Positions 1 to 54,041 of a stretch of 54,041 bases of DNA are shown in pieces (the stretch's first letter is position 1; each line of letters opens with the position of its first letter). Under the pieces are notes generated by a model. The model was not told where the DNA came from. It saw nothing but the letters and a program-made list of their open reading frames with translations, and did not search any database. This DNA comes from a virus: IMG/VR virus record IMGVR_UViG_3300025168_000117, one strand, 5' to 3'. The position numbers were made by a program, and so were the translations under genes.

Positions 1-98
1 AGCTCCTAAACTCATTATGCCATTGCCAATCCTGCAGCAAATCCAAAGTAGGTTGTGCCACCATCAAAAGTTGTAAAGGTTAAAATATCTATCCCAGA
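1..98. repeat. 98-bp terminal direct repeat (copy 1), identical to 53944..54041
   Basis: Read directly: bases 1-98 (agctcctaaactcattatgcc...atatctatcccaga) recur exactly as the last 98 bases. The unique length is therefore 53,943 bp and the contig closes into a circle (assembly overlap or short terminal redundancy). Confidence 0.95.
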
Positions 99-1412
99 AG
101 TAGTTAATGTAGGAGCACTTCCTCCTGCCCATTTAGCAGAGTTTCCACCAGCACCATTTGCTCCTGCTTTAAATGTAAGTGTACCAGCACCACCATTTGT
201 AATAATAAGAGTTATAGAATTAGATTGACTTGCTAATGAATTTGTAATTCCTACATTAAAAGTGCCACTACCTACAGTAAAAGATTGAACATTACCATTA
301 TCTAAATCTAAATCAAAAGCTCCTGTTTTAGAACCATTAGCATAAACAGTTTCAGCATAATCTTTTAGTTGTTTATTAACTAAAGTCTGAATAGCAGTTG
401 TCCCAGCTATTTCTTGGTTGCCCCCAGCAGGAAGAGTTAGTTCATTTGTCACACTAGCTGAATGTGGTTGAGATTTAACTGTTTGGCCATGACTGTTGCT
501 TTCACAATTAAATATTACTGTTCCTGGATTTGTGTTACCTTTAACAATAACCTTTCCTGTTCCATTTGGAGCAAGTTCAATAGCACCATTTGCAGCATCT
601 ACAATTTTAATGCTACCTGAATTTGTCCCACCATTAGTGTCCAATTCAAGGTCATAAGCTCCTTTAGAAGTAATTTTTCCAGAAGCACCACCATTACCTA
701 TTGAAACTTCTCCAGAGCCATTTGGCTCTAGCTCTATATTTTGATTTGCAGCATCTACAATCCTAATTTTACCAGAGTTAGTTCCAGAGTTAGTTTCTAA
801 TAATAAATCATAAGCTCCATTTGAAGATAAAACTCCATCTTCAGAACCACCTCCTAGATAAATAAGATCAGACTCTAATTGAATATTTCCATTACCATTA
901 GGAGTTATATCTATATCTCCATTTGTGTCTGTACTTGAAATTGTATTGCCACTAAAAGCAAGATTGCCAAAAGCAAGTTTATCTGTAATAGAGACAACTT
1001 CATCACTTCCATCACAATAAACAATATTTGTTTTACCATTAGCGATTGTTACTTTTGCTGCACCACTACCTTGAGACATAAGAATGCTATATCCACCTGA
1101 AGTAGCATTCTCAATTAAAAAATATGCTGTTGTAGTTGCTGGTGCGATGGTTATCGTACAATTTTGACTTAATGTTCCTGTAAATTTAATTACACGATAC
1201 ATACCATCTTGAACATTACTAGATCCAGAAGAAGGAGATGCTGCTCTAACTGTTAATGTTGCAGTAGAAGCATCAGAAAGAGCTACAGATTTATATGCTG
1301 TTATCCTATCTATTATACCCCAATTAAAATTTGTTGTGTTTCCCCAAGTTCCAGACTGGTCGCCTGTTGCCATCTCTTCGATGCCGAAATTTGTTGAATA
1401 TGTACTTGCCAT
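15..1412 (-). CDS. Tail fibre / spike-like structural protein with tandem internal repeats (465 aa)
   Basis: Track ORF, rich in Gly/Asn/Thr/Ser. It has two tandem ~44-aa repeats (NGAYDLLLETNSGTNSGKIRIVDAANQNIELEPNGSGEV / KGAYDLELDTNGGTNSGSIKIVDAANGAIELAPNGTGKV) and a degenerate third (DIDITPNGNGNIQLE). Its stop overlaps, as TAATG across the circular junction, the start of the 861-aa fibre ORF. Confidence 0.5.
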   Translation of the reverse strand: MASTYSTNFGIEEMATGDQSGTWGNTTNFNWGIIDRITAYKSVALSDASTATLTVRAASPSSGSSNVQDGMYRVIKFTGTLSQNCTITIAPATTTAYFLIENATSGGYSILMSQGSGAAKVTIANGKTNIVYCDGSDEVVSITDKLAFGNLAFSGNTISSTDTNGDIDITPNGNGNIQLESDLIYLGGGSEDGVLSSNGAYDLLLETNSGTNSGKIRIVDAANQNIELEPNGSGEVSIGNGGASGKITSKGAYDLELDTNGGTNSGSIKIVDAANGAIELAPNGTGKVIVKGNTNPGTVIFNCESNSHGQTVKSQPHSASVTNELTLPAGGNQEIAGTTAIQTLVNKQLKDYAETVYANGSKTGAFDLDLDNGNVQSFTVGSGTFNVGITNSLASQSNSITLIITNGGAGTLTFKAGANGAGGNSAKWAGGSAPTLTTSGIDILTFTTFDGGTTYFGFAAGLAMA

Positions 1413-1413
1413 T

Positions 1414-1830
1414 TTAATCTATCCTTATTATTGCTGTTGTCCCTGGAGCTGGGAATACAATAGTAAAAGTTCCACCTGCTACTGTGAAATCACCACCAAA
1501 TGCTAAAACAGCAATTGCTTTATTACTATTTGTTGCATTGTATATTAATGCACCATTCGCTGTAAATGATGCTGAACTCCAAGCTGGATTATCAGAATCA
1601 AAATATGCTACTGTCCCTGATGTAGATACGACTTTGTTGACTAAAGTATACCCAGCAGCAGTATATCCTGCTCCTGACACTTCATTAGATGTGCTATATG
1701 CTGTTGTTGCTGCACCCAAAGATGCTGAACTTGTATACAAAGCAATTTTTATAGTATCTGCAACTAAATCGTGTTGCTCATCTAAACACTCTGCTTTAAA
1801 ACTTGTACACATTGCTTGTGATATGGCCAT
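1414..1830 (-). CDS. Virion-module protein of unknown function (138 aa)
   Basis: Track ORF with Ala/Thr/Ser/Gly-rich beta-type composition. It is tightly packed between structural ORFs with 1-nt spacing or overlap, which suggests operon coupling. Confidence 0.7.
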   Translation of the reverse strand: MAISQAMCTSFKAECLDEQHDLVADTIKIALYTSSASLGAATTAYSTSNEVSGAGYTAAGYTLVNKVVSTSGTVAYFDSDNPAWSSASFTANGALIYNATNSNKAIAVLAFGGDFTVAGGTFTIVFPAPGTTAIIRID

Positions 1831-2453
1831 TATATTCCTCCGTTGTATTCTGCTGCATAAATACGTTTCATCTCTTCTTGAAGCATCGCAATCGCTTCGT
1901 CGAACTGAGTTTTATATAAAGATAACGTTTCTGGTGCTTTTAGGAAAGCACTAGCTTCATATAAACAACCACTTAATAAAACATTAACAGCATTGTTACT
2001 AATCCAAGTTGTTGTATTCACTGAAGATAAACCAGTTTCAGGTGCTATGTAGTCTACAGTGAAAGGATAGACTGCATCTGGCGTTGGTGCCATGGTTATG
2101 ACTGTTCCTAACACTGATGCTGAATTTGTACTGTAAAATTCAGGTTGGTCTTCTAGTGCTGAATTTGGCCAGTAATCTTTTAAATAAGAATCTATTCTAT
2201 GGTTCAAATATACGACATTGCTAGAAGATGTTATTGCAAGTTGCCTTATCATTCTTGCAGTTGCAATAGTGTAAGAAGATGTTCCTTTAACTGTGTTGCT
2301 AGAAGATGAACCTCTATAACAAGGAAGATTTGGTGCTCTCTGAAATATCATTTCTTCTACTTGTGCAATAATTGCATCTATAGATCCTGCAAATTCAGTG
2401 CTGTCATCTTCAACGAAATTTTTAATTTGTGTTACTAATTCACTATAATTCAT
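1830..2453 (-). CDS. Virion-module protein of unknown function (207 aa)
   Basis: Track ORF that abuts neighbouring structural ORFs on the same strand. No motif recognised. Confidence 0.7.
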   Translation of the reverse strand: MNYSELVTQIKNFVEDDSTEFAGSIDAIIAQVEEMIFQRAPNLPCYRGSSSSNTVKGTSSYTIATARMIRQLAITSSSNVVYLNHRIDSYLKDYWPNSALEDQPEFYSTNSASVLGTVITMAPTPDAVYPFTVDYIAPETGLSSVNTTTWISNNAVNVLLSGCLYEASAFLKAPETLSLYKTQFDEAIAMLQEEMKRIYAAEYNGGI

Positions 2454-3323
2454 TTATTGCCCCCATGTATCATCACCCCAAGACTCATCACCCCAAGAAG
2501 TTGTAGCTATTGTTACAGAAGCTGTTCCTATTTCACCTTCTCCTTCAACTCCTGTTGCATTAATTGTATGACCAAGGAAAACTTGTTCCGTTCCTATTGC
2601 ACCTGTTGCATTAACTCCAATAACATCAACATCTGGTGCTGGATTGCTTATTCCCCAAGCACCATTCCCCCAAGGACCAATTCCCCATCGGTTGTGGTCT
2701 GGGTTTGGTACTGCTGACCCTATTGCACCTGTTGCATTAACTCCTGTCTCTGTTATACTTAAATTAGGACCATCACTTTCTCCATATGTTCCGATAGTTC
2801 CTGTTCCTGCTACACCTGTTACAACTTGCTCTGTTGTAAATCCTGGAAGAATTCCTATTTTACCTTCACCTTTAACTCCAATTTCTGTTATAGAAAGTTC
2901 TATATAATATTCAGCTGGTGTAAATGCAACTTGAGTAACAACTCTAATTCCTGTTGGGAAAACCTCTTGAGAGAAATCTATAAAAACAGAGCCTATTGCA
3001 CTGTGCCCTGTTGGGAAAAGAGGTTTTCTATATTGCGTAGAGTCTAAAGTTTGAGGGACATCAGAGTGAGATAAATTATTATCAAACCAACCATATTGCA
3101 AATTTATTACAATATTAGTAGGATCATTGTCTGGTCTTGGCTGGAAAAGAGCTACAGCATCAATAACATTTTTAGAAGGTTTTAACTGTGGTTGCTTTGG
3201 TTCGTATTCTTCTGGTTCAACCCGAAGATGATTCCATTCAGTTTTTAAATTCCTATATTTAAGTCGGAATCCACTTCTGTCTGATATTGCTAGTGCTCTT
3301 TTTCCTGTTGCGAATCTTGTCAT
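2454..3323 (-). CDS. Tail-associated repeat protein (289 aa)
   Basis: Track ORF with five copies of a (T/I)GVxxxGxIG(T/S) peptide repeat. A 26-bp perfect direct DNA repeat lies at 2593..2618 and 2719..2744. There are two W-G clusters (RWGIGPWGNGAWG; SWGDESWGDDTWGQ at the C-terminus). Confidence 0.5.
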   Translation of the reverse strand: MTRFATGKRALAISDRSGFRLKYRNLKTEWNHLRVEPEEYEPKQPQLKPSKNVIDAVALFQPRPDNDPTNIVINLQYGWFDNNLSHSDVPQTLDSTQYRKPLFPTGHSAIGSVFIDFSQEVFPTGIRVVTQVAFTPAEYYIELSITEIGVKGEGKIGILPGFTTEQVVTGVAGTGTIGTYGESDGPNLSITETGVNATGAIGSAVPNPDHNRWGIGPWGNGAWGISNPAPDVDVIGVNATGAIGTEQVFLGHTINATGVEGEGEIGTASVTIATTSWGDESWGDDTWGQ

Positions 3324-3324
3324 A

Positions 3325-4005
3325 TCAATACAAATTCAATCCTGTTGGTCTAATTCTTATTGAAACATTTGGTCCTTCTTCTGCAGAAGCAAATCCAAAT
3401 GCTCTTTCATAAAGCTCATATAATCCTGCAGCACGATCTGGTGCAAATTTAAGAGCTAATTTTGCAGCTAATCCTGCACACATACAATCATTCCACCTAT
3501 AAGGAACATCTGCATCTTGATTAGATTTTGTCACATCTTGAACTTGAAAAACTCCATAATATTGTAATGTGTCGACAGCATTGTCTGGAACTGGCCAAAG
3601 TTTAATTTTCGGAGTATATTGACGATCCATCATATATTGAGAAGCAACTCCACTAGTTGTTTTAGTAGGAAGTGAATTGTAATCCTGAATTGCGACTCTA
3701 TTAATTTCTTGGTCAGTGCTCTCTGTTCCAGAAACTCTTCTGTAAACTATACTAACAATATCAACAAGACCATGATCCAAAGTATATTCAATTTGGTCTT
3801 TAACTAAAGTTACAGTTTTTAATTCAACTCTCCAATAGTTCCAACCACGATTAGCCCATTCAGAAAAAAGCAGATTCAAACTTCTCCTTGCTGAATCTGC
3901 TTTATACCCTGTTTGTGTTTGAGGATCTATTCCACATCTCTCTAGAGCTTCAGAAATAATTTCCTCAATATCTGGTCTATAAGTTACTGTTCCTGATGTT
4001 GCCAC
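3325..4005 (-). CDS. Putative head-tail adaptor / tail-proximal structural protein (226 aa)
   Basis: Track ORF. The pattern (EEIISEALERCGIDP...LNLLFSEWANRGWNYWR...LWPVPD...DVPYRW...GLAAKLALKFAPDR) resembles podovirus adaptor-type proteins by eye; not searched. Confidence 0.4.
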   Translation of the reverse strand: MATSGTVTYRPDIEEIISEALERCGIDPQTQTGYKADSARRSLNLLFSEWANRGWNYWRVELKTVTLVKDQIEYTLDHGLVDIVSIVYRRVSGTESTDQEINRVAIQDYNSLPTKTTSGVASQYMMDRQYTPKIKLWPVPDNAVDTLQYYGVFQVQDVTKSNQDADVPYRWNDCMCAGLAAKLALKFAPDRAAGLYELYERAFGFASAEEGPNVSIRIRPTGLNLY

Positions 4006-4427
4006 TAATACACCTTTTTCATTCTTAATGCTATCTGATAAGAGTCTGAAACTGCACCAGCACCTGTTGTTGTAAATTTTATAACACCAGTAGGACCAGT
4101 TCCTCCAGAACTTATAGTTGATGGCAATCCACCAAAAAGACTATAATCTTGGTAACTACCATTAACATCAGTAAGATTTAATAAAATAGGTTTTGCTCCA
4201 GATGCAACACCTGCTTCAATTTCAACAGTCATCCCTGCAATAACCCACCATGCTTCTACAATTCTTAATGCAGTGCAAGTTGTCCCATTTGAACTTTTTG
4301 CTAGATTTGCTGGTGTAACTTTCACAACACTTGCTTCATTACCAGTATCAACATATTGATAGCTAAAAGTCATGACAACTTCGTTTACATTATCGTCTAT
4401 TGTGCTAATTTTAACTAGATCTGCCAT
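4005..4427 (-). CDS. Virion-module protein of unknown function (140 aa)
   Basis: Track ORF with beta-rich composition. Its stop is coupled to the start of the downstream ORF at 4005. Confidence 0.7.
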   Translation of the reverse strand: MADLVKISTIDDNVNEVVMTFSYQYVDTGNEASVVKVTPANLAKSSNGTTCTALRIVEAWWVIAGMTVEIEAGVASGAKPILLNLTDVNGSYQDYSLFGGLPSTISSGGTGPTGVIKFTTTGAGAVSDSYQIALRMKKVY

Positions 4428-4448
4428 TAACTTTACTCCCTAATTAAA

Positions 4449-5021
4449 TTATACTGTTGACCATGCAGCTGCACCTGTTAAAGCTGCGAAATCTTTAGCA
4501 AGGTCAAAATTAACATTCCATAAACCTGCTTCTGTGCAACTGAAATATATATAAGAGCCGATACTTACATGATTCGTTACTACATTTGCTGGAGTAATTG
4601 TCAATGTATTGTTTAATGCTACTGATGTAACGAAAGTTAATTTATTTGCTGCTCTAGATTCAAAAACAGAACCTGTTCTAAAGACATCACTTCCTGATGT
4701 TTTAAATTTTAATGTAGCTGTTCCACCTGTAGTGTCAACAGCTTGTGCATAAACAACCCAAGTATTAACTAAAGTTTTATCATCGCTAACTGATGGAAGA
4801 GTTACTGTACATGCAGCTGCACCTGTAAAATCAACAGCATTAACTGTATTACGAGTAAAACTAATATTTGTTGCTGTTGCAACTGATGCTGCTGTTAGTC
4901 CTGTAAAATCAGGTTTTGTTCCTAGGTAATTTTTAGTTTCTATTCCTGTTGTTGGATTTGTAGTCAAAGTTATAAACCCATGTTGGGATCTAACTGGACC
5001 ATTAAAAGTAGTATTCGCCAT
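4449..5021 (-). CDS. Structural-module protein of unknown role (190 aa), start moved to MANTTF
   Basis: Track ORF 4449..5039. The ATG at 5021 is preceded by AGAAGGAA, 7 nt upstream, matching the genome-wide SD. The composition is Thr/Ala/Val/Asn-rich beta type. The gene has its own upstream promoter-like site and a structured leader. Confidence 0.65.
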   Translation of the reverse strand: MANTTFNGPVRSQHGFITLTTNPTTGIETKNYLGTKPDFTGLTAASVATATNISFTRNTVNAVDFTGAAACTVTLPSVSDDKTLVNTWVVYAQAVDTTGGTATLKFKTSGSDVFRTGSVFESRAANKLTFVTSVALNNTLTITPANVVTNHVSIGSYIYFSCTEAGLWNVNFDLAKDFAALTGAAAWSTV

Positions 5022-5051
5022 AATATCATTCCTTCTCAAAAAAGTTTTTCA

Positions 5052-5093
5052 CTCTAAAGTCTTTCTGAGAGTCTGCTGGGGCAGTCTTTAGAG
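5052..5093 (-). other. Compound stem-loop in the 813-aa / 190-aa intergenic region
   Basis: Outer arms are ctctaaag (5052..5059) and ctttagag (5086..5093). They enclose an inner GC stem ctgc-tggg-gcag (5073..5084). The element is GC-richer than its surroundings and lies between promoter-like site 5115..5144 and the SD of the 190-aa gene. Confidence 0.4.
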
Positions 5094-5114
5094 CATTATT
5101 CCCAGATCTCTTTA

Positions 5115-5144
5115 ATTATTACTTGAAAACTGTTTAAAAGTAAA
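5115..5144 (-). promoter_or_regulatory. Candidate sigma70-type promoter (TTTACT-N18-AATAAT)
   Basis: On the minus strand the -35 TTTACT is at 5139..5144 and the -10 AATAAT at 5115..5120 (or TAATAA with a 17-bp spacer). The -35 hexamer is the same as in the four strong promoter copies. Chance matches are plausible in AT-rich DNA. Confidence 0.3.
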
Positions 5145-5147
5145 TGT

Positions 5148-7589
5148 TTAATTCCTGAATATGCCTTCCTGTGTAATCTTATCTCTTAGTTCTGGTGTCA
5201 TTTCTATACTGTCACCACGAGCAAATTCTTTTTTTATTACACCTGAATCTTCTAATATTTTAAGTTTATCTTTAGGAAGATTTTTATAAGCTTTCTCAAG
5301 AGCTAAAGCAAAAGCATCAGAATAATTATTAAGAACATCGGTAAATGTAGCTGTTGAATATGTTCCGGAAATAGGTAAATCTTTTCTTACAAGTTCCTCC
5401 AGTTTATTTAATTCTCCTCCGTCTGCAAATGATTTCTCCAATGCAGTTCTGGTTGCTGAGAAATCAACAGCTCTGTAAATGTCTAAGATTGTTTCAACTG
5501 CTTTTTCAGATTCTGGTTTAACTCTTACAATTTCAGAACTAAATTCTTCTAATTGATTTAAAAATTCATCTCCGAAGCCATTTTTCTGTGCAGTTCTATA
5601 ATTATCTAACATGTTAGGAATACTAACATTGTTTTGACCCCATTGATACTGAAATGCATTATTTTGATAAACATAATTATCAACACCATTTATTAATGAA
5701 AGAGCTCTTCCACCAGGAACACCATCTCGATTTCTCATAATTACAGGACCTAAAGGATCATCAGTCCAATTAGTCCTAACAACATTGCCTTCTGTCCCAT
5801 AAATATCTAGTAAATTATAAAAAGGATCATCACCACTTTTTCTAGAGTAAGTAAATTTTTCATTTTTTGTAATTGGGATTTTCATCTTGTTTAAAACTTT
5901 AGGTATTGTTTTTGCATAAAGACTTTTTAACATAGTTACAGTTGTTTCTCCTGCTCGTCCCCATCTAGTTACAAGGTCTTTTTCTTGAGGAAGAATAACT
6001 CTCTCTATATTTGGATTATTAGCAGCATCATCTAAAATTTTAGAAAATTCTTCTTGAACCCAAGGCTCTGGTTTATTAGGATCATTCAAAGGAGTTTTAT
6101 AAGGAGCTTCTCTAATATTTATATCTTTCATGCCTGTTTCTGGATTAGGTGTAAACGATTCTCCAGGATCTATATCACCCATCTTTTTTGCAAAATCATC
6201 AAAGCCAGTAAATTTTTTGTTTTGTAAAACATTACCAAAAGCATCTACCTCTATCAGATTATTATATAATTGCTTTGTAAGAATAAATCCTTTAGTATTA
6301 AGTTCACCTTCAATTATTTTCCAATTTTTAGGATTTGCTAATTTCCATTTCTCAAAACTTTTAGAATCAAAAGTAGGGTGATTGACTATTAAATTGAATT
6401 TCTCTTTTGGCATCCCTTGCCCAGCCACAATGTCAGCACCTCTTGGCATAACACTATCACCACCATTAGCTATTTTGTCTAGATGGATGTAATCCCATAA
6501 TTTTTTAGTAGCAATCATCCAATTGTCGTTTTTTTCAGTGCCTTTGTGTCCTGTTGTTGCTATTGCTGCTTGTGCATCATTTTGAGATTCTAATACATTA
6601 AGATTTGGTCCATCAATTTTAAATATCGTGTGAGCAATAACTCCTTTGGAATTTTCACCCTTAACATTGCTATCAAGGTGCAATTCAGAATCTTTGGTAC
6701 TAAGCTTTGCATTGTGTTCTGTTTTTTTGTTTAGAACTTTCTCTGGTGTATATTTAGTTATGCTTATCTCTCCATCTCCATGGGGATTAGGTATTGTCTT
6801 TGTTTCAATATCATCCATCCAAGTGTTGTTTTGAATATCATCTAAAACTTTTTCGGAGTTTTGAATTTCATTAACAGGATAGTCAATTTCTTCAAGATGT
6901 TCTCTTATAGCTCTCCATTGATTTGGACCAACACCACCAGGATTTTTGCCATCCATCTCCAGTCTTTTTAAAACTTGATTTGCTGAATATTTAAGTGGTT
7001 CTCCTCTTGCAGAAATAGGAAGTTTTTTTAAATATTCTAATGCTTTGCTTATTGTAATTCCTTCAGCACTCGTTGGAGTTCCTGCGAGACCACCACCAGC
7101 TAAAATAACTTGTAATGGTTTAGAAATTTGATTAACACCAAATGCTGACAATGCAACTTGTAATGGATTTTCATCATATATTCCTTCTACTATATCTAAA
7201 CCAGCAGCAATTGGTGCTGCACCAGTAAAATAGAAAGGAAGTGTTTTCATATAATAAGGAGTTTCTACAAGAGAAGTGTAATTTGCAGGATTAGGATCTT
7301 GTTTGAAGTCCTCATAAGGAACATTCCTTTCCATGGTCAATTCACCAAGCATCCCTAGTTTAGGATTAATTTGAAAATTAACCATCTTAGTAGTATTGCC
7401 AGGACCAATCCCTGTCATCGGATCAATTTCCATAGGATAATCATATGGACCATCATATTGAAATGGTTGTCCCATGTTGTTCCAAGCTATTTTTTCTTCA
7501 TCAGTTGGGTAATATTTGTTGAAAATTTCTTGCTGCTCTAAAGGAAGAGCATTAAACCAGTTTAAGTTTGATTTTTCTATTTCTGCCAT
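5148..7589 (-). CDS. Large protein of unknown function (813 aa) immediately downstream of the capsid gene
   Basis: Track ORF with no catalytic or structural motif recognised. It is placed between the major capsid gene and the tail genes. Confidence 0.75.
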   Translation of the reverse strand: MAEIEKSNLNWFNALPLEQQEIFNKYYPTDEEKIAWNNMGQPFQYDGPYDYPMEIDPMTGIGPGNTTKMVNFQINPKLGMLGELTMERNVPYEDFKQDPNPANYTSLVETPYYMKTLPFYFTGAAPIAAGLDIVEGIYDENPLQVALSAFGVNQISKPLQVILAGGGLAGTPTSAEGITISKALEYLKKLPISARGEPLKYSANQVLKRLEMDGKNPGGVGPNQWRAIREHLEEIDYPVNEIQNSEKVLDDIQNNTWMDDIETKTIPNPHGDGEISITKYTPEKVLNKKTEHNAKLSTKDSELHLDSNVKGENSKGVIAHTIFKIDGPNLNVLESQNDAQAAIATTGHKGTEKNDNWMIATKKLWDYIHLDKIANGGDSVMPRGADIVAGQGMPKEKFNLIVNHPTFDSKSFEKWKLANPKNWKIIEGELNTKGFILTKQLYNNLIEVDAFGNVLQNKKFTGFDDFAKKMGDIDPGESFTPNPETGMKDINIREAPYKTPLNDPNKPEPWVQEEFSKILDDAANNPNIERVILPQEKDLVTRWGRAGETTVTMLKSLYAKTIPKVLNKMKIPITKNEKFTYSRKSGDDPFYNLLDIYGTEGNVVRTNWTDDPLGPVIMRNRDGVPGGRALSLINGVDNYVYQNNAFQYQWGQNNVSIPNMLDNYRTAQKNGFGDEFLNQLEEFSSEIVRVKPESEKAVETILDIYRAVDFSATRTALEKSFADGGELNKLEELVRKDLPISGTYSTATFTDVLNNYSDAFALALEKAYKNLPKDKLKILEDSGVIKKEFARGDSIEMTPELRDKITQEGIFRN

Positions 7590-7597
7590 GATAGATT

Positions 7598-7631
7598 AAT
7601 CAAGGGAGCGATTAAACTCCCTTGATTTTTT
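7598..7631. terminator. Perfect 11-bp-stem hairpin between the capsid gene and the 813-aa gene
   Basis: The arms aatcaagggag (7598..7608) and ctcccttgatt (7617..7627) flank an 8-nt loop. A T6 run (7626..7631) follows on the plus strand only. On the coding (minus) strand the hairpin follows the capsid stop without a U-tract. Confidence 0.55.
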
Positions 7632-7635
7632 ACTA

Positions 7636-8544
7636 CTATGTTTGACCTTCAGAGCCAAAAATTCCACGCCAGTCAGTCCATCCGAATGAATAACGTTCGC
7701 GAACTTTATAGCGAACATTACCTGTTTCGAAATCACCTTCCATACCTTTTCTTAAAGGTGTACGAGTGAACATTTTTAAACCATCAGGAACATCAGTTTT
7801 AACAAACCACTGGTCAGAATCAGTTAAACGACGCATCACATGATATCCATCAGGTAAATAACCACCTTTGTTGATAGCATTGATATCGTTGTCAGCTGTT
7901 CCAACTCTGCCTGTAGATTCTAACAGCCTTTGTGCTTGGAATACATAAGCAGTTGGAATGACAAGAGTTGTGCCTTGTGCTGCGACACGCAAGCCACGAT
8001 TGTCTTTCATATCTGCAATAGCAATTAAAACTGATTCTAAAGAAGTTTCAGTTAAATCTGCTGCTGTTGCTAATGTATTACTTTGGTCACCATTATTAGT
8101 TGGATGGTCAGTAGCTAAAAGTGTTTTACCATCTCCACCTGTGTAACCTGCTGTTGTTGCAAAGTTTAAGATATTAGCAGCTTTTATTTCTTTAGTAGAA
8201 TTTATTGAACGTGCTAATGCCTTTGTGTAACGTGAAGCAAGAGAACCATATTGACCATCTTCTTCTGCTTCTTCAGTAATTGCGAAAGCTAATGCAATTG
8301 TTTGGTGCTGATAACGTGCTGTCCATTGTTGACTTGCATTATCATAAGAAATTGCTGAACCTTCGTTTTTCACTGGTGCGTTACCAAAACCTTCTAAAAG
8401 AACATCTTCTTCGAAAGCTTTGTTAGAAGAATTAGAAGCAAAAACTGCTTTCCATTCTTCTGGATATTGTGCGTACTCAAGACCGAAAAGAGCATTTAGT
8501 CCAGGCTCGAGCAGTTTCGCAAATTGGGCTCTATGTAGTGACAT
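7636..8544 (-). CDS. Major capsid protein (302 aa)
   Basis: Track ORF. The N-terminal FAKLLEPGLNALFGLEYAQYPEEWKAVF...AFEEDV...GFGNAPVKNEG and overall pattern resemble HK97-fold major head subunits of the Mu gpT-like type (by eye). It sits downstream of a scaffold-like gene and is followed by a strong hairpin. Confidence 0.75.
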   Translation of the reverse strand: MSLHRAQFAKLLEPGLNALFGLEYAQYPEEWKAVFASNSSNKAFEEDVLLEGFGNAPVKNEGSAISYDNASQQWTARYQHQTIALAFAITEEAEEDGQYGSLASRYTKALARSINSTKEIKAANILNFATTAGYTGGDGKTLLATDHPTNNGDQSNTLATAADLTETSLESVLIAIADMKDNRGLRVAAQGTTLVIPTAYVFQAQRLLESTGRVGTADNDINAINKGGYLPDGYHVMRRLTDSDQWFVKTDVPDGLKMFTRTPLRKGMEGDFETGNVRYKVRERYSFGWTDWRGIFGSEGQT

Positions 8545-8556
8545 ATTACTCTCCTA

Positions 8557-9117
8557 TTATACACCAGCGGAATTATGGGCTAAAATGTGCTCATTTAATA
8601 GCACTTCCATAACTGCGTTGGCTCCGAATGAATTCTCTGGGGCATCCCAAAGAGCGATTATTTTGCACAATGCTTGGGTGTCTGCCATTGTTCCTGAAAT
8701 TTCAGAACCTGAAGTCCCTGTTACAGTTGAACCAGTGCCTACAGTTACATCTGCACAATTACCAATATTGGTTTGCGCTGGTGTTCCTGCAGATTGTGCT
8801 CTAAACACAATGTCTGGACCATCATAAACATATGCAATGATATCTGTTGCTACTGTCCCTGTTGGCCAAATATCATTATAGATATAAGAGCCATCTGACG
8901 CAGTGTATGAACATCCACCAAATATACCAATTGTTTTATCTGCTTCTGATGCTCCATTTGATGGTTGAATTGTTCCATCAGTATAAAGCATTACAACATC
9001 ACCAGAGAAAATGTTCTCAGCGAGTCCGCTTAAAATTGTATATTTATTTGTACGTGGTGAATTTCCAGACATGTGCCTTGTAGGAACGAAGCCGAATGCT
9101 GAATCTTTATTTGCCAT
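8557..9117 (-). CDS. Head-module protein, possible decoration / auxiliary capsid protein (186 aa)
   Basis: Track ORF that starts MANKDSAFGFVPTRH. It is Gly/Thr-rich and lies directly upstream of the capsid gene. Confidence 0.4.
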   Translation of the reverse strand: MANKDSAFGFVPTRHMSGNSPRTNKYTILSGLAENIFSGDVVMLYTDGTIQPSNGASEADKTIGIFGGCSYTASDGSYIYNDIWPTGTVATDIIAYVYDGPDIVFRAQSAGTPAQTNIGNCADVTVGTGSTVTGTSGSEISGTMADTQALCKIIALWDAPENSFGANAVMEVLLNEHILAHNSAGV

Positions 9118-9142
9118 TTTTCTTTACCTCGTTAAGTTAAAA

Positions 9143-9625
9143 TTAATCTTCCATGACAGAGAGATCCCTGCCACGACTAGACGAGCTTTTACGATCCTCG
9201 TGAATCGGAATTCCTCCTGATCTTTCAACAGAACGAAGTTCATTGCCTAAAGATTCATTTTGCTCATGACTTTTTCCTTGCATATATTCTTTCATTTTAA
9301 TATGCATTTTCTTAGGCATTTCGCAAAGTATCATCCCTTCAACACCGATACATCCATTCCATTGTCCGTGATTAATTGTGGGGATTGGAAAATCTCCAAC
9401 ACTATCAGCAGATCTTGGTTCCCAACCAGCACGTCTTCTTTTGTAGACATTGTCAGGAGTTTCTTTCCCCAGAATCGAGGTAGCTACCCATCTTTGTACC
9501 ATTCCATCTCGCGGAGGAGGTGCATCTAGAACGGAAGGTGGTTTCCAGCTAGTTTCATCTCGAGCTTCTTGCTCTCTAATGTTATTTTGTGTTTCTTGTG
9601 CTCTGACATTACGTTTTTCAGCCAT
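9143..9625 (-). CDS. Head-module protein of unknown function (160 aa)
   Basis: Track ORF coupled to the scaffold-like ORF at 9625. No motif recognised. Confidence 0.65.
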   Translation of the reverse strand: MAEKRNVRAQETQNNIREQEARDETSWKPPSVLDAPPPRDGMVQRWVATSILGKETPDNVYKRRRAGWEPRSADSVGDFPIPTINHGQWNGCIGVEGMILCEMPKKMHIKMKEYMQGKSHEQNESLGNELRSVERSGGIPIHEDRKSSSSRGRDLSVMED

Positions 9626-10533
9626 TATGATTTCTCCCTAGAATTTGATCGCAATTCGCTTGCGTATGCGTTAAGTTGTTCTTTTCCAGTTAACCCTAAT
9701 TCTCTTGCCATACGTAATTGGTCCTTTGACATTTGCACTCTATTCCCTGCATTCTTGCTAGACCCTCCTGCAGACGGAGTTATAGGTTGTCGACTCCTGC
9801 TTTTTGGTCTTGCTTTACTAGCATCATCTTCTGATGATATTAACTCGGGAAACAATTTACGTAAACGATTATTTAAAGTTGAATAATATTCTGGACTGTC
9901 TTTGTCATATCCTTCTAAATCTAATTGCACATCAATTGATCTTGCAGCAGCTGTCTCTCTTTCAAAACCACTACCATTAAACCATTGATTTTTTTGCCAC
10001 CAATCCATTGCTTTAGCTGGTGCTGGTGGTTGTGCTGCTTTGCCGACTGTTGGCGATTGAGTTCTCTGCTGAAACTGTTGCTGTCGTTGAAGCTCTTGAA
10101 CTTTAACTGTTGCTCTCATATCTGCTAATTGTTCAGCAAATGCAACTTGTTTTGTAGTATCACCTTCTTCAATTGCAGATTTCATAGACTCTTTTATAGA
10201 AGCATAGTGCTTATCAAATTGCTCTTTATTTCTATTTTGGTCTCCTTGCTCTAGTCTGGCTAATCTCATTTTAAGTTCTGAAACTTCTTTATCTTTTTCT
10301 GCTGCTTTTGCTTCAGAATCTCTTCTTTGTGTAACGAGATTTTTAATTCTTTTTTGAACTCTGTCACTATAACCAGAATCTTCTTCTTTCGTTTTCTTTT
10401 CTTCTGGTGGGTCTTCAGTAACTTCTACATCTTCACCAAAAGTTTCTTCTACAGTTTCTCCTGATGTATCGATCTCTAATTCTAAAGGGAGATCCTCCTG
10501 TTTTTCATTTTCATCTATCATGGTGCGTTCCAA
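9625..10533 (-). CDS. Putative scaffolding protein (302 aa)
   Basis: Track ORF with a very acidic N-terminus (EDLPLELEIDTSGETVEETFGEDVEVTEDPPEE), a long charged helical/coiled-coil middle and a basic C-terminus. It lies upstream of the capsid gene. Confidence 0.5.
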   Translation of the reverse strand: MERTMIDENEKQEDLPLELEIDTSGETVEETFGEDVEVTEDPPEEKKTKEEDSGYSDRVQKRIKNLVTQRRDSEAKAAEKDKEVSELKMRLARLEQGDQNRNKEQFDKHYASIKESMKSAIEEGDTTKQVAFAEQLADMRATVKVQELQRQQQFQQRTQSPTVGKAAQPPAPAKAMDWWQKNQWFNGSGFERETAAARSIDVQLDLEGYDKDSPEYYSTLNNRLRKLFPELISSEDDASKARPKSRSRQPITPSAGGSSKNAGNRVQMSKDQLRMARELGLTGKEQLNAYASELRSNSREKS

Positions 10534-10542
10534 GTCCTTTCG

Positions 10543-10956
10543 CTATGGTATATAATTTTGAATGTTGCAACCTTCTGGCACAACAGATGTTATTTCGTCA
10601 TCATTAAGAAGAAGCAATTTGACTCCACCAATAACTAGCTTTTGTCCTGCATATTTTCCAAATGTAACGTGGTCACCTATATTTGCCCAACGACCATAAT
10701 GCCATTGACGACCAGATTCTCGTTCGCACCAAGCTAATGGTCCGTGGTCAAGTATTACACCATGGGCAGTTAAGTATTCTTCATTTTCTTGAGTTTGTTC
10801 AGGAAGATATAAACCACTCGCTGTTTTCTTCATAGGAACTTGTGGTTTAACCAAAACTCTCCAACCTGTCGGTTTTGGTAAATGTTTTGGATTTTGTATT
10901 TCAGGGTCATTGCCCCAACTTTCTTTTACTTCATGGAGATGAGCCATGTTATTCAT
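10543..10956 (-). CDS. GroES / Cpn10-like co-chaperonin (137 aa)
   Basis: It aligns by eye to GroES. WRVLVKPQVPMKKTASGLYLPEQ matches [23 protein letters not shown], and IGDHVTFGKYAGQKLVIGGVKLLLLNDDEITSVV matches [35 protein letters not shown]. It has an extra N-terminal ~30 aa and an insertion in the roof region. Confidence 0.7.
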   Translation of the reverse strand: MNNMAHLHEVKESWGNDPEIQNPKHLPKPTGWRVLVKPQVPMKKTASGLYLPEQTQENEEYLTAHGVILDHGPLAWCERESGRQWHYGRWANIGDHVTFGKYAGQKLVIGGVKLLLLNDDEITSVVPEGCNIQNYIP

Positions 10957-11146
10957 CCTCTCTATCTAGTTTTTTAAAAACATCATCAATAGTGCTTTGG
11001 GCTAAAGTTAAGCCTTCAGCAATACCAACGTTCTTTTGATATTGAGAAAAATCAGAGATCCTTCCCTCTATCATCTCGTTCGCTAGATCTCTCTTCTTGA
11101 TTTCCAACGTCTTCTTTATCGTCTCCAATAGATCTGTTACTGTCAA
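10949..11146 (-). CDS. Small helical protein (65 aa), TTG start
   Basis: Track ORF. The start codon is TTG, preceded by GAGGTGA. An in-frame TGA lies immediately upstream, so no longer form is possible. Confidence 0.55.
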   Translation of the reverse strand: MTVTDLLETIKKTLEIKKRDLANEMIEGRISDFSQYQKNVGIAEGLTLAQSTIDDVFKKLDREDE

Positions 11147-11234
11147 CTTTCACCTCGCTTTTCATTGAGACTCCTGTTATTAAAACTTCAACATCGTCCA
11201 TTTTCGTCTCCTTCTGCTTAACATAATATAAAAT

Positions 11235-11867
11235 TTACTGACCAGCTAGTGGATTGTTCAAAGCTCTTGTTAACATATCTCTTAATCTGTCTTCTAATTC
11301 TTTTAATTTTGCATCTAATGCTTCATTGCGCCTATTGGCATCAGACTCTATCGCTGTTCGCTTAGAATCAAACCTATCCTCTGCATGCTGTATCAAAGTT
11401 CTCATATCATTTTCAGAAGTTCTAGTGCTACCACGAGTCTCTTGATTTAAATCTCTACTTCTTTTATCAACAGAAGATATCTGGTCTAAAATGTTATTAA
11501 TATCCGACCGAACATCATTTTTCATCTGCCTAACATCATCTTGTGCAGAGGTTATTAACTGTAATGCTGTAGATATTTCTGATTGCAAAATTTGATTCAT
11601 ATTAGATATTTCACTCTCTAATTTGATTCCTAAGCTATCAATTTTTTCATTGGTAACTTTTATTGTTGCATTAAAATCACCTAATTGTTTTTGAAATCCA
11701 CTAAGATCTGGTGCTGTATAACTAGAAATTTGGTCTTCCATTGCAACCCACCTAGCATAGCCTTCAAATCCTGCCCATACAGAACCACCAATTGCTCCTA
11801 ACAATGGGAAGATGAAAAGTAATTTACCACCACGGAATTTTATTCCTTTGTATTCTACTTCACTCAT
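11235..11867 (-). CDS. Membrane-anchored coiled-coil protein (210 aa)
   Basis: It has one N-terminal TM segment (LLFIFPLLGAIGGSVWAGF). This is followed by ~150 aa of heptad-like charged helix (SEISNMNQILQSEISTALQL...). It is the last gene of the envelope/lysis cluster. Confidence 0.65.
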   Translation of the reverse strand: MSEVEYKGIKFRGGKLLFIFPLLGAIGGSVWAGFEGYARWVAMEDQISSYTAPDLSGFQKQLGDFNATIKVTNEKIDSLGIKLESEISNMNQILQSEISTALQLITSAQDDVRQMKNDVRSDINNILDQISSVDKRSRDLNQETRGSTRTSENDMRTLIQHAEDRFDSKRTAIESDANRRNEALDAKLKELEDRLRDMLTRALNNPLAGQ

Positions 11868-13401
11868 ATTGTGCTCCTATCATTTTTTCAAATACTAAAC
11901 TATCTCGGACTCCAAAATAATTACCTAATGGATCTTGTAGCATAGTTTCTGCATAAATATCTTTTGATTCATACCATGTTGGTTGTACTTGTGTAGGGAT
12001 TTGCTGATAAGTTTTGATATCTGCACCTAATGCATTTACTAAAGCTAATGTAGTTAATTGAGCTACGGCATCATATTGGCTGTCGAAACTTTGCATGATT
12101 TCTTTAGCTTTTTCTTGTTTAGCTTCTTGTTTCTTAGTTGGTTTGTCCGCAACCTTTACCTCTTTGACCTCTTCTTTCTCCTTAGATTCTTCCTTTGCAA
12201 CTTCCTTCGGTTCTGGTTTAGATTCTTTTTTAACATCTTCTTTAACCTCTTCTTTTATTTCAGAAATCTCTGTTTCTTCCGCAACCTTTTCTGTCTCAGG
12301 TTCTTCTACTGGCTCTCCTGGAGCATCTACGGAGGTTGAAATCTCTTCAGATTCTTGATTTTCAGCTATTTCAACACTTTCTTCTGGTTTTGATTGAACT
12401 TCTACTGGTTCTGGCTCTGCTGGTTCTGGCTCTGGTTGAGGAGCTTCAATAACTTCTGGTTGCTCTTGTATGTCTGGCATAGAAAGCACTTCTTGAATAT
12501 CTTCTACCACTGTTTCCATAGTTACAACTTCTGCTTCAAAAGAATTCGTTTCAACAATAGGAGCATATTCTACTGTTTGCTCAAACACAACTGTTTCTGT
12601 AGGGACAATATCTATGGAAACAATATCATCAGGAACACCAACATCGTAATTATCCATTTCTTCATAAGAAGGTTCTGGTGTTGTATCTTCATAATCATAA
12701 GTATCGGTTGATGCTACTGTTTCATTAAGCATAACTTGTGTTTCTATATACTGTAAGTAAGTAGTAACAACTGTAGAAATAACATTGTACTGCACATCTA
12801 ATTGAACATTGTCAAAATAATAATTGTTTTTGCCACCTACAGATACGAACAGCTTATCTAAACCACCAGAATAATCATAGTTCCCTGCGTAGTCTGTAGT
12901 GCCAGACGCTAAATCAGTTTTGTCTGTCCACAACAGTGTATTGTTATTGTATCCTTTAAGTTCAAAATACAACTCTGTATTGTTTTGAGAATGCCAGCCA
13001 TCTAAACTCCAGTTCAAAGCACCACCATCTTCTATGTGAAATTGTGCTAAACTTATGTTTTGCTGAAAAGTTGTCAATGTACTAGAAGTTCCTTTAGCGC
13101 ATTTTCCTGTTCCTCCAACTTGAGAAGGACAAGTAACCATACTAGCTGAACCGATCCCACCCCAATCTTGGTCCATATCCCCTTCGTATCTCGTTGCTAC
13201 GACACCTGTATCTTTATGTAATATATCACCAGTTGTTTTATTTTCAATAGTAACTGTTGTTTCTGTAACTTCTTGAACATCACCTTGCTCTTCAATTACA
13301 GTTGTAGTTGTAGTTCCTGCATCTTGCATCTGTCCAAATGTATCAAAGGAGTAGGAGCAAGAACAACAAACCACCAATACCAAGACCAGTAGCTTCTTCA
13401 T
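11860..13401 (-). CDS. Secreted protein with an acidic Pro/Glu-rich then Lys/Glu-rich linker (513 aa)
   Basis: It has an N-terminal signal-like MKKLLVLVLVVCCSCS with Cys residues but no canonical lipobox. The central region reads PQPEPEPAEPEPVEV...KPEPKEVAKEESKEKEEVKEVKVADKPTKK. Its SD (AAGGAGA) and ATG are embedded in the last 20 codons of the upstream ORF. Confidence 0.7.
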   Translation of the reverse strand: MKKLLVLVLVVCCSCSYSFDTFGQMQDAGTTTTTVIEEQGDVQEVTETTVTIENKTTGDILHKDTGVVATRYEGDMDQDWGGIGSASMVTCPSQVGGTGKCAKGTSSTLTTFQQNISLAQFHIEDGGALNWSLDGWHSQNNTELYFELKGYNNNTLLWTDKTDLASGTTDYAGNYDYSGGLDKLFVSVGGKNNYYFDNVQLDVQYNVISTVVTTYLQYIETQVMLNETVASTDTYDYEDTTPEPSYEEMDNYDVGVPDDIVSIDIVPTETVVFEQTVEYAPIVETNSFEAEVVTMETVVEDIQEVLSMPDIQEQPEVIEAPQPEPEPAEPEPVEVQSKPEESVEIAENQESEEISTSVDAPGEPVEEPETEKVAEETEISEIKEEVKEDVKKESKPEPKEVAKEESKEKEEVKEVKVADKPTKKQEAKQEKAKEIMQSFDSQYDAVAQLTTLALVNALGADIKTYQQIPTQVQPTWYESKDIYAETMLQDPLGNYFGVRDSLVFEKMIGAQYE

Positions 13402-13906
13402 CTGTTATTATCTCCTTATCTACAACATTATCTTTTTTCCATTGCTCATAGTCAGGTCTTTTTTCAGGATTTTCTGCCCATGCTGTTGCAGCTTCAAGAC
13501 CTATTTTTCCCATGTATGGACAAGGTGTTCCTGCCATTTCCATTGCTTGAAATACTCTTGGGTCTTGGCATAACATAGCTACAGCACCAACTTTCATACC
13601 CATACGGAATAATCTCGTTGACAATTTCATACGTTCACAGTTCATGTCTCTAATAGCTGTGCCACCAGCTAAACCAAATATTTGTGTTTGAATTGCTCCA
13701 GAAGCAGCAAAACTACAGACATCTTGATTATTGATGACAACACTTGGGGCAGATGCTGTAGATGGAGTTCTATCTACTGTAGTTGTACCACTTACTGTCG
13801 AGCTAGTGCTTGAAACAGTATTACTTTGAGCTTTTGCTACACTGCACCAAGTCATCATAGACAGTATAAAGATAACAATTAATATTGCCCAAAACTTTGC
13901 ACTCAT
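13343..13906 (-). CDS. Cys-containing envelope protein with signal peptide and C-terminal membrane anchor (187 aa)
   Basis: The signal peptide is MSAKFWAILIVIFILSMMTWCSVAKA. A Ser/Thr-rich linker is followed by a domain containing several Cys. The C-terminus is hydrophobic (GLGIGGLLFLLLLL). Confidence 0.7.
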   Translation of the reverse strand: MSAKFWAILIVIFILSMMTWCSVAKAQSNTVSSTSSTVSGTTTVDRTPSTASAPSVVINNQDVCSFAASGAIQTQIFGLAGGTAIRDMNCERMKLSTRLFRMGMKVGAVAMLCQDPRVFQAMEMAGTPCPYMGKIGLEAATAWAENPEKRPDYEQWKKDNVVDKEIITDEEATGLGIGGLLFLLLLL

Positions 13907-14385
13907 TAGTCAATCCACTCTCCTGTTAGCATTATTTGAGAAAGTCTATCAGCTCTAGATTTAACTTGCTTTGCCCAAGCACTGTCTAACATCTGGTTAG
14001 AAGCTTCATCCCAATTTTCTTCTTGAATAGCTTTAAACATATTTGGCCATTTGCTAGGATTGAAACGAGTCATACCCATATTAAATAACATATCTAATAG
14101 TACGCATTTTCTTATGCTATCTAGATTATTGTAAACATCCCAATTTTGAGCTTCTCTATCTATTCGAGCAACATCTCCCATTAATAAGAAATTTGCTTCT
14201 TCTTCATTTATACCTAAACCATCTGCAGCTATATTCCTGCCGACCCCAAGAGTTGGGTGTCCTATAAGAGTGTCCCCAGCTTTTAATTCTTTGCCGTTGG
14301 CATCATCATAAACTTTAAGCTTTAATCCTTCATGAAGAGTTAGCATTTTTAAAAGTTTAAATTTATCAGAATCTATGTTATCCAT
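13906..14385 (-). CDS. T4-type lysozyme (glycoside hydrolase family 24) endolysin
   Basis: It aligns by eye to T4 lysozyme. HEGLKLKVYDDANG matches DEGLRLKIYKDTEG, including the catalytic Glu/Asp. TLGVGR matches TIGIGH, DSIRKCVLLDMLFNMG matches DAVRRAAINMVFQMG, and the C-terminal W...A...R...TG.W pattern is present. Confidence 0.9.
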   Translation of the reverse strand: MDNIDSDKFKLLKMLTLHEGLKLKVYDDANGKELKAGDTLIGHPTLGVGRNIAADGLGINEEEANFLLMGDVARIDREAQNWDVYNNLDSIRKCVLLDMLFNMGMTRFNPSKWPNMFKAIQEENWDEASNQMLDSAWAKQVKSRADRLSQIMLTGEWID

Positions 14386-14732
14386 GGCGTTTTAGTTCCT
14401 CCATAATATGGTCTAGCATGCCCTTCTTCTACCATTTTATCACAAATGTTATACCCATCAACTATTGGCTCACCAAGTATCCTGCCAAATTTTCCTTTTG
14501 CATCTTTGTGAGTTATTATAGTAAATCTCTTCGGAAGTAATTCTTTAAGGCGAGCTTTGCTCTCGAGACCAAGCTTCTTTTCTTCCAAGTTTCTAGTTCG
14601 ACTTTCAGGTGTGTTGATTCCAAGTAGACGGACTCTTTCTTTTTTGAGCCAGACCTTAAAGCCAAGATCAATGCTAACATCTATAGTATCTCCATCAATA
14701 ACTCTAATAAGCTCACATCTGTATTCATGCAT
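14373..14732 (-). CDS. Staphylococcal-nuclease (thermonuclease)-like nuclease (119 aa)
   Basis: VIDGDTIDV...VRLLGINTPES...GKFGRILG resembles the SNase motifs IDGDTVKL / RLLLVDTPE / YGRGLAY. Confidence 0.75.
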   Translation of the reverse strand: MHEYRCELIRVIDGDTIDVSIDLGFKVWLKKERVRLLGINTPESRTRNLEEKKLGLESKARLKELLPKRFTIITHKDAKGKFGRILGEPIVDGYNICDKMVEEGHARPYYGGTKTPWIT

Positions 14733-14924
14733 CTATACCATCCCACCTGATTGTGCCCTCGCAAGCACTGTTAATGTTTCTCCGAAAGACTTATCAAGTT
14801 CCTTTGCAGCCATGGCAAATAAACGAGGAGGAATTTCAGATCCTTTAAAACCTTTTCTATTAAGAAATTTCTTTGCTGCTCTAATCTCTGCTGCAGCTAC
14901 TTTTTTAATTTTTGCTCTTGCCAT
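14733..14924 (-). CDS. Small basic protein (63 aa from the ATG; the track uses a TTG at 14948)
   Basis: Track ORF 14733..14948. The ATG at 14924 gives MARAKIKKVAAAEIRAAKKFLNRKG.... The start is uncertain. Confidence 0.5.
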   Translation of the reverse strand: MARAKIKKVAAAEIRAAKKFLNRKGFKGSEIPPRLFAMAAKELDKSFGETLTVLARAQSGGMV

Positions 14925-15066
14925 TGCTATGAACCTTTTGTATTTCAAATGAAGCTTTTTTAACTGCTCCTGAATGAGGTTTATAAGAACCTTTCATTAA
15001 TTTAAATCCTTTTCCTGCTTTCATCCAGTGGAAACCTTTTGGAGCTGATACTGTTTTATTTGCCAT
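14905..15066 (-). CDS. Tiny basic protein (53 aa), not in the ORF track
   Basis: Hand translation gives MANKTVSAPKGFHWMKAGKGFKLMKGSYKPHSGAVKKASFEIQKVHSNGKSKN. The ATG at 15064..15066 overlaps the end of the upstream ORF by 11 nt. The stop is TAA at 14905..14907. Confidence 0.5.
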   Translation of the reverse strand: MANKTVSAPKGFHWMKAGKGFKLMKGSYKPHSGAVKKASFEIQKVHSNGKSKN

Positions 15067-15232
15067 TCTTTTTAACCTTTTTCTTTTTTTGTTTTTGCTT
15101 TTTCGCTATTGCTTTAAATGTTCCTTTAGCTGGTGCTCCTTTTGCACCTTTTTTTCGCATCTTTTCTCCAGAACCTTCTTTGATTCTTTTTCTTTTTGCG
15201 TGAATGTTTGCATACAATCCTTTTTTAGCCAT
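15056..15232 (-). CDS. Tiny basic protein (58 aa), start moved to MAKKGLYANIHAKRKR
   Basis: Track ORF 15056..15292. The ATG at 15232 lies 4 nt after the upstream stop. The protein is Lys-rich and ends KKQKQKKKKVKKNGK. Confidence 0.6.
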   Translation of the reverse strand: MAKKGLYANIHAKRKRIKEGSGEKMRKKGAKGAPAKGTFKAIAKKQKQKKKKVKKNGK

Positions 15233-15236
15233 TATA

Positions 15237-15494
15237 TCACCATGCTTTGCAAGACCAATATCTTGCTTTTGTTTTTGGTCCAGGATTATCACAGTTGTGG
15301 CGAGATCGGAAATTGCTCCTGCGACCTTTTTGATTTTTCTTAATCCTCATGTTAGGATCTCCGAATGTAACTCTTTTAACAGAATCGCCATCTCTAACAT
15401 AAACAACTGATTTCTTTCTACCATAACTTGTTTCACCTTTAGATATCCTTCTAGGATTATTAAGTGTTACATTTTTCCCTTGATATTCAGCCAT
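15237..15494 (-). CDS. Small basic protein (85 aa)
   Basis: Track ORF reading MAEYQGKNVTLNNPRRISKG...VKRVTFGDPNMRIKKNQKGRRSNFRSRHNCDNPGPKTKARYWSCKAW. It is joined by TAATG to the upstream micro-ORF. Confidence 0.7.
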   Translation of the reverse strand: MAEYQGKNVTLNNPRRISKGETSYGRKKSVVYVRDGDSVKRVTFGDPNMRIKKNQKGRRSNFRSRHNCDNPGPKTKARYWSCKAW

Positions 15495-15634
15495 TATTTT
15501 TTCTTCTTTTTCTTCTTTGGTTTATAACCAGAAGCATATATTGCACGACCTTGAGCATCTGCTTGTTTTTTAGTCTTATAAACTTTGCCAGAACTTCCCC
15601 AGCGATAGCCACCTTTGACTTTTTTCGTTGGCAT
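15494..15634 (-). CDS. Tiny basic protein (46 aa), not in the ORF track
   Basis: Hand translation gives MPTKKVKGGYRWGSSGKVYKTKKQADAQGRAIYASGYKPKKKKKKK. The ATG at 15632..15634 directly follows the TAG of the upstream micro-ORF. The stop overlaps the next start as TAATG. Confidence 0.55.
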   Translation of the reverse strand: MPTKKVKGGYRWGSSGKVYKTKKQADAQGRAIYASGYKPKKKKKKK

Positions 15635-15811
15635 CTATTTTTTCTTTTTGGTTGTTTTCTTCTTTTTTAATCCATAAGAACCTTTAGGTTTGCGAGTAGC
15701 TTTTGCGACTTTACGACGACCAGCTTCTGACATTTTCTTTTTAGATTTCTTGCCACGAGTCATTCCAAGTTGTTCGTCTTTCCTATCATTGTATCCTTGT
15801 TTCTTTTTCAT
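15635..15811 (-). CDS. Tiny basic protein (58 aa), not in the ORF track
   Basis: Hand translation, codon by codon, gives MKKKQGYNDRKDEQLGMTRGKKSKKKMSEAGRRKVAKATRKPKGSYGLKKKKTTKKKK. A strong SD is present (AAAGGAGGAAAAG-ATG). Confidence 0.6.
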   Translation of the reverse strand: MKKKQGYNDRKDEQLGMTRGKKSKKKMSEAGRRKVAKATRKPKGSYGLKKKKTTKKKK

Positions 15812-15838
15812 CTTTTCCTCCTTTGATTATTATTTTTA

Positions 15839-15867
15839 ATTATTATCGTATTTGCTCATAAAGTAAA
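15839..15867 (-). promoter_or_regulatory. Candidate sigma70-type promoter (TTTACT-N17-AATAAT) ahead of the basic micro-ORF chain
   Basis: On the minus strand the -35 TTTACT is at 15862..15867 and the -10 AATAAT at 15839..15844, with a 17-bp spacer. It lies in the only gap between the paralogue array and the micro-ORFs. Confidence 0.4.
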
Positions 15868-15872
15868 TTCTT

Positions 15873-16460
15873 TTATTCAGTCTTGTACAAATCATTCTTT
15901 ATTAAATATTGCCTAACTTCACCAGGAGTTAAATTGTAATTATTTTTAAGATCCATAATAACATCATAATAATCTTCTGATATAAGAGAATCTGCATCTC
16001 CTGATTTAAAATATCTTTCTAAATTTTCACTATTCCCTTTGAAAACTGTTTTAACTGCATCTTCAGCTTCAAACTCTGCTAATCCTTCTGCAGCTTTTTG
16101 TATCTCATCAGCTGTTTCATCCATAACTTCTATCTCTTTATATTTTATACCTCTAGCTCCTAATTCTTCAAATGGGTCTTCCATAATTCTGTTAGCTATA
16201 TTGTCTATAGTTTTAGAATAAATAGAACTCAAAGACTCTATATTAAATATATTCTCTGGTAATTTTGGTATGGCTTTAGCAGCAGGGACAAGGACATCAG
16301 AGACTTTGCCAGCAAGACTTAAATCTCCGAGAGTGCTTAATGCACCTCGCATCATATCTCTTCTATTCATCTCAGGAAGTTTACCCAAAACTCCTTGTGT
16401 AACTTCCTCTGTTGCTACTGGGAGAGCTCCTGGTTTAATTTTAATAGGAAGCTTTGGCAT
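15873..16460 (-). CDS. Leader-sharing paralogue 3 (195 aa)
   Basis: It starts MPKLPIKIKPGALPVATEEVTQGVLGKLPEMNRRDMMRGALSTLGDLSLAGKV. The C-terminal ~135 aa are acidic and unrelated to the other two copies. Confidence 0.8.
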   Translation of the reverse strand: MPKLPIKIKPGALPVATEEVTQGVLGKLPEMNRRDMMRGALSTLGDLSLAGKVSDVLVPAAKAIPKLPENIFNIESLSSIYSKTIDNIANRIMEDPFEELGARGIKYKEIEVMDETADEIQKAAEGLAEFEAEDAVKTVFKGNSENLERYFKSGDADSLISEDYYDVIMDLKNNYNLTPGEVRQYLIKNDLYKTE

Positions 16461-16461
16461 T

Positions 16462-17073
16462 TTATTTTGAATTCAATATTTTTTGAGTCTCTGTCCAGAT
16501 CTCTTGATAACCACCATCAGCTTGAGCAGAGTCTCCTATGAAATTAGCTATGTCATCGCTAGAAGCATCAGGAAACTCAGATCTAATATCTTTAGAAAAA
16601 TTATTAGGAACTTTGCCTTTTTCTCCTTTTCTAAAATAATAATATGCTTCTTGTAGCTCTGGGATCTGTAAATCCTTTGGATGTAATTCTATGGCTTCGT
16701 CAAGAAATTCTTGAAAAGGCAAATCAGGATCATCAGCTAATCTTTTAATACGATCTCCAAACTCTCCTTTTTTAGCCTGTTTGAAAAAGAATTTATTTAC
16801 AATATCACTAAATAATGGAAGTTTTAATTGTGTTCCTGTATCTATAAATTCTCCTATATTAAGAATTTTTTTAGCAACTGGTGCTGGTTTAACTATTTTA
16901 GATATTTGATTTAGTGCATTTGTTTCCATGGCTGTATTAGCAATAGTACCTAGAGCACCTCTTAAAAATTCTCTTCTATCAACTTGAGGAAGTTTGTCTA
17001 GAACTCCTTTGGTTACTTCTTCTGTTGCTACTGGGAGAGCACCTGGTTTAATTTTAATAGGGAGCTTTGGCAT
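16462..17073 (-). CDS. Leader-sharing paralogue 2 (203 aa)
   Basis: It starts MPKLPIKIKPGALPVATEEVTKGVLDKLPQVDRREFLRGALGTIANTAM. The C-terminal domain is unique. Confidence 0.8.
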   Translation of the reverse strand: MPKLPIKIKPGALPVATEEVTKGVLDKLPQVDRREFLRGALGTIANTAMETNALNQISKIVKPAPVAKKILNIGEFIDTGTQLKLPLFSDIVNKFFFKQAKKGEFGDRIKRLADDPDLPFQEFLDEAIELHPKDLQIPELQEAYYYFRKGEKGKVPNNFSKDIRSEFPDASSDDIANFIGDSAQADGGYQEIWTETQKILNSK

Positions 17074-17684
17074 TAATCTGGATCTAATATGAATTTCCTA
17101 ATTTCAGGAAGAGTCATTTTCTTATCGCTAATTAAATATTTTAATGCTTCTTGAATGTCTGTATCAAGTTCTTCGAATTGTTTCGCACCATCTAAAAATT
17201 CTTCTAACTCTCCATCGAAAAAACCTTTAAAGTTGTCTTGAAACATTACATCATCATCTGCTAACTCTTTTAATAATTTTTCGTCTTCAAGAAGTTTTTC
17301 TCGAGCATTGCCATAATTTATATTCTTTGCTTTCAATTCAGATTTTGTAAATGCATTGGTTAATATGTCCCATGCCTCTTCATCGAAAAGATTTTCACCA
17401 GCATAATCATCGTAAGAATCATATTTCAATTGCCTCATAGAAGGAAGATTAAAAAAATCTGTTACATCTTCTATTTTTGGAACTGCTTTCTTGACAAGAG
17501 GTGCAATTGCATCAACAACTTTGCCAGTAAGACTTACATCTCCTAGAGTGCCAAGTGTTCCTCGCATTACATCTCTTCTGTTCATCTCAGGAAGTTTATC
17601 TAAAACTCCTTTGGTTACTTGGTCTGTTGCTTCTGTTGTTACAGGAAGTGCTCCTGGTTTAATTTTAATAGGGAGCTTGGGCAT
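17073..17684 (-). CDS. Leader-sharing paralogue 1 (203 aa)
   Basis: It starts MPKLPIKIKPGALPVTTEATDQVTKGVLDKLPEMNRRDVMRGTLGTLGDVSLTGKV. The C-terminal domain is unique and acidic. Its stop overlaps the start of paralogue 2 (TAATG). Confidence 0.8.
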   Translation of the reverse strand: MPKLPIKIKPGALPVTTEATDQVTKGVLDKLPEMNRRDVMRGTLGTLGDVSLTGKVVDAIAPLVKKAVPKIEDVTDFFNLPSMRQLKYDSYDDYAGENLFDEEAWDILTNAFTKSELKAKNINYGNAREKLLEDEKLLKELADDDVMFQDNFKGFFDGELEEFLDGAKQFEELDTDIQEALKYLISDKKMTLPEIRKFILDPD

Positions 17685-17686
17685 GA

Positions 17687-17968
17687 CTAATAGTTTTCGC
17701 CATTACCCAGAAGTTTATCCATCATGTGAGCTGCATCATTGCCATGAAGCTTGATAACTTTCATATCACCATCTTCTACAATTTCACCTTCATCATCATC
17801 ATGAGATTCTTCCATCATGCCTTCGTCTTCTAAATAAGATTGCTGGCAAAGCAAAAGGAATTTTTTAATTTGTTCGTCATTCAATTCAATCTCATTAGCA
17901 GAGAAACCCATCTTCGCTTCAAACATTGCATGGATATCTAACCCACTGTCAGTCATTTCATTTTCCAC
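17687..17968 (-). CDS. Small very acidic protein (93 aa), GTG start
   Basis: Track ORF. The GTG at 17966..17968 lies 7 nt after AAGGAG. The sequence includes EDEGMMEESHDDDEGEIVEDGD. Confidence 0.6.
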   Translation of the reverse strand: MENEMTDSGLDIHAMFEAKMGFSANEIELNDEQIKKFLLLCQQSYLEDEGMMEESHDDDEGEIVEDGDMKVIKLHGNDAAHMMDKLLGNGENY

Positions 17969-18134
17969 TTTTCTTCTCCTTCATGAAAAAGCCAAAGACT
18001 CCTGCAGCACCACAAGCAATCATAACTATGCTTTGCCATAAATCATTTGGTATTATTACACCCACCATTGCCAACACACCTGTCAAAGCTGCATAAGATG
18101 ATGGTTCTTTAAATCTATTAATTAGTTCTTGCAT
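17958..18134 (-). CDS. Two-TM small membrane protein (58 aa), not in the ORF track; holin candidate
   Basis: Hand translation gives MQELINRFKEPSSYAALTGVLAMVGVIIPNDLWQSIVMIACGAAGVFGFFMKEKKSGK. A GGGAGA SD lies 8 nt upstream, inside the end of the preceding gene. There are two hydrophobic segments and a charged C-terminus. Confidence 0.55.
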   Translation of the reverse strand: MQELINRFKEPSSYAALTGVLAMVGVIIPNDLWQSIVMIACGAAGVFGFFMKEKKSGK

Positions 18135-18136
18135 TA

Positions 18137-18730
18137 TTATTCTCCCATTTTTCTTCTTAAGTTACCTAAAAATCCTTCTACACTACTAGGAAGTTCGCCA
18201 ATTGCACCAGTTGGTCGTGCAGAATCTTTCTGGTATTGTCTGAATTCCATATCTGTTACAGGACCAGCAATTGGTCGCATTGGCATTGTTGGAGCCATTT
18301 CATATGAGTCTCTTTCCATTCTTTGCATTTCTTCGTCTGTGAGAGAGCCAGAACCAACTGGACGCATTAATGGAGCCATTGGTGCTGCTAATCCTGGCTC
18401 TTGAATTTCTCTTGGTGGCATATTGTTTTCATTATCCATAGCCATAAATGCTCTTCCTTCTTCTTCAGTAATTTCAGAAAGAGGTTTATTTAAATATAGT
18501 TGCATCCTTTCAACTTGGGTATATCTTTCCATATTGTCATCAGACTTTGGCAAAGCTCCTTGAGGATTATTCTTAATGCTTTCGCTAAAAGTTGGATCTC
18601 CTGCTGTGTTGTTGCTTGCTGTTTGTATCATCTGAAAAACTTCTTCAGGATTTTGCCCTGCTGCAGTTCCTTCTGCAAGTTTAGATAATGTCTCTTGATA
18701 TCTTTTTTGAAATTGGTCTTCATAATTCAT
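18137..18730 (-). CDS. Portal-adjacent protein with duplicated MRP.G..TD.EF motif (197 aa)
   Basis: Track ORF overlapping the portal stop by 11 nt. It contains APLMRPVGSGSLTDEEM and MPMRPIAGPVTDMEFRQYQK. The first motif is shared nearly nucleotide-for-nucleotide with the ORF at 43027..44556. Confidence 0.75.
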   Translation of the reverse strand: MNYEDQFQKRYQETLSKLAEGTAAGQNPEEVFQMIQTASNNTAGDPTFSESIKNNPQGALPKSDDNMERYTQVERMQLYLNKPLSEITEEEGRAFMAMDNENNMPPREIQEPGLAAPMAPLMRPVGSGSLTDEEMQRMERDSYEMAPTMPMRPIAGPVTDMEFRQYQKDSARPTGAIGELPSSVEGFLGNLRRKMGE

Positions 18731-21197
18731 TTTTCATTCCTTTCATTTGTATCTCTGCAACAGCTTTCTGTTTTGCTATTTCTATGTCTGCATTTAATTT
18801 TGCAAGTTTAGCTTCTAATTCTGCTTGAGTTTTCGCAATAGTTTTATCTATATCCATTTTAGTTTTAACTTGGTCTTGTTGAATGCTTGCTTGAGCTTTT
18901 GCTTGGTCTATTTGCATATCAGATTTAGCTCTTGCTTGGTCTGCTTGAATTTCAGCTTTGGTTCTTGCCATTACAGATTCAGCTTCAATTTTCGCAAGTT
19001 GCTGTGCCATGTTCATAGGATTATTTGCACCAGCACCACCGAGTTTATCTAACCCTCCAATTGATTGCATCTTAGGAGATTGTTGAACAACTTGTGCTGC
19101 TCTTTCAGCAATCATGTTATTAAGGTCTGGTGATATACTTTCAAATTTAAATCTTGGATCTCTAATGTTAGGCATTTTAGGGAATTCAACTCCTGTTGCT
19201 TTTTGCATTCTTATCCTATAAAGCATCGCTACATGTTCACCAATGTGAGCAATCATCATAGGACCAATAGTTTTTTGAGCTATTGGATTTCCTCCCAAGC
19301 TTGGATCTTGTAAGAATTGCATGTGAACTGCAATATGAGCTTCGTGGTTCTGGTCTATAAAAGCTTTGATTGGTTTGCCAAGTAATGCAGAAACATTCTC
19401 ATCAACAGGGTCAAGACTTGGTGCTTCCTCTGGTTTCTTTAAGATTTGGTCAACATCTGGAACTCGAATTGCTTCGTACATTCTTTTGTAAGCTTCATAC
19501 ATATCATGAAGTTGAGGTGCAGATTGTGCGAGTTGTAGTATTGCTTGAGCTTGGGCAATCCTTTGTGTAGAACTAAAGATGCTTGGATCACTAACAGGAA
19601 TAACATCAACTCTTTCATCAAAGTCTTTAGCATAAATAATTTGGCTTGCACCAGAAAGAGCGAAATTTATTTTCTCTGGTAATGTAACTGCATTTAGATG
19701 CATAATAAGTTTGAATTCTTGCCCTTGTGCATAATGCAATCTTTTGTGAATAGCTGAGAATATTTTAGAGCCTTGCTCTAACATAGCGATAGTTGTTCCT
19801 ACAGGAGCATTTGGATTTGCTTCCCCAACATTTAAATCTGCAACAGCAGCATATCTTCTTCCTGCATCAACAATAAATCCTAGTAATTGGAACAATGTGC
19901 TTGATGGTTCTTTAAATGGTAATGGCATAATAGATTTAGAGATGTCATCGGTTGATGCATCTAAGTCTACATATTCTCCAGGATTAACTTCTAGTTCTCC
20001 CCCAGGAACACGACCTTTTAATTTAAAGCCACCTTGCATATTTGCAAAAGCTGCGGAGTCTAAAAGAGCTCTTAGTGAACCTGTTGCTGCTTTACCTAAA
20101 CCACCGATGATGTGATAAAGACCGAAACCATAAAAACCTAAACCAGGAAGGAACTTATATTCAACAAACCAAACAAGTTTCTTTTTATCTTCGTCTTCTT
20201 CTTGCCAATTTCTTCTTATAGATACAATCTTTTGACTTTGATAATCTATTGTTATTACATAAGGCAGAGCAACAAAGTCTTCGTCTTCTGGATCCCCACC
20301 ATCTATTTCATTAAAGATAATATTAGTGTGCATCTCTAAAAGAGTCATAATTTCATCATTACCTTCAGAAGCAGAAGGATTAATTCCTTCTATCTCATAG
20401 GTAACATCTTCATTTGGATCTCCATCTCCTGAATATCTTTCAGCTGGTAAATAGTATCCTGCTTGAACAAATTTATTATATTCGTTTCTTGCCATCTCTA
20501 TAACATGAGTGTATCTTGGTGATGTTAAAAGATCGGTGCTTTCTGGAGCGACGACGAAATTTTCTGCTTTAACAAAGCGACTTGTTATTCTTTTCATTGC
20601 TGGGTCGAACCAAACCTTTTTAAAAGTTTGCCCAACTAAAGGTAAATGGAATAACATCTGGTCAACATCAGGGAAATACTCTGGCATCTCCTCAAGGAGT
20701 TGATAATTCATATAATCTTTAACTCGTATAGCTTGTTCTTGGAGTTCTTCATCAGCTTCACCAATAGAAACTGTTTTAACTGGACCACCAGCAGGAAACA
20801 ATTCTGCTATTGCTCTTGCTTGAAATTGTGTTGCTGCTTCTGCAATCATAGGATGGACAACTTGACTTAATCCTCTAGTTGCTCTGTCTGCTTCTGCATC
20901 ATTAAGACCACCTTCGGAATCTAAAGTTTTTAAACCATCTTTATATTTTTCTTCCCAACCAGACCTAGCTTGACGATCTGTTTCGTAATAATTCAACAAT
21001 AATGTTGCATGTTCATTAATTTCTTTTTGGTCTAATATCTCAGCTAAATTAGAATCAAAGTTTGATGATGGTTCTTCATTATCCTCTTTCTCTCCAATGA
21101 GAACATTATCAGAATCTATCTCTTCAATGATAAGATCGTCAGAAGGTGCACCCTCAGCAAAAGGAATTACTTTATCATCACTTTTTAATTTTGCCAT
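18720..21197 (-). CDS. Portal protein (825 aa)
   Basis: This large ORF lies immediately downstream of, and overlaps, the terminase large subunit gene. It has an acidic N-terminus. The ~100-aa C-terminal extension is a repetitive coiled coil (QADQARAKSDMQIDQAKAQASIQQDQVKTKMDIDKTIAKTQAELEAKLAKL). The assignment rests mainly on position and size. Confidence 0.7.
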   Translation of the reverse strand: MAKLKSDDKVIPFAEGAPSDDLIIEEIDSDNVLIGEKEDNEEPSSNFDSNLAEILDQKEINEHATLLLNYYETDRQARSGWEEKYKDGLKTLDSEGGLNDAEADRATRGLSQVVHPMIAEAATQFQARAIAELFPAGGPVKTVSIGEADEELQEQAIRVKDYMNYQLLEEMPEYFPDVDQMLFHLPLVGQTFKKVWFDPAMKRITSRFVKAENFVVAPESTDLLTSPRYTHVIEMARNEYNKFVQAGYYLPAERYSGDGDPNEDVTYEIEGINPSASEGNDEIMTLLEMHTNIIFNEIDGGDPEDEDFVALPYVITIDYQSQKIVSIRRNWQEEDEDKKKLVWFVEYKFLPGLGFYGFGLYHIIGGLGKAATGSLRALLDSAAFANMQGGFKLKGRVPGGELEVNPGEYVDLDASTDDISKSIMPLPFKEPSSTLFQLLGFIVDAGRRYAAVADLNVGEANPNAPVGTTIAMLEQGSKIFSAIHKRLHYAQGQEFKLIMHLNAVTLPEKINFALSGASQIIYAKDFDERVDVIPVSDPSIFSSTQRIAQAQAILQLAQSAPQLHDMYEAYKRMYEAIRVPDVDQILKKPEEAPSLDPVDENVSALLGKPIKAFIDQNHEAHIAVHMQFLQDPSLGGNPIAQKTIGPMMIAHIGEHVAMLYRIRMQKATGVEFPKMPNIRDPRFKFESISPDLNNMIAERAAQVVQQSPKMQSIGGLDKLGGAGANNPMNMAQQLAKIEAESVMARTKAEIQADQARAKSDMQIDQAKAQASIQQDQVKTKMDIDKTIAKTQAELEAKLAKLNADIEIAKQKAVAEIQMKGMKNEL

Positions 21198-21203
21198 GCT
21201 TCC

Positions 21204-22712
21204 TTATCCATACAATGGTACTTTAGGTTGTGATTCATTATACTCTTCTTCAAAATCTTCGGAATGGGTAAGAAACCATTGCTTCCTTAATCTTAACCAT
21301 GCCTGCGTGCATGTATCTACTATATCGTCATTTTCTCCTGCTGGAAAGGCAGAACATATATTTATTACATCTTTTGCCCATTTCTTCCCTCCAGGATACC
21401 ATATACGACCATCTTCTAAAAGAGCAGATGCAGCATGGGCTCTTGCTTCTTTGTCTCTATCTGGAGAATAAGCAAGCACAGGAACTCCAGCCATCCTCAA
21501 GTCTTGCAGAAGAGATTGTCCAGAAGCTTTCTTTTCAATCAAAACTGCATCTGGTTCGTAAGTATTATATGCATCTTGTGCTTCTCTTCTTAAATCAGGA
21601 TAACTGACTCTATCAAACCAACAATCGATAATGATTGCATTCCATTGATTGTTCTTCTGGAAAACTCCCCATGTTGTTCTTGCAGAGTAACTACTTTTTT
21701 CTTTTGTAGAATAAGCTGTATCCCAAGATTGAATGACATAAGTTATATTAGGAAGGTCTTCTTCCTCCCATTCTCGCCACCACTCTTCTTTTAAGATAGT
21801 GCCACCTTTTGCCATTGGTCTTTGTTGCAGCTGTCCAGCAGAAGCATAAACTCCTAAAGAGTTTTCTAATTCGGAAAGAGTATCATCACCAATTCTTTCT
21901 GGCCAAAGCAGATCTCCTTCTTTCTTCCTTGGGTCTTCAAAGCCAATAGAAGAATAAGATATTGAAGGATGCTCAATCTCGTATCTTGCTGGCAGACACA
22001 AATGATTCCAATTATTACTATTCGCTAATATGTGTCCTGTTAAATCTTTCTCATGCACTCTTTGCATTATAATTATAAATGCTCCAGTCTTCGGATCATT
22101 AAGTCTGGTTTGCATAGCTTGGTCCCACCAATCAAGAACTCCTTCTCTTACAGTGGCAGATTCTGCTTCCCTAACATTATGTGGGTCATCAATAACTATT
22201 ATGTCACCACCTTCACCAGTTAAAGCTCCATCAACAGAGGTAGCTATTCGCATTCCTGTTTTATCATTCTCAAATCTTTGCTTTTGGTTCTGGTCACCAG
22301 TTAATTGGAAGACATGACCAAAGTGCTCTTGATACCATTTACTAGCAATCAACCTTCTGCACTTTACTGAATCCCGAACAGAAAGAGAACCTGCATAAGA
22401 TGCAAACAGAAATCTTTTTGAAGGATTATCTATCCATGCCCAAGCAGGAAGTGCAACTGCAGCTGTTATAGACTTCATGTGCCTAGGTGGTATATTAATA
22501 ATCAATCTTCTGATGTCACCATTAACAACTGCTTGTAAGTGTTCGCAAACTGCATCTATGTGCCAGTTGTCGTAAAAATTACGTCCTGGTTCCATCGTCT
22601 CCCAAGAGCTCTTGATAAATTCCTTGAGACTCCGACGACTCTTCTCTGCTCGTATCTGGTTCAAGGACAGCGTGCTCAAGTACTCTTTCAATTGTTGCGA
22701 GGTCATTATCAT
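21204..22712 (-). CDS. terL: Terminase large subunit
   Basis: SLKEFIKSSWETMEPGRNFYDNWHIDAVCEHLQAV...LIINIPPRHMKSI is a Walker A-like P-loop. IIVIDDPH is Walker B. The C-terminal nuclease-type region contains DTAYS...DDIVDTCTQAW. Confidence 0.9.
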   Translation of the reverse strand: MIMTSQQLKEYLSTLSLNQIRAEKSRRSLKEFIKSSWETMEPGRNFYDNWHIDAVCEHLQAVVNGDIRRLIINIPPRHMKSITAAVALPAWAWIDNPSKRFLFASYAGSLSVRDSVKCRRLIASKWYQEHFGHVFQLTGDQNQKQRFENDKTGMRIATSVDGALTGEGGDIIVIDDPHNVREAESATVREGVLDWWDQAMQTRLNDPKTGAFIIIMQRVHEKDLTGHILANSNNWNHLCLPARYEIEHPSISYSSIGFEDPRKKEGDLLWPERIGDDTLSELENSLGVYASAGQLQQRPMAKGGTILKEEWWREWEEEDLPNITYVIQSWDTAYSTKEKSSYSARTTWGVFQKNNQWNAIIIDCWFDRVSYPDLRREAQDAYNTYEPDAVLIEKKASGQSLLQDLRMAGVPVLAYSPDRDKEARAHAASALLEDGRIWYPGGKKWAKDVINICSAFPAGENDDIVDTCTQAWLRLRKQWFLTHSEDFEEEYNESQPKVPLYG

Positions 22713-23145
22713 CCAATCTACTTATGTCAAGAATTTTCCGTTCTTCATGGTTCGTGTTAACTTCAACAGATTTTAAGTCTGGGACACACTTCGCTAAAAG
22801 TGTTTTTGCTGCCATAACTCTTAATTCAGGATCTGCAGAGACTTTACCGACATTCTCAACTTTCCCCATAGAGTCTCTAGAGTAAACAGGGAAGATTTCT
22901 TTTCCTGCCATAACAGAAGCAAGAAAACCTGCAGGATCTGCTTGACCCATTATCCAATTAGTTAAAGCTTTATGGTTCCATTTGTATCTGCCTTTGCGTG
23001 CTGGCTTTTCAGAACCTAAAGGTTCAACCGATTTAAACTTCCCATCAAACTTCTGTTTCGGTCCATTATTAATTGGTCTTTGAACTTGAATAATGTCTTC
23101 AGGAGGTTTTCTAGGTCTTCCTCTTTTTTTATTATTCTCTTCCAT
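22579..23145 (-). CDS. terS: Putative terminase small subunit (188 aa)
   Basis: It lies directly upstream of terL. The N-terminus is basic and AT-hook-like (KKRGRPRKPPE). ELRVMAAKTLLAKCVPDLKSVEV resembles the conserved TerS helix. The last 44 codons overlap terL in another frame. Confidence 0.55.
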   Translation of the reverse strand: MEENNKKRGRPRKPPEDIIQVQRPINNGPKQKFDGKFKSVEPLGSEKPARKGRYKWNHKALTNWIMGQADPAGFLASVMAGKEIFPVYSRDSMGKVENVGKVSADPELRVMAAKTLLAKCVPDLKSVEVNTNHEERKILDISRLDDNDLATIERVLEHAVLEPDTSREESSESQGIYQELLGDDGTRT

Positions 23146-23180
23146 CGCTTTTTCTCTGTTAAAGGATTAGTTTCATTTGA

Positions 23181-23209
23181 TTTATAACATAATAACTTAT
23201 TTAATTAAA
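23181..23209 (-). promoter_or_regulatory. Candidate promoter (TTTAAT-N17-TATAAA) upstream of terS
   Basis: On the minus strand the -35 TTTAAT is at 23204..23209 and the -10 TATAAA at 23181..23186. It is one mismatch per hexamer from the TTTACT/TATGAT family. The AT-rich context makes chance likely. Confidence 0.25.
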
Positions 23210-23406
23210 TAAAGGAGAAATAATAAAAAGCTATGACAAAAGAGACAATTTACAGAGGTGAAAAACCTAATTTAGATTATACATTTTATGAAAAAAGAGA
23301 GCAGAACCAAACTAGGAACCACTCTCAAGAGGGGAAAGACTCTTCTAATGATAATAAGCCAGAAGAGTCAAAAGTCAAAATTATAACTGACCATGATTAA
23401 AAATTG

Positions 23407-23769
23407 TTATCTTTCTAATAAATAAGTATCAACCAAATAACTAACCAACATACCACTTTTTAAACCAACCAAATTAGAAACTTTATAAAAAGCATCGCTT
23501 GCTTTTTTATTCATATTTAAAAGAAACTTTTTATCAGCAGGATTACCGATGCACAACCAAGATCCACCATTAACACTATTAACAGTTCTAAAATTAGTTT
23601 TCGCATTATTCATTAAGGAAATTAAATCATATGGACATTTTTTAAAATCCTCACAAAGCTCAAGAATTATATTAGATTTATTAAAAGTACCTATCATATC
23701 CCCTATACTTTTAAAAGTTTCAGAAACTTCATTATTTTGAATTATAATTTTAGTATAATAATTATTCAT
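23407..23769 (-). CDS. Early-region protein of unknown function (120 aa)
   Basis: Track ORF in a very AT-rich stretch, coupled to the upstream ORF at 23769. Confidence 0.65.
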   Translation of the reverse strand: MNNYYTKIIIQNNEVSETFKSIGDMIGTFNKSNIILELCEDFKKCPYDLISLMNNAKTNFRTVNSVNGGSWLCIGNPADKKFLLNMNKKASDAFYKVSNLVGLKSGMLVSYLVDTYLLER

Positions 23770-23996
23770 TAATTTAAACTCCTTTGAATATAAGTTATCA
23801 CCTGAGCACCTTCAGCAGTTACTTCAAAGCACATTTTATTAGGAGTTTTAGAATTTAAAGTCAAAATAAGATTTTTATCATTAAGACTTTTAATAACTTC
23901 AGGTTTAACATTAGAAGCATTAACACCTTTATTAATAAAAGCATCAATTATAAATTTTACTTCAAGGTCATTAAGATTAACAGTAGTATTCTTCAT
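23769..23996 (-). CDS. Early-region protein of unknown function (75 aa)
   Basis: Track ORF preceded by CTTAGAAAGGAA, 5 nt upstream, and by promoter copy 24024..24052. Confidence 0.7.
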   Translation of the reverse strand: MKNTTVNLNDLEVKFIIDAFINKGVNASNVKPEVIKSLNDKNLILTLNSKTPNKMCFEVTAEGAQVITYIQRSLN

Positions 23997-24023
23997 TTTT
24001 ATTCCTTTCTAAGTTTATAATTA

Positions 24024-24052
24024 ATCATATCTTATCTGCTCAATTAAGTAAA
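24024..24052 (-). promoter_or_regulatory. Sigma70-type promoter copy (TTTACT-N17-TATGAT)
   Basis: On the minus strand the -35 is at 24047..24052 and the -10 at 24024..24029, with a 17-bp spacer. The hexamers are identical to those at 25167..25195, 30441..30469 and 37326..37354. The site is intergenic and correctly oriented. Confidence 0.65.
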
Positions 24053-24063
24053 GCTTTTTGTAA

Positions 24064-24459
24064 TTAAAAGTTAGGTTTCCCATCAATGACTATTATCTTA
24101 ACACCTTTAGGAAACATAGATTTGTAGTAATTTAAGTCTTCTTCAGAATATTCAAGTGTTAATTTCTCTTCCATCGTTGCAGCTATTTCAGAAGGTTTTG
24201 GACCTTTAACTTTAATATTTGAAGATCCAGACTCAAAAGTCATATCATAAACTGTAAATATTTGAGCCATCATCTGAGGTCTATAATTATCTTGCTTTCT
24301 TTTCCGACCCCAAACTTTAATATTTCTCCCAAGAGTAAAACAATAATCCCAAGCTTTTCCATCATCAGGATTATCTTCGTAAGTTTTTTCTGAAAAGTTC
24401 CACTCTGGCCAAGATTTTTGAAAGTTTGTTACAGTTTTAATTAAAAGTAAATTAGACAT
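24064..24459 (-). CDS. Early-region protein of unknown function (131 aa)
   Basis: Track ORF overlapping the upstream ORF by 8 nt. Confidence 0.7.
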   Translation of the reverse strand: MSNLLLIKTVTNFQKSWPEWNFSEKTYEDNPDDGKAWDYCFTLGRNIKVWGRKRKQDNYRPQMMAQIFTVYDMTFESGSSNIKVKGPKPSEIAATMEEKLTLEYSEEDLNYYKSMFPKGVKIIVIDGKPNF

Positions 24460-24952
24460 ATTGTTGCTCCTCCTTTTCCATCCAGTAAGGTTTAGTATTG
24501 ATAACTTTGTTCCATGTAGCTATTTCGCTTTTATCACCTATGTAATATTTTCTATAGGCTCTAACTGGATCATCATCTTTATAATGGTCTGGCATACATT
24601 GTACATGAGGTGTTCTTATGGAAGACTCAAAATCAAAAGGAGTTTTATCATAAGATAAATCCATGATTACTTGCTGGCATTTATGGATCTTATTATATCT
24701 TCTTGTGTATTCAAAGCATAATTCTAAACCATGATACCAAAGCCAATTGTAATTCCCGAAAGAATCTCCTGCCCATAGAGTGCAAGGATGATTTTTGAAT
24801 GCTTCTTTATATTGTACTTTATCGCCATAACCATACCTATGCCAAACACTAGATAGCATCTGGGCAGACTCTAAAGGCATTTTTACAATATGTTTGTCGC
24901 ATAACATTTTTGCTGCATCTTCAGACATATAATCTAAAACAAATATATTCAT
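24452..24952 (-). CDS. Conserved-looking phage protein of unknown function (166 aa)
   Basis: Track ORF. The N-terminal MNIFVLDYMSEDAAKMLCDKHIVKMPLESAQMLSS...NHPCTLWAGDSFGNYNWLWYHGLELCFEYTRRYNKIH resembles a widespread phage/bacterial family that I cannot name with confidence. Confidence 0.7.
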   Translation of the reverse strand: MNIFVLDYMSEDAAKMLCDKHIVKMPLESAQMLSSVWHRYGYGDKVQYKEAFKNHPCTLWAGDSFGNYNWLWYHGLELCFEYTRRYNKIHKCQQVIMDLSYDKTPFDFESSIRTPHVQCMPDHYKDDDPVRAYRKYYIGDKSEIATWNKVINTKPYWMEKEEQQYV

Positions 24953-25134
24953 TATATCTCTCCTTGGCTAATTGCAGCATTATCTAATTCTACTTCTTGC
25001 TCTTGTTTCTTTTTCTTAGCAAGAATTTTAGCACGACGTTTTAAATAAGCTTTATAACTTTTGCCACCGACAGAAGCTTTAGGATTATAATAGTCAGAGA
25101 AGTCTAACATATACGAAGTAGTAAATTTTGACAT
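24952..25134 (-). CDS. Small basic early protein (60 aa)
   Basis: Track ORF and the first gene of the minus-strand arm. It is preceded by TTTAGAAAGGAA and promoter copy 25167..25195. Confidence 0.7.
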   Translation of the reverse strand: MSKFTTSYMLDFSDYYNPKASVGGKSYKAYLKRRAKILAKKKKQEQEVELDNAAISQGEI

Positions 25135-25166
25135 TTTTTATTCCTTTCTAAATTGTCTATATACCT

Positions 25167-25195
25167 ATCATACGCCAATAAAAAACATAAGTAAA
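25167..25195 (-). promoter_or_regulatory. Sigma70-type promoter copy (TTTACT-N17-TATGAT) for the minus-strand arm
   Basis: On the minus strand the -35 is at 25190..25195 and the -10 at 25167..25172. The downstream leader plus first 8 coding nt (25127..25161) is a 35-nt perfect match to 37359..37393. Confidence 0.7.
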
Positions 25196-25196
25196 C

Positions 25197-25304
25197 AAAA
25201 AAGTTACCGAACTTTTAAAAAAGTTACCTCAATTAAATCAGTTAGGTAACGCATTAAGATCTTTACTTAGCAACACTTTGCTAACAAACGAAACCATCGT
25301 TACC
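25197..25304. promoter_or_regulatory. Cluster of four GTTACC/GGTAAC sites in the divergent control region
   Basis: AAAAAAGTTACC occurs at 25197..25208 and again at 25217..25228, a 20-bp period. GGTAAC is at 25245..25250 (inverted) and GTTACC at 25299..25304. All lie between the divergent promoters. Confidence 0.45.
25267..25284. other. Perfect 7-bp inverted repeat ttagcaa-cact-ttgctaa
   Basis: Read directly. It lies in the divergent intergenic region between the GTTACC sites. Confidence 0.4.
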
Positions 25305-25337
25305 AAGAAACCTCTGATTTAGAAAAAAGTTTTTTAG

Positions 25338-25364
25338 TTTCCAAATTCTCTCTTATAGTATAAT
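25338..25364 (+). promoter_or_regulatory. Candidate promoter for the plus-strand arm (TTTCCA-N15-TATAAT)
   Basis: A perfect TATAAT lies at 25359..25364. The upstream context TTTAGTTTCC parallels the TTTAGTTTAC of the 30441 copy, but the spacer is only 15 bp. Confidence 0.35.
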
Positions 25365-25428
25365 CTTGTATTAAATATTATAAGAATACCTTATAGTAAA
25401 AGGACTTATAATTTAGAAAGGAAACGAA

Positions 25429-25815
25429 ATGCCAAATGTATATATAGTCCAACGTCCAAAAATGAATAAATTTGGATGGGTGCCTGATTTAACAGATGCA
25501 TCTCGTTATGGGAAATTAATTCCAATATTTGAAGATAATGACAATCCTCAATTTCTTCCTGGACCATCAATCCAGAAAGCAAGAAGGATAATGAAGGACT
25601 TCAACCCAGAAGATTTTCTTCTGTGGCCAGGAGGTGGAGACCCAACAGCTGTTATGATAGTTTCAATGATAGCTGGAGAAATTTCTCCAATAGTAAATGT
25701 TCTCAGATGGGAACGTAATATCGAGCAAGGTGGTAGAGATCGACGAATTGGTTGGTATATGCCTTTAACCTTGGAATTGAGAAAGGAAGCGAATTATGGA
25801 AATAAATCTGCTTGA
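25429..25815 (+). CDS. First early protein of the plus arm, unknown function (128 aa)
   Basis: Track ORF with TTTAGAAAGGAA 5 nt upstream. The alternating beta-alpha-like pattern (VYIVQRP...GKLIPIF...DFLLWPGGGDP...) suggests a Rossmann-like fold; this is tentative. Confidence 0.7.
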   Translation: MPNVYIVQRPKMNKFGWVPDLTDASRYGKLIPIFEDNDNPQFLPGPSIQKARRIMKDFNPEDFLLWPGGGDPTAVMIVSMIAGEISPIVNVLRWERNIEQGGRDRRIGWYMPLTLELRKEANYGNKSA

Positions 25816-26383
25816 CGATGTAGCATCTTCATCAAATGAATTAGGTGCAGTAAGTGAGTTGGCTGAAAGACAGTTACAGTTAGAAGATGATATTGTAGCT
25901 CTTGAGGATCAACTTAAACAAGCGAAGCAAGACCTCAAAAGAGTTGCTGAGCAAGATCTCCCTGAACTTATGCAAAGTTTAAATATAAAGGAGTTCAAGC
26001 TAAATGATGGCACTCGCATTACAGTGAATGATATTGTCTCAGGGTCTATCCCATCACAAGGAGCTATAGATAAAGCAAAAGGTGATAAAAGAGACGATCT
26101 CAAACTGCGTCAAGAACGATGTTTTGATTATTTAAGGAATGAGAAAGCTTCTTCTATGATTAAAAATATTGTTGAGGTTCAGTTTCAATCAGGTGAGGAT
26201 GAAAAGTGCGCAGAGTTTAAAGAAGCACTAGGAGAAACAGATCACTTGTATTCGAGCAAAGCTGGAGTTCATCCAAGTAGTTTAAATGCTTGGCTTAAAG
26301 AGCAAATTGCGGAAGGCAAGAATGTTCCTTATGAGGACTTCAAAGTATTCACTGGCAATCGTGCCAAAATTGAGAGGAAATAA
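25796..26383 (+). CDS. Coiled-coil protein of unknown function (195 aa)
   Basis: Track ORF with AGAAAGGAA SD 8 nt upstream. The N-terminus is a coiled coil (LQLEDDIVALEDQLKQAKQDLKRVAEQDL). Confidence 0.7.
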   Translation: MEINLLDDVASSSNELGAVSELAERQLQLEDDIVALEDQLKQAKQDLKRVAEQDLPELMQSLNIKEFKLNDGTRITVNDIVSGSIPSQGAIDKAKGDKRDDLKLRQERCFDYLRNEKASSMIKNIVEVQFQSGEDEKCAEFKEALGETDHLYSSKAGVHPSSLNAWLKEQIAEGKNVPYEDFKVFTGNRAKIERK

Positions 26384-26384
26384 C

Positions 26385-27194
26385 ATGTCTAAAGAACTAG
26401 AAGAAAAAAAGAGTAATGGTATAACAACATTCGATGCATCCATATTAATTGAAGATGCAGGTGTTGGTCAAGAAACTATGTCACGTGATGATTATATGAT
26501 TCCGAGACTTCAAGTGCTACAATCACTATCCCCACAAGTTAACAAAAGGGATGGTTCTTATGTTGAAGGTGCTGAAGCTGGTTTTATATATAACACAGTG
26601 ACACAAGAAGCTTATGATGGTGAAGAAGGAATAATTGTTGTTCCTGTTAGCTATCGTCGTGCATATATAGAGTGGAAACCTAGAGGTGCTGGGGGTGGTT
26701 TAGTAAATGACCATGGCAGTGATAGTTCTATCCTAGCAAGTTGCACAAGAGATCCAGAATCTTATCGTGATGTTACTAAAGAAGGTAATGAGATTGTAAC
26801 AACAGCTGAATATTATGTTTACATAGTTGATGTTAAAACTGGAATTTTTAATCAAGCATTACTATCAATGACTTCATCTCAGCTTAAAAAAGCTAAAAGA
26901 TGGAACTCTATGATAGCACAACTACAAGTTCCTAATCCTAATGGTGGGACATTTAATCCTGCATGTTTCTGGAATGCTTATAAATTGACTACTGTACCAG
27001 AAGAAAATGACAAGGGTAGTTGGTTCGGTTGGCAAGTTGACCAATTGTATGATGCTCAATCAGGTGGTATAATAGGCAAGATTCCTGGAGGAGAAAGCAT
27101 TTACCTAGCAGCAAGATCTTTTAGAGAGCAGATCCAATCAGGGAATGTAAAAGTTTCTCCTGATAGTGTCAACGAAACAGAAGAAAACTTCTAA
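26385..27194 (+). CDS. Putative ssDNA-binding / annealing protein (269 aa), start moved to MSKELEE
   Basis: Track ORF 26286..27194. The ATG at 26385 follows GAGAGGAAA and the upstream stop. The protein has an acidic C-terminal tail ending in Phe (SVNETEENF), as in SSB and T7 gp2.5. It sits in the replication operon and is followed by a hairpin. Function is inferred, not matched. Confidence 0.4.
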   Translation: MSKELEEKKSNGITTFDASILIEDAGVGQETMSRDDYMIPRLQVLQSLSPQVNKRDGSYVEGAEAGFIYNTVTQEAYDGEEGIIVVPVSYRRAYIEWKPRGAGGGLVNDHGSDSSILASCTRDPESYRDVTKEGNEIVTTAEYYVYIVDVKTGIFNQALLSMTSSQLKKAKRWNSMIAQLQVPNPNGGTFNPACFWNAYKLTTVPEENDKGSWFGWQVDQLYDAQSGGIIGKIPGGESIYLAARSFREQIQSGNVKVSPDSVNETEENF

Positions 27195-27206
27195 CAATAC
27201 TGATAG

Positions 27207-27228
27207 TGGGTGGTGTAAAAGCCACCCA
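27207..27228 (+). terminator. GC-rich hairpin (possible attenuator/terminator) after the SSB-like gene
   Basis: The arms tgggtgg (27207..27213) and ccaccca (27222..27228) flank an 8-nt loop and are followed by tgttt. The U-tract is weak. Confidence 0.4.
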
Positions 27229-27247
27229 TGTTTAGAAAGGAAGACAA

Positions 27248-28780
27248 ATGGATCTTACAAAAAGATTTATGAAATTGTTTGATGGCTATCAAAATGCTTA
27301 TGGTCAATATAGAACAGTTACAGAAGAAGCAGATGGCAAGCTATCAGGCAGAGCTCTGACAATTTCAGAGAAAGTTTCTGTTAAAGATTTTGAAGACCAC
27401 TTGATAGGTGATGGCTCAATACTCGGCATCATAATGTTAAAAGAAGACAACACTTGTAGTTTTGGTTGCATTGATATAGACATACGTGGTATGGTTAAAT
27501 TAGAAGAGCCATTAGAAGAATTAGAAAAAAGAGTTCAAAGCATGCCATTAGTTATGTGCAGATCTAAAAGTGGTGGTGCTCATTTATATTTATTTGCAGA
27601 TCCTCCTATAAAAGCCACAAAGATGGTTAGCAAGCTTACAGAATTTGCAGCACAATTAGGCTATGGTGGTGTAGAGATATTCCCAAAGCAAGTCCAAAGA
27701 GCTAATGAAAGAGATAGAGGAAACTGGATTAATTTATGTTATCATGGTGGTGAGAAGTCTGAACGATATGCAATTAAAAATGGAAAGAGATTAAATTTAA
27801 AAGAATTTATAGAATTTGCAGAAGAGAAAACTTGCACAGTAAAAGAATTAGACTCTTATGAGCCAGAGCTGAAGGCTATATTTGAAGATGGTCCTCCTTG
27901 CCTGCAATACCTATCTACAATGGGATTCCCAGAAGGAACTCGTAATGTTTCTTTATTCAACATTGGTGTTTATTATAGGAAAAAGAATCCCGATGATTGG
28001 CAAGAAGATGTTATGCGTCACAATTATGAATTTGTTAAACCTGCTTTATCAGCCACAGAAGTTAGTGGGATAATAAAAGGTGTAGCAAAGAAAGATTACA
28101 TTTACACATGCAAACAATCTCCATTGTGTAATTATTGTGAGAAATCTAAATGCTTGAAAAGACCTTTTGGTATAGGTGGTGGAGGTGGAGGTGGTCAGAC
28201 TATAGAGATAGATGCCATAACTAAATATGAAACTGAAAACAAAATGTCTGTAAGATGGTATATAGAGATTGGAGGAGAAAGAATAGAAGTAACAACTGAA
28301 CAATTGCTAGACCAGAAAAGATTGCAGAAAATATGTGTGGAAAGATTAAACAAATGCCCAAGCACTATGCCAGCACCAAAATGGGAGTCAAGAGTAAATG
28401 AGTTATTAGAGGTTGTTGAAGTTATCCACGACCCAGACGATGCATCACCTAAAGGACAATTTGAAAAATTACTTGATACATTTTTAACTGGTAAAGTTCA
28501 AGCAAGACATCGTGATGAGATTATGAATGGGAAGCCATGGAACAATACAGAAGATGCAAGAGTTTATTTCCGTTCAGAAGACATGTTTGTTTATCTAGAT
28601 ACAAGAAGATATAAATATTCCACCCAACATCAAATATGGTCTTGGTTAAGAGAAGGTGGTGCTGAAAGGAAAACATTTAGAATTAAAGGCAAACCAGTTA
28701 AAGTTTGGTCTGTTAATGCACCTGAATTTTTCGATGAAGAAGAACTTGAAATACCATCAACTGTAAAGGAGGATTTTTAA
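27248..28780 (+). CDS. Archaeo-eukaryotic-type primase (prim-pol) with PriCT-like domain (510 aa)
   Basis: FGCIDIDIRG is the DxD metal motif and SKSGGAHLYLFA the sGxH motif. PPCLQYL...GTRNVSLFNIGVYYRK is PriCT-like. A G7 linker is present and the protein ends in the acidic tail STVKEDF. Confidence 0.7.
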   Translation: MDLTKRFMKLFDGYQNAYGQYRTVTEEADGKLSGRALTISEKVSVKDFEDHLIGDGSILGIIMLKEDNTCSFGCIDIDIRGMVKLEEPLEELEKRVQSMPLVMCRSKSGGAHLYLFADPPIKATKMVSKLTEFAAQLGYGGVEIFPKQVQRANERDRGNWINLCYHGGEKSERYAIKNGKRLNLKEFIEFAEEKTCTVKELDSYEPELKAIFEDGPPCLQYLSTMGFPEGTRNVSLFNIGVYYRKKNPDDWQEDVMRHNYEFVKPALSATEVSGIIKGVAKKDYIYTCKQSPLCNYCEKSKCLKRPFGIGGGGGGGQTIEIDAITKYETENKMSVRWYIEIGGERIEVTTEQLLDQKRLQKICVERLNKCPSTMPAPKWESRVNELLEVVEVIHDPDDASPKGQFEKLLDTFLTGKVQARHRDEIMNGKPWNNTEDARVYFRSEDMFVYLDTRRYKYSTQHQIWSWLREGGAERKTFRIKGKPVKVWSVNAPEFFDEEELEIPSTVKEDF

Positions 28781-28986
28781 TGGCTGATTGGGTAACAGAG
28801 AAAACTAATGAAGAAATTTTAAAAAAAGTTAAACAAGAGATAGAAGACTTTGATATCTTAGAGCTTGTTTTAGGTACAGAGCAAATTATTGAGGAAGGAA
28901 GATTTCCTCATAATATTCTAGGGACTGTTGTATCTCTTAAAAAAATAATAGGAAAGATCAAAGATGGAAGTCGAATCAAATCATAG
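28780..28986 (+). CDS. Small protein of unknown function (68 aa)
   Basis: Track ORF coupled by TAATG to the primase stop. Confidence 0.6.
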   Translation: MADWVTEKTNEEILKKVKQEIEDFDILELVLGTEQIIEEGRFPHNILGTVVSLKKIIGKIKDGSRIKS

Positions 28987-30433
28987 AGTTAATATTATTC
29001 TTGGTCCTCCAGGAACTGGTAAAACAACAGCTTTACTTAATGTTGTAGATAGAGCTCTTGAGTCTGGTACACCACCAGAAAGAATAGCATTTTTAGCATT
29101 CACTCGCAAAGCTGCAAATGAAGCTATTGAAAGAGCAATGTCTCGCTTTGGTTTTGAAGAAGATCGCCTTCCTTATTTTAGAACAATGCACTCTTTAGCT
29201 TTTAAACAATTAGGATTAAGACGTGATGAAGTTATGACAACCAATCATTACAAAAAGCTCGGCAAAGCTATGGGGATAAGTTTCCGAGGAGTTTATGATG
29301 AGGTAACTCATATCCCAACTGGAGATAGTTTAGGAGACAAATGTGCACGTGTTGATGCACTTTCTAGAATGGGTATGAGAGATCTGCATAAGCAATTTGA
29401 AATACTTAATGTAGAGGATTTAAATTTCCATGCTGTTCAGCAATATCAAAAAGCTTTAAAGCTTTACAAACAAGAACTAGGATTATTTGACTTTACAGAC
29501 ATGCTAGAGAAATATGAAGGAACATTGCCCATAGACATATGCATATTTGATGAAGCTCAAGACCTGTCTTCTTTACAATATAAGATGGGAATAAAGTTAG
29601 CGAAAGATGCAAAGAAAATTTACATAGCTGGAGATGATGACCAAGCTATATTTGGTTGGGCTGGTGCTGATGTATCTAAGTTCTTATCTTTAAAAGGCAA
29701 TAAGATAGTCTTGCCAAGATCTTATAGAATACCAAAGTCTGTCCACTTTTTAGCTTCCTCTGTCCTTTATAGGATAAAAAATAGATATAGTAAAAATTGG
29801 AAACCTAAATTAGATAGAGGTTCTGTTGAGTGGTTGTCTAATGAACAAGAAGTTAAACTTAATGGAGAGTGGCTCTTATTGGCTCGCTCTAAATATTTAT
29901 TGGTAAGATTTAAGCAAGTTGCTAGACAGCAAGGTCGTGCTTATTCAATGTTTGGTAAAAGCTCATTAGATAGTGATGTAACCAAAGCTATAATTTCTTG
30001 GGAGTCTTTACGAAAAGGCAATTCTTTAAAACCTTCAGAAGCTAAAAATATTTTAAATTATTTGCCAATAAAGCATACACTTAGAAAACTTAAATCTTAC
30101 AAAATCCAAGATATTGGTTTGCCAGAAAGTTTTTTAAAACAAGATTGGATGTCTGTTTTAAAATTAATTCCGCCAGATGAAAGAGAGTATGTAAGGTCTT
30201 GTTTAAGGAATGGTGAGAAAATTAATGAAAAGCCTAAAATTATTATTAGTACAATTCATCAAGTGAAAGGAGGAGAGGCAGATAATGTGATGCTATTAAC
30301 TGACATTGGAACTAAGTCTTGGCAGAACATGCACAAAGATGAAGAATTAAGAGTCTGGTATGTAGCATTAACAAGGACAAAAAGCAAGCTATTCCTTGTA
30401 AGACCAAACTCTTTAAAGTTTTTCGAATTTTAA
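28964..30433 (+). CDS. UvrD/Rep-like superfamily-1 helicase (489 aa)
   Basis: The motifs are ILGPPGTGKTT (Walker A), IFDEAQD (Walker B), AGDDDQAIFGWAG, TIHQVKGGEADNV and YVALTRTK. Confidence 0.8.
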   Translation: MEVESNHRVNIILGPPGTGKTTALLNVVDRALESGTPPERIAFLAFTRKAANEAIERAMSRFGFEEDRLPYFRTMHSLAFKQLGLRRDEVMTTNHYKKLGKAMGISFRGVYDEVTHIPTGDSLGDKCARVDALSRMGMRDLHKQFEILNVEDLNFHAVQQYQKALKLYKQELGLFDFTDMLEKYEGTLPIDICIFDEAQDLSSLQYKMGIKLAKDAKKIYIAGDDDQAIFGWAGADVSKFLSLKGNKIVLPRSYRIPKSVHFLASSVLYRIKNRYSKNWKPKLDRGSVEWLSNEQEVKLNGEWLLLARSKYLLVRFKQVARQQGRAYSMFGKSSLDSDVTKAIISWESLRKGNSLKPSEAKNILNYLPIKHTLRKLKSYKIQDIGLPESFLKQDWMSVLKLIPPDEREYVRSCLRNGEKINEKPKIIISTIHQVKGGEADNVMLLTDIGTKSWQNMHKDEELRVWYVALTRTKSKLFLVRPNSLKFFEF

Positions 30434-30440
30434 ATTTTAG

Positions 30441-30469
30441 TTTACTTTTTTTAAATTGAGAGATATGAT
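30441..30469 (+). promoter_or_regulatory. Sigma70-type promoter copy (TTTACT-N17-TATGAT)
   Basis: The -35 is at 30441..30446 and the -10 at 30464..30469. The site is intergenic, 47 nt upstream of the ATG at 30516. Confidence 0.65.
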
Positions 30470-30515
30470 TTAATTATTAAGAAAGGAACAAATATTTTTT
30501 TAGAAAGGAAAAATA

Positions 30516-31064
30516 ATGTTTATGTTTAAAATATCATTAAAAAGATATGGCAATACAAAAGACTCTATAATTGCCTATACAAGTAAAAACGAATCTAAAA
30601 TGGATGGAGTTTCAGGAATTTTTGTTGAGAGTGAAGACAATTTTTTTGACAACCATATATTCAGAAATGAGGATTTTATTTCTTTGTACAATTCTTTATC
30701 AACAAAGGACAGAGTCCAAAGATTTTCTGATAGACGGACAGCAGTAAAAAGAACTTGGGCTGTTTTTTCAGATTTAGCTTCAAGGAAATTAATACAAGTT
30801 AAAGACTCAACAGTAAGTGGCAATAATGCTCTTTTGAAAACTTTAGGAGTTAGAGGTAGAAAATCTAAACACGAAGGCAAAAGAATTATATTAAAAGAAA
30901 CTTACGATAAAAATCCTAGAAGAAAATTTAGTCATGGTTATAATTCTTTTGAAATTTTGATGAGGAACCCAGAGATTCTTTATGAACAGTACATCGCCAA
31001 AGGAGGAAGAAGACAAGACCTTGCTTGGGATTTACACATGAAAAGAGTTAAAGTTATAAAATGA
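30516..31064 (+). CDS. Protein of unknown function with C-terminal domain shared with ORF 37386..38066 (182 aa)
   Basis: Track ORF. The C-terminal NPRRKFSHGYNSFEILMRNPEILYEQYIAKGGRRQDLAWDLHMKRVKVIK is ~50% identical to the C-terminus of the 226-aa protein. Confidence 0.7.
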   Translation: MFMFKISLKRYGNTKDSIIAYTSKNESKMDGVSGIFVESEDNFFDNHIFRNEDFISLYNSLSTKDRVQRFSDRRTAVKRTWAVFSDLASRKLIQVKDSTVSGNNALLKTLGVRGRKSKHEGKRIILKETYDKNPRRKFSHGYNSFEILMRNPEILYEQYIAKGGRRQDLAWDLHMKRVKVIK

Positions 31065-31984
31065 TTATATATGGAGCAGGGATGGCAGGACTGTTGGCAG
31101 CAAATATGTTGCGTCGACATTCACCAGAAATAAAAGAAAAGCAGGATGAATTACCTAATAATCATGATGCTCTTTTGCGTTTTAGAAATAACTCTGTTGG
31201 AGTAGCAACTAACATACCATTTAGGAAAGTAAAAGTTAGGAAAGCTATAAAATATGATAAAGTTCTTCATGTAGAGCCAACATTATATTTATCAAATCTT
31301 TACTCTCAAAAAGTTACTGGGAGCTATTTTGACAGATCTATTAATAATCTAGATCCAGTAGAAAGATATATAGCTCCACCAAATTTAATTTCTTTAATGG
31401 CTGAAGGTGTAAATGTATCTTACAGAAAAACTCTTCTTAACTTATCAGAGTTTTCGGAAAAACCAATAATATCTACTATACCTATGCCTGTGTTAATGAA
31501 ATTAACTAATTGGGAAAATATCCCAGAATTTAAATTTAAAACAATATGGTCTCAAAGGACTGAAATTACAGATCCTGAAATAAATGTCAATCAAACTATT
31601 TATTATCCAGACCCATTAACAGATTATTATAGGATATCTGTAACAGGAAAAGTAGTTATTGCAGAATATATAAAGCCACCATTAAATAAAGGTCCTGACA
31701 TTATGACAGCTTTGAGGGAAGACTTTGGCATACATCCTAAACGTCTTTCTCCTATTAAGCAATCAGAAATGCAATATGGTAAGTTGTTGCCAATTGATGA
31801 ATATATAAGAAGAGAATTTATTCATTGGACAACACAAAAATACGGAATATATTCTTTAGGAAGGTTTGCTACTTGGAGACAGCTACTTCTTGATGATGTT
31901 GTTAAAGATATAAATGTCATTGATGGTTTTTTAAATAATACTTATAAAAGGAAGCTACATGAGAAAGGAAAAGATAATGATTAA
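31061..31984 (+). CDS. FAD/NAD(P)-binding flavoprotein-like oxidoreductase (307 aa)
   Basis: It has an N-terminal Rossmann dinucleotide motif (MIIYGAGMAGLLAANML). ISTIPMP and the C-terminal YSLGRFATWRQLLLDDVV resemble the amine-oxidase / UDP-galactopyranose-mutase flavoenzyme pattern by eye. Confidence 0.5.
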   Translation: MIIYGAGMAGLLAANMLRRHSPEIKEKQDELPNNHDALLRFRNNSVGVATNIPFRKVKVRKAIKYDKVLHVEPTLYLSNLYSQKVTGSYFDRSINNLDPVERYIAPPNLISLMAEGVNVSYRKTLLNLSEFSEKPIISTIPMPVLMKLTNWENIPEFKFKTIWSQRTEITDPEINVNQTIYYPDPLTDYYRISVTGKVVIAEYIKPPLNKGPDIMTALREDFGIHPKRLSPIKQSEMQYGKLLPIDEYIRREFIHWTTQKYGIYSLGRFATWRQLLLDDVVKDINVIDGFLNNTYKRKLHEKGKDND

Positions 31985-32411
31985 AATATTTATAATGCTT
32001 ATTGTCTTTGGAGTTTTATTCAACTTAGTAAGTTGCACTAATCCTTATAAAATAGAGATACCAGTTTGGTATTTAGAGCCACCATCAAACCAATATTCTA
32101 CAATAACTTCAGGATTTGGTAAGTCTAAACATAAACAGTTAGCTCTTGACATGGCTGTAATGGCAGCAAAAAGATCAGCTGCTGATAAAATATCAAGCGA
32201 GATAAAAGGTCGTTCTAAATACTATTTATCAGAAGGAACATCTCAAGGTTCAGAGATTGCAATGATAGAAGATATTAACATGACAATAGAGAATTACAAA
32301 CAACTAAAAGCTGAGATAGTAGGAACAACTTCTGGTTATGAAGCTTATGTTCTTCTGTCTTTCCCTCAACAATTTAATTCTGAGATATTCTCAGAGATAG
32401 AAAGGAATTAA
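31977..32411 (+). CDS. Lipoprotein (144 aa), start moved to MIKIF
   Basis: The ATG at 31977 lies 6 nt after AGAAAGGAA. The signal peptide has a canonical lipobox (FNLVSC). The mature part is weakly LPP20-like (tentative). Confidence 0.6.
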   Translation: MIKIFIMLIVFGVLFNLVSCTNPYKIEIPVWYLEPPSNQYSTITSGFGKSKHKQLALDMAVMAAKRSAADKISSEIKGRSKYYLSEGTSQGSEIAMIEDINMTIENYKQLKAEIVGTTSGYEAYVLLSFPQQFNSEIFSEIERN

Positions 32412-32413
32412 TT

Positions 32414-33082
32414 ATGAAAGTTAAATTAGTAAATTACACCTCCGATGCAAAGAATCTATTATTGTTTACAAAAAATACAAGACTTCTTAATGAAGAGAGT
32501 GCTTATGATGCTATCACTCAATGGCCAGAGCAAAAAAAGCAAGGAGAGTTAGATTATATGCTTAGAACAATAAAATCTTCTTGGGAATTTGTCGATTACA
32601 CTTTTGATATCAGAGATGTTACCAGAGCATTCACTCATCAATTTGTAAGAACTCGCCAAGGGAGTTATGCCCAACAATCTCAAAGAACTGTAAATATGCA
32701 AGGATTTGGTTATCATACTACAGATGCAGTTTTAGAGAATGCTGAAGCTAAAGAAGTTTATGATGAGACGATGCAAGACATTCATGCAGGATATCATAAA
32801 CTTATTAAATTAGGTATAAATGCAGAAGATGCTCGTGGAGTTTTACCAACTAATATTCATACAAACATTGTAGCGAAATTTACTCTTAGAACTTTACATG
32901 AGATGGCTAAATCAAGATTAAGTCCTAGAGCGCAAGGTGAATATCAAGAAGTCTTTAAGCTTATGGTAAAAGAAGTTGTCGATGTCCATCCTTGGGCAGA
33001 GCCATTTTTGACTCCAACAGAGTGGTCAGCACCATCAATGGCTAAAGCATTAAATTCTAAGAAAGGAAATAAAAATGATTAG
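32414..33082 (+). CDS. thyX: Flavin-dependent thymidylate synthase ThyX (variant motif)
   Basis: TRAFTHQFVRTRQGSYAQQSQR matches the ThyX signature (..HQ.vRHR..S..QqSqRY). The central His is replaced by Thr (RTR, codons 32648..32656). Downstream, ARGVLP and the TLR.L...A..R pattern are present. Confidence 0.8.
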   Translation: MKVKLVNYTSDAKNLLLFTKNTRLLNEESAYDAITQWPEQKKQGELDYMLRTIKSSWEFVDYTFDIRDVTRAFTHQFVRTRQGSYAQQSQRTVNMQGFGYHTTDAVLENAEAKEVYDETMQDIHAGYHKLIKLGINAEDARGVLPTNIHTNIVAKFTLRTLHEMAKSRLSPRAQGEYQEVFKLMVKEVVDVHPWAEPFLTPTEWSAPSMAKALNSKKGNKND

Positions 33083-33515
33083 AGTTATATTGTGCGATAT
33101 TGATGGGACTATTGCTAATGTTCTGCATAGAATTCATTATGTTAAAGGAAAAGAGAAAAACTGGGAAGAGTTTAATTCTAGAGCAAATAATGATTCTGTT
33201 AAAGAAGACATAGCAAATGTCCTAAGAGAATTCCAAAGAGACGGTGAAACTGAAATACATATAGTAACAGCTCGGGAAGAGAAATGGAAACAAGACACAG
33301 AAGAGTGGCTAAATGTAAATGATATCCCTTTCAATGGTCTTTTCATGAGAGGAATAGGAGATACTCGTTCTGACTCTGATGTAAAGAAAGACATATACAC
33401 AACTAATTTTGCAGATAAGAAAATTTGGTTTGTCTTAGAAGACAGAGATAAAGTTGTTAAAATGTGGAGAGAATTAGGACTATCTTGTTTGCAAGTTGCA
33501 GAAGGAGATTATTAA
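33075..33515 (+). CDS. HAD-superfamily phosphatase (146 aa)
   Basis: It carries the N-terminal DxDGT motif (ILCDIDGTIAN) and has the size and pattern of phage nucleotidase / polynucleotide 3-phosphatase-type HAD proteins. Confidence 0.6.
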   Translation: MIRVILCDIDGTIANVLHRIHYVKGKEKNWEEFNSRANNDSVKEDIANVLREFQRDGETEIHIVTAREEKWKQDTEEWLNVNDIPFNGLFMRGIGDTRSDSDVKKDIYTTNFADKKIWFVLEDRDKVVKMWRELGLSCLQVAEGDY

Positions 33516-33718
33516 TGGCTAGACCTTTTTTAAGAATTGTTAACAATAATTTAGAATTAGACAGACAACCTGTCGCAAGGATTTTAGATTTAACTCCTAC
33601 AATTATGCAAAGATTTGAAGAGCATATAAGTAAAGTTAATGAGGTTATGCAACAAGTAGAAGATTTAACTGAAAAAGTTAATTCTTTAAAAAGAGAGATA
33701 GATACTCATTATGCTTGA
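33515..33718 (+). CDS. Small helical protein (67 aa), start moved to MARPFL
   Basis: The ATG at 33515 overlaps the upstream stop (TAATG) and lies 7 nt after GAAGGAG. Confidence 0.55.
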   Translation: MARPFLRIVNNNLELDRQPVARILDLTPTIMQRFEEHISKVNEVMQQVEDLTEKVNSLKREIDTHYA

Positions 33719-33989
33719 AAAGAAAATTGAAGAAGCTCTTAAAACAGCTAAACAAAGAGGTGAGCAATATGGTCATTCTTATCTGGTCCAAGGGGAAATT
33801 ATGAAAATCCTTTTCCCTAAAGGTCTTGACTTAAAAACTACTGCAGATTTTAATAGATATGGAGCATTAAATCTTATCATTACAAAGTTAATAAGGTATT
33901 GTAATAATTGGGAAAAACCTCATCAAGATTCAATTCACGATTTAGGAGTTTATGCATTTATATTGGAGACAGTTGATGATAGTAATTGA
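33711..33989 (+). CDS. Small all-helical protein, possibly a MazG-like / nucleotide-modification-associated domain (92 aa)
   Basis: Track ORF. KQRGEQYGHSY...ITKLIRY...IHDLGVYAFIL is reminiscent of DUF1599/MazG-type four-helix proteins; this is a tentative recognition. Confidence 0.35.
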   Translation: MLEKKIEEALKTAKQRGEQYGHSYLVQGEIMKILFPKGLDLKTTADFNRYGALNLIITKLIRYCNNWEKPHQDSIHDLGVYAFILETVDDSN

Positions 33990-34515
33990 TTTAGAGACAA
34001 CGGGACTTTTAATGCCAGAAGCTTCTGATTTGAAAGAGCAACCTTACATAATAGAGTTTGCTGGGATAAAATTAGATAATAATTTTAAATCAGTTGATTC
34101 ATTAGAATTTTTCGTAAATCCTGGATTCCCTTTACCAGAGCAAATAATAAAAATAACTAATATAAAAGACGATGATTTAAAAGACAAGCCACCATTTGTT
34201 AGTTATTTTGATAAGCTTGCAGAATTTTTCTTAGGTGAAGATACAATTGTTGCTCACAATCTTCCTTTCGATAAAGGAATTTTAAAACATAATTTATCTA
34301 GAATTGATAAAGTAACGAGCTTCCCTTGGCCACCTAAGCAATTATGCACTGTAGAAGTTAGTCAGCAGGTCTGGGGAAAGAAAAGAAAACTTGTTGATAT
34401 ATATAAAGAAGTTACAGGAAAAGAACATAAAGGTGCACATAGAGCTATGGCTGATGTAAAAGCAACTGTAGAAGTTTTAAGATGGTATAAAAAAGAAGGA
34501 CATCTTGATGATTAA
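33976..34515 (+). CDS. DnaQ-like DEDDh 3'-5' exonuclease (179 aa)
   Basis: VIDLETTGL is Exo I, VAHNLPFDKGIL is Exo II and HRAMADV is Exo III. The ATG at 33976 lies 6 nt after GGAGA. Confidence 0.85.
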   Translation: MIVIDLETTGLLMPEASDLKEQPYIIEFAGIKLDNNFKSVDSLEFFVNPGFPLPEQIIKITNIKDDDLKDKPPFVSYFDKLAEFFLGEDTIVAHNLPFDKGILKHNLSRIDKVTSFPWPPKQLCTVEVSQQVWGKKRKLVDIYKEVTGKEHKGAHRAMADVKATVEVLRWYKKEGHLDD

Positions 34516-37291
34516 TTTAAAAGTGCGCACAGAATTTTCTTTTCGTCGTGCATATGGTCCACTTGAAAAGATTATAAAAAGTTGTGAAACTGATAAAGTT
34601 GCTATAACAGATGATGGAACTTGGGGACATGTGCCACTCTCTAAATTATGTAAAAATCCTATATATGGAGTTGAGATAGCATTTGTAGAAGATGCTAAAG
34701 AAAGAGCTAAACAACCTATAAATTATATAACATTCTTAGCTAAAAATAATGAAGGTCTTAAAGAAATATATCATCTAACTTCTTTGGCTACAGCTAAAGA
34801 GCATTTTTATTATGTTCCTCGTTTAGACTATCCTTGTTTATTTGATGTTTCAGATAATGTTTTTATTCTTTCTGGATCCAATCCTAATTGGGGATTATTA
34901 CCTAAAAGTCAGAATGTTTTTGCAGAAATAAATCCTATGAGCTCAAAAAAAGTTTTAGATTTAAAATTCCCATTAGTAGCTACAAGTGATAATTTTTACC
35001 CAACAATAGAAGATAAAAAAGTCTATCAAGTTCTCGTTGGCAGGAATAGACAAGATAGCACAAAACCAATGCATATTTTAAATGAGTGGGAGCACAAAAG
35101 TTTTATGCCTTGGTCAACCCAATCAGCATATGATAACACCCATATAATAGCTGGTGAATGTAATGCAAAATTAACAGAAGCAAAATTAGTTGAATTTAAT
35201 AAAACTAAAACTCTATTACAGCTTTGTGAAGAAGGCTCAATTAATTTAAAAATTAATTTAAAAGATGAGAAATACAAAGAGAGACTTACTTATGAATTAA
35301 GATTAATTGATGAAAAGAAATATGAAGATTATTTTTTCGTTATAGCTGATATGGTTAATTATGCAAAACAACATATGCTTGTTGGTCCTGCTAGAGGAAG
35401 TAGTGCTGGGTCTTTAGTTTGTTATTTATTAGGAATTACTGATGTTGACCCATTAGTTCACAATTTATTATTTGAAAGATTTATAGATTTAAACAGAGAG
35501 GATCTGCCTGATATAGATATTGATTTCCAAGATGACAGAAGAGATATGGTATTTCAATATTTAAAAGACAAATATGGTTCTGATAAAGTAGCAAGACTAG
35601 GGACAATAAGTCGTTACAAAGCAAAAAGCACAATTGGTGAAGTTGCAAAAGCTCTTAATATACCACAATGGGAAGTTAATGATTTAAAAGGAGCTATAAT
35701 AGAAAGAAGTGGTGGTGATGCTCGAGCTGAATTTTGTATAATGGACACATTTAATGATTTAGAAATAGGAAAGAAAATTTTAAAAAAATATCCTCAAATG
35801 AAGATAGCTTCAGAGATGGAATTCCACGCAAGACATCATGGTGTACACGCAGCAGCAATAGTTGTAACAGATAAACCAGTGAGAGACTTTTGCTCTTTCA
35901 ATGCACAAACAGAAGCTCTTCAAGTTGATAAATATGACGCAGAAAGATTAAATCTTTTAAAGATTGATGCATTAGGACTTAGGACATTAACTGTAATGCA
36001 GGATGTTTTAGACCAAGTTAATTGGAGTCGTCAAAAATTAGTAGAATTTAAGCTCGATGATGAGAAAGCATTCAAAGTTTTAAATGATGAGAGATATTCT
36101 GGTATATTCCAGTTTGAAGGCTATGCATTGCAATCTTTAACAAGACAAATGAAAGTTAGTAATTTTGAAGATATTGCAGCACTTACAGCACTAGGTCGTC
36201 CTGGACCATTAGTTTCTGGAGGAACAACTCAATACATAAGAAGGCACACTGGTGAAGCACCAATAACATATTTACATCCTTTAGTTAAAGACATAACAGA
36301 GATAACTCATGGGATTGTTGTTTATCAAGAGCAAGTGATGGAGATAGGAAGGCATGTTGGCAAATTATCTTGGGAAGACATATCTCAATTAAGAAAAGCT
36401 ATGAGTAAATCTCTTGGGCAAGAATTCTTTAATAAGTATTGGGAAAGATTTAAGTTAGGTGCAGAGGAGAATGGTCTTGATGAAAATGAAGCAAAAAAAA
36501 TATGGGATAATATTAATACTATGGGTTCTTGGGCATTTAATCGCTCTCATGCTATTAGTTATGGTCTTCTTTCTTATTGGTGTTGTGTTCTTAAGTCTAG
36601 ATTTCCTTTGGAATTTGCTGCTGCGTGTTTACGAAATGTTCGTGATGAAAACCAAGGAATTAGATTGCTAAGAGAATTAGTAAAAGAAGGATTTGAATAT
36701 AAAACTTATGACAGAGATAAGTCTGAAGAGAATTGGTCTGTTAAAGATGGCGATCTTATAGGAGGGATAACAAATATAAAAGGTGTTGGTGGCAAAGTTG
36801 CTGAAGATATAATAAGAAGAAGAGACCAAAAAATACCTTTTACACCAAGGCAAGAAAAACTTTTAAATGAAGGTGTCACTCCTTATGATGATATATTTGA
36901 ATGCGAAAGATTATTTGGTCACATTAAAAAAGATCCAGGAGAACATGGCATATCTTCTACAATTACAGACATAGGAGAATTAGATGCAGATCGTCCAGGA
37001 ACTTTTGTATTTTTCGGCAAGCTTACTGAAAAGAATTTAAGAGACATGAATGAAACAGTCAACTTAGCTAAAAGAAATGGTCGCAGAGTAGAGATGCACA
37101 ACCTTTGGCTTAATATTACATTTGAAGATGATACAGGACCAATTATAAGCACTATTGATAGATTTAAATATCCAGTTCTTGGGAAGCCAGTTGTTGAAGA
37201 AGGCAAAATTGGAGACTGGTATTTGGTTAAAGGAAGAGTCAAGCAAGGATTTAGAAAAGTGTATGTTGAAAGAGTGCGCAAATTAACATGA
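34505..37291 (+). CDS. dnaE: DNA polymerase III alpha-type (DnaE family) replicative polymerase (928 aa)
   Basis: It has an N-terminal PHP-like region (LKVRTEFSF). GPARGSSAGSLVCYLLGITDVDP and LFERFIDLNREDLPDIDIDF are present, followed by finger/thumb-type motifs (FQFEG, VYQEQVM). Confidence 0.9.
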   Translation: MMINLKVRTEFSFRRAYGPLEKIIKSCETDKVAITDDGTWGHVPLSKLCKNPIYGVEIAFVEDAKERAKQPINYITFLAKNNEGLKEIYHLTSLATAKEHFYYVPRLDYPCLFDVSDNVFILSGSNPNWGLLPKSQNVFAEINPMSSKKVLDLKFPLVATSDNFYPTIEDKKVYQVLVGRNRQDSTKPMHILNEWEHKSFMPWSTQSAYDNTHIIAGECNAKLTEAKLVEFNKTKTLLQLCEEGSINLKINLKDEKYKERLTYELRLIDEKKYEDYFFVIADMVNYAKQHMLVGPARGSSAGSLVCYLLGITDVDPLVHNLLFERFIDLNREDLPDIDIDFQDDRRDMVFQYLKDKYGSDKVARLGTISRYKAKSTIGEVAKALNIPQWEVNDLKGAIIERSGGDARAEFCIMDTFNDLEIGKKILKKYPQMKIASEMEFHARHHGVHAAAIVVTDKPVRDFCSFNAQTEALQVDKYDAERLNLLKIDALGLRTLTVMQDVLDQVNWSRQKLVEFKLDDEKAFKVLNDERYSGIFQFEGYALQSLTRQMKVSNFEDIAALTALGRPGPLVSGGTTQYIRRHTGEAPITYLHPLVKDITEITHGIVVYQEQVMEIGRHVGKLSWEDISQLRKAMSKSLGQEFFNKYWERFKLGAEENGLDENEAKKIWDNINTMGSWAFNRSHAISYGLLSYWCCVLKSRFPLEFAAACLRNVRDENQGIRLLRELVKEGFEYKTYDRDKSEENWSVKDGDLIGGITNIKGVGGKVAEDIIRRRDQKIPFTPRQEKLLNEGVTPYDDIFECERLFGHIKKDPGEHGISSTITDIGELDADRPGTFVFFGKLTEKNLRDMNETVNLAKRNGRRVEMHNLWLNITFEDDTGPIISTIDRFKYPVLGKPVVEEGKIGDWYLVKGRVKQGFRKVYVERVRKLT

Positions 37292-37325
37292 TGCAAGTTA
37301 TTGTTAAATAAAAGAAATAAAAAGC

Positions 37326-37354
37326 TTTACTTATCTGCTCAAATAAGATATGAT
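37326..37354 (+). promoter_or_regulatory. Sigma70-type promoter copy (TTTACT-N17-TATGAT)
   Basis: The -35 is at 37326..37331 and the -10 at 37349..37354. The leader 37359..37393 is identical to 25127..25161 on the opposite strand. Confidence 0.7.
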
Positions 37355-37385
37355 AGGGTATAGACAATTTAGAAAGGAATAAAAA

Positions 37386-38066
37386 ATGTCAAATACTATG
37401 AATAAAAAACCTGAAGGTCTTTCTCTTCCAGAAGGTGCGAGAAGTGGACCAAACTGCGGAGTAACAGCTATGGCTATTGCTGCCAACATCTCTTTTGATT
37501 CTGCTTGGGATCTTTTAGAAAGAGTTGATAAAAGGTCAAAGAAATTCACTGGCGCAACTTTTGATGCAGACAGAGAGATCGCATATAAAAAGCTAGGTCT
37601 TAAAACTACAAAAATTAATTTTAAAGACAGATATGATATTGCAAAGAAAAAAGGCAATTTTGTACTTACTCTTAAAAACTTTGTAGAGTGGGGAACAGTA
37701 AAAGGCAAAACTTATATTGTTACAACCACTGGTCATGTTCAAGTTGTAAAAGATAATTGGGTAATTGACCAAGGTGGTGCTAAACCAATTGATGAATTCC
37801 ATGGCAAAGCAAAACATGTTGATAGCATTCATGAAGTTGGTAAATTAAAAACAGCAAGATCTGATTCAAAATATTCTGGGATGTGTCTGTATTCCATGAG
37901 TAAAGACAATCACAGAAGACAAGGTTCATTTGGTTATCACTCAATGCAAATAATCATTGAAAATAATGGTATCTCTTATGAAGACTATATAAGCAAAGGT
38001 GGTAGGACTAGAGACCTTGACTGGGATCTTGATAAGTGCCATGTTGAAATATTGAGAAAAGGTTAG
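37386..38066 (+). CDS. Papain-fold cysteine-peptidase-like protein fused to the shared C-terminal domain (226 aa)
   Basis: The N-terminal GARSGPNCGVTAMAIAA has a Cys in the NCG context. TTTGHVQVVKDNWVIDQGG supplies a His and Asp/Asn, as in C39-like peptidases. The C-terminal GYHSMQIIIENNGISYEDYISKGGRTRDLDWDLDKCHVEIL is paralogous to the 182-aa protein. Confidence 0.5.
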   Translation: MSNTMNKKPEGLSLPEGARSGPNCGVTAMAIAANISFDSAWDLLERVDKRSKKFTGATFDADREIAYKKLGLKTTKINFKDRYDIAKKKGNFVLTLKNFVEWGTVKGKTYIVTTTGHVQVVKDNWVIDQGGAKPIDEFHGKAKHVDSIHEVGKLKTARSDSKYSGMCLYSMSKDNHRRQGSFGYHSMQIIIENNGISYEDYISKGGRTRDLDWDLDKCHVEILRKG

Positions 38067-39752
38067 ATGGAAATATCTGCTAAAGGGAAACAATGTATTG
38101 CTAGAGTTAAATTAGACTCTAGCAATACTCAGTTGTTAAGTGGTCTTCCAGGATTTCATCGCTGGATAAATAGGGACATGCTATTTTCTCCAACAGGAGC
38201 AAACATTAATTACATAGCAAAGCACTGGCCAGATGCACAATGGAGCTCTGAAGCAAGAGTTTTCTTAAACAGTTACATAGACACATTAGAAGAGGCAACT
38301 AAAAACAGGACATTTGAAACTCCACCAATTGATGACTTTGCATTTGAGACAAAACCTTTTGAACATCAAAGAAAAGCTTTTTACATGAGTCGTGATAAAG
38401 AGAATTTTGCACTATTAATGGAGCAAGGAACTGGGAAGACTAAAATTATAATTGACAATGCTGCTTACCTTTATGGCAGAGGAAAGATAAATTGCTTGAT
38501 AGTAATAGCACCTAATGGTGTTCACAGGAACTGGCTCAATAACGAAATACCTGTGCACATGCCAAAATGGTGTCCTATAGATTCTATTTACTATCAATCT
38601 GGTATGAATAAAAGTCATACAAAGAAATTTAATGATGTTATAGCTTCAAAAGAAGTGTTAAAAATTTTTACATTTAATGTTGAAGCTTTTGTTTCTAAAA
38701 CAGCTATGAGGTTTTTAGAGAATATTCTTCTTTCTCATGATTGTCTTTTAGTCGTTGATGAAAGCTCTAGAATAAAAACTCCTGGGACACACAGAACAAA
38801 AGTCATAACTAAATTAGGCAAGCTTGCTAAATACAAAAGAATATTAACAGGGACTCCTGTAACAAAAGGTGCTGAAGATGTTTTTGCTCAATTTAAATTT
38901 CTAGATCCTTATATTTTAGGGCATGATAGTTTTTATAGCTTCCGAGCAAGATATTGTGTCATGCGTGAATATGACAATCGCAAATGGATTGTTGGCTATC
39001 AAAATGTTGATGAATTGACTAATAGCATAAAAGGGCATTCTTTTAGAGTTCTTAAAAAAGATTGTTTAGATTTGCCAGAGAAAATTTATCAAAGAGCTTA
39101 TGTAGAGTTATCAAAAGAGCAAAGGCAAATTTACAATTCAATTAAAAATGAATATGTTGCTCAGCTAGGTGATGATGAAATAAGTGTGCCAGAAACTATT
39201 ACTAGAATCTTAAGATTACAGCAAGTTGTTTGTGGTTGGTTCCCATCTGAAAATGAAGTCAAACCAATTAATAAAACGAATTTGCGTTTAAAAGCTCTTT
39301 TAGACATAATTAGTGAAATAGACTCTAAAATCATCATCTGGGCAAGATTTCGAGCTGATATAATGGCCATACAAGCAGCATTAGGAGACTCTGCTGTGGT
39401 TTACTATGGAGACGTTTCAAGCGATGACAGGGTAATTGCTGTAGATAGATTTCAGAAAGATCCGAAGATAAAATACTTTATCGGACAGCCACAGAGTGGA
39501 GGAATAGGATTAACACTAACAGCAGCACAATATGCAATATATTATTCTAATAGTTTTGATTTAGAAACAAGATTACAGTCTGAAGATAGATGCCATCGGA
39601 TTGGAACAACAACAAATGTAACTTACATAGACCTGGAAGCAAGCAAGACTGTAGATGGCAGAATAATAAAAGCTTTACGAGATAAAAAAAGTGTAGCAGA
39701 TATTGTTAATGAAGATCCAAGGTCTATGTTTTTGGAGATGGAAAATGAGTGA
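38067..39752 (+). CDS. SNF2-family helicase/translocase (561 aa)
   Basis: The motifs are LLMEQGTGKTK (motif I), VVDESSRIK (motif II), GGIGLTLTAA (motif V) and QSEDRCHRIGTT (motif VI). Confidence 0.85.
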   Translation: MEISAKGKQCIARVKLDSSNTQLLSGLPGFHRWINRDMLFSPTGANINYIAKHWPDAQWSSEARVFLNSYIDTLEEATKNRTFETPPIDDFAFETKPFEHQRKAFYMSRDKENFALLMEQGTGKTKIIIDNAAYLYGRGKINCLIVIAPNGVHRNWLNNEIPVHMPKWCPIDSIYYQSGMNKSHTKKFNDVIASKEVLKIFTFNVEAFVSKTAMRFLENILLSHDCLLVVDESSRIKTPGTHRTKVITKLGKLAKYKRILTGTPVTKGAEDVFAQFKFLDPYILGHDSFYSFRARYCVMREYDNRKWIVGYQNVDELTNSIKGHSFRVLKKDCLDLPEKIYQRAYVELSKEQRQIYNSIKNEYVAQLGDDEISVPETITRILRLQQVVCGWFPSENEVKPINKTNLRLKALLDIISEIDSKIIIWARFRADIMAIQAALGDSAVVYYGDVSSDDRVIAVDRFQKDPKIKYFIGQPQSGGIGLTLTAAQYAIYYSNSFDLETRLQSEDRCHRIGTTTNVTYIDLEASKTVDGRIIKALRDKKSVADIVNEDPRSMFLEMENE

Positions 39753-40185
39753 GAAAGCATTGTGGTCATTAGTTCGGAGTAATTTAGCATTAAGAATGTT
39801 CCGAGTTGAAAATAGAGTTGCTGCAGGAATGCCAGATGTTCATTATGTAAGACAAGGCAAATCTGGTTGGTTTGAGATGAAGTATATGAAAGAGTTTAAA
39901 ACAGGAAGAAAAGTTTCTGTAGGTCTTAAGAAGCATCAGCACATGTGGTTAAAAGATTATATTGACCATGGTGGGATCTGCTGGATAATGTTAAGAGTAG
40001 GGAGAACTTGGCTTATGCTATTTCATGGGGATGAAGACTTAGTGAATATGATTAAATCAAACGAACTAATAGAAAGGTCTGTTTGGTATCACAAAGGGAT
40101 AATGAAAAGAGAAAATTGGCAAAAACTAGAGGAGGTAATTAAAAATGGACGAGTATGCATATCTAAAAAAAATAGCGATAGTTGA
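39745..40185 (+). CDS. VRR-NUC domain nuclease (146 aa)
   Basis: The ATG at 39745 lies 6 nt after GGAGA and overlaps the SNF2 stop. GMPDVHYV...GWFEMKY fits the PD-(D/E)xK VRR-NUC signature. The SNF2 plus VRR-NUC pairing is common in phages. Confidence 0.7.
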   Translation: MSEKALWSLVRSNLALRMFRVENRVAAGMPDVHYVRQGKSGWFEMKYMKEFKTGRKVSVGLKKHQHMWLKDYIDHGGICWIMLRVGRTWLMLFHGDEDLVNMIKSNELIERSVWYHKGIMKRENWQKLEEVIKNGRVCISKKNSDS

Positions 40186-40333
40186 TAGAAGAAAGGGATT
40201 GTTGAGAAAAGATGACGAGATATATGATAAATTTGCTTTTGAGTTTCTTGATGATTTGGTTGATAAACTTACAAGGAATAAAAGCAAGTTTCTCCAACGA
40301 GATATTTTCAAGACAAATATTAAGGTGCAGTGA
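40145..40333 (+). CDS. Small protein of unknown function (62 aa)
   Basis: Track ORF with GAGGAGG SD 9 nt upstream. It overlaps the VRR-NUC 3' end. Confidence 0.55.
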   Translation: MDEYAYLKKIAIVDRRKGLLRKDDEIYDKFAFEFLDDLVDKLTRNKSKFLQRDIFKTNIKVQ

Positions 40334-40371
40334 AAATTGTAAATTAACACAATTAACTTGGGAGCAAAATT

Positions 40372-40506
40372 ATGGCAAAGCAAATGTTAAAAAAGGCATA
40401 TTTAAAGATAGGACGATGCATTATTGCAGAACCAAAGAATCGTGGGATCCTATTATTCGTTGGTGGGATATTGGTGGGCATATTTATATGTTCTCTGAAC
40501 AGCTAA
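40372..40506 (+). CDS. Small single-TM protein (44 aa), not in the ORF track
   Basis: Hand translation gives MAKQMLKKAYLKIGRCIIAEPKNRGILLFVGGILVGIFICSLNS. A GGGAG SD lies 7 nt upstream. Confidence 0.4.
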   Translation: MAKQMLKKAYLKIGRCIIAEPKNRGILLFVGGILVGIFICSLNS

Positions 40507-40652
40507 TGAAAGGTGAGTGCTTTCAAGTTTCTGAAATGCAGGATTACATTGCTACAGAATTAGTTAATGACAAAGGAAAATTAAAAGTTTACAAAGCTGA
40601 ATGGATTTATAATCAGCCACAAGAGATTTATATTTTACAGATTGGAGAGTAA
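40488..40652 (+). CDS. Last small ORF of the plus arm (54 aa from the ATG at 40488)
   Basis: This is the in-frame 3' part of track ORF 40212..40652. The long form overlaps two better-supported ORFs and lacks an SD. The start is uncertain (40416 is also possible). Confidence 0.3.
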   Translation: MFSEQLMKGECFQVSEMQDYIATELVNDKGKLKVYKAEWIYNQPQEIYILQIGE

Positions 40653-42845
40653 TTTCTCTATCGTTGATGTGCCTAATCCTGTAATTATTTTATTTAAAGA
40701 ACTAGAGTTTGGGACTTTAAATTCAATTTCATTATCACCTTCTGTTGGAACTTCTATGTTTTCTTGTTGTTTGTCTTCTAGTACTTCCCTTCCTATTGCT
40801 CCTGGGACTGAAGAAGTAAACAAAGGATTATCAAATCGTAACATAAACTGTCTTGTTGATTCTAGCATTCTTGCTCTTTCACCAATCTCTTGTAGTCCTT
40901 CTCTTGCTTCTCTTACAAAAGGAACAGCTCTCGTCCAACCCAAAAGACCCATACTTTCCATAGCAGTGACAACAGTAAAACCAGACCCTGAAACATTTGT
41001 ATTAATTTCAGCTGCAAGAGTAGGGAGAACTTCATCTCTAAAAGATTTAATCTTTAAAATTTCTTCAGGAGAGAATAACTCATCAATAATAAACTTGTTC
41101 TTAACAAAAATATTGTTAAAATTATTTACAATACTTTGTCTTGTCATTTTACCAGTTCTATTAGTAAATGCTTTAAGTAGGATTGTGTCTTTCATTAATG
41201 CTTTAACTTCAACCATTTGCTCTTCTGGAATTAATTTATTTAATTTCTCTAAAACAAGTTTCATTTCGCTTTTTGAATTGAATTTTGCATGACCAAAAAG
41301 AGACTCAATAACTTCTTTAGGAGCATATTGCTGATTAGTTAATTTTGCTAAAATAAGATTCGCTTTTTTCTCTGGTGGTGTTTTCGCCCAGCTTTTCCCA
41401 ATCAGACCCATATATTGTGCATATAATCCTGTTGATTCTTTTAAACTCTCTAAAATTCCTCCATTACCAGAAATAAATCCAGACTCAATACCTTTGTAAA
41501 CTTCACCATCAAGCTGTCTTTTTAATTTTTGAATTAAATTTCTTTCAAATCCTGGACCAGCATTATCTGCAAGAACATTTAATTGCTTCTGTAATGACCA
41601 CAAATCATTAACATTTTGAGGTCCTTTTTTAATTACAAACTTTCCTGTCTTTGCTATTTTTTCCATTCTTTTTAAAACATTAGAAAGATTCGGCAACATT
41701 TTCAAAGTGTCTGCATCAACTTCACTTTTAATAATATTAACCAAATCTTTACCGAGAGTTTTAGAATAAGGTACATTTAAAACTGTATCATCTAATTCCT
41801 TGACAAAATTATATCCACCTTTTGCTTGGATTTTTAAATTTTCTGCAGTGTCGGTTACAATATTTTGAATTTTTTCTCCAGCAGCCAGAGCAACATCATC
41901 AGCTTGAGATATTAAAGGATCTCCAGTTCCCATAATATTCCTTAACTCTTCAGCATCTTTAATTATCATGTTTAATTGCGTTTCATCAAAATTCCTTATA
42001 ATATCTGGTCCTGCTCTACGCATAAGATCTTCTTTTTTTAACAGTTGAAGGTCTTCTGTTCTTTGTCCAATTGTTAAAGGATATTTAGATTTTACCTGTT
42101 CTTTTGGCTTTAATGCATCTGCAGCTTTTTGAATAGCTGGTTGATAACGTGGTGCAGACAATTTACCAGCTCCTTTTACTGCTGCTCTTGTTGCACCTTT
42201 TATTGCTTTTCCTGCAATTCTAAAAGCAGGAGGGATTACAGCATCCGCAGCAACACCTATTCCTGTTGGGATTGCTGTGCCAAGAGCAACATCTCCAATT
42301 GATTTAGACATGCGTTCATTTGTTTTTGGAGCTATAATATTTTCTACTCCTTCACTAACAAGTTCTGTAGCACCATAACCAAGAAGACCTCTTTTAGCTC
42401 TACTTAATACATTCCTTCCTCCTTGAACCCATTTACCAGCAGGAAGATATTTAAGAACCTCACCACCAACTTCAGCAATATCTGTAGAAGATAATCCTGG
42501 TCTATTGATATAAAATGGTTCATCATTCCATATTACAATAGGATTGTTATATTTATCAGCTTTAATCCCTCCCCATTTTGGATCATCTTTAAAAATATTT
42601 TCATAAATTTCAGATTGCTCCCAAGGATTATCAACGAATGCAGCTTTTAAAGAGCTATAAGTTTCTTTTTCAAGTAAACCAAGTGATGGTCCACTCTCCC
42701 CAAACTCTTGCATGTCCATATATTCGTGAGATGGTTGCTCTTCTTCGATAACTTCTTCAACAACAGCACCATTAACAATTTGTGGTTTAACAGTAACTTC
42801 TTCATTGATTTCAATTTTAGCACCATCTAATATATCACCAGCCAT
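40635..42845 (-). CDS. Large internal-virion / ejection-type protein (736 aa)
   Basis: Track ORF and the last gene of the minus arm. Gly/Ala-rich hydrophobic stretches (GDVALGTAIPTGIGVAADAVIPPAFRIAGKAIKGA) are followed by long helical regions. The role is inferred from context. Confidence 0.45.
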   Translation of the reverse strand: MAGDILDGAKIEINEEVTVKPQIVNGAVVEEVIEEEQPSHEYMDMQEFGESGPSLGLLEKETYSSLKAAFVDNPWEQSEIYENIFKDDPKWGGIKADKYNNPIVIWNDEPFYINRPGLSSTDIAEVGGEVLKYLPAGKWVQGGRNVLSRAKRGLLGYGATELVSEGVENIIAPKTNERMSKSIGDVALGTAIPTGIGVAADAVIPPAFRIAGKAIKGATRAAVKGAGKLSAPRYQPAIQKAADALKPKEQVKSKYPLTIGQRTEDLQLLKKEDLMRRAGPDIIRNFDETQLNMIIKDAEELRNIMGTGDPLISQADDVALAAGEKIQNIVTDTAENLKIQAKGGYNFVKELDDTVLNVPYSKTLGKDLVNIIKSEVDADTLKMLPNLSNVLKRMEKIAKTGKFVIKKGPQNVNDLWSLQKQLNVLADNAGPGFERNLIQKLKRQLDGEVYKGIESGFISGNGGILESLKESTGLYAQYMGLIGKSWAKTPPEKKANLILAKLTNQQYAPKEVIESLFGHAKFNSKSEMKLVLEKLNKLIPEEQMVEVKALMKDTILLKAFTNRTGKMTRQSIVNNFNNIFVKNKFIIDELFSPEEILKIKSFRDEVLPTLAAEINTNVSGSGFTVVTAMESMGLLGWTRAVPFVREAREGLQEIGERARMLESTRQFMLRFDNPLFTSSVPGAIGREVLEDKQQENIEVPTEGDNEIEFKVPNSSSLNKIITGLGTSTIEKLLSNL

Positions 42846-43027
42846 TATATATTCATAGCCTTTTCAAGAGTTTTAATTAATTTGTCTTTGCTATAACGTC
42901 TATCAAGTTCTATGCCGATCTCCCTGCCTTTTGCTTCTAATTGTAATTTTGTCATTGAAGACAAATTTTCTTTTGGTTGACTGCTTACAAACAATCTTGT
43001 TAACCACATTCCAAAGCTTTCAGACAT
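42845..43027 (-). CDS. Small protein with HeH/SAP-like motif (60 aa), start moved to MSESFG
   Basis: The ATG at 43027 overlaps the upstream stop (TAATG). MTKLQLEAKGREIGIELDRRYSKDKLIKTLE resembles a helix-extension-helix (Rho-N/SAP-like) DNA-binding motif. Confidence 0.5.
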   Translation of the reverse strand: MSESFGMWLTRLFVSSQPKENLSSMTKLQLEAKGREIGIELDRRYSKDKLIKTLEKAMNI

Positions 43028-44556
43028 TATTGCTTCCCATTCCAACCTTTTATTATATATGTATTATCACCTACTGCCCACCCATTATTAATAGCAACAC
43101 CACCTCTAGGAATTTCATCCCACCAAGCTCGTACTTCTTTCTGTGCTTCTTTTTCTCTAGCTTCACCTTCTGGCATTGCTTTAACTTCATCAGAGTTTCC
43201 TGGGAATTTGTAGAATATTCCTGAGTCCATTGCATTAATAGTTTTATTTATTGCCTCTGGAGAAAGCTTAGGATCGTTCCAAAGTTGTTGTTCTGCTTGA
43301 GCAAGTCTTTTATTATTCTCTGTGCTTCGTCTTAACAAGTATAAACTTATATAATTCGCTTTTGGAGTATTTCCTAAATCTAATACAGCTTTTTGATAAG
43401 CTTTAAACTCCATATCAGAAGTTGAACCAGAACCAACTGGACGCATCAATGGTGCTAATGCGAAAGACATAGCTTGAATGTTTTCTTCGTCAGAAACACT
43501 AGAGACATCTATACCAAATATCTGTCTAGCTGCTTGTTTAAATGGTAAAAATTTCTCTTGAAGAAAACCTGTGTCAGTGTTGCCAGACAATAATGCTTCC
43601 ATTATACCTTCTGTCCTTGGTAAAACATTATTAGACTTATTAAGAGCTGTGTCTAAAGTTTTATTTAAAAGTTTTAATCTTTCCTGTCTTATTTGAACAA
43701 TTGGTGGGTCTTGACTTTTAACTGGTGTTTTCATAAAGACACTTTCAACTTTACCATTATTAACACCAACACCGAAATTTTTATAAGAATTTCCAGAAAC
43801 ATAAAGTTGACCATCTAGATTTTTATCTGTTGTAGTAATTTGATTGATAATATTTTCAAATCCTGCAGCACCAGAAGGTACACCAGATTGGATTAAAAAC
43901 TCTTTTGCTTTAGCTCTAGCTTCTTCATCAGTTGCTCCATATTGCCAAAAAACATCTCCAAGCTCAGAAGCTTTAAAACTTGAAGCTGCAGTGCTTAACG
44001 GAAATAAAAATGCTTTATCTAAAGTGTCATTTAAATAAGTTCCTTTGATGCCCATTTGATTTCCTTGGGCATTTATAACTGGAGTTCCCACCATTAAATC
44101 ATTTGAAGCAGTTATATTTTTGTAAAAATCACCAAATTTCTCTTTCGGATATTGTGCTAATGCGTTTGCTTCAGACATATAAGTTGCAGCACCAATATCT
44201 AAATTTTTAATTGATTTTGGTTTATTCAATGCAGCTGATAATGATACAGCTCCTGTTAATATGTCTTTGTTTCTTGTTGCATCTATTTGTTTTTGTGCCA
44301 TTCTTGTTTTTAAGAACTCTTGCCCTGCAGATCCTGCAGCACCAATTGCTGTTGCTCCTGGTTTCGAAGACTCTTCAGCCATCTTAGTAAAGAAAAGGAA
44401 TGCTTGCTCTTCAGGAGATAAAAGATTCTGCTGAGGATAAGCACTTTCCATAAGATTTAAATATGGAGCTAATGCACCAAGTTGAGGATTTAAATTGTTT
44501 GCATTAGTTCCAGAAGCACCTAATTGCATTATTTTTTTTGTAAAATCTGTAGCCAT
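43027..44556 (-). CDS. Internal-virion-type protein carrying the APLMRPVGSGS..DMEF..YQK motif (509 aa)
   Basis: Track ORF. The motif at 43423..43455 is 29/33 nt identical to 18344..18376. Confidence 0.5.
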   Translation of the reverse strand: MATDFTKKIMQLGASGTNANNLNPQLGALAPYLNLMESAYPQQNLLSPEEQAFLFFTKMAEESSKPGATAIGAAGSAGQEFLKTRMAQKQIDATRNKDILTGAVSLSAALNKPKSIKNLDIGAATYMSEANALAQYPKEKFGDFYKNITASNDLMVGTPVINAQGNQMGIKGTYLNDTLDKAFLFPLSTAASSFKASELGDVFWQYGATDEEARAKAKEFLIQSGVPSGAAGFENIINQITTTDKNLDGQLYVSGNSYKNFGVGVNNGKVESVFMKTPVKSQDPPIVQIRQERLKLLNKTLDTALNKSNNVLPRTEGIMEALLSGNTDTGFLQEKFLPFKQAARQIFGIDVSSVSDEENIQAMSFALAPLMRPVGSGSTSDMEFKAYQKAVLDLGNTPKANYISLYLLRRSTENNKRLAQAEQQLWNDPKLSPEAINKTINAMDSGIFYKFPGNSDEVKAMPEGEAREKEAQKEVRAWWDEIPRGGVAINNGWAVGDNTYIIKGWNGKQ

Positions 44557-45623
44557 TATGATAACATCCTGTATGCACTATAAAGAGAACCGAGACCACC
44601 AAGTGTTTGTCCATACACACTTGGTGATTGTATTACTTCACCACCACGTTGCATCGCAAATTCACGAGTTTCATAAGGAATCCCTTTTAAAGCACCGATT
44701 GCAAAATTTAATGAACTAAAAGGATATTCCCTTTGCTCTACGAAATCTCTGTATGCTAATTCTAAAGCTTGCGTATCTAAAGTTCTTTCAGCTTCTCCTG
44801 CACCTAATTTTCCAGCAGCTTCTTGCTCTGTTAAACTTTGGACCAAAGGAGCGATATCTTGATAAGCTCTTGCTCCTGTTAAACGAGCTGTTTGCGTTAA
44901 ATCAAAAGTTCTTTCTTCCCGACTTTTATCTCTTTCTGCTTGTGCTGCGGAAAATTCTAATCCTCTAGTACCAGCATCAGCAAGTATTCTTCCTCTTTCT
45001 CTTGCTTCATTCCTAGTTAATTCTGCTTGCTCAACTCCCATCCTGGAATTACCGAAAGCACCACCACCATAAATTGCTGAAGCATCTTGTCTTGCTCTTC
45101 CGAATGTTTGAGAGACATCTTCTAAAGCAGGATTTACAGCATTCATAAAAGTTGGCATATATTTATCTACATCTGCTTGCCCAAAAGCTTGTGGTTGAAG
45201 TTGTCCTATATTACTTGTAAAATCACTAAGCAAACCTTCTGTTCCTCTAACTCCTTCTTTTCCCTCTATATATCCTCGCCAATCTCCACCTTGTTGCATT
45301 AATTGCTGTACAGCTTGTTGCTCTTGAACTGTTAATTTAGAAAGTTCGCTTGAAGGATTGGTTAATCTTTGAGAAGTCTGTCCTGTATCAGGATCTGTAA
45401 CAGTTTCATAATTTAATTCTGCAGCTGTCCCATCTTCTCCAAGTTTGCCATAAACAGGAAGACGAGCACTATCAAAAGTTTGCAATGGATTTTCAGCTAA
45501 ATTTACTGCCTCGGCAAATAAAAGTTGACCACCTTTTGATACCCATTCAGGTATCTGTGTTCCTTCAAGAACATCAGTTTCTGTAGGAATTATCTCTGTT
45601 TGAGCTGTACACATACCACCCAT
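44556..45623 (-). CDS. Internal-virion-type protein (355 aa)
   Basis: Track ORF with a Gln/Ala/Glu-rich helical middle. The C-terminal FVEQREYPFSSLNFAIGALKGIPYE pattern is reminiscent of podovirus internal proteins (by eye). Confidence 0.45.
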   Translation of the reverse strand: MGGMCTAQTEIIPTETDVLEGTQIPEWVSKGGQLLFAEAVNLAENPLQTFDSARLPVYGKLGEDGTAAELNYETVTDPDTGQTSQRLTNPSSELSKLTVQEQQAVQQLMQQGGDWRGYIEGKEGVRGTEGLLSDFTSNIGQLQPQAFGQADVDKYMPTFMNAVNPALEDVSQTFGRARQDASAIYGGGAFGNSRMGVEQAELTRNEARERGRILADAGTRGLEFSAAQAERDKSREERTFDLTQTARLTGARAYQDIAPLVQSLTEQEAAGKLGAGEAERTLDTQALELAYRDFVEQREYPFSSLNFAIGALKGIPYETREFAMQRGGEVIQSPSVYGQTLGGLGSLYSAYRMLS

Positions 45624-45626
45624 TAG

Positions 45627-46067
45627 TTATTTCTCCACATAAGTACAACCAGCTTTAACAAAGCCAAGTTTTTCATAAAAATTATCTTTTCTTTCAATAT
45701 CACCAAAATATATGTGTCCTAATCTTATATTTAATTTAGCTTCTTTTCCAACATTAATAAATTCTTTTATTAAAGAAATCCCTGCTTTAGTTTTTCTATA
45801 TTCTTCTAAAACAAAAAACCAAAGATCTCCTAAAAGTTTTTCTTTAGAGAACCAATCTTCTGCAGCAAAACCTCCAATAGAGCCTATTAATTTTTTATCT
45901 TCATTTATAGCCACAACTACAACTCCGACTTTCATAGCATTAACTACAGAATCAGTAACTTTCCCAACATCTAAAGTTGGTATTTTTACTTCTGCTTCGC
46001 TATGCATTTTCATTATTAAATGGATTAATGCAGAGATATCTAAAGCATTTGCTCTTCGAAGCTCCAT
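45627..46067 (-). CDS. GNAT-family N-acetyltransferase (146 aa)
   Basis: The size and pattern fit the family. The beta4-alpha3 region FFVLEEYRKTKAGISLIKEF corresponds to the acetyl-CoA-binding (Q/R)xxGxG/A-type motif. The C-terminus reads FYEKLGFVKAG. Confidence 0.7.
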   Translation of the reverse strand: MELRRANALDISALIHLIMKMHSEAEVKIPTLDVGKVTDSVVNAMKVGVVVVAINEDKKLIGSIGGFAAEDWFSKEKLLGDLWFFVLEEYRKTKAGISLIKEFINVGKEAKLNIRLGHIYFGDIERKDNFYEKLGFVKAGCTYVEK

Positions 46068-46423
46068 TACATCATTCCACCTAATGCACCCATTTCATTT
46101 TCTACAGTTCTTTCAGATTGTGCAGCACCTAATTGAGCCATCAATGGTTCAAGCTCTGGGAGTAATTTCATCAAAATTCTAGCTGTATTGCTATCAATAA
46201 CTCTGTCCAGTTGCTGGAGCTCTTGAGGAGCTAAACTTTCTAAACGTGACATTAAAACAATTTGTATGTTAGGATCTGCAGCCATCATCATTCCTGATTG
46301 CTCTTCACCCATAGCTTGGTTTAATGTCGGAGAAGCTCCTTCTGGCACTGGGGCAGGTGCAGAGGGTTGGGCTGGAGCTTCTCTAACAGTTTCTTGCATC
46401 ATCATTTCATCTTCAATTGCCAA
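46067..46423 (-). CDS. Met/Gln/Pro-rich small protein (118 aa from the TTG at 46423)
   Basis: Track ORF 46067..46477 begins at a TTG. The in-frame TTG at 46421..46423 lies 7 nt after AAGGAG (46431..46436) and reduces the overlap with the upstream gene to 11 nt. Confidence 0.55.
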   Translation of the reverse strand: MAIEDEMMMQETVREAPAQPSAPAPVPEGASPTLNQAMGEEQSGMMMAADPNIQIVLMSRLESLAPQELQQLDRVIDSNTARILMKLLPELEPLMAQLGAAQSERTVENEMGALGGMM

Positions 46424-47978
46424 TTTTCTTCTCCTTGTAAAGTATTGACCAATCAGACTGCTCACAGAACACCCCAATCACCCAACAGGTTGGTTCACCA
46501 ATTCTTCTATATAGTTTGCCTAAATAATCTGGTTTGTCCCTTTTGCCATATATATAAGCAATTTCATTAGCACGATGTTGAGCTAAATGTCTGAAAAGCT
46601 TAACAAAACGACCTTTTCGCATTTGTTTAACTATAGAAATTGCCCACACGTGATAACCTTTTACATGAGTTGGTGTTAAATAGTCTCTTGTAAATTTATA
46701 ATCTAAAATAACATCTTGTCTAGTTAATAGTTTTTGATTCATAAGTTCATTACAAATAACTCTTCCACCACTAGCAACCATAGAACCGATAGTTGAACCG
46801 ATAAAACCTCCAACTGGACCACCAATTGCTGTTCCTATTGCTGAACCGACTGTTGCTCCGAATGCAGAGTCTGCTGCTTCTTCTACTCTTTCCATAGGTT
46901 TACCACTACCAGTTATAAGATTAACACCGAAACTAACAGCAAAACTACTTGCCATTGCTGTTGGTGCGAATGCAGAGTCTGCTCTGGCTCCAAATGCATC
47001 TTTACTCCAGAAACTCGGATCTCCTGCGATAGAATCTGTAACAGAGCTTGTTATTGGAGCTACAGAACCACCCATAGTTTGACCATAGCCATAACTTCCT
47101 ACAGATGGTGCTCCTGCTGAAACTGCATTTGAAGTAGCAGCTGAACTTAAATAGGAAGGGGATGTCCCTCCATAAGTCGGTCTAAAAGCAGGTTTAACAG
47201 AACTATTATATATTGATTGGCTTCCCACTGGTTTTTGATAAGTTCCTTGAGTAGCTTTCCCTGACATGTATTGTGGATTAGTTCCAGATTTGTGATAGAT
47301 ACCATCTTTAGTTTTAAGCATAGTATTTGAATCAAAATCTACAGCACCAGCCTTATTTAATTCTGGACTGTATTCATATCCTTGAGGTGCTTTATTTGCT
47401 ATTGCTTGAGCTTTCTCCATGTCTGTTTTATAAAAAGGTGTTGCTTTTTTAACAGAATATAATCCTACAGAATCTCCACCCATCTCTGCTTGTGCTGCTT
47501 GAGTTAATCTAGCATCTGAACCAAGAGGATCAAAACCAAGACTTCCTATTGTATTACCAGAAGCATATAATGCTGCTTCTGCCCCTTCTTGAAGGAAAGG
47601 TTTAATAGTTTCTCCACCAACTTGCTTTAAAATATCTATTGTTGAGATCTCTTCAGGAGTTAATTCATCTCTTCTTTGGTCTGCTTCTGCGATCCAAGCT
47701 TTATCTTCATCAGAGAAATTCTCCCATGCTTCAAACATTTTAATAGGATCACCACCAGAGTCTGTTCTTAATCTTTGGTAAATAAATCTTTGAGAAGGAT
47801 TATAGCCTGTGCCATAGAAATAACCACCACCAGATTTATCATCTAAGCCTACATTATAATATTCTGTTTTGTATGGTATTCCTGTTCCTTCTTCAGTATA
47901 TTGACTTCCTAAAGATCCTAAAGTTCCTAATCCAGAACCGATTATTCCACCACCTGCTCCTGTTACTGGTTCAGCCAT
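46413..47978 (-). CDS. Gly-rich virion protein with conserved-looking C-terminal domain (521 aa)
   Basis: Track ORF with Gly/Ser/Ala-rich N-terminal and middle parts. The C-terminus reads GRVICNELMNQKLLTRQDVILDYKFTRDYLTPTHVKGYHVWAISIVKQMR. Confidence 0.6.
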   Translation of the reverse strand: MAEPVTGAGGGIIGSGLGTLGSLGSQYTEEGTGIPYKTEYYNVGLDDKSGGGYFYGTGYNPSQRFIYQRLRTDSGGDPIKMFEAWENFSDEDKAWIAEADQRRDELTPEEISTIDILKQVGGETIKPFLQEGAEAALYASGNTIGSLGFDPLGSDARLTQAAQAEMGGDSVGLYSVKKATPFYKTDMEKAQAIANKAPQGYEYSPELNKAGAVDFDSNTMLKTKDGIYHKSGTNPQYMSGKATQGTYQKPVGSQSIYNSSVKPAFRPTYGGTSPSYLSSAATSNAVSAGAPSVGSYGYGQTMGGSVAPITSSVTDSIAGDPSFWSKDAFGARADSAFAPTAMASSFAVSFGVNLITGSGKPMERVEEAADSAFGATVGSAIGTAIGGPVGGFIGSTIGSMVASGGRVICNELMNQKLLTRQDVILDYKFTRDYLTPTHVKGYHVWAISIVKQMRKGRFVKLFRHLAQHRANEIAYIYGKRDKPDYLGKLYRRIGEPTCWVIGVFCEQSDWSILYKEKKIGN

Positions 47979-48232
47979 TACCCTATTACTCCTCTATTCT
48001 TTAAATCTGTTATTAATGTTCCTAAAACATCTGCTATTTCTGCTAATGTAGTGGCATCTGCATCTAAAGCTCTATCTTCTGTCACATTCGCAACAGTGTA
48101 ATTTTGTATAGATGCAGCTAAATTTGTATTTGATAAATTAAGCTCTAATTGATTTATTAAAGTATTTGCCCATCTGGCATTATAATCTGCAGGAGCACTT
48201 GGTAATCTTCCTCTTCTATTACCTGTTGTCAT
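47978..48232 (-). CDS. Small virion-module protein (84 aa)
   Basis: Track ORF coupled at both ends (ATGA / TAATG). Confidence 0.65.
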   Translation of the reverse strand: MTTGNRRGRLPSAPADYNARWANTLINQLELNLSNTNLAASIQNYTVANVTEDRALDADATTLAEIADVLGTLITDLKNRGVIG

Positions 48233-50073
48233 CTCATTCCATCTCCTCTTATATTTAACCTAAATCTTCCAAGAGACCAAGCATCTCCAGTTGCAGAACT
48301 AGAAAAACGGAATGACATTTGCCTTCCTTTAGCTCTAACACTTACTTTACTTGTACTTTGGGAAATAGTAAATGGTCCTTTTGAAGTTTCTGTGCCATTT
48401 GGGAATTGTTTTGATTTCAAAGTTAAGTCAAAGCTCCCTGTAACAGTGGCATCTGGTATCACTCTGTCAACCATGAAAAGGTTTGTACCATCAGGAGAAT
48501 CAGCCAATGACAGCTCCATTGGTGAGCTTTCTACAAAAGCTGTCATTGCAGCTCCATTGTCATCTGTGCCAGTTTCTTGGTTGTAAAGTCTACCATCTGG
48601 ATCTGCTGCATAAGGAACAGTTCTAACACCAAAAGAGTCATGCCAAGTTGTTCTTGCCATAGAACCTAGTGTCCAAACATTTTCTTCGTAATTGTAAATA
48701 ATATATTTGTCTGGCTCTTCATCAGAAGAAGAGTCGCTTACATAAAACCACATAACTTCTTTAAATTGACGATTTAGAGCTCCGAATATTTTTTGCGTTT
48801 GTTGAGAGTTTAATGTATCAAAAATAAAAAATTGCATAGGACAAGGAAGTTCTTTAACAGCACCATCAAACATGAAGAAATTATTCCTGCCCATCCAATA
48901 AACTGTTCCTGACTCATTAACCATTGAACGTAAAGATATTGGACCACAACCAGTTCCTAGTAATCTAAAAGCAAATGTAAAAGGTGGACCAACAAAAGCC
49001 ATACCATACATAGCTTCATCAGTTCCTATAAATATCTCTTCACGAGTTCCAACTGCAGCCATAATTTTCGTTCCTTCTTGTAATCTTTGGCTACCTGCTG
49101 TTGTTGCTGCGGAAACAGTCCAATTGTTGTAATCTCCTTGGTTTGACCAAGCAATAAGCATAGGGTCTTGTGCACTTACAGAGCTATCATAAGATCCCAT
49201 AGAAACGACATGTCTATCAGGAAAAGATAATGTAGTAAATCTAGATGTAATTGGTGCATTACTTATTAAAACTGCTCGTGTTGCAACTCCAGAAGAGGCA
49301 TCCCAGTAATAACTTTTATTATTACTTACTGTTGCAATAAGATCTTCTCCCCAAAGATTTAAACTCCATATTGTTAATTCTAATGTAACAGAACTTCCTG
49401 AACGAGCTGTTCCCCAAGTAGAGCCACCCCATGTTCCTGTGCCATATCCTAATGCTGTTGATGCTGTAGCATTATTCATTCCTTCATCTTTGCCAATTAA
49501 ATATTTTGCTGTTACAGAGCCACCACCACCAGCTCCTGTTGCATCTGCTGCTGTTAATGATGTAATTTGATAAGCATTAACAGAAGTAATTGCTCCTATT
49601 TTATAAGCACCCTCAATAGTAACATTATTAAAAGTTGCTGCGTTTGAAAAAGATACGATCTCCCCTGTAACTGCATCATGTCCTGTGTCTGTAACTGTAA
49701 CTGTTTTTGATCCATTAGCTGTTGTAAAAGGATTAGCACCTAAACTGCTTGTTTTTCTTAAAGGTGTTATATCATAAAATTGACCATCTAACAAAATTAA
49801 AAGTTGCTCTTCTGTCCCCAGTGCAACAAAATCTGTTCCATTTAAAGATCTCCAATTAACCATAGCTCTGCATTTACCAGCAGGAAGAGTTGTAGAAGAT
49901 GTTATTGTAGGTGGTGTAGTAGTTTCTTGTTGCCAACCACCTATTTTAGATGGAAAACCATTCTCAAAACGGATTTTATCTCCATCAACCCAATATGGAC
50001 CAATTTGTCCAGCAGTATAAGAAGGAATGTCTTTTACAATTCCTGGTTTTATATCAATCCCTGTTAATGGCAT
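48229..50073 (-). CDS. Putative tail tubular / nozzle-type protein (614 aa)
   Basis: Track ORF. The N-terminal MPLTGIDIKPGIVKDIPSYTAGQIGPYWVDGDKIRFENGFPSKIGGWQ resembles podovirus tail proteins by eye. The composition is beta-rich. Confidence 0.4.
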   Translation of the reverse strand: MPLTGIDIKPGIVKDIPSYTAGQIGPYWVDGDKIRFENGFPSKIGGWQQETTTPPTITSSTTLPAGKCRAMVNWRSLNGTDFVALGTEEQLLILLDGQFYDITPLRKTSSLGANPFTTANGSKTVTVTDTGHDAVTGEIVSFSNAATFNNVTIEGAYKIGAITSVNAYQITSLTAADATGAGGGGSVTAKYLIGKDEGMNNATASTALGYGTGTWGGSTWGTARSGSSVTLELTIWSLNLWGEDLIATVSNNKSYYWDASSGVATRAVLISNAPITSRFTTLSFPDRHVVSMGSYDSSVSAQDPMLIAWSNQGDYNNWTVSAATTAGSQRLQEGTKIMAAVGTREEIFIGTDEAMYGMAFVGPPFTFAFRLLGTGCGPISLRSMVNESGTVYWMGRNNFFMFDGAVKELPCPMQFFIFDTLNSQQTQKIFGALNRQFKEVMWFYVSDSSSDEEPDKYIIYNYEENVWTLGSMARTTWHDSFGVRTVPYAADPDGRLYNQETGTDDNGAAMTAFVESSPMELSLADSPDGTNLFMVDRVIPDATVTGSFDLTLKSKQFPNGTETSKGPFTISQSTSKVSVRAKGRQMSFRFSSSATGDAWSLGRFRLNIRGDGMR

Positions 50074-50075
50074 TA

Positions 50076-50531
50076 TTAGTCTTCCTTTTTAACTATTTCT
50101 TTTTTCTTTATCTTAGTACCATTTTTAATGTTCCCTATCATGCCTACACCTCCTTTGGCAACCCTATACCCAAAAGAAGCACTAATGCTAATATATATAC
50201 AGTTTGCAAACCAATCAGGAGTGCTTTCATCAAGGAATATAAATCCTTTTTGTACAGCATCCTGCGTCCAAGGTATAAAGCATCCTGCTAGCACAGCAAT
50301 AAAGAATATTGTCCATGCTTCATCTTTCCAAGAACCACCCATTTGCTCTGTTAAAGATTTCTCCATATCAAGCTCGCCAGTTGCTTGTTTCTCATAAACT
50401 GTGGCTTCAGCTTTTGCTCTTGCTACTTTTATTGATGTTAAAGCTTTCTTCTCTTCTACTTTGCCTTTCACCCATGAACCTGCAATATCACCAACTGCTC
50501 CGAGTAATCCTCCAATTAAAGGTAATGCCAT
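50076..50531 (-). CDS. Membrane protein resembling 3-TM holins of the gene-transfer-agent type (151 aa), start moved to MALPLIGG
   Basis: The ATG at 50531 overlaps the upstream stop (TAATG). The N-terminal amphipathic LPLIGGLLGAVGDIAGSWV is followed by a charged helix, then SWKDEAWTIFFIAVLAGCFIPW and further hydrophobic segments. The family assignment is tentative. Confidence 0.45.
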   Translation of the reverse strand: MALPLIGGLLGAVGDIAGSWVKGKVEEKKALTSIKVARAKAEATVYEKQATGELDMEKSLTEQMGGSWKDEAWTIFFIAVLAGCFIPWTQDAVQKGFIFLDESTPDWFANCIYISISASFGYRVAKGGVGMIGNIKNGTKIKKKEIVKKED

Positions 50532-50719
50532 TACATTTGTCTCCATAACATTGTTACAAGCATAACTATTGTAGTCCCACAAAAACCAATCATTATAGCT
50601 TCAATTCTTTTTATACGAGTAATTGTTTCTTTCCAACGTTCTGCACATACTGCTTCATGAGTGTTTAGTTTCGAGTCTGCTTTTCTAGCAACTTCAATAG
50701 CTGTTAATCTCTTAGCCAA
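50531..50719 (-). CDS. Small protein with C-terminal TM segment (62 aa), TTG start
   Basis: Track ORF. The TTG at 50717..50719 lies 7 nt after GGAGA. The C-terminus is IMIGFCGTTIVMLVTMLW. Confidence 0.55.
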   Translation of the reverse strand: MAKRLTAIEVARKADSKLNTHEAVCAERWKETITRIKRIEAIMIGFCGTTIVMLVTMLWRQM

Positions 50720-50722
50720 TGA

Positions 50723-51358
50723 TTATCTCCGATAACTTCTTACATCGTAATCATCTGGCCAATCTTCTATTGGTGCATTTCCTGTAGGATTTCCAGAGCC
50801 ATCTCTAGGAACTACAAATAAAGCAGAAAAAGCAGACATGTCTGAAGCACTATCTATTTTGCCATTAATAGTAGTTGTTGCTGTTCTAACAGATGCGACA
50901 TATGTTTTTACTGCTGTTGGTATAGTTTTAGAATTATCATAAGTATATCTTTCAACAAGCCAATTATACACACTAATTAAAGCAGTAGCATTTTGATTAG
51001 TTTTTCTTTTATAAATTGTTTTAAGACCTTCATTAATTTCTTGATTGCCTTTGTAATCATTAATAGCATTTCCATCATCATCAACTTTATTACTATCAGC
51101 TAAAGGTAAATCAGAAGCTTTTACAATAGTTTCATCAACTTTATCGCCACTTACAGCATATGTAGCAGGTTTTTCTATGTAAAATTTTGCATCTAATTTT
51201 GTAGCTGTAGCAATAGGGTAAATTCCAATAGCTTTTCTTTCTGAATCTGACATACCTATCAATTCAGTTTTATCGTAATTTCTATTAGAAACAGTCAATT
51301 TACTTGGTAACTCATTAAAAGTTCGTTTTACTGTTCCACTTTCTACTAATGCCCACAT
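50723..51358 (-). CDS. Fibre-adjacent protein of unknown function (211 aa)
   Basis: Track ORF directly downstream of the 861-aa fibre gene. It could be a fibre assembly or accessory protein, judged from position only. Confidence 0.6.
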   Translation of the reverse strand: MWALVESGTVKRTFNELPSKLTVSNRNYDKTELIGMSDSERKAIGIYPIATATKLDAKFYIEKPATYAVSGDKVDETIVKASDLPLADSNKVDDDGNAINDYKGNQEINEGLKTIYKRKTNQNATALISVYNWLVERYTYDNSKTIPTAVKTYVASVRTATTTINGKIDSASDMSAFSALFVVPRDGSGNPTGNAPIEDWPDDYDVRSYRR

Positions 51359-51372
51359 TTTATTTTCTCCTT

Positions 51373-53958
51373 TTAATTTTTAGTTAAACCACCTGTAGCA
51401 AACTTCATAGGATTATGAGCAAAGGCAGCATACACAATCTTATATCCTGAACCATTTAAACCTTCCCATGATGTTACTGGACTAAATCCTGTGCTATAAA
51501 ATCTTATATTAAATGTTGTCCCACTTGAATACGCATGATCCGCATTCCAACGCACATTTTTTGTAGTGTAATTATATCCTTCATCTTCTCGAGTAAATTG
51601 AACCCATGACTCTCCAGAACCTACATATCGCACCATAAGAAAAGCTGGTTCAAAGCCACAATGGACAAAAGGATATTGATCAGGAGATCCTGAACCTGCA
51701 ATTCCTTGATAAGAACCAAATTTACTAAATCCTTCTGTTGTTGCAAAACACCATAGTTGATAAGTTATAGAGCCTTGGTTTACTCGAGCATAAGCAGTAA
51801 AAGGTAAGTCTGTTGCGGATGGATTAGTAGTAAACATACCATTAGCACCTTGATTTGTTACCCAAGGATCTCCGTTTTCACATTCACCAAAAGAATCATA
51901 ATCTCCGTTATCATGACCACAATGCCACAAAGCCCATCCATTATTTGCATTCAATGCTTTTGCAATAACCATTGAAGGTTTAACTCCTAAACCATGTTTA
52001 AGAACTCCATTGCTGCCTGTCCCAGTATATTTCCCTATTGTTATTCCTCTTTCTGATGAAGTGTATCTAGCTACATCAATGTCTCCACCAGTTTCATTTG
52101 TTATAGAGCCACCAGCATTAAACAAACTTGCAATATAACTCATTCCACTATAATTAAGGTAATCAATGTCACCCATTGTAATGCTTGTTGCTGATGTAGC
52201 TTTTACTCCACTATAAGGAGCAGATGCAGTACCATAGTTATTTAAATTAAATTCTGTATAAGGGGTAGTTGATCCATAATCTTGTTTTATAATATTGAAC
52301 CAACTTTTAGTGCTATCTGTTCTTTTAGCCCAGACACCATCAGCATCTAATTTTGTAGTTACAACGTGAGCATTAGAACCACTACTTCCTGCATATTTTA
52401 AAGCTTGATAAAAATTTTGAGGACCACTTCCACCATCACCTGAATCTGTTTCACTTTCAGGATCTGCTGCTGGAGTCGGCATATTTGCAGTACACAGAGC
52501 TAAAAATCCACTTGGAGGAGCATATTTGAAATTGCCTATGCCGTTTTCATCAGTTGCTGTTCCTGCTGTCTGATATCCATAATGAGAACTATCTTGTCCG
52601 CAGTTGATAGACATTCGTCTACTACCATAATTCATGCACATTATAGCTAGCCAACCATCAACTCTTCTACCTAAAACAGTTCCATTACTTCCTCCTGCAG
52701 GATCACCAGAATTTTGATAAGCATTATTTTTTGCAAAATATACTTTTCCATTATCTAAATCTATAGCCATTGCTATATTATCACCTGTTGTCCATGCTGA
52801 AGCACTAGTAGTAGAACCATCTTGCTCACCTATATTACCACTACCTGAAGTCCAAACAGGATTTTGAGCAGGAGCATAACTTGTCCCTGGACCTGTATAA
52901 TCACCATAGTTTCTAGGCATTCCTTCATAAGCTTGCATAAATCCTATGGCTTGACTAGTATCTTGAGGAACAAACTCAACATAAAATTTTCCTTTTAAAG
53001 GAAGACCTTGTGTAGTTATAGCAACTTCATAACTACCATTTGTGTTTGAAAAAAATGTATTGCCATACCGAAGATCCATAGTTCCATAATAAGGAAAAGC
53101 ATTCATATTCCAGTTGTAAAACCTTCCACCAACACTACTGCTATTATGAGTAGGAGACTCTTTTCGAGTTGAAGCAGTTATAAAACCATTTGCTGTAAAA
53201 TTATTTCCATTACCACTACTATCTGTGCCTAAAGCTCCTGCTGCAAATTTTAACCAAAAACCATTTGTTCCCCATGAAATTCCAGAACTTAAATCTTTGG
53301 GCACCCAAACTCCGTTTTTAAATTCACCGAATGTGGTGCAATCATAAGATTGCCCATCAGCTAGGGCAACATCAGCCATATAACCATTAAAATATTCTCC
53401 TGTACTATAACTTCCTATCCAATTCACACGACCAGTTAAATTTACATCTGACTCTGCATTTTGTCCTAAAGAAGTTGTAGTGTCTTTATAATACTCTGTA
53501 ACTTCATGTCCATTTAAATATTGACGAACTCTATTTGCTGCTGAACCTTGTGTTGTATCTACACGATAGACAAAGTGATACCAACCAAAACCATCTTGTA
53601 ATCTATTTGATGTTGTTGTTTCCCAATTACTACTACTAGGATATTGGTAAGCATTTAAACAGTCATATTGAGCTGAATTACTATAATTTTGAAAAGAAAT
53701 TCTAAAATAATTTCCTCCTGTTGTACCAAACAATGAATAAGCAGCACTTGTATTTGATACTATATTTCTTTGTTTTTTAAACCAAACCGAATATGTCCAA
53801 GTTCTCCTGTTTCCTGCACCACCATTTGTTCTAGTAAGATAATCGTTAGATCCATCAAACAGTAATGATTGTTCTATTTGATAATCATAAAAACTTGTGC
53901 CACCACCAGATGCTCCAGCAGCACCCATTAATGCTTGTTTGTTAGCTCCTAAACTCAT
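51373..53958 (-). CDS. Receptor-binding / tail fibre protein with LamG-like and SPRY-like domains (861 aa)
   Basis: SLLFDGSNDYLTRT...TWTYSVWFKK...WYHFVYRVD...YLNGHEV...IGSYSTGEYFNGYMADVAL fits the LamG/concanavalin-like jelly roll. KGKFYVEFVPQ...IGF...GDNIAMAIDLDNGKVYFAKNN fits the SPRY signature. Confidence 0.6.
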   Translation of the reverse strand: MSLGANKQALMGAAGASGGGTSFYDYQIEQSLLFDGSNDYLTRTNGGAGNRRTWTYSVWFKKQRNIVSNTSAAYSLFGTTGGNYFRISFQNYSNSAQYDCLNAYQYPSSSNWETTTSNRLQDGFGWYHFVYRVDTTQGSAANRVRQYLNGHEVTEYYKDTTTSLGQNAESDVNLTGRVNWIGSYSTGEYFNGYMADVALADGQSYDCTTFGEFKNGVWVPKDLSSGISWGTNGFWLKFAAGALGTDSSGNGNNFTANGFITASTRKESPTHNSSSVGGRFYNWNMNAFPYYGTMDLRYGNTFFSNTNGSYEVAITTQGLPLKGKFYVEFVPQDTSQAIGFMQAYEGMPRNYGDYTGPGTSYAPAQNPVWTSGSGNIGEQDGSTTSASAWTTGDNIAMAIDLDNGKVYFAKNNAYQNSGDPAGGSNGTVLGRRVDGWLAIMCMNYGSRRMSINCGQDSSHYGYQTAGTATDENGIGNFKYAPPSGFLALCTANMPTPAADPESETDSGDGGSGPQNFYQALKYAGSSGSNAHVVTTKLDADGVWAKRTDSTKSWFNIIKQDYGSTTPYTEFNLNNYGTASAPYSGVKATSATSITMGDIDYLNYSGMSYIASLFNAGGSITNETGGDIDVARYTSSERGITIGKYTGTGSNGVLKHGLGVKPSMVIAKALNANNGWALWHCGHDNGDYDSFGECENGDPWVTNQGANGMFTTNPSATDLPFTAYARVNQGSITYQLWCFATTEGFSKFGSYQGIAGSGSPDQYPFVHCGFEPAFLMVRYVGSGESWVQFTREDEGYNYTTKNVRWNADHAYSSGTTFNIRFYSTGFSPVTSWEGLNGSGYKIVYAAFAHNPMKFATGGLTKN

Positions 53959-54041
53959 TATGCCATTGCCAATCCTGCAGCAAATCCAAAGTAGGTTGTG
54001 CCACCATCAAAAGTTGTAAAGGTTAAAATATCTATCCCAGA
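53944..54041. repeat. 98-bp terminal direct repeat (copy 2), identical to 1..98
   Basis: Read directly. It contains the duplicated 3' end of the 465-aa ORF and the first codons of the 861-aa ORF. Confidence 0.95.

Follow-up and report, generated by a model that had tools for sequence, protein, structure and literature searches.

A common leader on exchangeable domains in late genes of marine podovirus-type phages, a possible docking tag for packaged effectors

Why should a phage place one N-terminal sequence on three tandem proteins close to its portal gene? The genes in question are contained in a stretch of 54,041 nt of viral DNA (IMG/VR record IMGVR_UViG_3300025168_000117), which in its entirety is termed the window. 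The original prediction, made from the letters alone, was of an array of injected effectors working in the manner of the internal proteins of phage T4. From the analysis presented here the leader may act as a docking tag that loads variable effectors into the virion for delivery with the DNA, a reading to which we assign a probability of about 0.4. Virion targeting of the three proteins (A, B and C) is plausible.

Gene layout and the shared leader

The features of the locus are as follows, where cargo denotes the variable domain that follows the leader.

Portal protein: 18720..21197, minus strand; phrog_1216, E 2.7e-39
197-aa gene: 18137..18730, minus strand; overlaps the portal stop codon, conserved C-terminal tail ..GAIGELPSSVEGFLGNLRRKMGE
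93-aa acidic gene: 17687..17968, minus strand; conserved, bordering the array on its upstream side in every relative
Gene A: 17073..17684, minus strand; 203 aa, leader and class-A acidic helical cargo (ORF and metagenomic orthologues)
Leader of A: 17481..17684, minus strand; residues 1-68 (MPKLPIKIKPGALPVTTEATDQVTKGVLDKLPEMNRRDVMRGTLGTLGDVSLTGKVVDAIAPLVKKAV), basic, predicted disordered (alignments, AlphaFold2, charge)
Cargo of A: 17073..17480, minus strand; residues 69-203, acidic and all-alpha, ending in the conserved module ..IQEALKYLISDKKMTLPEIRKFILDPD (AlphaFold2, Foldseek, charge)
Gene B: 16462..17073, minus strand; 203 aa, leader and class-B cargo (ORF; orthologues in P0023, P0025, P0026, L008 and L009)
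Leader of B: 16879..17073, minus strand; residues 1-65, with the most Tat-like RR segment (alignments)
Core motifs in the leader of B: 16942..17007, minus strand; GVLDKL (residues 23-28) and GALGTI (residues 39-44), pattern G(A/V)L-x-x-h (window motif scan)
Cargo of B: 16462..16878, minus strand; residues 66-203, unlike the cargos of A and C
Gene C: 15873..16460, minus strand; 195 aa, leader and class-C cargo (ORF; same gene in L004, L005, L014, L015 and L016)
Leader of C: 16266..16460, minus strand; residues 1-65 (alignments)
Cargo of C: 15873..16265, minus strand; residues 66-195, acidic, with a C-terminal module in common with A, S and F (alignments, charge)
Equivalent core motifs: 16329-16394 in C and 17592-17609 in A (window motif scan)

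The three tandem ORFs occupy exactly the coordinates predicted for them, all on the minus strand, and they abut or overlap as expected. The stop codon of A and the start codon of B have 1 nt in common (TAATG), 1 nt separates B from C, and A starts 2 nt past the upstream 93-aa gene. The location just downstream of the portal gene was also correctly predicted, the array starting three genes (~1 kb) beyond it on the same strand. Array, TerL and portal belong to a single unbroken minus-strand string of genes in which stops and starts overlap or abut, and scans for promoters and terminators gave nothing above the shuffled expectation. A, B and C are late genes of an uncultured marine phage with a podovirus-type genome, which encodes an HK97-type coat protein (PF25209; coat gene at 7636-8544), a 186-aa pre-coat protein (8557-9117) and its own GroES. 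Neighbours of the array are a 58-aa protein with two transmembrane segments, an SNase, a lysozyme and two signal-peptide proteins. The setting is a mixed accessory island with genes of lysis or envelope type, and not a clean block of head genes.

A common N-terminal leader is present on all three proteins, as anticipated. Its first 15 residues (MPKLPIKIKPGALPV) are invariant across A, B and C, and similarity extends to about residue 65 in the protein alignment. The first 45 nt had been described as nearly identical in DNA, and identities there are indeed 89% (A/B and A/C) and 96% (B/C), with all the differences synonymous and in third positions. Over the leader, however, the window paralogues have dS of 0.56-0.78 and dN of 0.10-0.14 (dN/dS ~0.17). 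Because of these dS values recent gene conversion is rejected as the source of the 5′ similarity, and the leader is maintained by purifying selection on the protein rather than by near-identity of the DNA.

The tandem order, together with a 130-nt direct repeat present in three copies in the window (spacings 613 and 602 nt), could be taken to indicate young tandem duplicates, in which the likeness of the 5′ ends is the product of a recent duplication or conversion event, the leader having no function as an address. This is extremely improbable. It is already contradicted by the synonymous divergence between the paralogous leaders, by the occurrence of the same leader across divergent genomes on non-homologous cargos, and by homologous cargos that are carried by different leaders.

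Residues 1-72 of A have a pLDDT <50 in the AlphaFold2 model, and the leader of A has a net charge of +4.5. The leader is predicted to be an intrinsically disordered N-terminal extension of ~65 residues. At its core is a short amphipathic sequence, (K/R)-x-G-(A/V)-L-x-x-(L/I), which occurs two to three times.

Cargo domains and turnover of the array

The C-terminal domains had been described as acidic, divergent past the leader and mutually unrelated. They are divergent and acidic, with net charges from -8 to -22 (-19 for the cargo of A), and B is distinct, with no resemblance to A or C detected outside its leader. A and C, however, are related in part. They align weakly across their entire C-terminal parts (BLASTP E 0.004) and have a common C-terminal module (..MTLPEIRKFILDPD in A and ..LTPGEVRQYLIKND in C), which recurs in the cargo classes S, D and F of relatives. 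Cargos as strongly acidic as this (-8 to -22) are unfavourable beside packed DNA.

Structure prediction and profile-HMM searches, suggested as the means of identifying the C-terminal domains, gave a confident model for A and matched no families. The cargo of A is all-helical (eight helices, pLDDT ~90), and a Foldseek comparison of this class-A model with the PDB and BFVD produced no match better than E 0.6. The AlphaFold2 model of the cargo of B has low confidence (pLDDT 48) and is too poor to use. B is homologous to the B2 proteins of 301-334 aa (hhalign 99%; BLASTP 1e-36 to 1e-40). There was no meaningful match of A, B or C in Pfam, PHROGs, NCBIfam or PADLOC, and none in sequence and profile searches of the PDB. 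Orthologues of A on metagenomic contigs are 75-100% identical with dN/dS of 0.25-0.33, and for orthologues of the B cargo dN/dS is 0.6-0.8. The cargos are fast-evolving, mostly acidic, helical C-terminal domains.

One cargo of a relative, L030_6796, has a sub-threshold match to an enzyme family. It aligns with profile positions 6-135 (of 140) of Pfam ART-PolyVal (PF18760) with E 4.2e-5, at 24.8 bits below the gathering score of 31.2, and with the 1664-residue phrog_21376 with E 9e-7. This cargo belongs to the relative and is absent from the window. Members of the ART-PolyVal family are known from polyvalent proteins of phages, for which packaging and injection have been predicted (PMC5512222). 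Class E cargos have invariant Y-x-F-R-Q-G, S-F-S and E-E-E-(V/I)-L motifs. Their assignment as an ADP-ribosyltransferase was set aside after Pfam, PDB profiles, tblastn and a search of 5.8 billion proteins returned family members only, and it is a lead rather than a result.

Relatives carry two to three array genes at the same locus, in at least eight different combinations, so that both copy number and cargo turn over and no single invariant copy is found; the array is missing from 023Pt_psg01. C is the member most often retained at the end of the array, following B2, A3 or D in L004, L005, L014, L015 and L016. There are five leader types (N1-N5) in related marine podophages, including the cultured roseophage CRP-902, in which gp66, gp68 and gp72 have the N5 leader (MANP(V/I)KGAL..). 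The leader types of more distant relatives keep the same core motif and the same cargo classes. Homologous cargos are found under different leaders in classes B2 (1e-108), D (8e-25), E (1e-15), F (1e-36 to 1e-57), G (1e-80) and A (6e-62). The proposal of a fixed leader on swappable cargo is supported by the exchange of cargos over the eight array configurations.

Exchange of cassettes by recombination, also predicted, is seen at the junction of leader and cargo. Comparing B of the window with its L008 orthologue, the cargo DNA is 98% identical while the leader is 78% identical, falling to 31-56% in its second half. The corresponding dS is 2.1 for the leader and 0.13 for the cargo. The jump in identity from 31-56% to 98% places the breakpoint at about nt 185-195 of the gene. 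A of the window and A3 of L014 exhibit the reverse pattern.

A, B and C constitute a phage-only, lineage-restricted, modular protein family. It is absent from 185,579 prokaryotic genomes scanned. A search of 1.84 billion representatives with the leader profile returned ~10 representative clusters, all of them the family itself; two eukaryotic low-complexity repeat proteins that also matched were discarded. By tblastn, 50,697 deposited phage genomes contained no match to the N1 leader or to the F-class cargo.

The core motif and its putative partner

The core motif occurs almost only at the termini of proteins, N or C. Its density per 100 aa is 1.85 in the first 90 residues, 0.02 in the interior and 0.78 in the last 35 residues, and C-terminal occurrences of G-(A/V)-L-x-x-L come from multiple cargo classes that are unrelated to one another. 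Activity from either end of a protein would be expected of a transplantable docking peptide.

On the main reading the core motif would be such a docking (address) peptide, and its partner a conserved component of phage head assembly, such as the inner surface of the coat, the portal or a scaffold-like protein. Cargo proteins made late would be incorporated uncleaved into the procapsid and would reach the next host cell together with the DNA, where the variable domains could act as early effectors in anti-defence or host takeover. The tail of the 197-aa portal-adjacent protein resembles the leader motifs weakly (phmmer E 0.005, in a small database). This protein is a candidate core assembly protein, whose C-terminal tail the docking peptide may copy.

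The arginine pair of the leader offers a different interpretation, in which the RR-x-F-L-(K/R)-G-A segment is a Tat signal or signal anchor and the variable domains are periplasmic late in infection, with roles in superinfection exclusion, receptor masking or lysis control. B contains DRREFLRGALGTIANTAM, near to the S/T-R-R-x-F-L-K consensus and followed, as in Tat signals and in some relatives, by a Gly/Ala-rich stretch. DRREFLR of B is a good match to the motif, with NRRDVMR of A and NRRDMMR of C partial. The RR motif is kept in three leader lineages (N1, N2 and some N4), and L026_6064 and L026_6642 have canonical-looking segments (SRRTFIKGAAVTPIFAGGALAGI and SRRQFIKQAPVATAGGAGALAGLG). L026_6064, with which C aligns over its full length (E 1e-6), has a weak match to Pfam TAT_signal (E 0.03). 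The surroundings are rich in envelope proteins, namely the 58-aa two-transmembrane protein, the lysozyme and the two signal-peptide proteins.

Several features nevertheless make envelope targeting improbable, and a Tat signal was rejected as the main reading. The stretch that follows RR, corresponding to the h-region, includes the charged residues Asp and Lys in A and C. The best 12-residue hydropathy is 0.7-1.4 (low in B), compared with 1.35-1.75 for four E. coli Tat signals. The arginine pair is placed 33-37 residues into the protein and is preceded by a conserved module for which a Tat signal has no use. Its presence is patchy, RR being missing from classes E, S and F, the ART cargo, the N3 and N5 leaders and P0030 (NLKELIPSGAL), all of which retain GAL. 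The motif is also found at C-termini, a position in which a Tat signal is non-functional, and the window proteins match neither the Pfam (PF10518) nor the NCBIfam Tat models.

Alternatively, A, B and C may be late cytoplasmic accessories that are not packaged, with the leader docking on another hub (a host protein such as a chaperonin, protease or polymerase, the membrane, or a different phage complex) and the variable domains tuning specificity. The modularity, selection and disorder fit this equally well, as they indicate a common binding function and not the partner. A GroES is encoded by the phage itself, and the genes lie in a mixed accessory island rather than a pure head module. Yet late expression together with the portal would be ill-timed for anti-defence or takeover if the proteins did not travel on to the next cell, and a cargo of ART-PolyVal type is typical of delivered proteins (PMC5512222). 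The leader types follow the phage lineage, which may point to a partner encoded by the phage. We regard this alternative as somewhat unlikely.

Many phage receptor-binding proteins have a standard design in which a conserved N-terminal anchor carries a swappable C-terminal domain. By analogy with the N-terminal anchors of podovirus tailspikes, and given genes that are late and near the portal, the family might comprise structural or assembly accessories (decoration proteins, head fibres or auxiliary scaffolds) anchored by the leader, with surface domains varying under selection by host or environment. This has a low probability. The cargos are small acidic helical bundles that have no structural PHROG or Pfam match, and for one cargo class there is a sub-threshold match to enzymes (ART-PolyVal). 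The copy number of two to three and the missing array in 023Pt_psg01 argue against an essential structural role.

Comparison with known loading systems

The logic of A, B and C resembles that of the T4 internal proteins, P1 DarB, MuF toxins and encapsulin peptides, but the proteins are homologous to none of these. In T4 a short conserved N-terminal address is present on diverse late proteins (IPI, IPII, IPIII and Alt), as in this array, and the IP locus is likewise polymorphic among related phages (PMC9026906, PMC3012670). Alt is an ADP-ribosyltransferase, comparable with the ART-like cargo of the relative (PMC9026906, PMC3012670). The T4 capsid-targeting sequence (CTS), however, comprises ~10 residues and is removed by the gp21 prohead protease at L/I-x-E (PMC9026906, PMC3012670), whereas the leader here has ~65 residues, is repeat-like and contains no conserved cleavage motif: LPE (of the L/I-x-E type) is found in A and C, and LPQ in B and many relatives. 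No T4-like prohead protease was detected in the structural and late genes by Pfam and PHROG scans, from which remote homologues could escape, and T4-style processing is unlikely because of this. A, B and C have no similarity to IPI, IPII, IPIII or the 10-residue CTS in Pfam or in PHROGs, which are assumed to cover them. The T4 internal proteins are basic while these cargos are acidic, and the genome is of podovirus type, not T4-like. Of the T4-like working that was originally proposed, the fixed leader on exchangeable cargo, the turnover and the late, portal-containing gene string are supported, and a T4-like mode of working is still a reasonable hypothesis. Membership of a T4-IP-type system is not supported, given the lack of a detected protease and of IP or CTS similarity, a leader six times longer and the acidic cargos.

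In the P1 Dar system an N-terminal signal of <30 residues suffices for head loading, and the cargo protects the incoming DNA. The Dar proteins have no consensus N-terminus in common, DarB is 250 kDa and a prohead protease is present; there is no homology with the family described here.

MuF toxins and polyvalent proteins likewise combine a conserved N-terminal head-associated module with variable C-terminal effectors (PMC5576092, PMC5512222). MuF toxin genes lie in the packaging module beside the portal, comparable with an array ~1 kb from the portal gene. ART domains are among their cargos (PMC5576092, PMC5512222), as in the relative at sub-threshold level. The MuF domain (PF04233) was not found in A, B or C with Pfam at E <= 1, and they contain no known toxin domain; no immunity-like gene was seen nearby. 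In place of a folded MuF domain there is a disordered, motif-bearing leader, and several small single-cargo genes in tandem take the place of one giant multidomain protein. MuF proteins are found in temperate phages of Firmicutes, and the phages here are lytic and marine.

Encapsulin cargo peptides are short conserved motifs in disordered terminal extensions of 50-120 residues, N- or C-terminal and sometimes repeated (PMC8346489). They direct unrelated cargos into a container with an HK97-fold shell (PMC8346489). The situation here is similar, in that the leader is predicted to be disordered, the motif is confined to termini and it is present on non-homologous cargos. The container here, by contrast, is a true phage capsid that packages DNA, and G-(A/V)-L-x-x-L is only loosely like the encapsulin TVGSL or GPTGLGT; its binding to the shell is putative. 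Tentatively, abundant marine podophages may possess a protease-independent, encapsulin-like mode of loading, in which a terminal and often multivalent G-(A/V)-L-x-x-L docks any domain in the procapsid, and recombination between tag and cargo provides private, fast-changing injected effectors, including ADP-ribosyltransferases.

These phages are related to the HTVC023P-type pelagiphages, which are reported to be one of the most abundant groups in the ocean (PMC10149686). Neither virion proteomics nor any mention of these genes is found in the papers describing phages of the HTVC023P and CRP-901 types. The presence of the family in the cultured roseophage CRP-902 (gp66, gp68 and gp72) makes it accessible in the laboratory.

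Were the leader a packaging address, it would give small podoviruses a general and sequence-recognisable means of loading variable effectors. A family lacking Pfam, PHROG or PDB relatives would then be a catalogue of candidate anti-defence and host-takeover proteins. The loading reading, if true, would add a natural plug-and-play delivery tag in tailed phages beyond T4 and P1, and the leader could be moved to other proteins as a tag for their delivery. Should packaging prove wrong, the terminal motif, which is present in five leader types and on many cargos, still defines a novel system of short linear motifs in phages.

A tandem leader array among the late genes

At 54 kb and ~35% GC, the window appears to be a complete podovirus-type genome. 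Its TerL and portal show ~65% DNA identity to those of the roseophages CRP-901 and CRP-902, and the portal is also related to that of 023Pt_psg01, an HTVC023P-type genome. GC skew and coding strand switch twice, at ~25000 and ~40600. A plus-strand block (25.4-40.6 kb), presumably the replication genes, is flanked by two minus-strand late blocks. Structural genes on the minus strand continue past both ends of the window, as would fit a complete genome that is circularly permuted.

Minus-strand genes of the window, in order from the terminase genes onward to the coat and tail genes
21204-22712, minus, TerS and TerL
18720-21197, minus, portal
18137-18730, minus, 197-aa portal-adjacent gene, overlapping the portal stop
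17958-18134, minus, 58-aa two-TM protein
Between the 58-aa gene and A, minus, conserved acidic 93-aa protein
17073-17684, minus, gene A, 203 aa
16462-17073, minus, gene B, 203 aa
15873-16460, minus, gene C, 195 aa
14733-15811, minus, five or six tiny lysine-rich ORFs, directly downstream of C
14373-14732, minus, SNase
13906-14385, minus, lysozyme
Between lysozyme and GroES, minus, two signal-peptide proteins, then a coiled-coil protein
10543-10956, minus, GroES co-chaperonin (PF00166, E 1e-10), between the lysis genes and the coat gene
Between GroES and the coat gene, minus, three unknown genes
7636-8544, minus, coat protein
40635-53958, minus, tail and other structural genes (wrapping round)

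ORF calls and alignments confirm three abutting minus-strand ORFs with a common N-terminal leader, as originally noted. The gap between the upstream gene and the start of A is 2 nt, the A stop and B start overlap as TAATG, and B and C are separated by 1 nt. Fifteen N-terminal residues are invariant and the alignment extends to ~residue 65; the remainder of each protein is termed the cargo. A 130-nt direct repeat is present in three copies across A-C, with spacings of 613 and 602 nt. The first 45 nt, said to be near-identical as DNA, are indeed 89-96% identical, and the differences there are all synonymous. A promoter and terminator scan at the array gave no signal above shuffled expectation, so A, B and C appear to be part of the late gene string. 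The tandem leader array is real, and more general than was first proposed.

The 58-aa protein looks holin-like: it has two hydrophobic stretches, and its C-terminal tail (..FMKEKKSGK) is basic. SNase, lysozyme and two signal-peptide genes lie 2-5 kb downstream of its gene, and lysis genes are thus interleaved with the array. The products of the tiny ORFs (53-85 aa) are extremely lysine- and arginine-rich and could be DNA-associated internal proteins. Their order is kept in relatives, and partly in CRP-902; one example starts MPV(R/K)KVKGGYRWG.., and one is a phrog_7595 protein of 85 aa, a type that carries the annotation 'HVA1 family' in CRP-901 and CRP-902. The gene at 11860-13401 (minus), which overlaps the signal-peptide gene before it, encodes a 513-aa protein without family match; this protein carries a lipoprotein-like signal (MKKLLVLVLVVCCSCS) and a C-terminal half that is long, very acidic, Pro/Glu/Lys-rich and of low complexity. 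A GNAT acetyltransferase (45627-46067, minus; PF13508, E 2e-7) lies amid the tail and structural genes.

Cargo kinship, selection and exchange

Scans with Pfam, PHROGs, NCBIfam and PADLOC assigned no family to A, B or C. A word-indexed search of 5.8 billion proteins matched 29 clusters, all metagenomic, and an exhaustive HMM search of 1.84 billion representatives with the leader profile gave ~10 true family clusters. The leader was not found in 50,697 deposited phage genomes or in 185,579 prokaryotic genomes. In an AlphaFold2 model of A built on a 13-sequence alignment, residues 1-72 are predicted to be disordered (pLDDT <50) and residues 73-203 form a confident all-helical domain (pLDDT ~90) with no Foldseek counterpart in PDB or BFVD; the model of B was too poor for use. 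The leaders are basic (+2.5 to +5.5 among the three window proteins) and the cargos strongly acidic (-8 to -19 in the window, -22 in class D).

The cargos had been described as mutually unrelated. This holds for B, which is homologous to the longer B2 proteins and for which no similarity to A or C was found beyond the leader, but not for A and C, which align weakly along their C-terminal parts (E 0.004). In cargo-only profile comparisons both C (E 2e-4) and A (E 7e-4) match class S via a ~45-residue C-terminal module of the form ..(N)Y.(M/L)(S/T)..E(I/V)..(Y/F)L.K(N)D, found in classes A, C, S, D and F. In BLASTP, C aligns over its full length with L026_6064, a protein from a related locus (E 1e-6), and also matches class F (E 2e-5).

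Leader comparisons among the three window paralogues give dN 0.10-0.14 and dS 0.56-0.78, indicating that the copies are old and that the leader is kept by protein-level selection. Cargo dN/dS between orthologues is 0.23-0.78. Leader and cargo have different histories. Comparing window B with its counterpart in L008, dS is 2.1 for the leader and 0.13 for the cargo; at the DNA level the two genes are 78% identical in nt 1-105, 31-56% in nt 106-180 and 98% beyond ~nt 195. Window B and the L004 B2 gene are 90-98% identical only at nt 76-205 (the RR half of the leader), and window A and the L014 A3 gene are 80-96% identical in the leader and C-terminal module and only 20-58% in the middle. These discordant identities show the proteins to be mosaics of three or more exchangeable pieces, with a breakpoint where leader and cargo join, in agreement with the cassette exchange by recombination that had been proposed.

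Arrays at the equivalent locus, from the acidic gene to the tiny basic genes, are A-B-C (window), B2-C, A3-C, D-C, A-E, S-A2, S-A2-B and B-A2. These eight configurations involve at least six cargo classes with two or three genes in every complete array, so copy number and cargo do turn over among related phages; no array was found in 023Pt_psg01. Inside the array of L006, a Tara scaffold, a run of N (~7160-7175) joins a class-B leader to a class-C leader, probably an assembly break or mis-join at the repeated leader. As the repeated leader probably disrupts metagenome assemblies in this way, array lengths from short contigs may be underestimates.

Leader types and the GAL motif

A further 21 loci were fetched with the acidic neighbour gene as anchor.

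Leader types of the array proteins
N1, MPKLPIKIKPGALP.., window and close relatives
N2, MADKVTGVLNLLKGL.., more distant metagenomic loci
N3, MVKITPGALLDLLKQTP.., more distant metagenomic loci
N4, MAGK(G/S)K..(R)GAL..L.D, more distant metagenomic loci
N5, MANP(V/I)KGAL.., CRP-902 gp66, gp68 and gp72

Sequence comparison of the array proteins places the same cargo classes behind different leaders: B2 (E 1e-108 to 1e-126), D (E 8e-25) and A (E 6e-62) behind N1 and N2, E behind N1 and N3 (E ~1e-15), F behind N2, N3 and N4 (E 1e-36 to 1e-57), and G behind an N1-like leader and N2 (E 1e-80). All leaders share one short sequence, (K/R)-x-G-(A/V)-L-x-x-(L/I), the GAL motif, in one to three copies per leader; by eye, its hydrophobic residues have a helical, amphipathic spacing. 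Counted over 33 array proteins, it occurs 1.85 times per 100 residues within the N-terminal 90 residues, 0.02 times in the interior (a single copy in 4,585 residues) and 0.78 times in the last 35, the N-terminal counts being inflated by shared ancestry and the C-terminal occurrences largely independent. C-terminal copies occur in several unrelated cargo classes (e.g. ..TAGALGNLVEEE, ..EGALKNLVED and ..GTGALGPLADDP). A scan of the window returned A, B, C and four other sites, one being a TM helix of the 58-aa protein and three non-terminal in unrelated proteins.

Some cargos offer clues to function. L030_6796, a 210-aa protein from a related locus with an N4 leader and a C-terminal GAL motif, matches positions 6-135 of the 140 in Pfam ART-PolyVal (E 4.2e-5; 24.8 bits, short of the gathering score, 31.2) and a 1,664-position PHROG (E 9e-7). 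ART domains of the ART-PolyVal clade were described in 'polyvalent proteins' of phages and plasmids, for which delivery together with the DNA is predicted (PMC5512222). Class E (L007 6606-7409, L017 58-822, L025 5226-6368 and 30 related proteins, P0034-P0068) has the invariants Y-x-F-R-Q-G, S-F-S and E-E-E-(V/I)-L, which call to mind the catalytic R-S-E triad of ADP-ribosyltransferases; Pfam, PDB and other profile searches gave no support for that assignment. The C-terminal extension of B2 has only a faint CDI-toxin nuclease-like match (E 0.02).

A possible docking role for the leader

The leader is under purifying selection and is disordered in the model. Judged from sequence, recombination can move it from one cargo to another, and its types are interchangeable. 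Its motif is confined to protein termini. The domains that follow the leader are diversifying, and their genes lie near the portal within the late gene string. In logic the array is similar to T4 internal proteins with their capsid targeting sequence (PMC9026906, PMC3012670), the N-terminal packaging signal of P1 DarB (PMC9024508), MuF polymorphic toxins (PMC5576092) and encapsulin targeting peptides (PMC8346489). Having no MuF domain, it does not qualify as a MuF system. Nor is the proposed T4-type system supported, as the array differs from T4 internal proteins in having no sequence similarity to them, no detected protease and no conserved cleavage site; no prohead protease family was found among the minus-strand structural and late genes listed for the window. 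The leader has sequence-level features of an encapsulin-like loading peptide.

We propose that the GAL motif would dock the array proteins onto a conserved phage assembly component, that the docked proteins would be built into the procapsid, and that they would then be delivered to the next cell. This injected-effector reading is plausible, and we put its probability at roughly 40%. As weak support, the conserved 197-aa portal-adjacent protein ends in a tail related to the leader motif (..GAIGELPSSVEGFLGNLRRKMGE in the window, ..DMGALGNLPEDINDLSSFLRNLQQK in N4-lineage phages). In a database of 1,057 ORFs, phmmer weakly pairs the N4-lineage tail with the leader SDLGALRGGSSLPEDINNLPSFKE of class F (E 0.005). 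If this protein is scaffold-like, the leaders may mimic the tail with which it would bind coat or portal. The 197-aa protein also shares APLMRPVGSGS(L/T)(T/S)D.E(F/M)..YQK with a 509-aa tail/structural protein (43027-44556, minus); a motif of this type occurs twice in the 197-aa protein (phmmer conditional E 2e-8) and may be another docking motif between structural proteins.

Against procapsid loading, the cargos are acidic, the array neighbourhood mixes lysis and envelope genes, and there is an RR motif inside the leader. The leader might instead be a Tat signal: DRREFLRGALGTIANTAM of B and especially SRRTFIKGAAVTPIFAGGALAGI of L026 are Tat-signal-like, and L026_6064 matches PF10518 with E 0.03. 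However, A, B and C match no Tat model, the would-be h-region of A and C contains charged residues, and RR is absent from many members that retain the GAL motif, which is found at C-termini as well. We consider a Tat signal unlikely.

The terminal motif also occurs in the roseophages, which encode the following proteins.

Terminal-motif proteins of CRP-902 and CRP-901 (coordinates within loci L001 and L002)
1150-1686, CRP-902 gp66, starting MANP(V/I)K(G/D)(A/L)(L/I/F)..
1945-2691, CRP-902 gp68, same start
3550-4860, CRP-902 gp72, same start
806-2176, CRP-901 gp68, starting MGNPLKDFIGDLG.. and ending ..GLGALNTIPEQDRT

Proteins with these termini place the terminal-motif system in cultured phage and so provide an experimental system, in which cultured CRP-902 allows the injected-effector reading to be tested.
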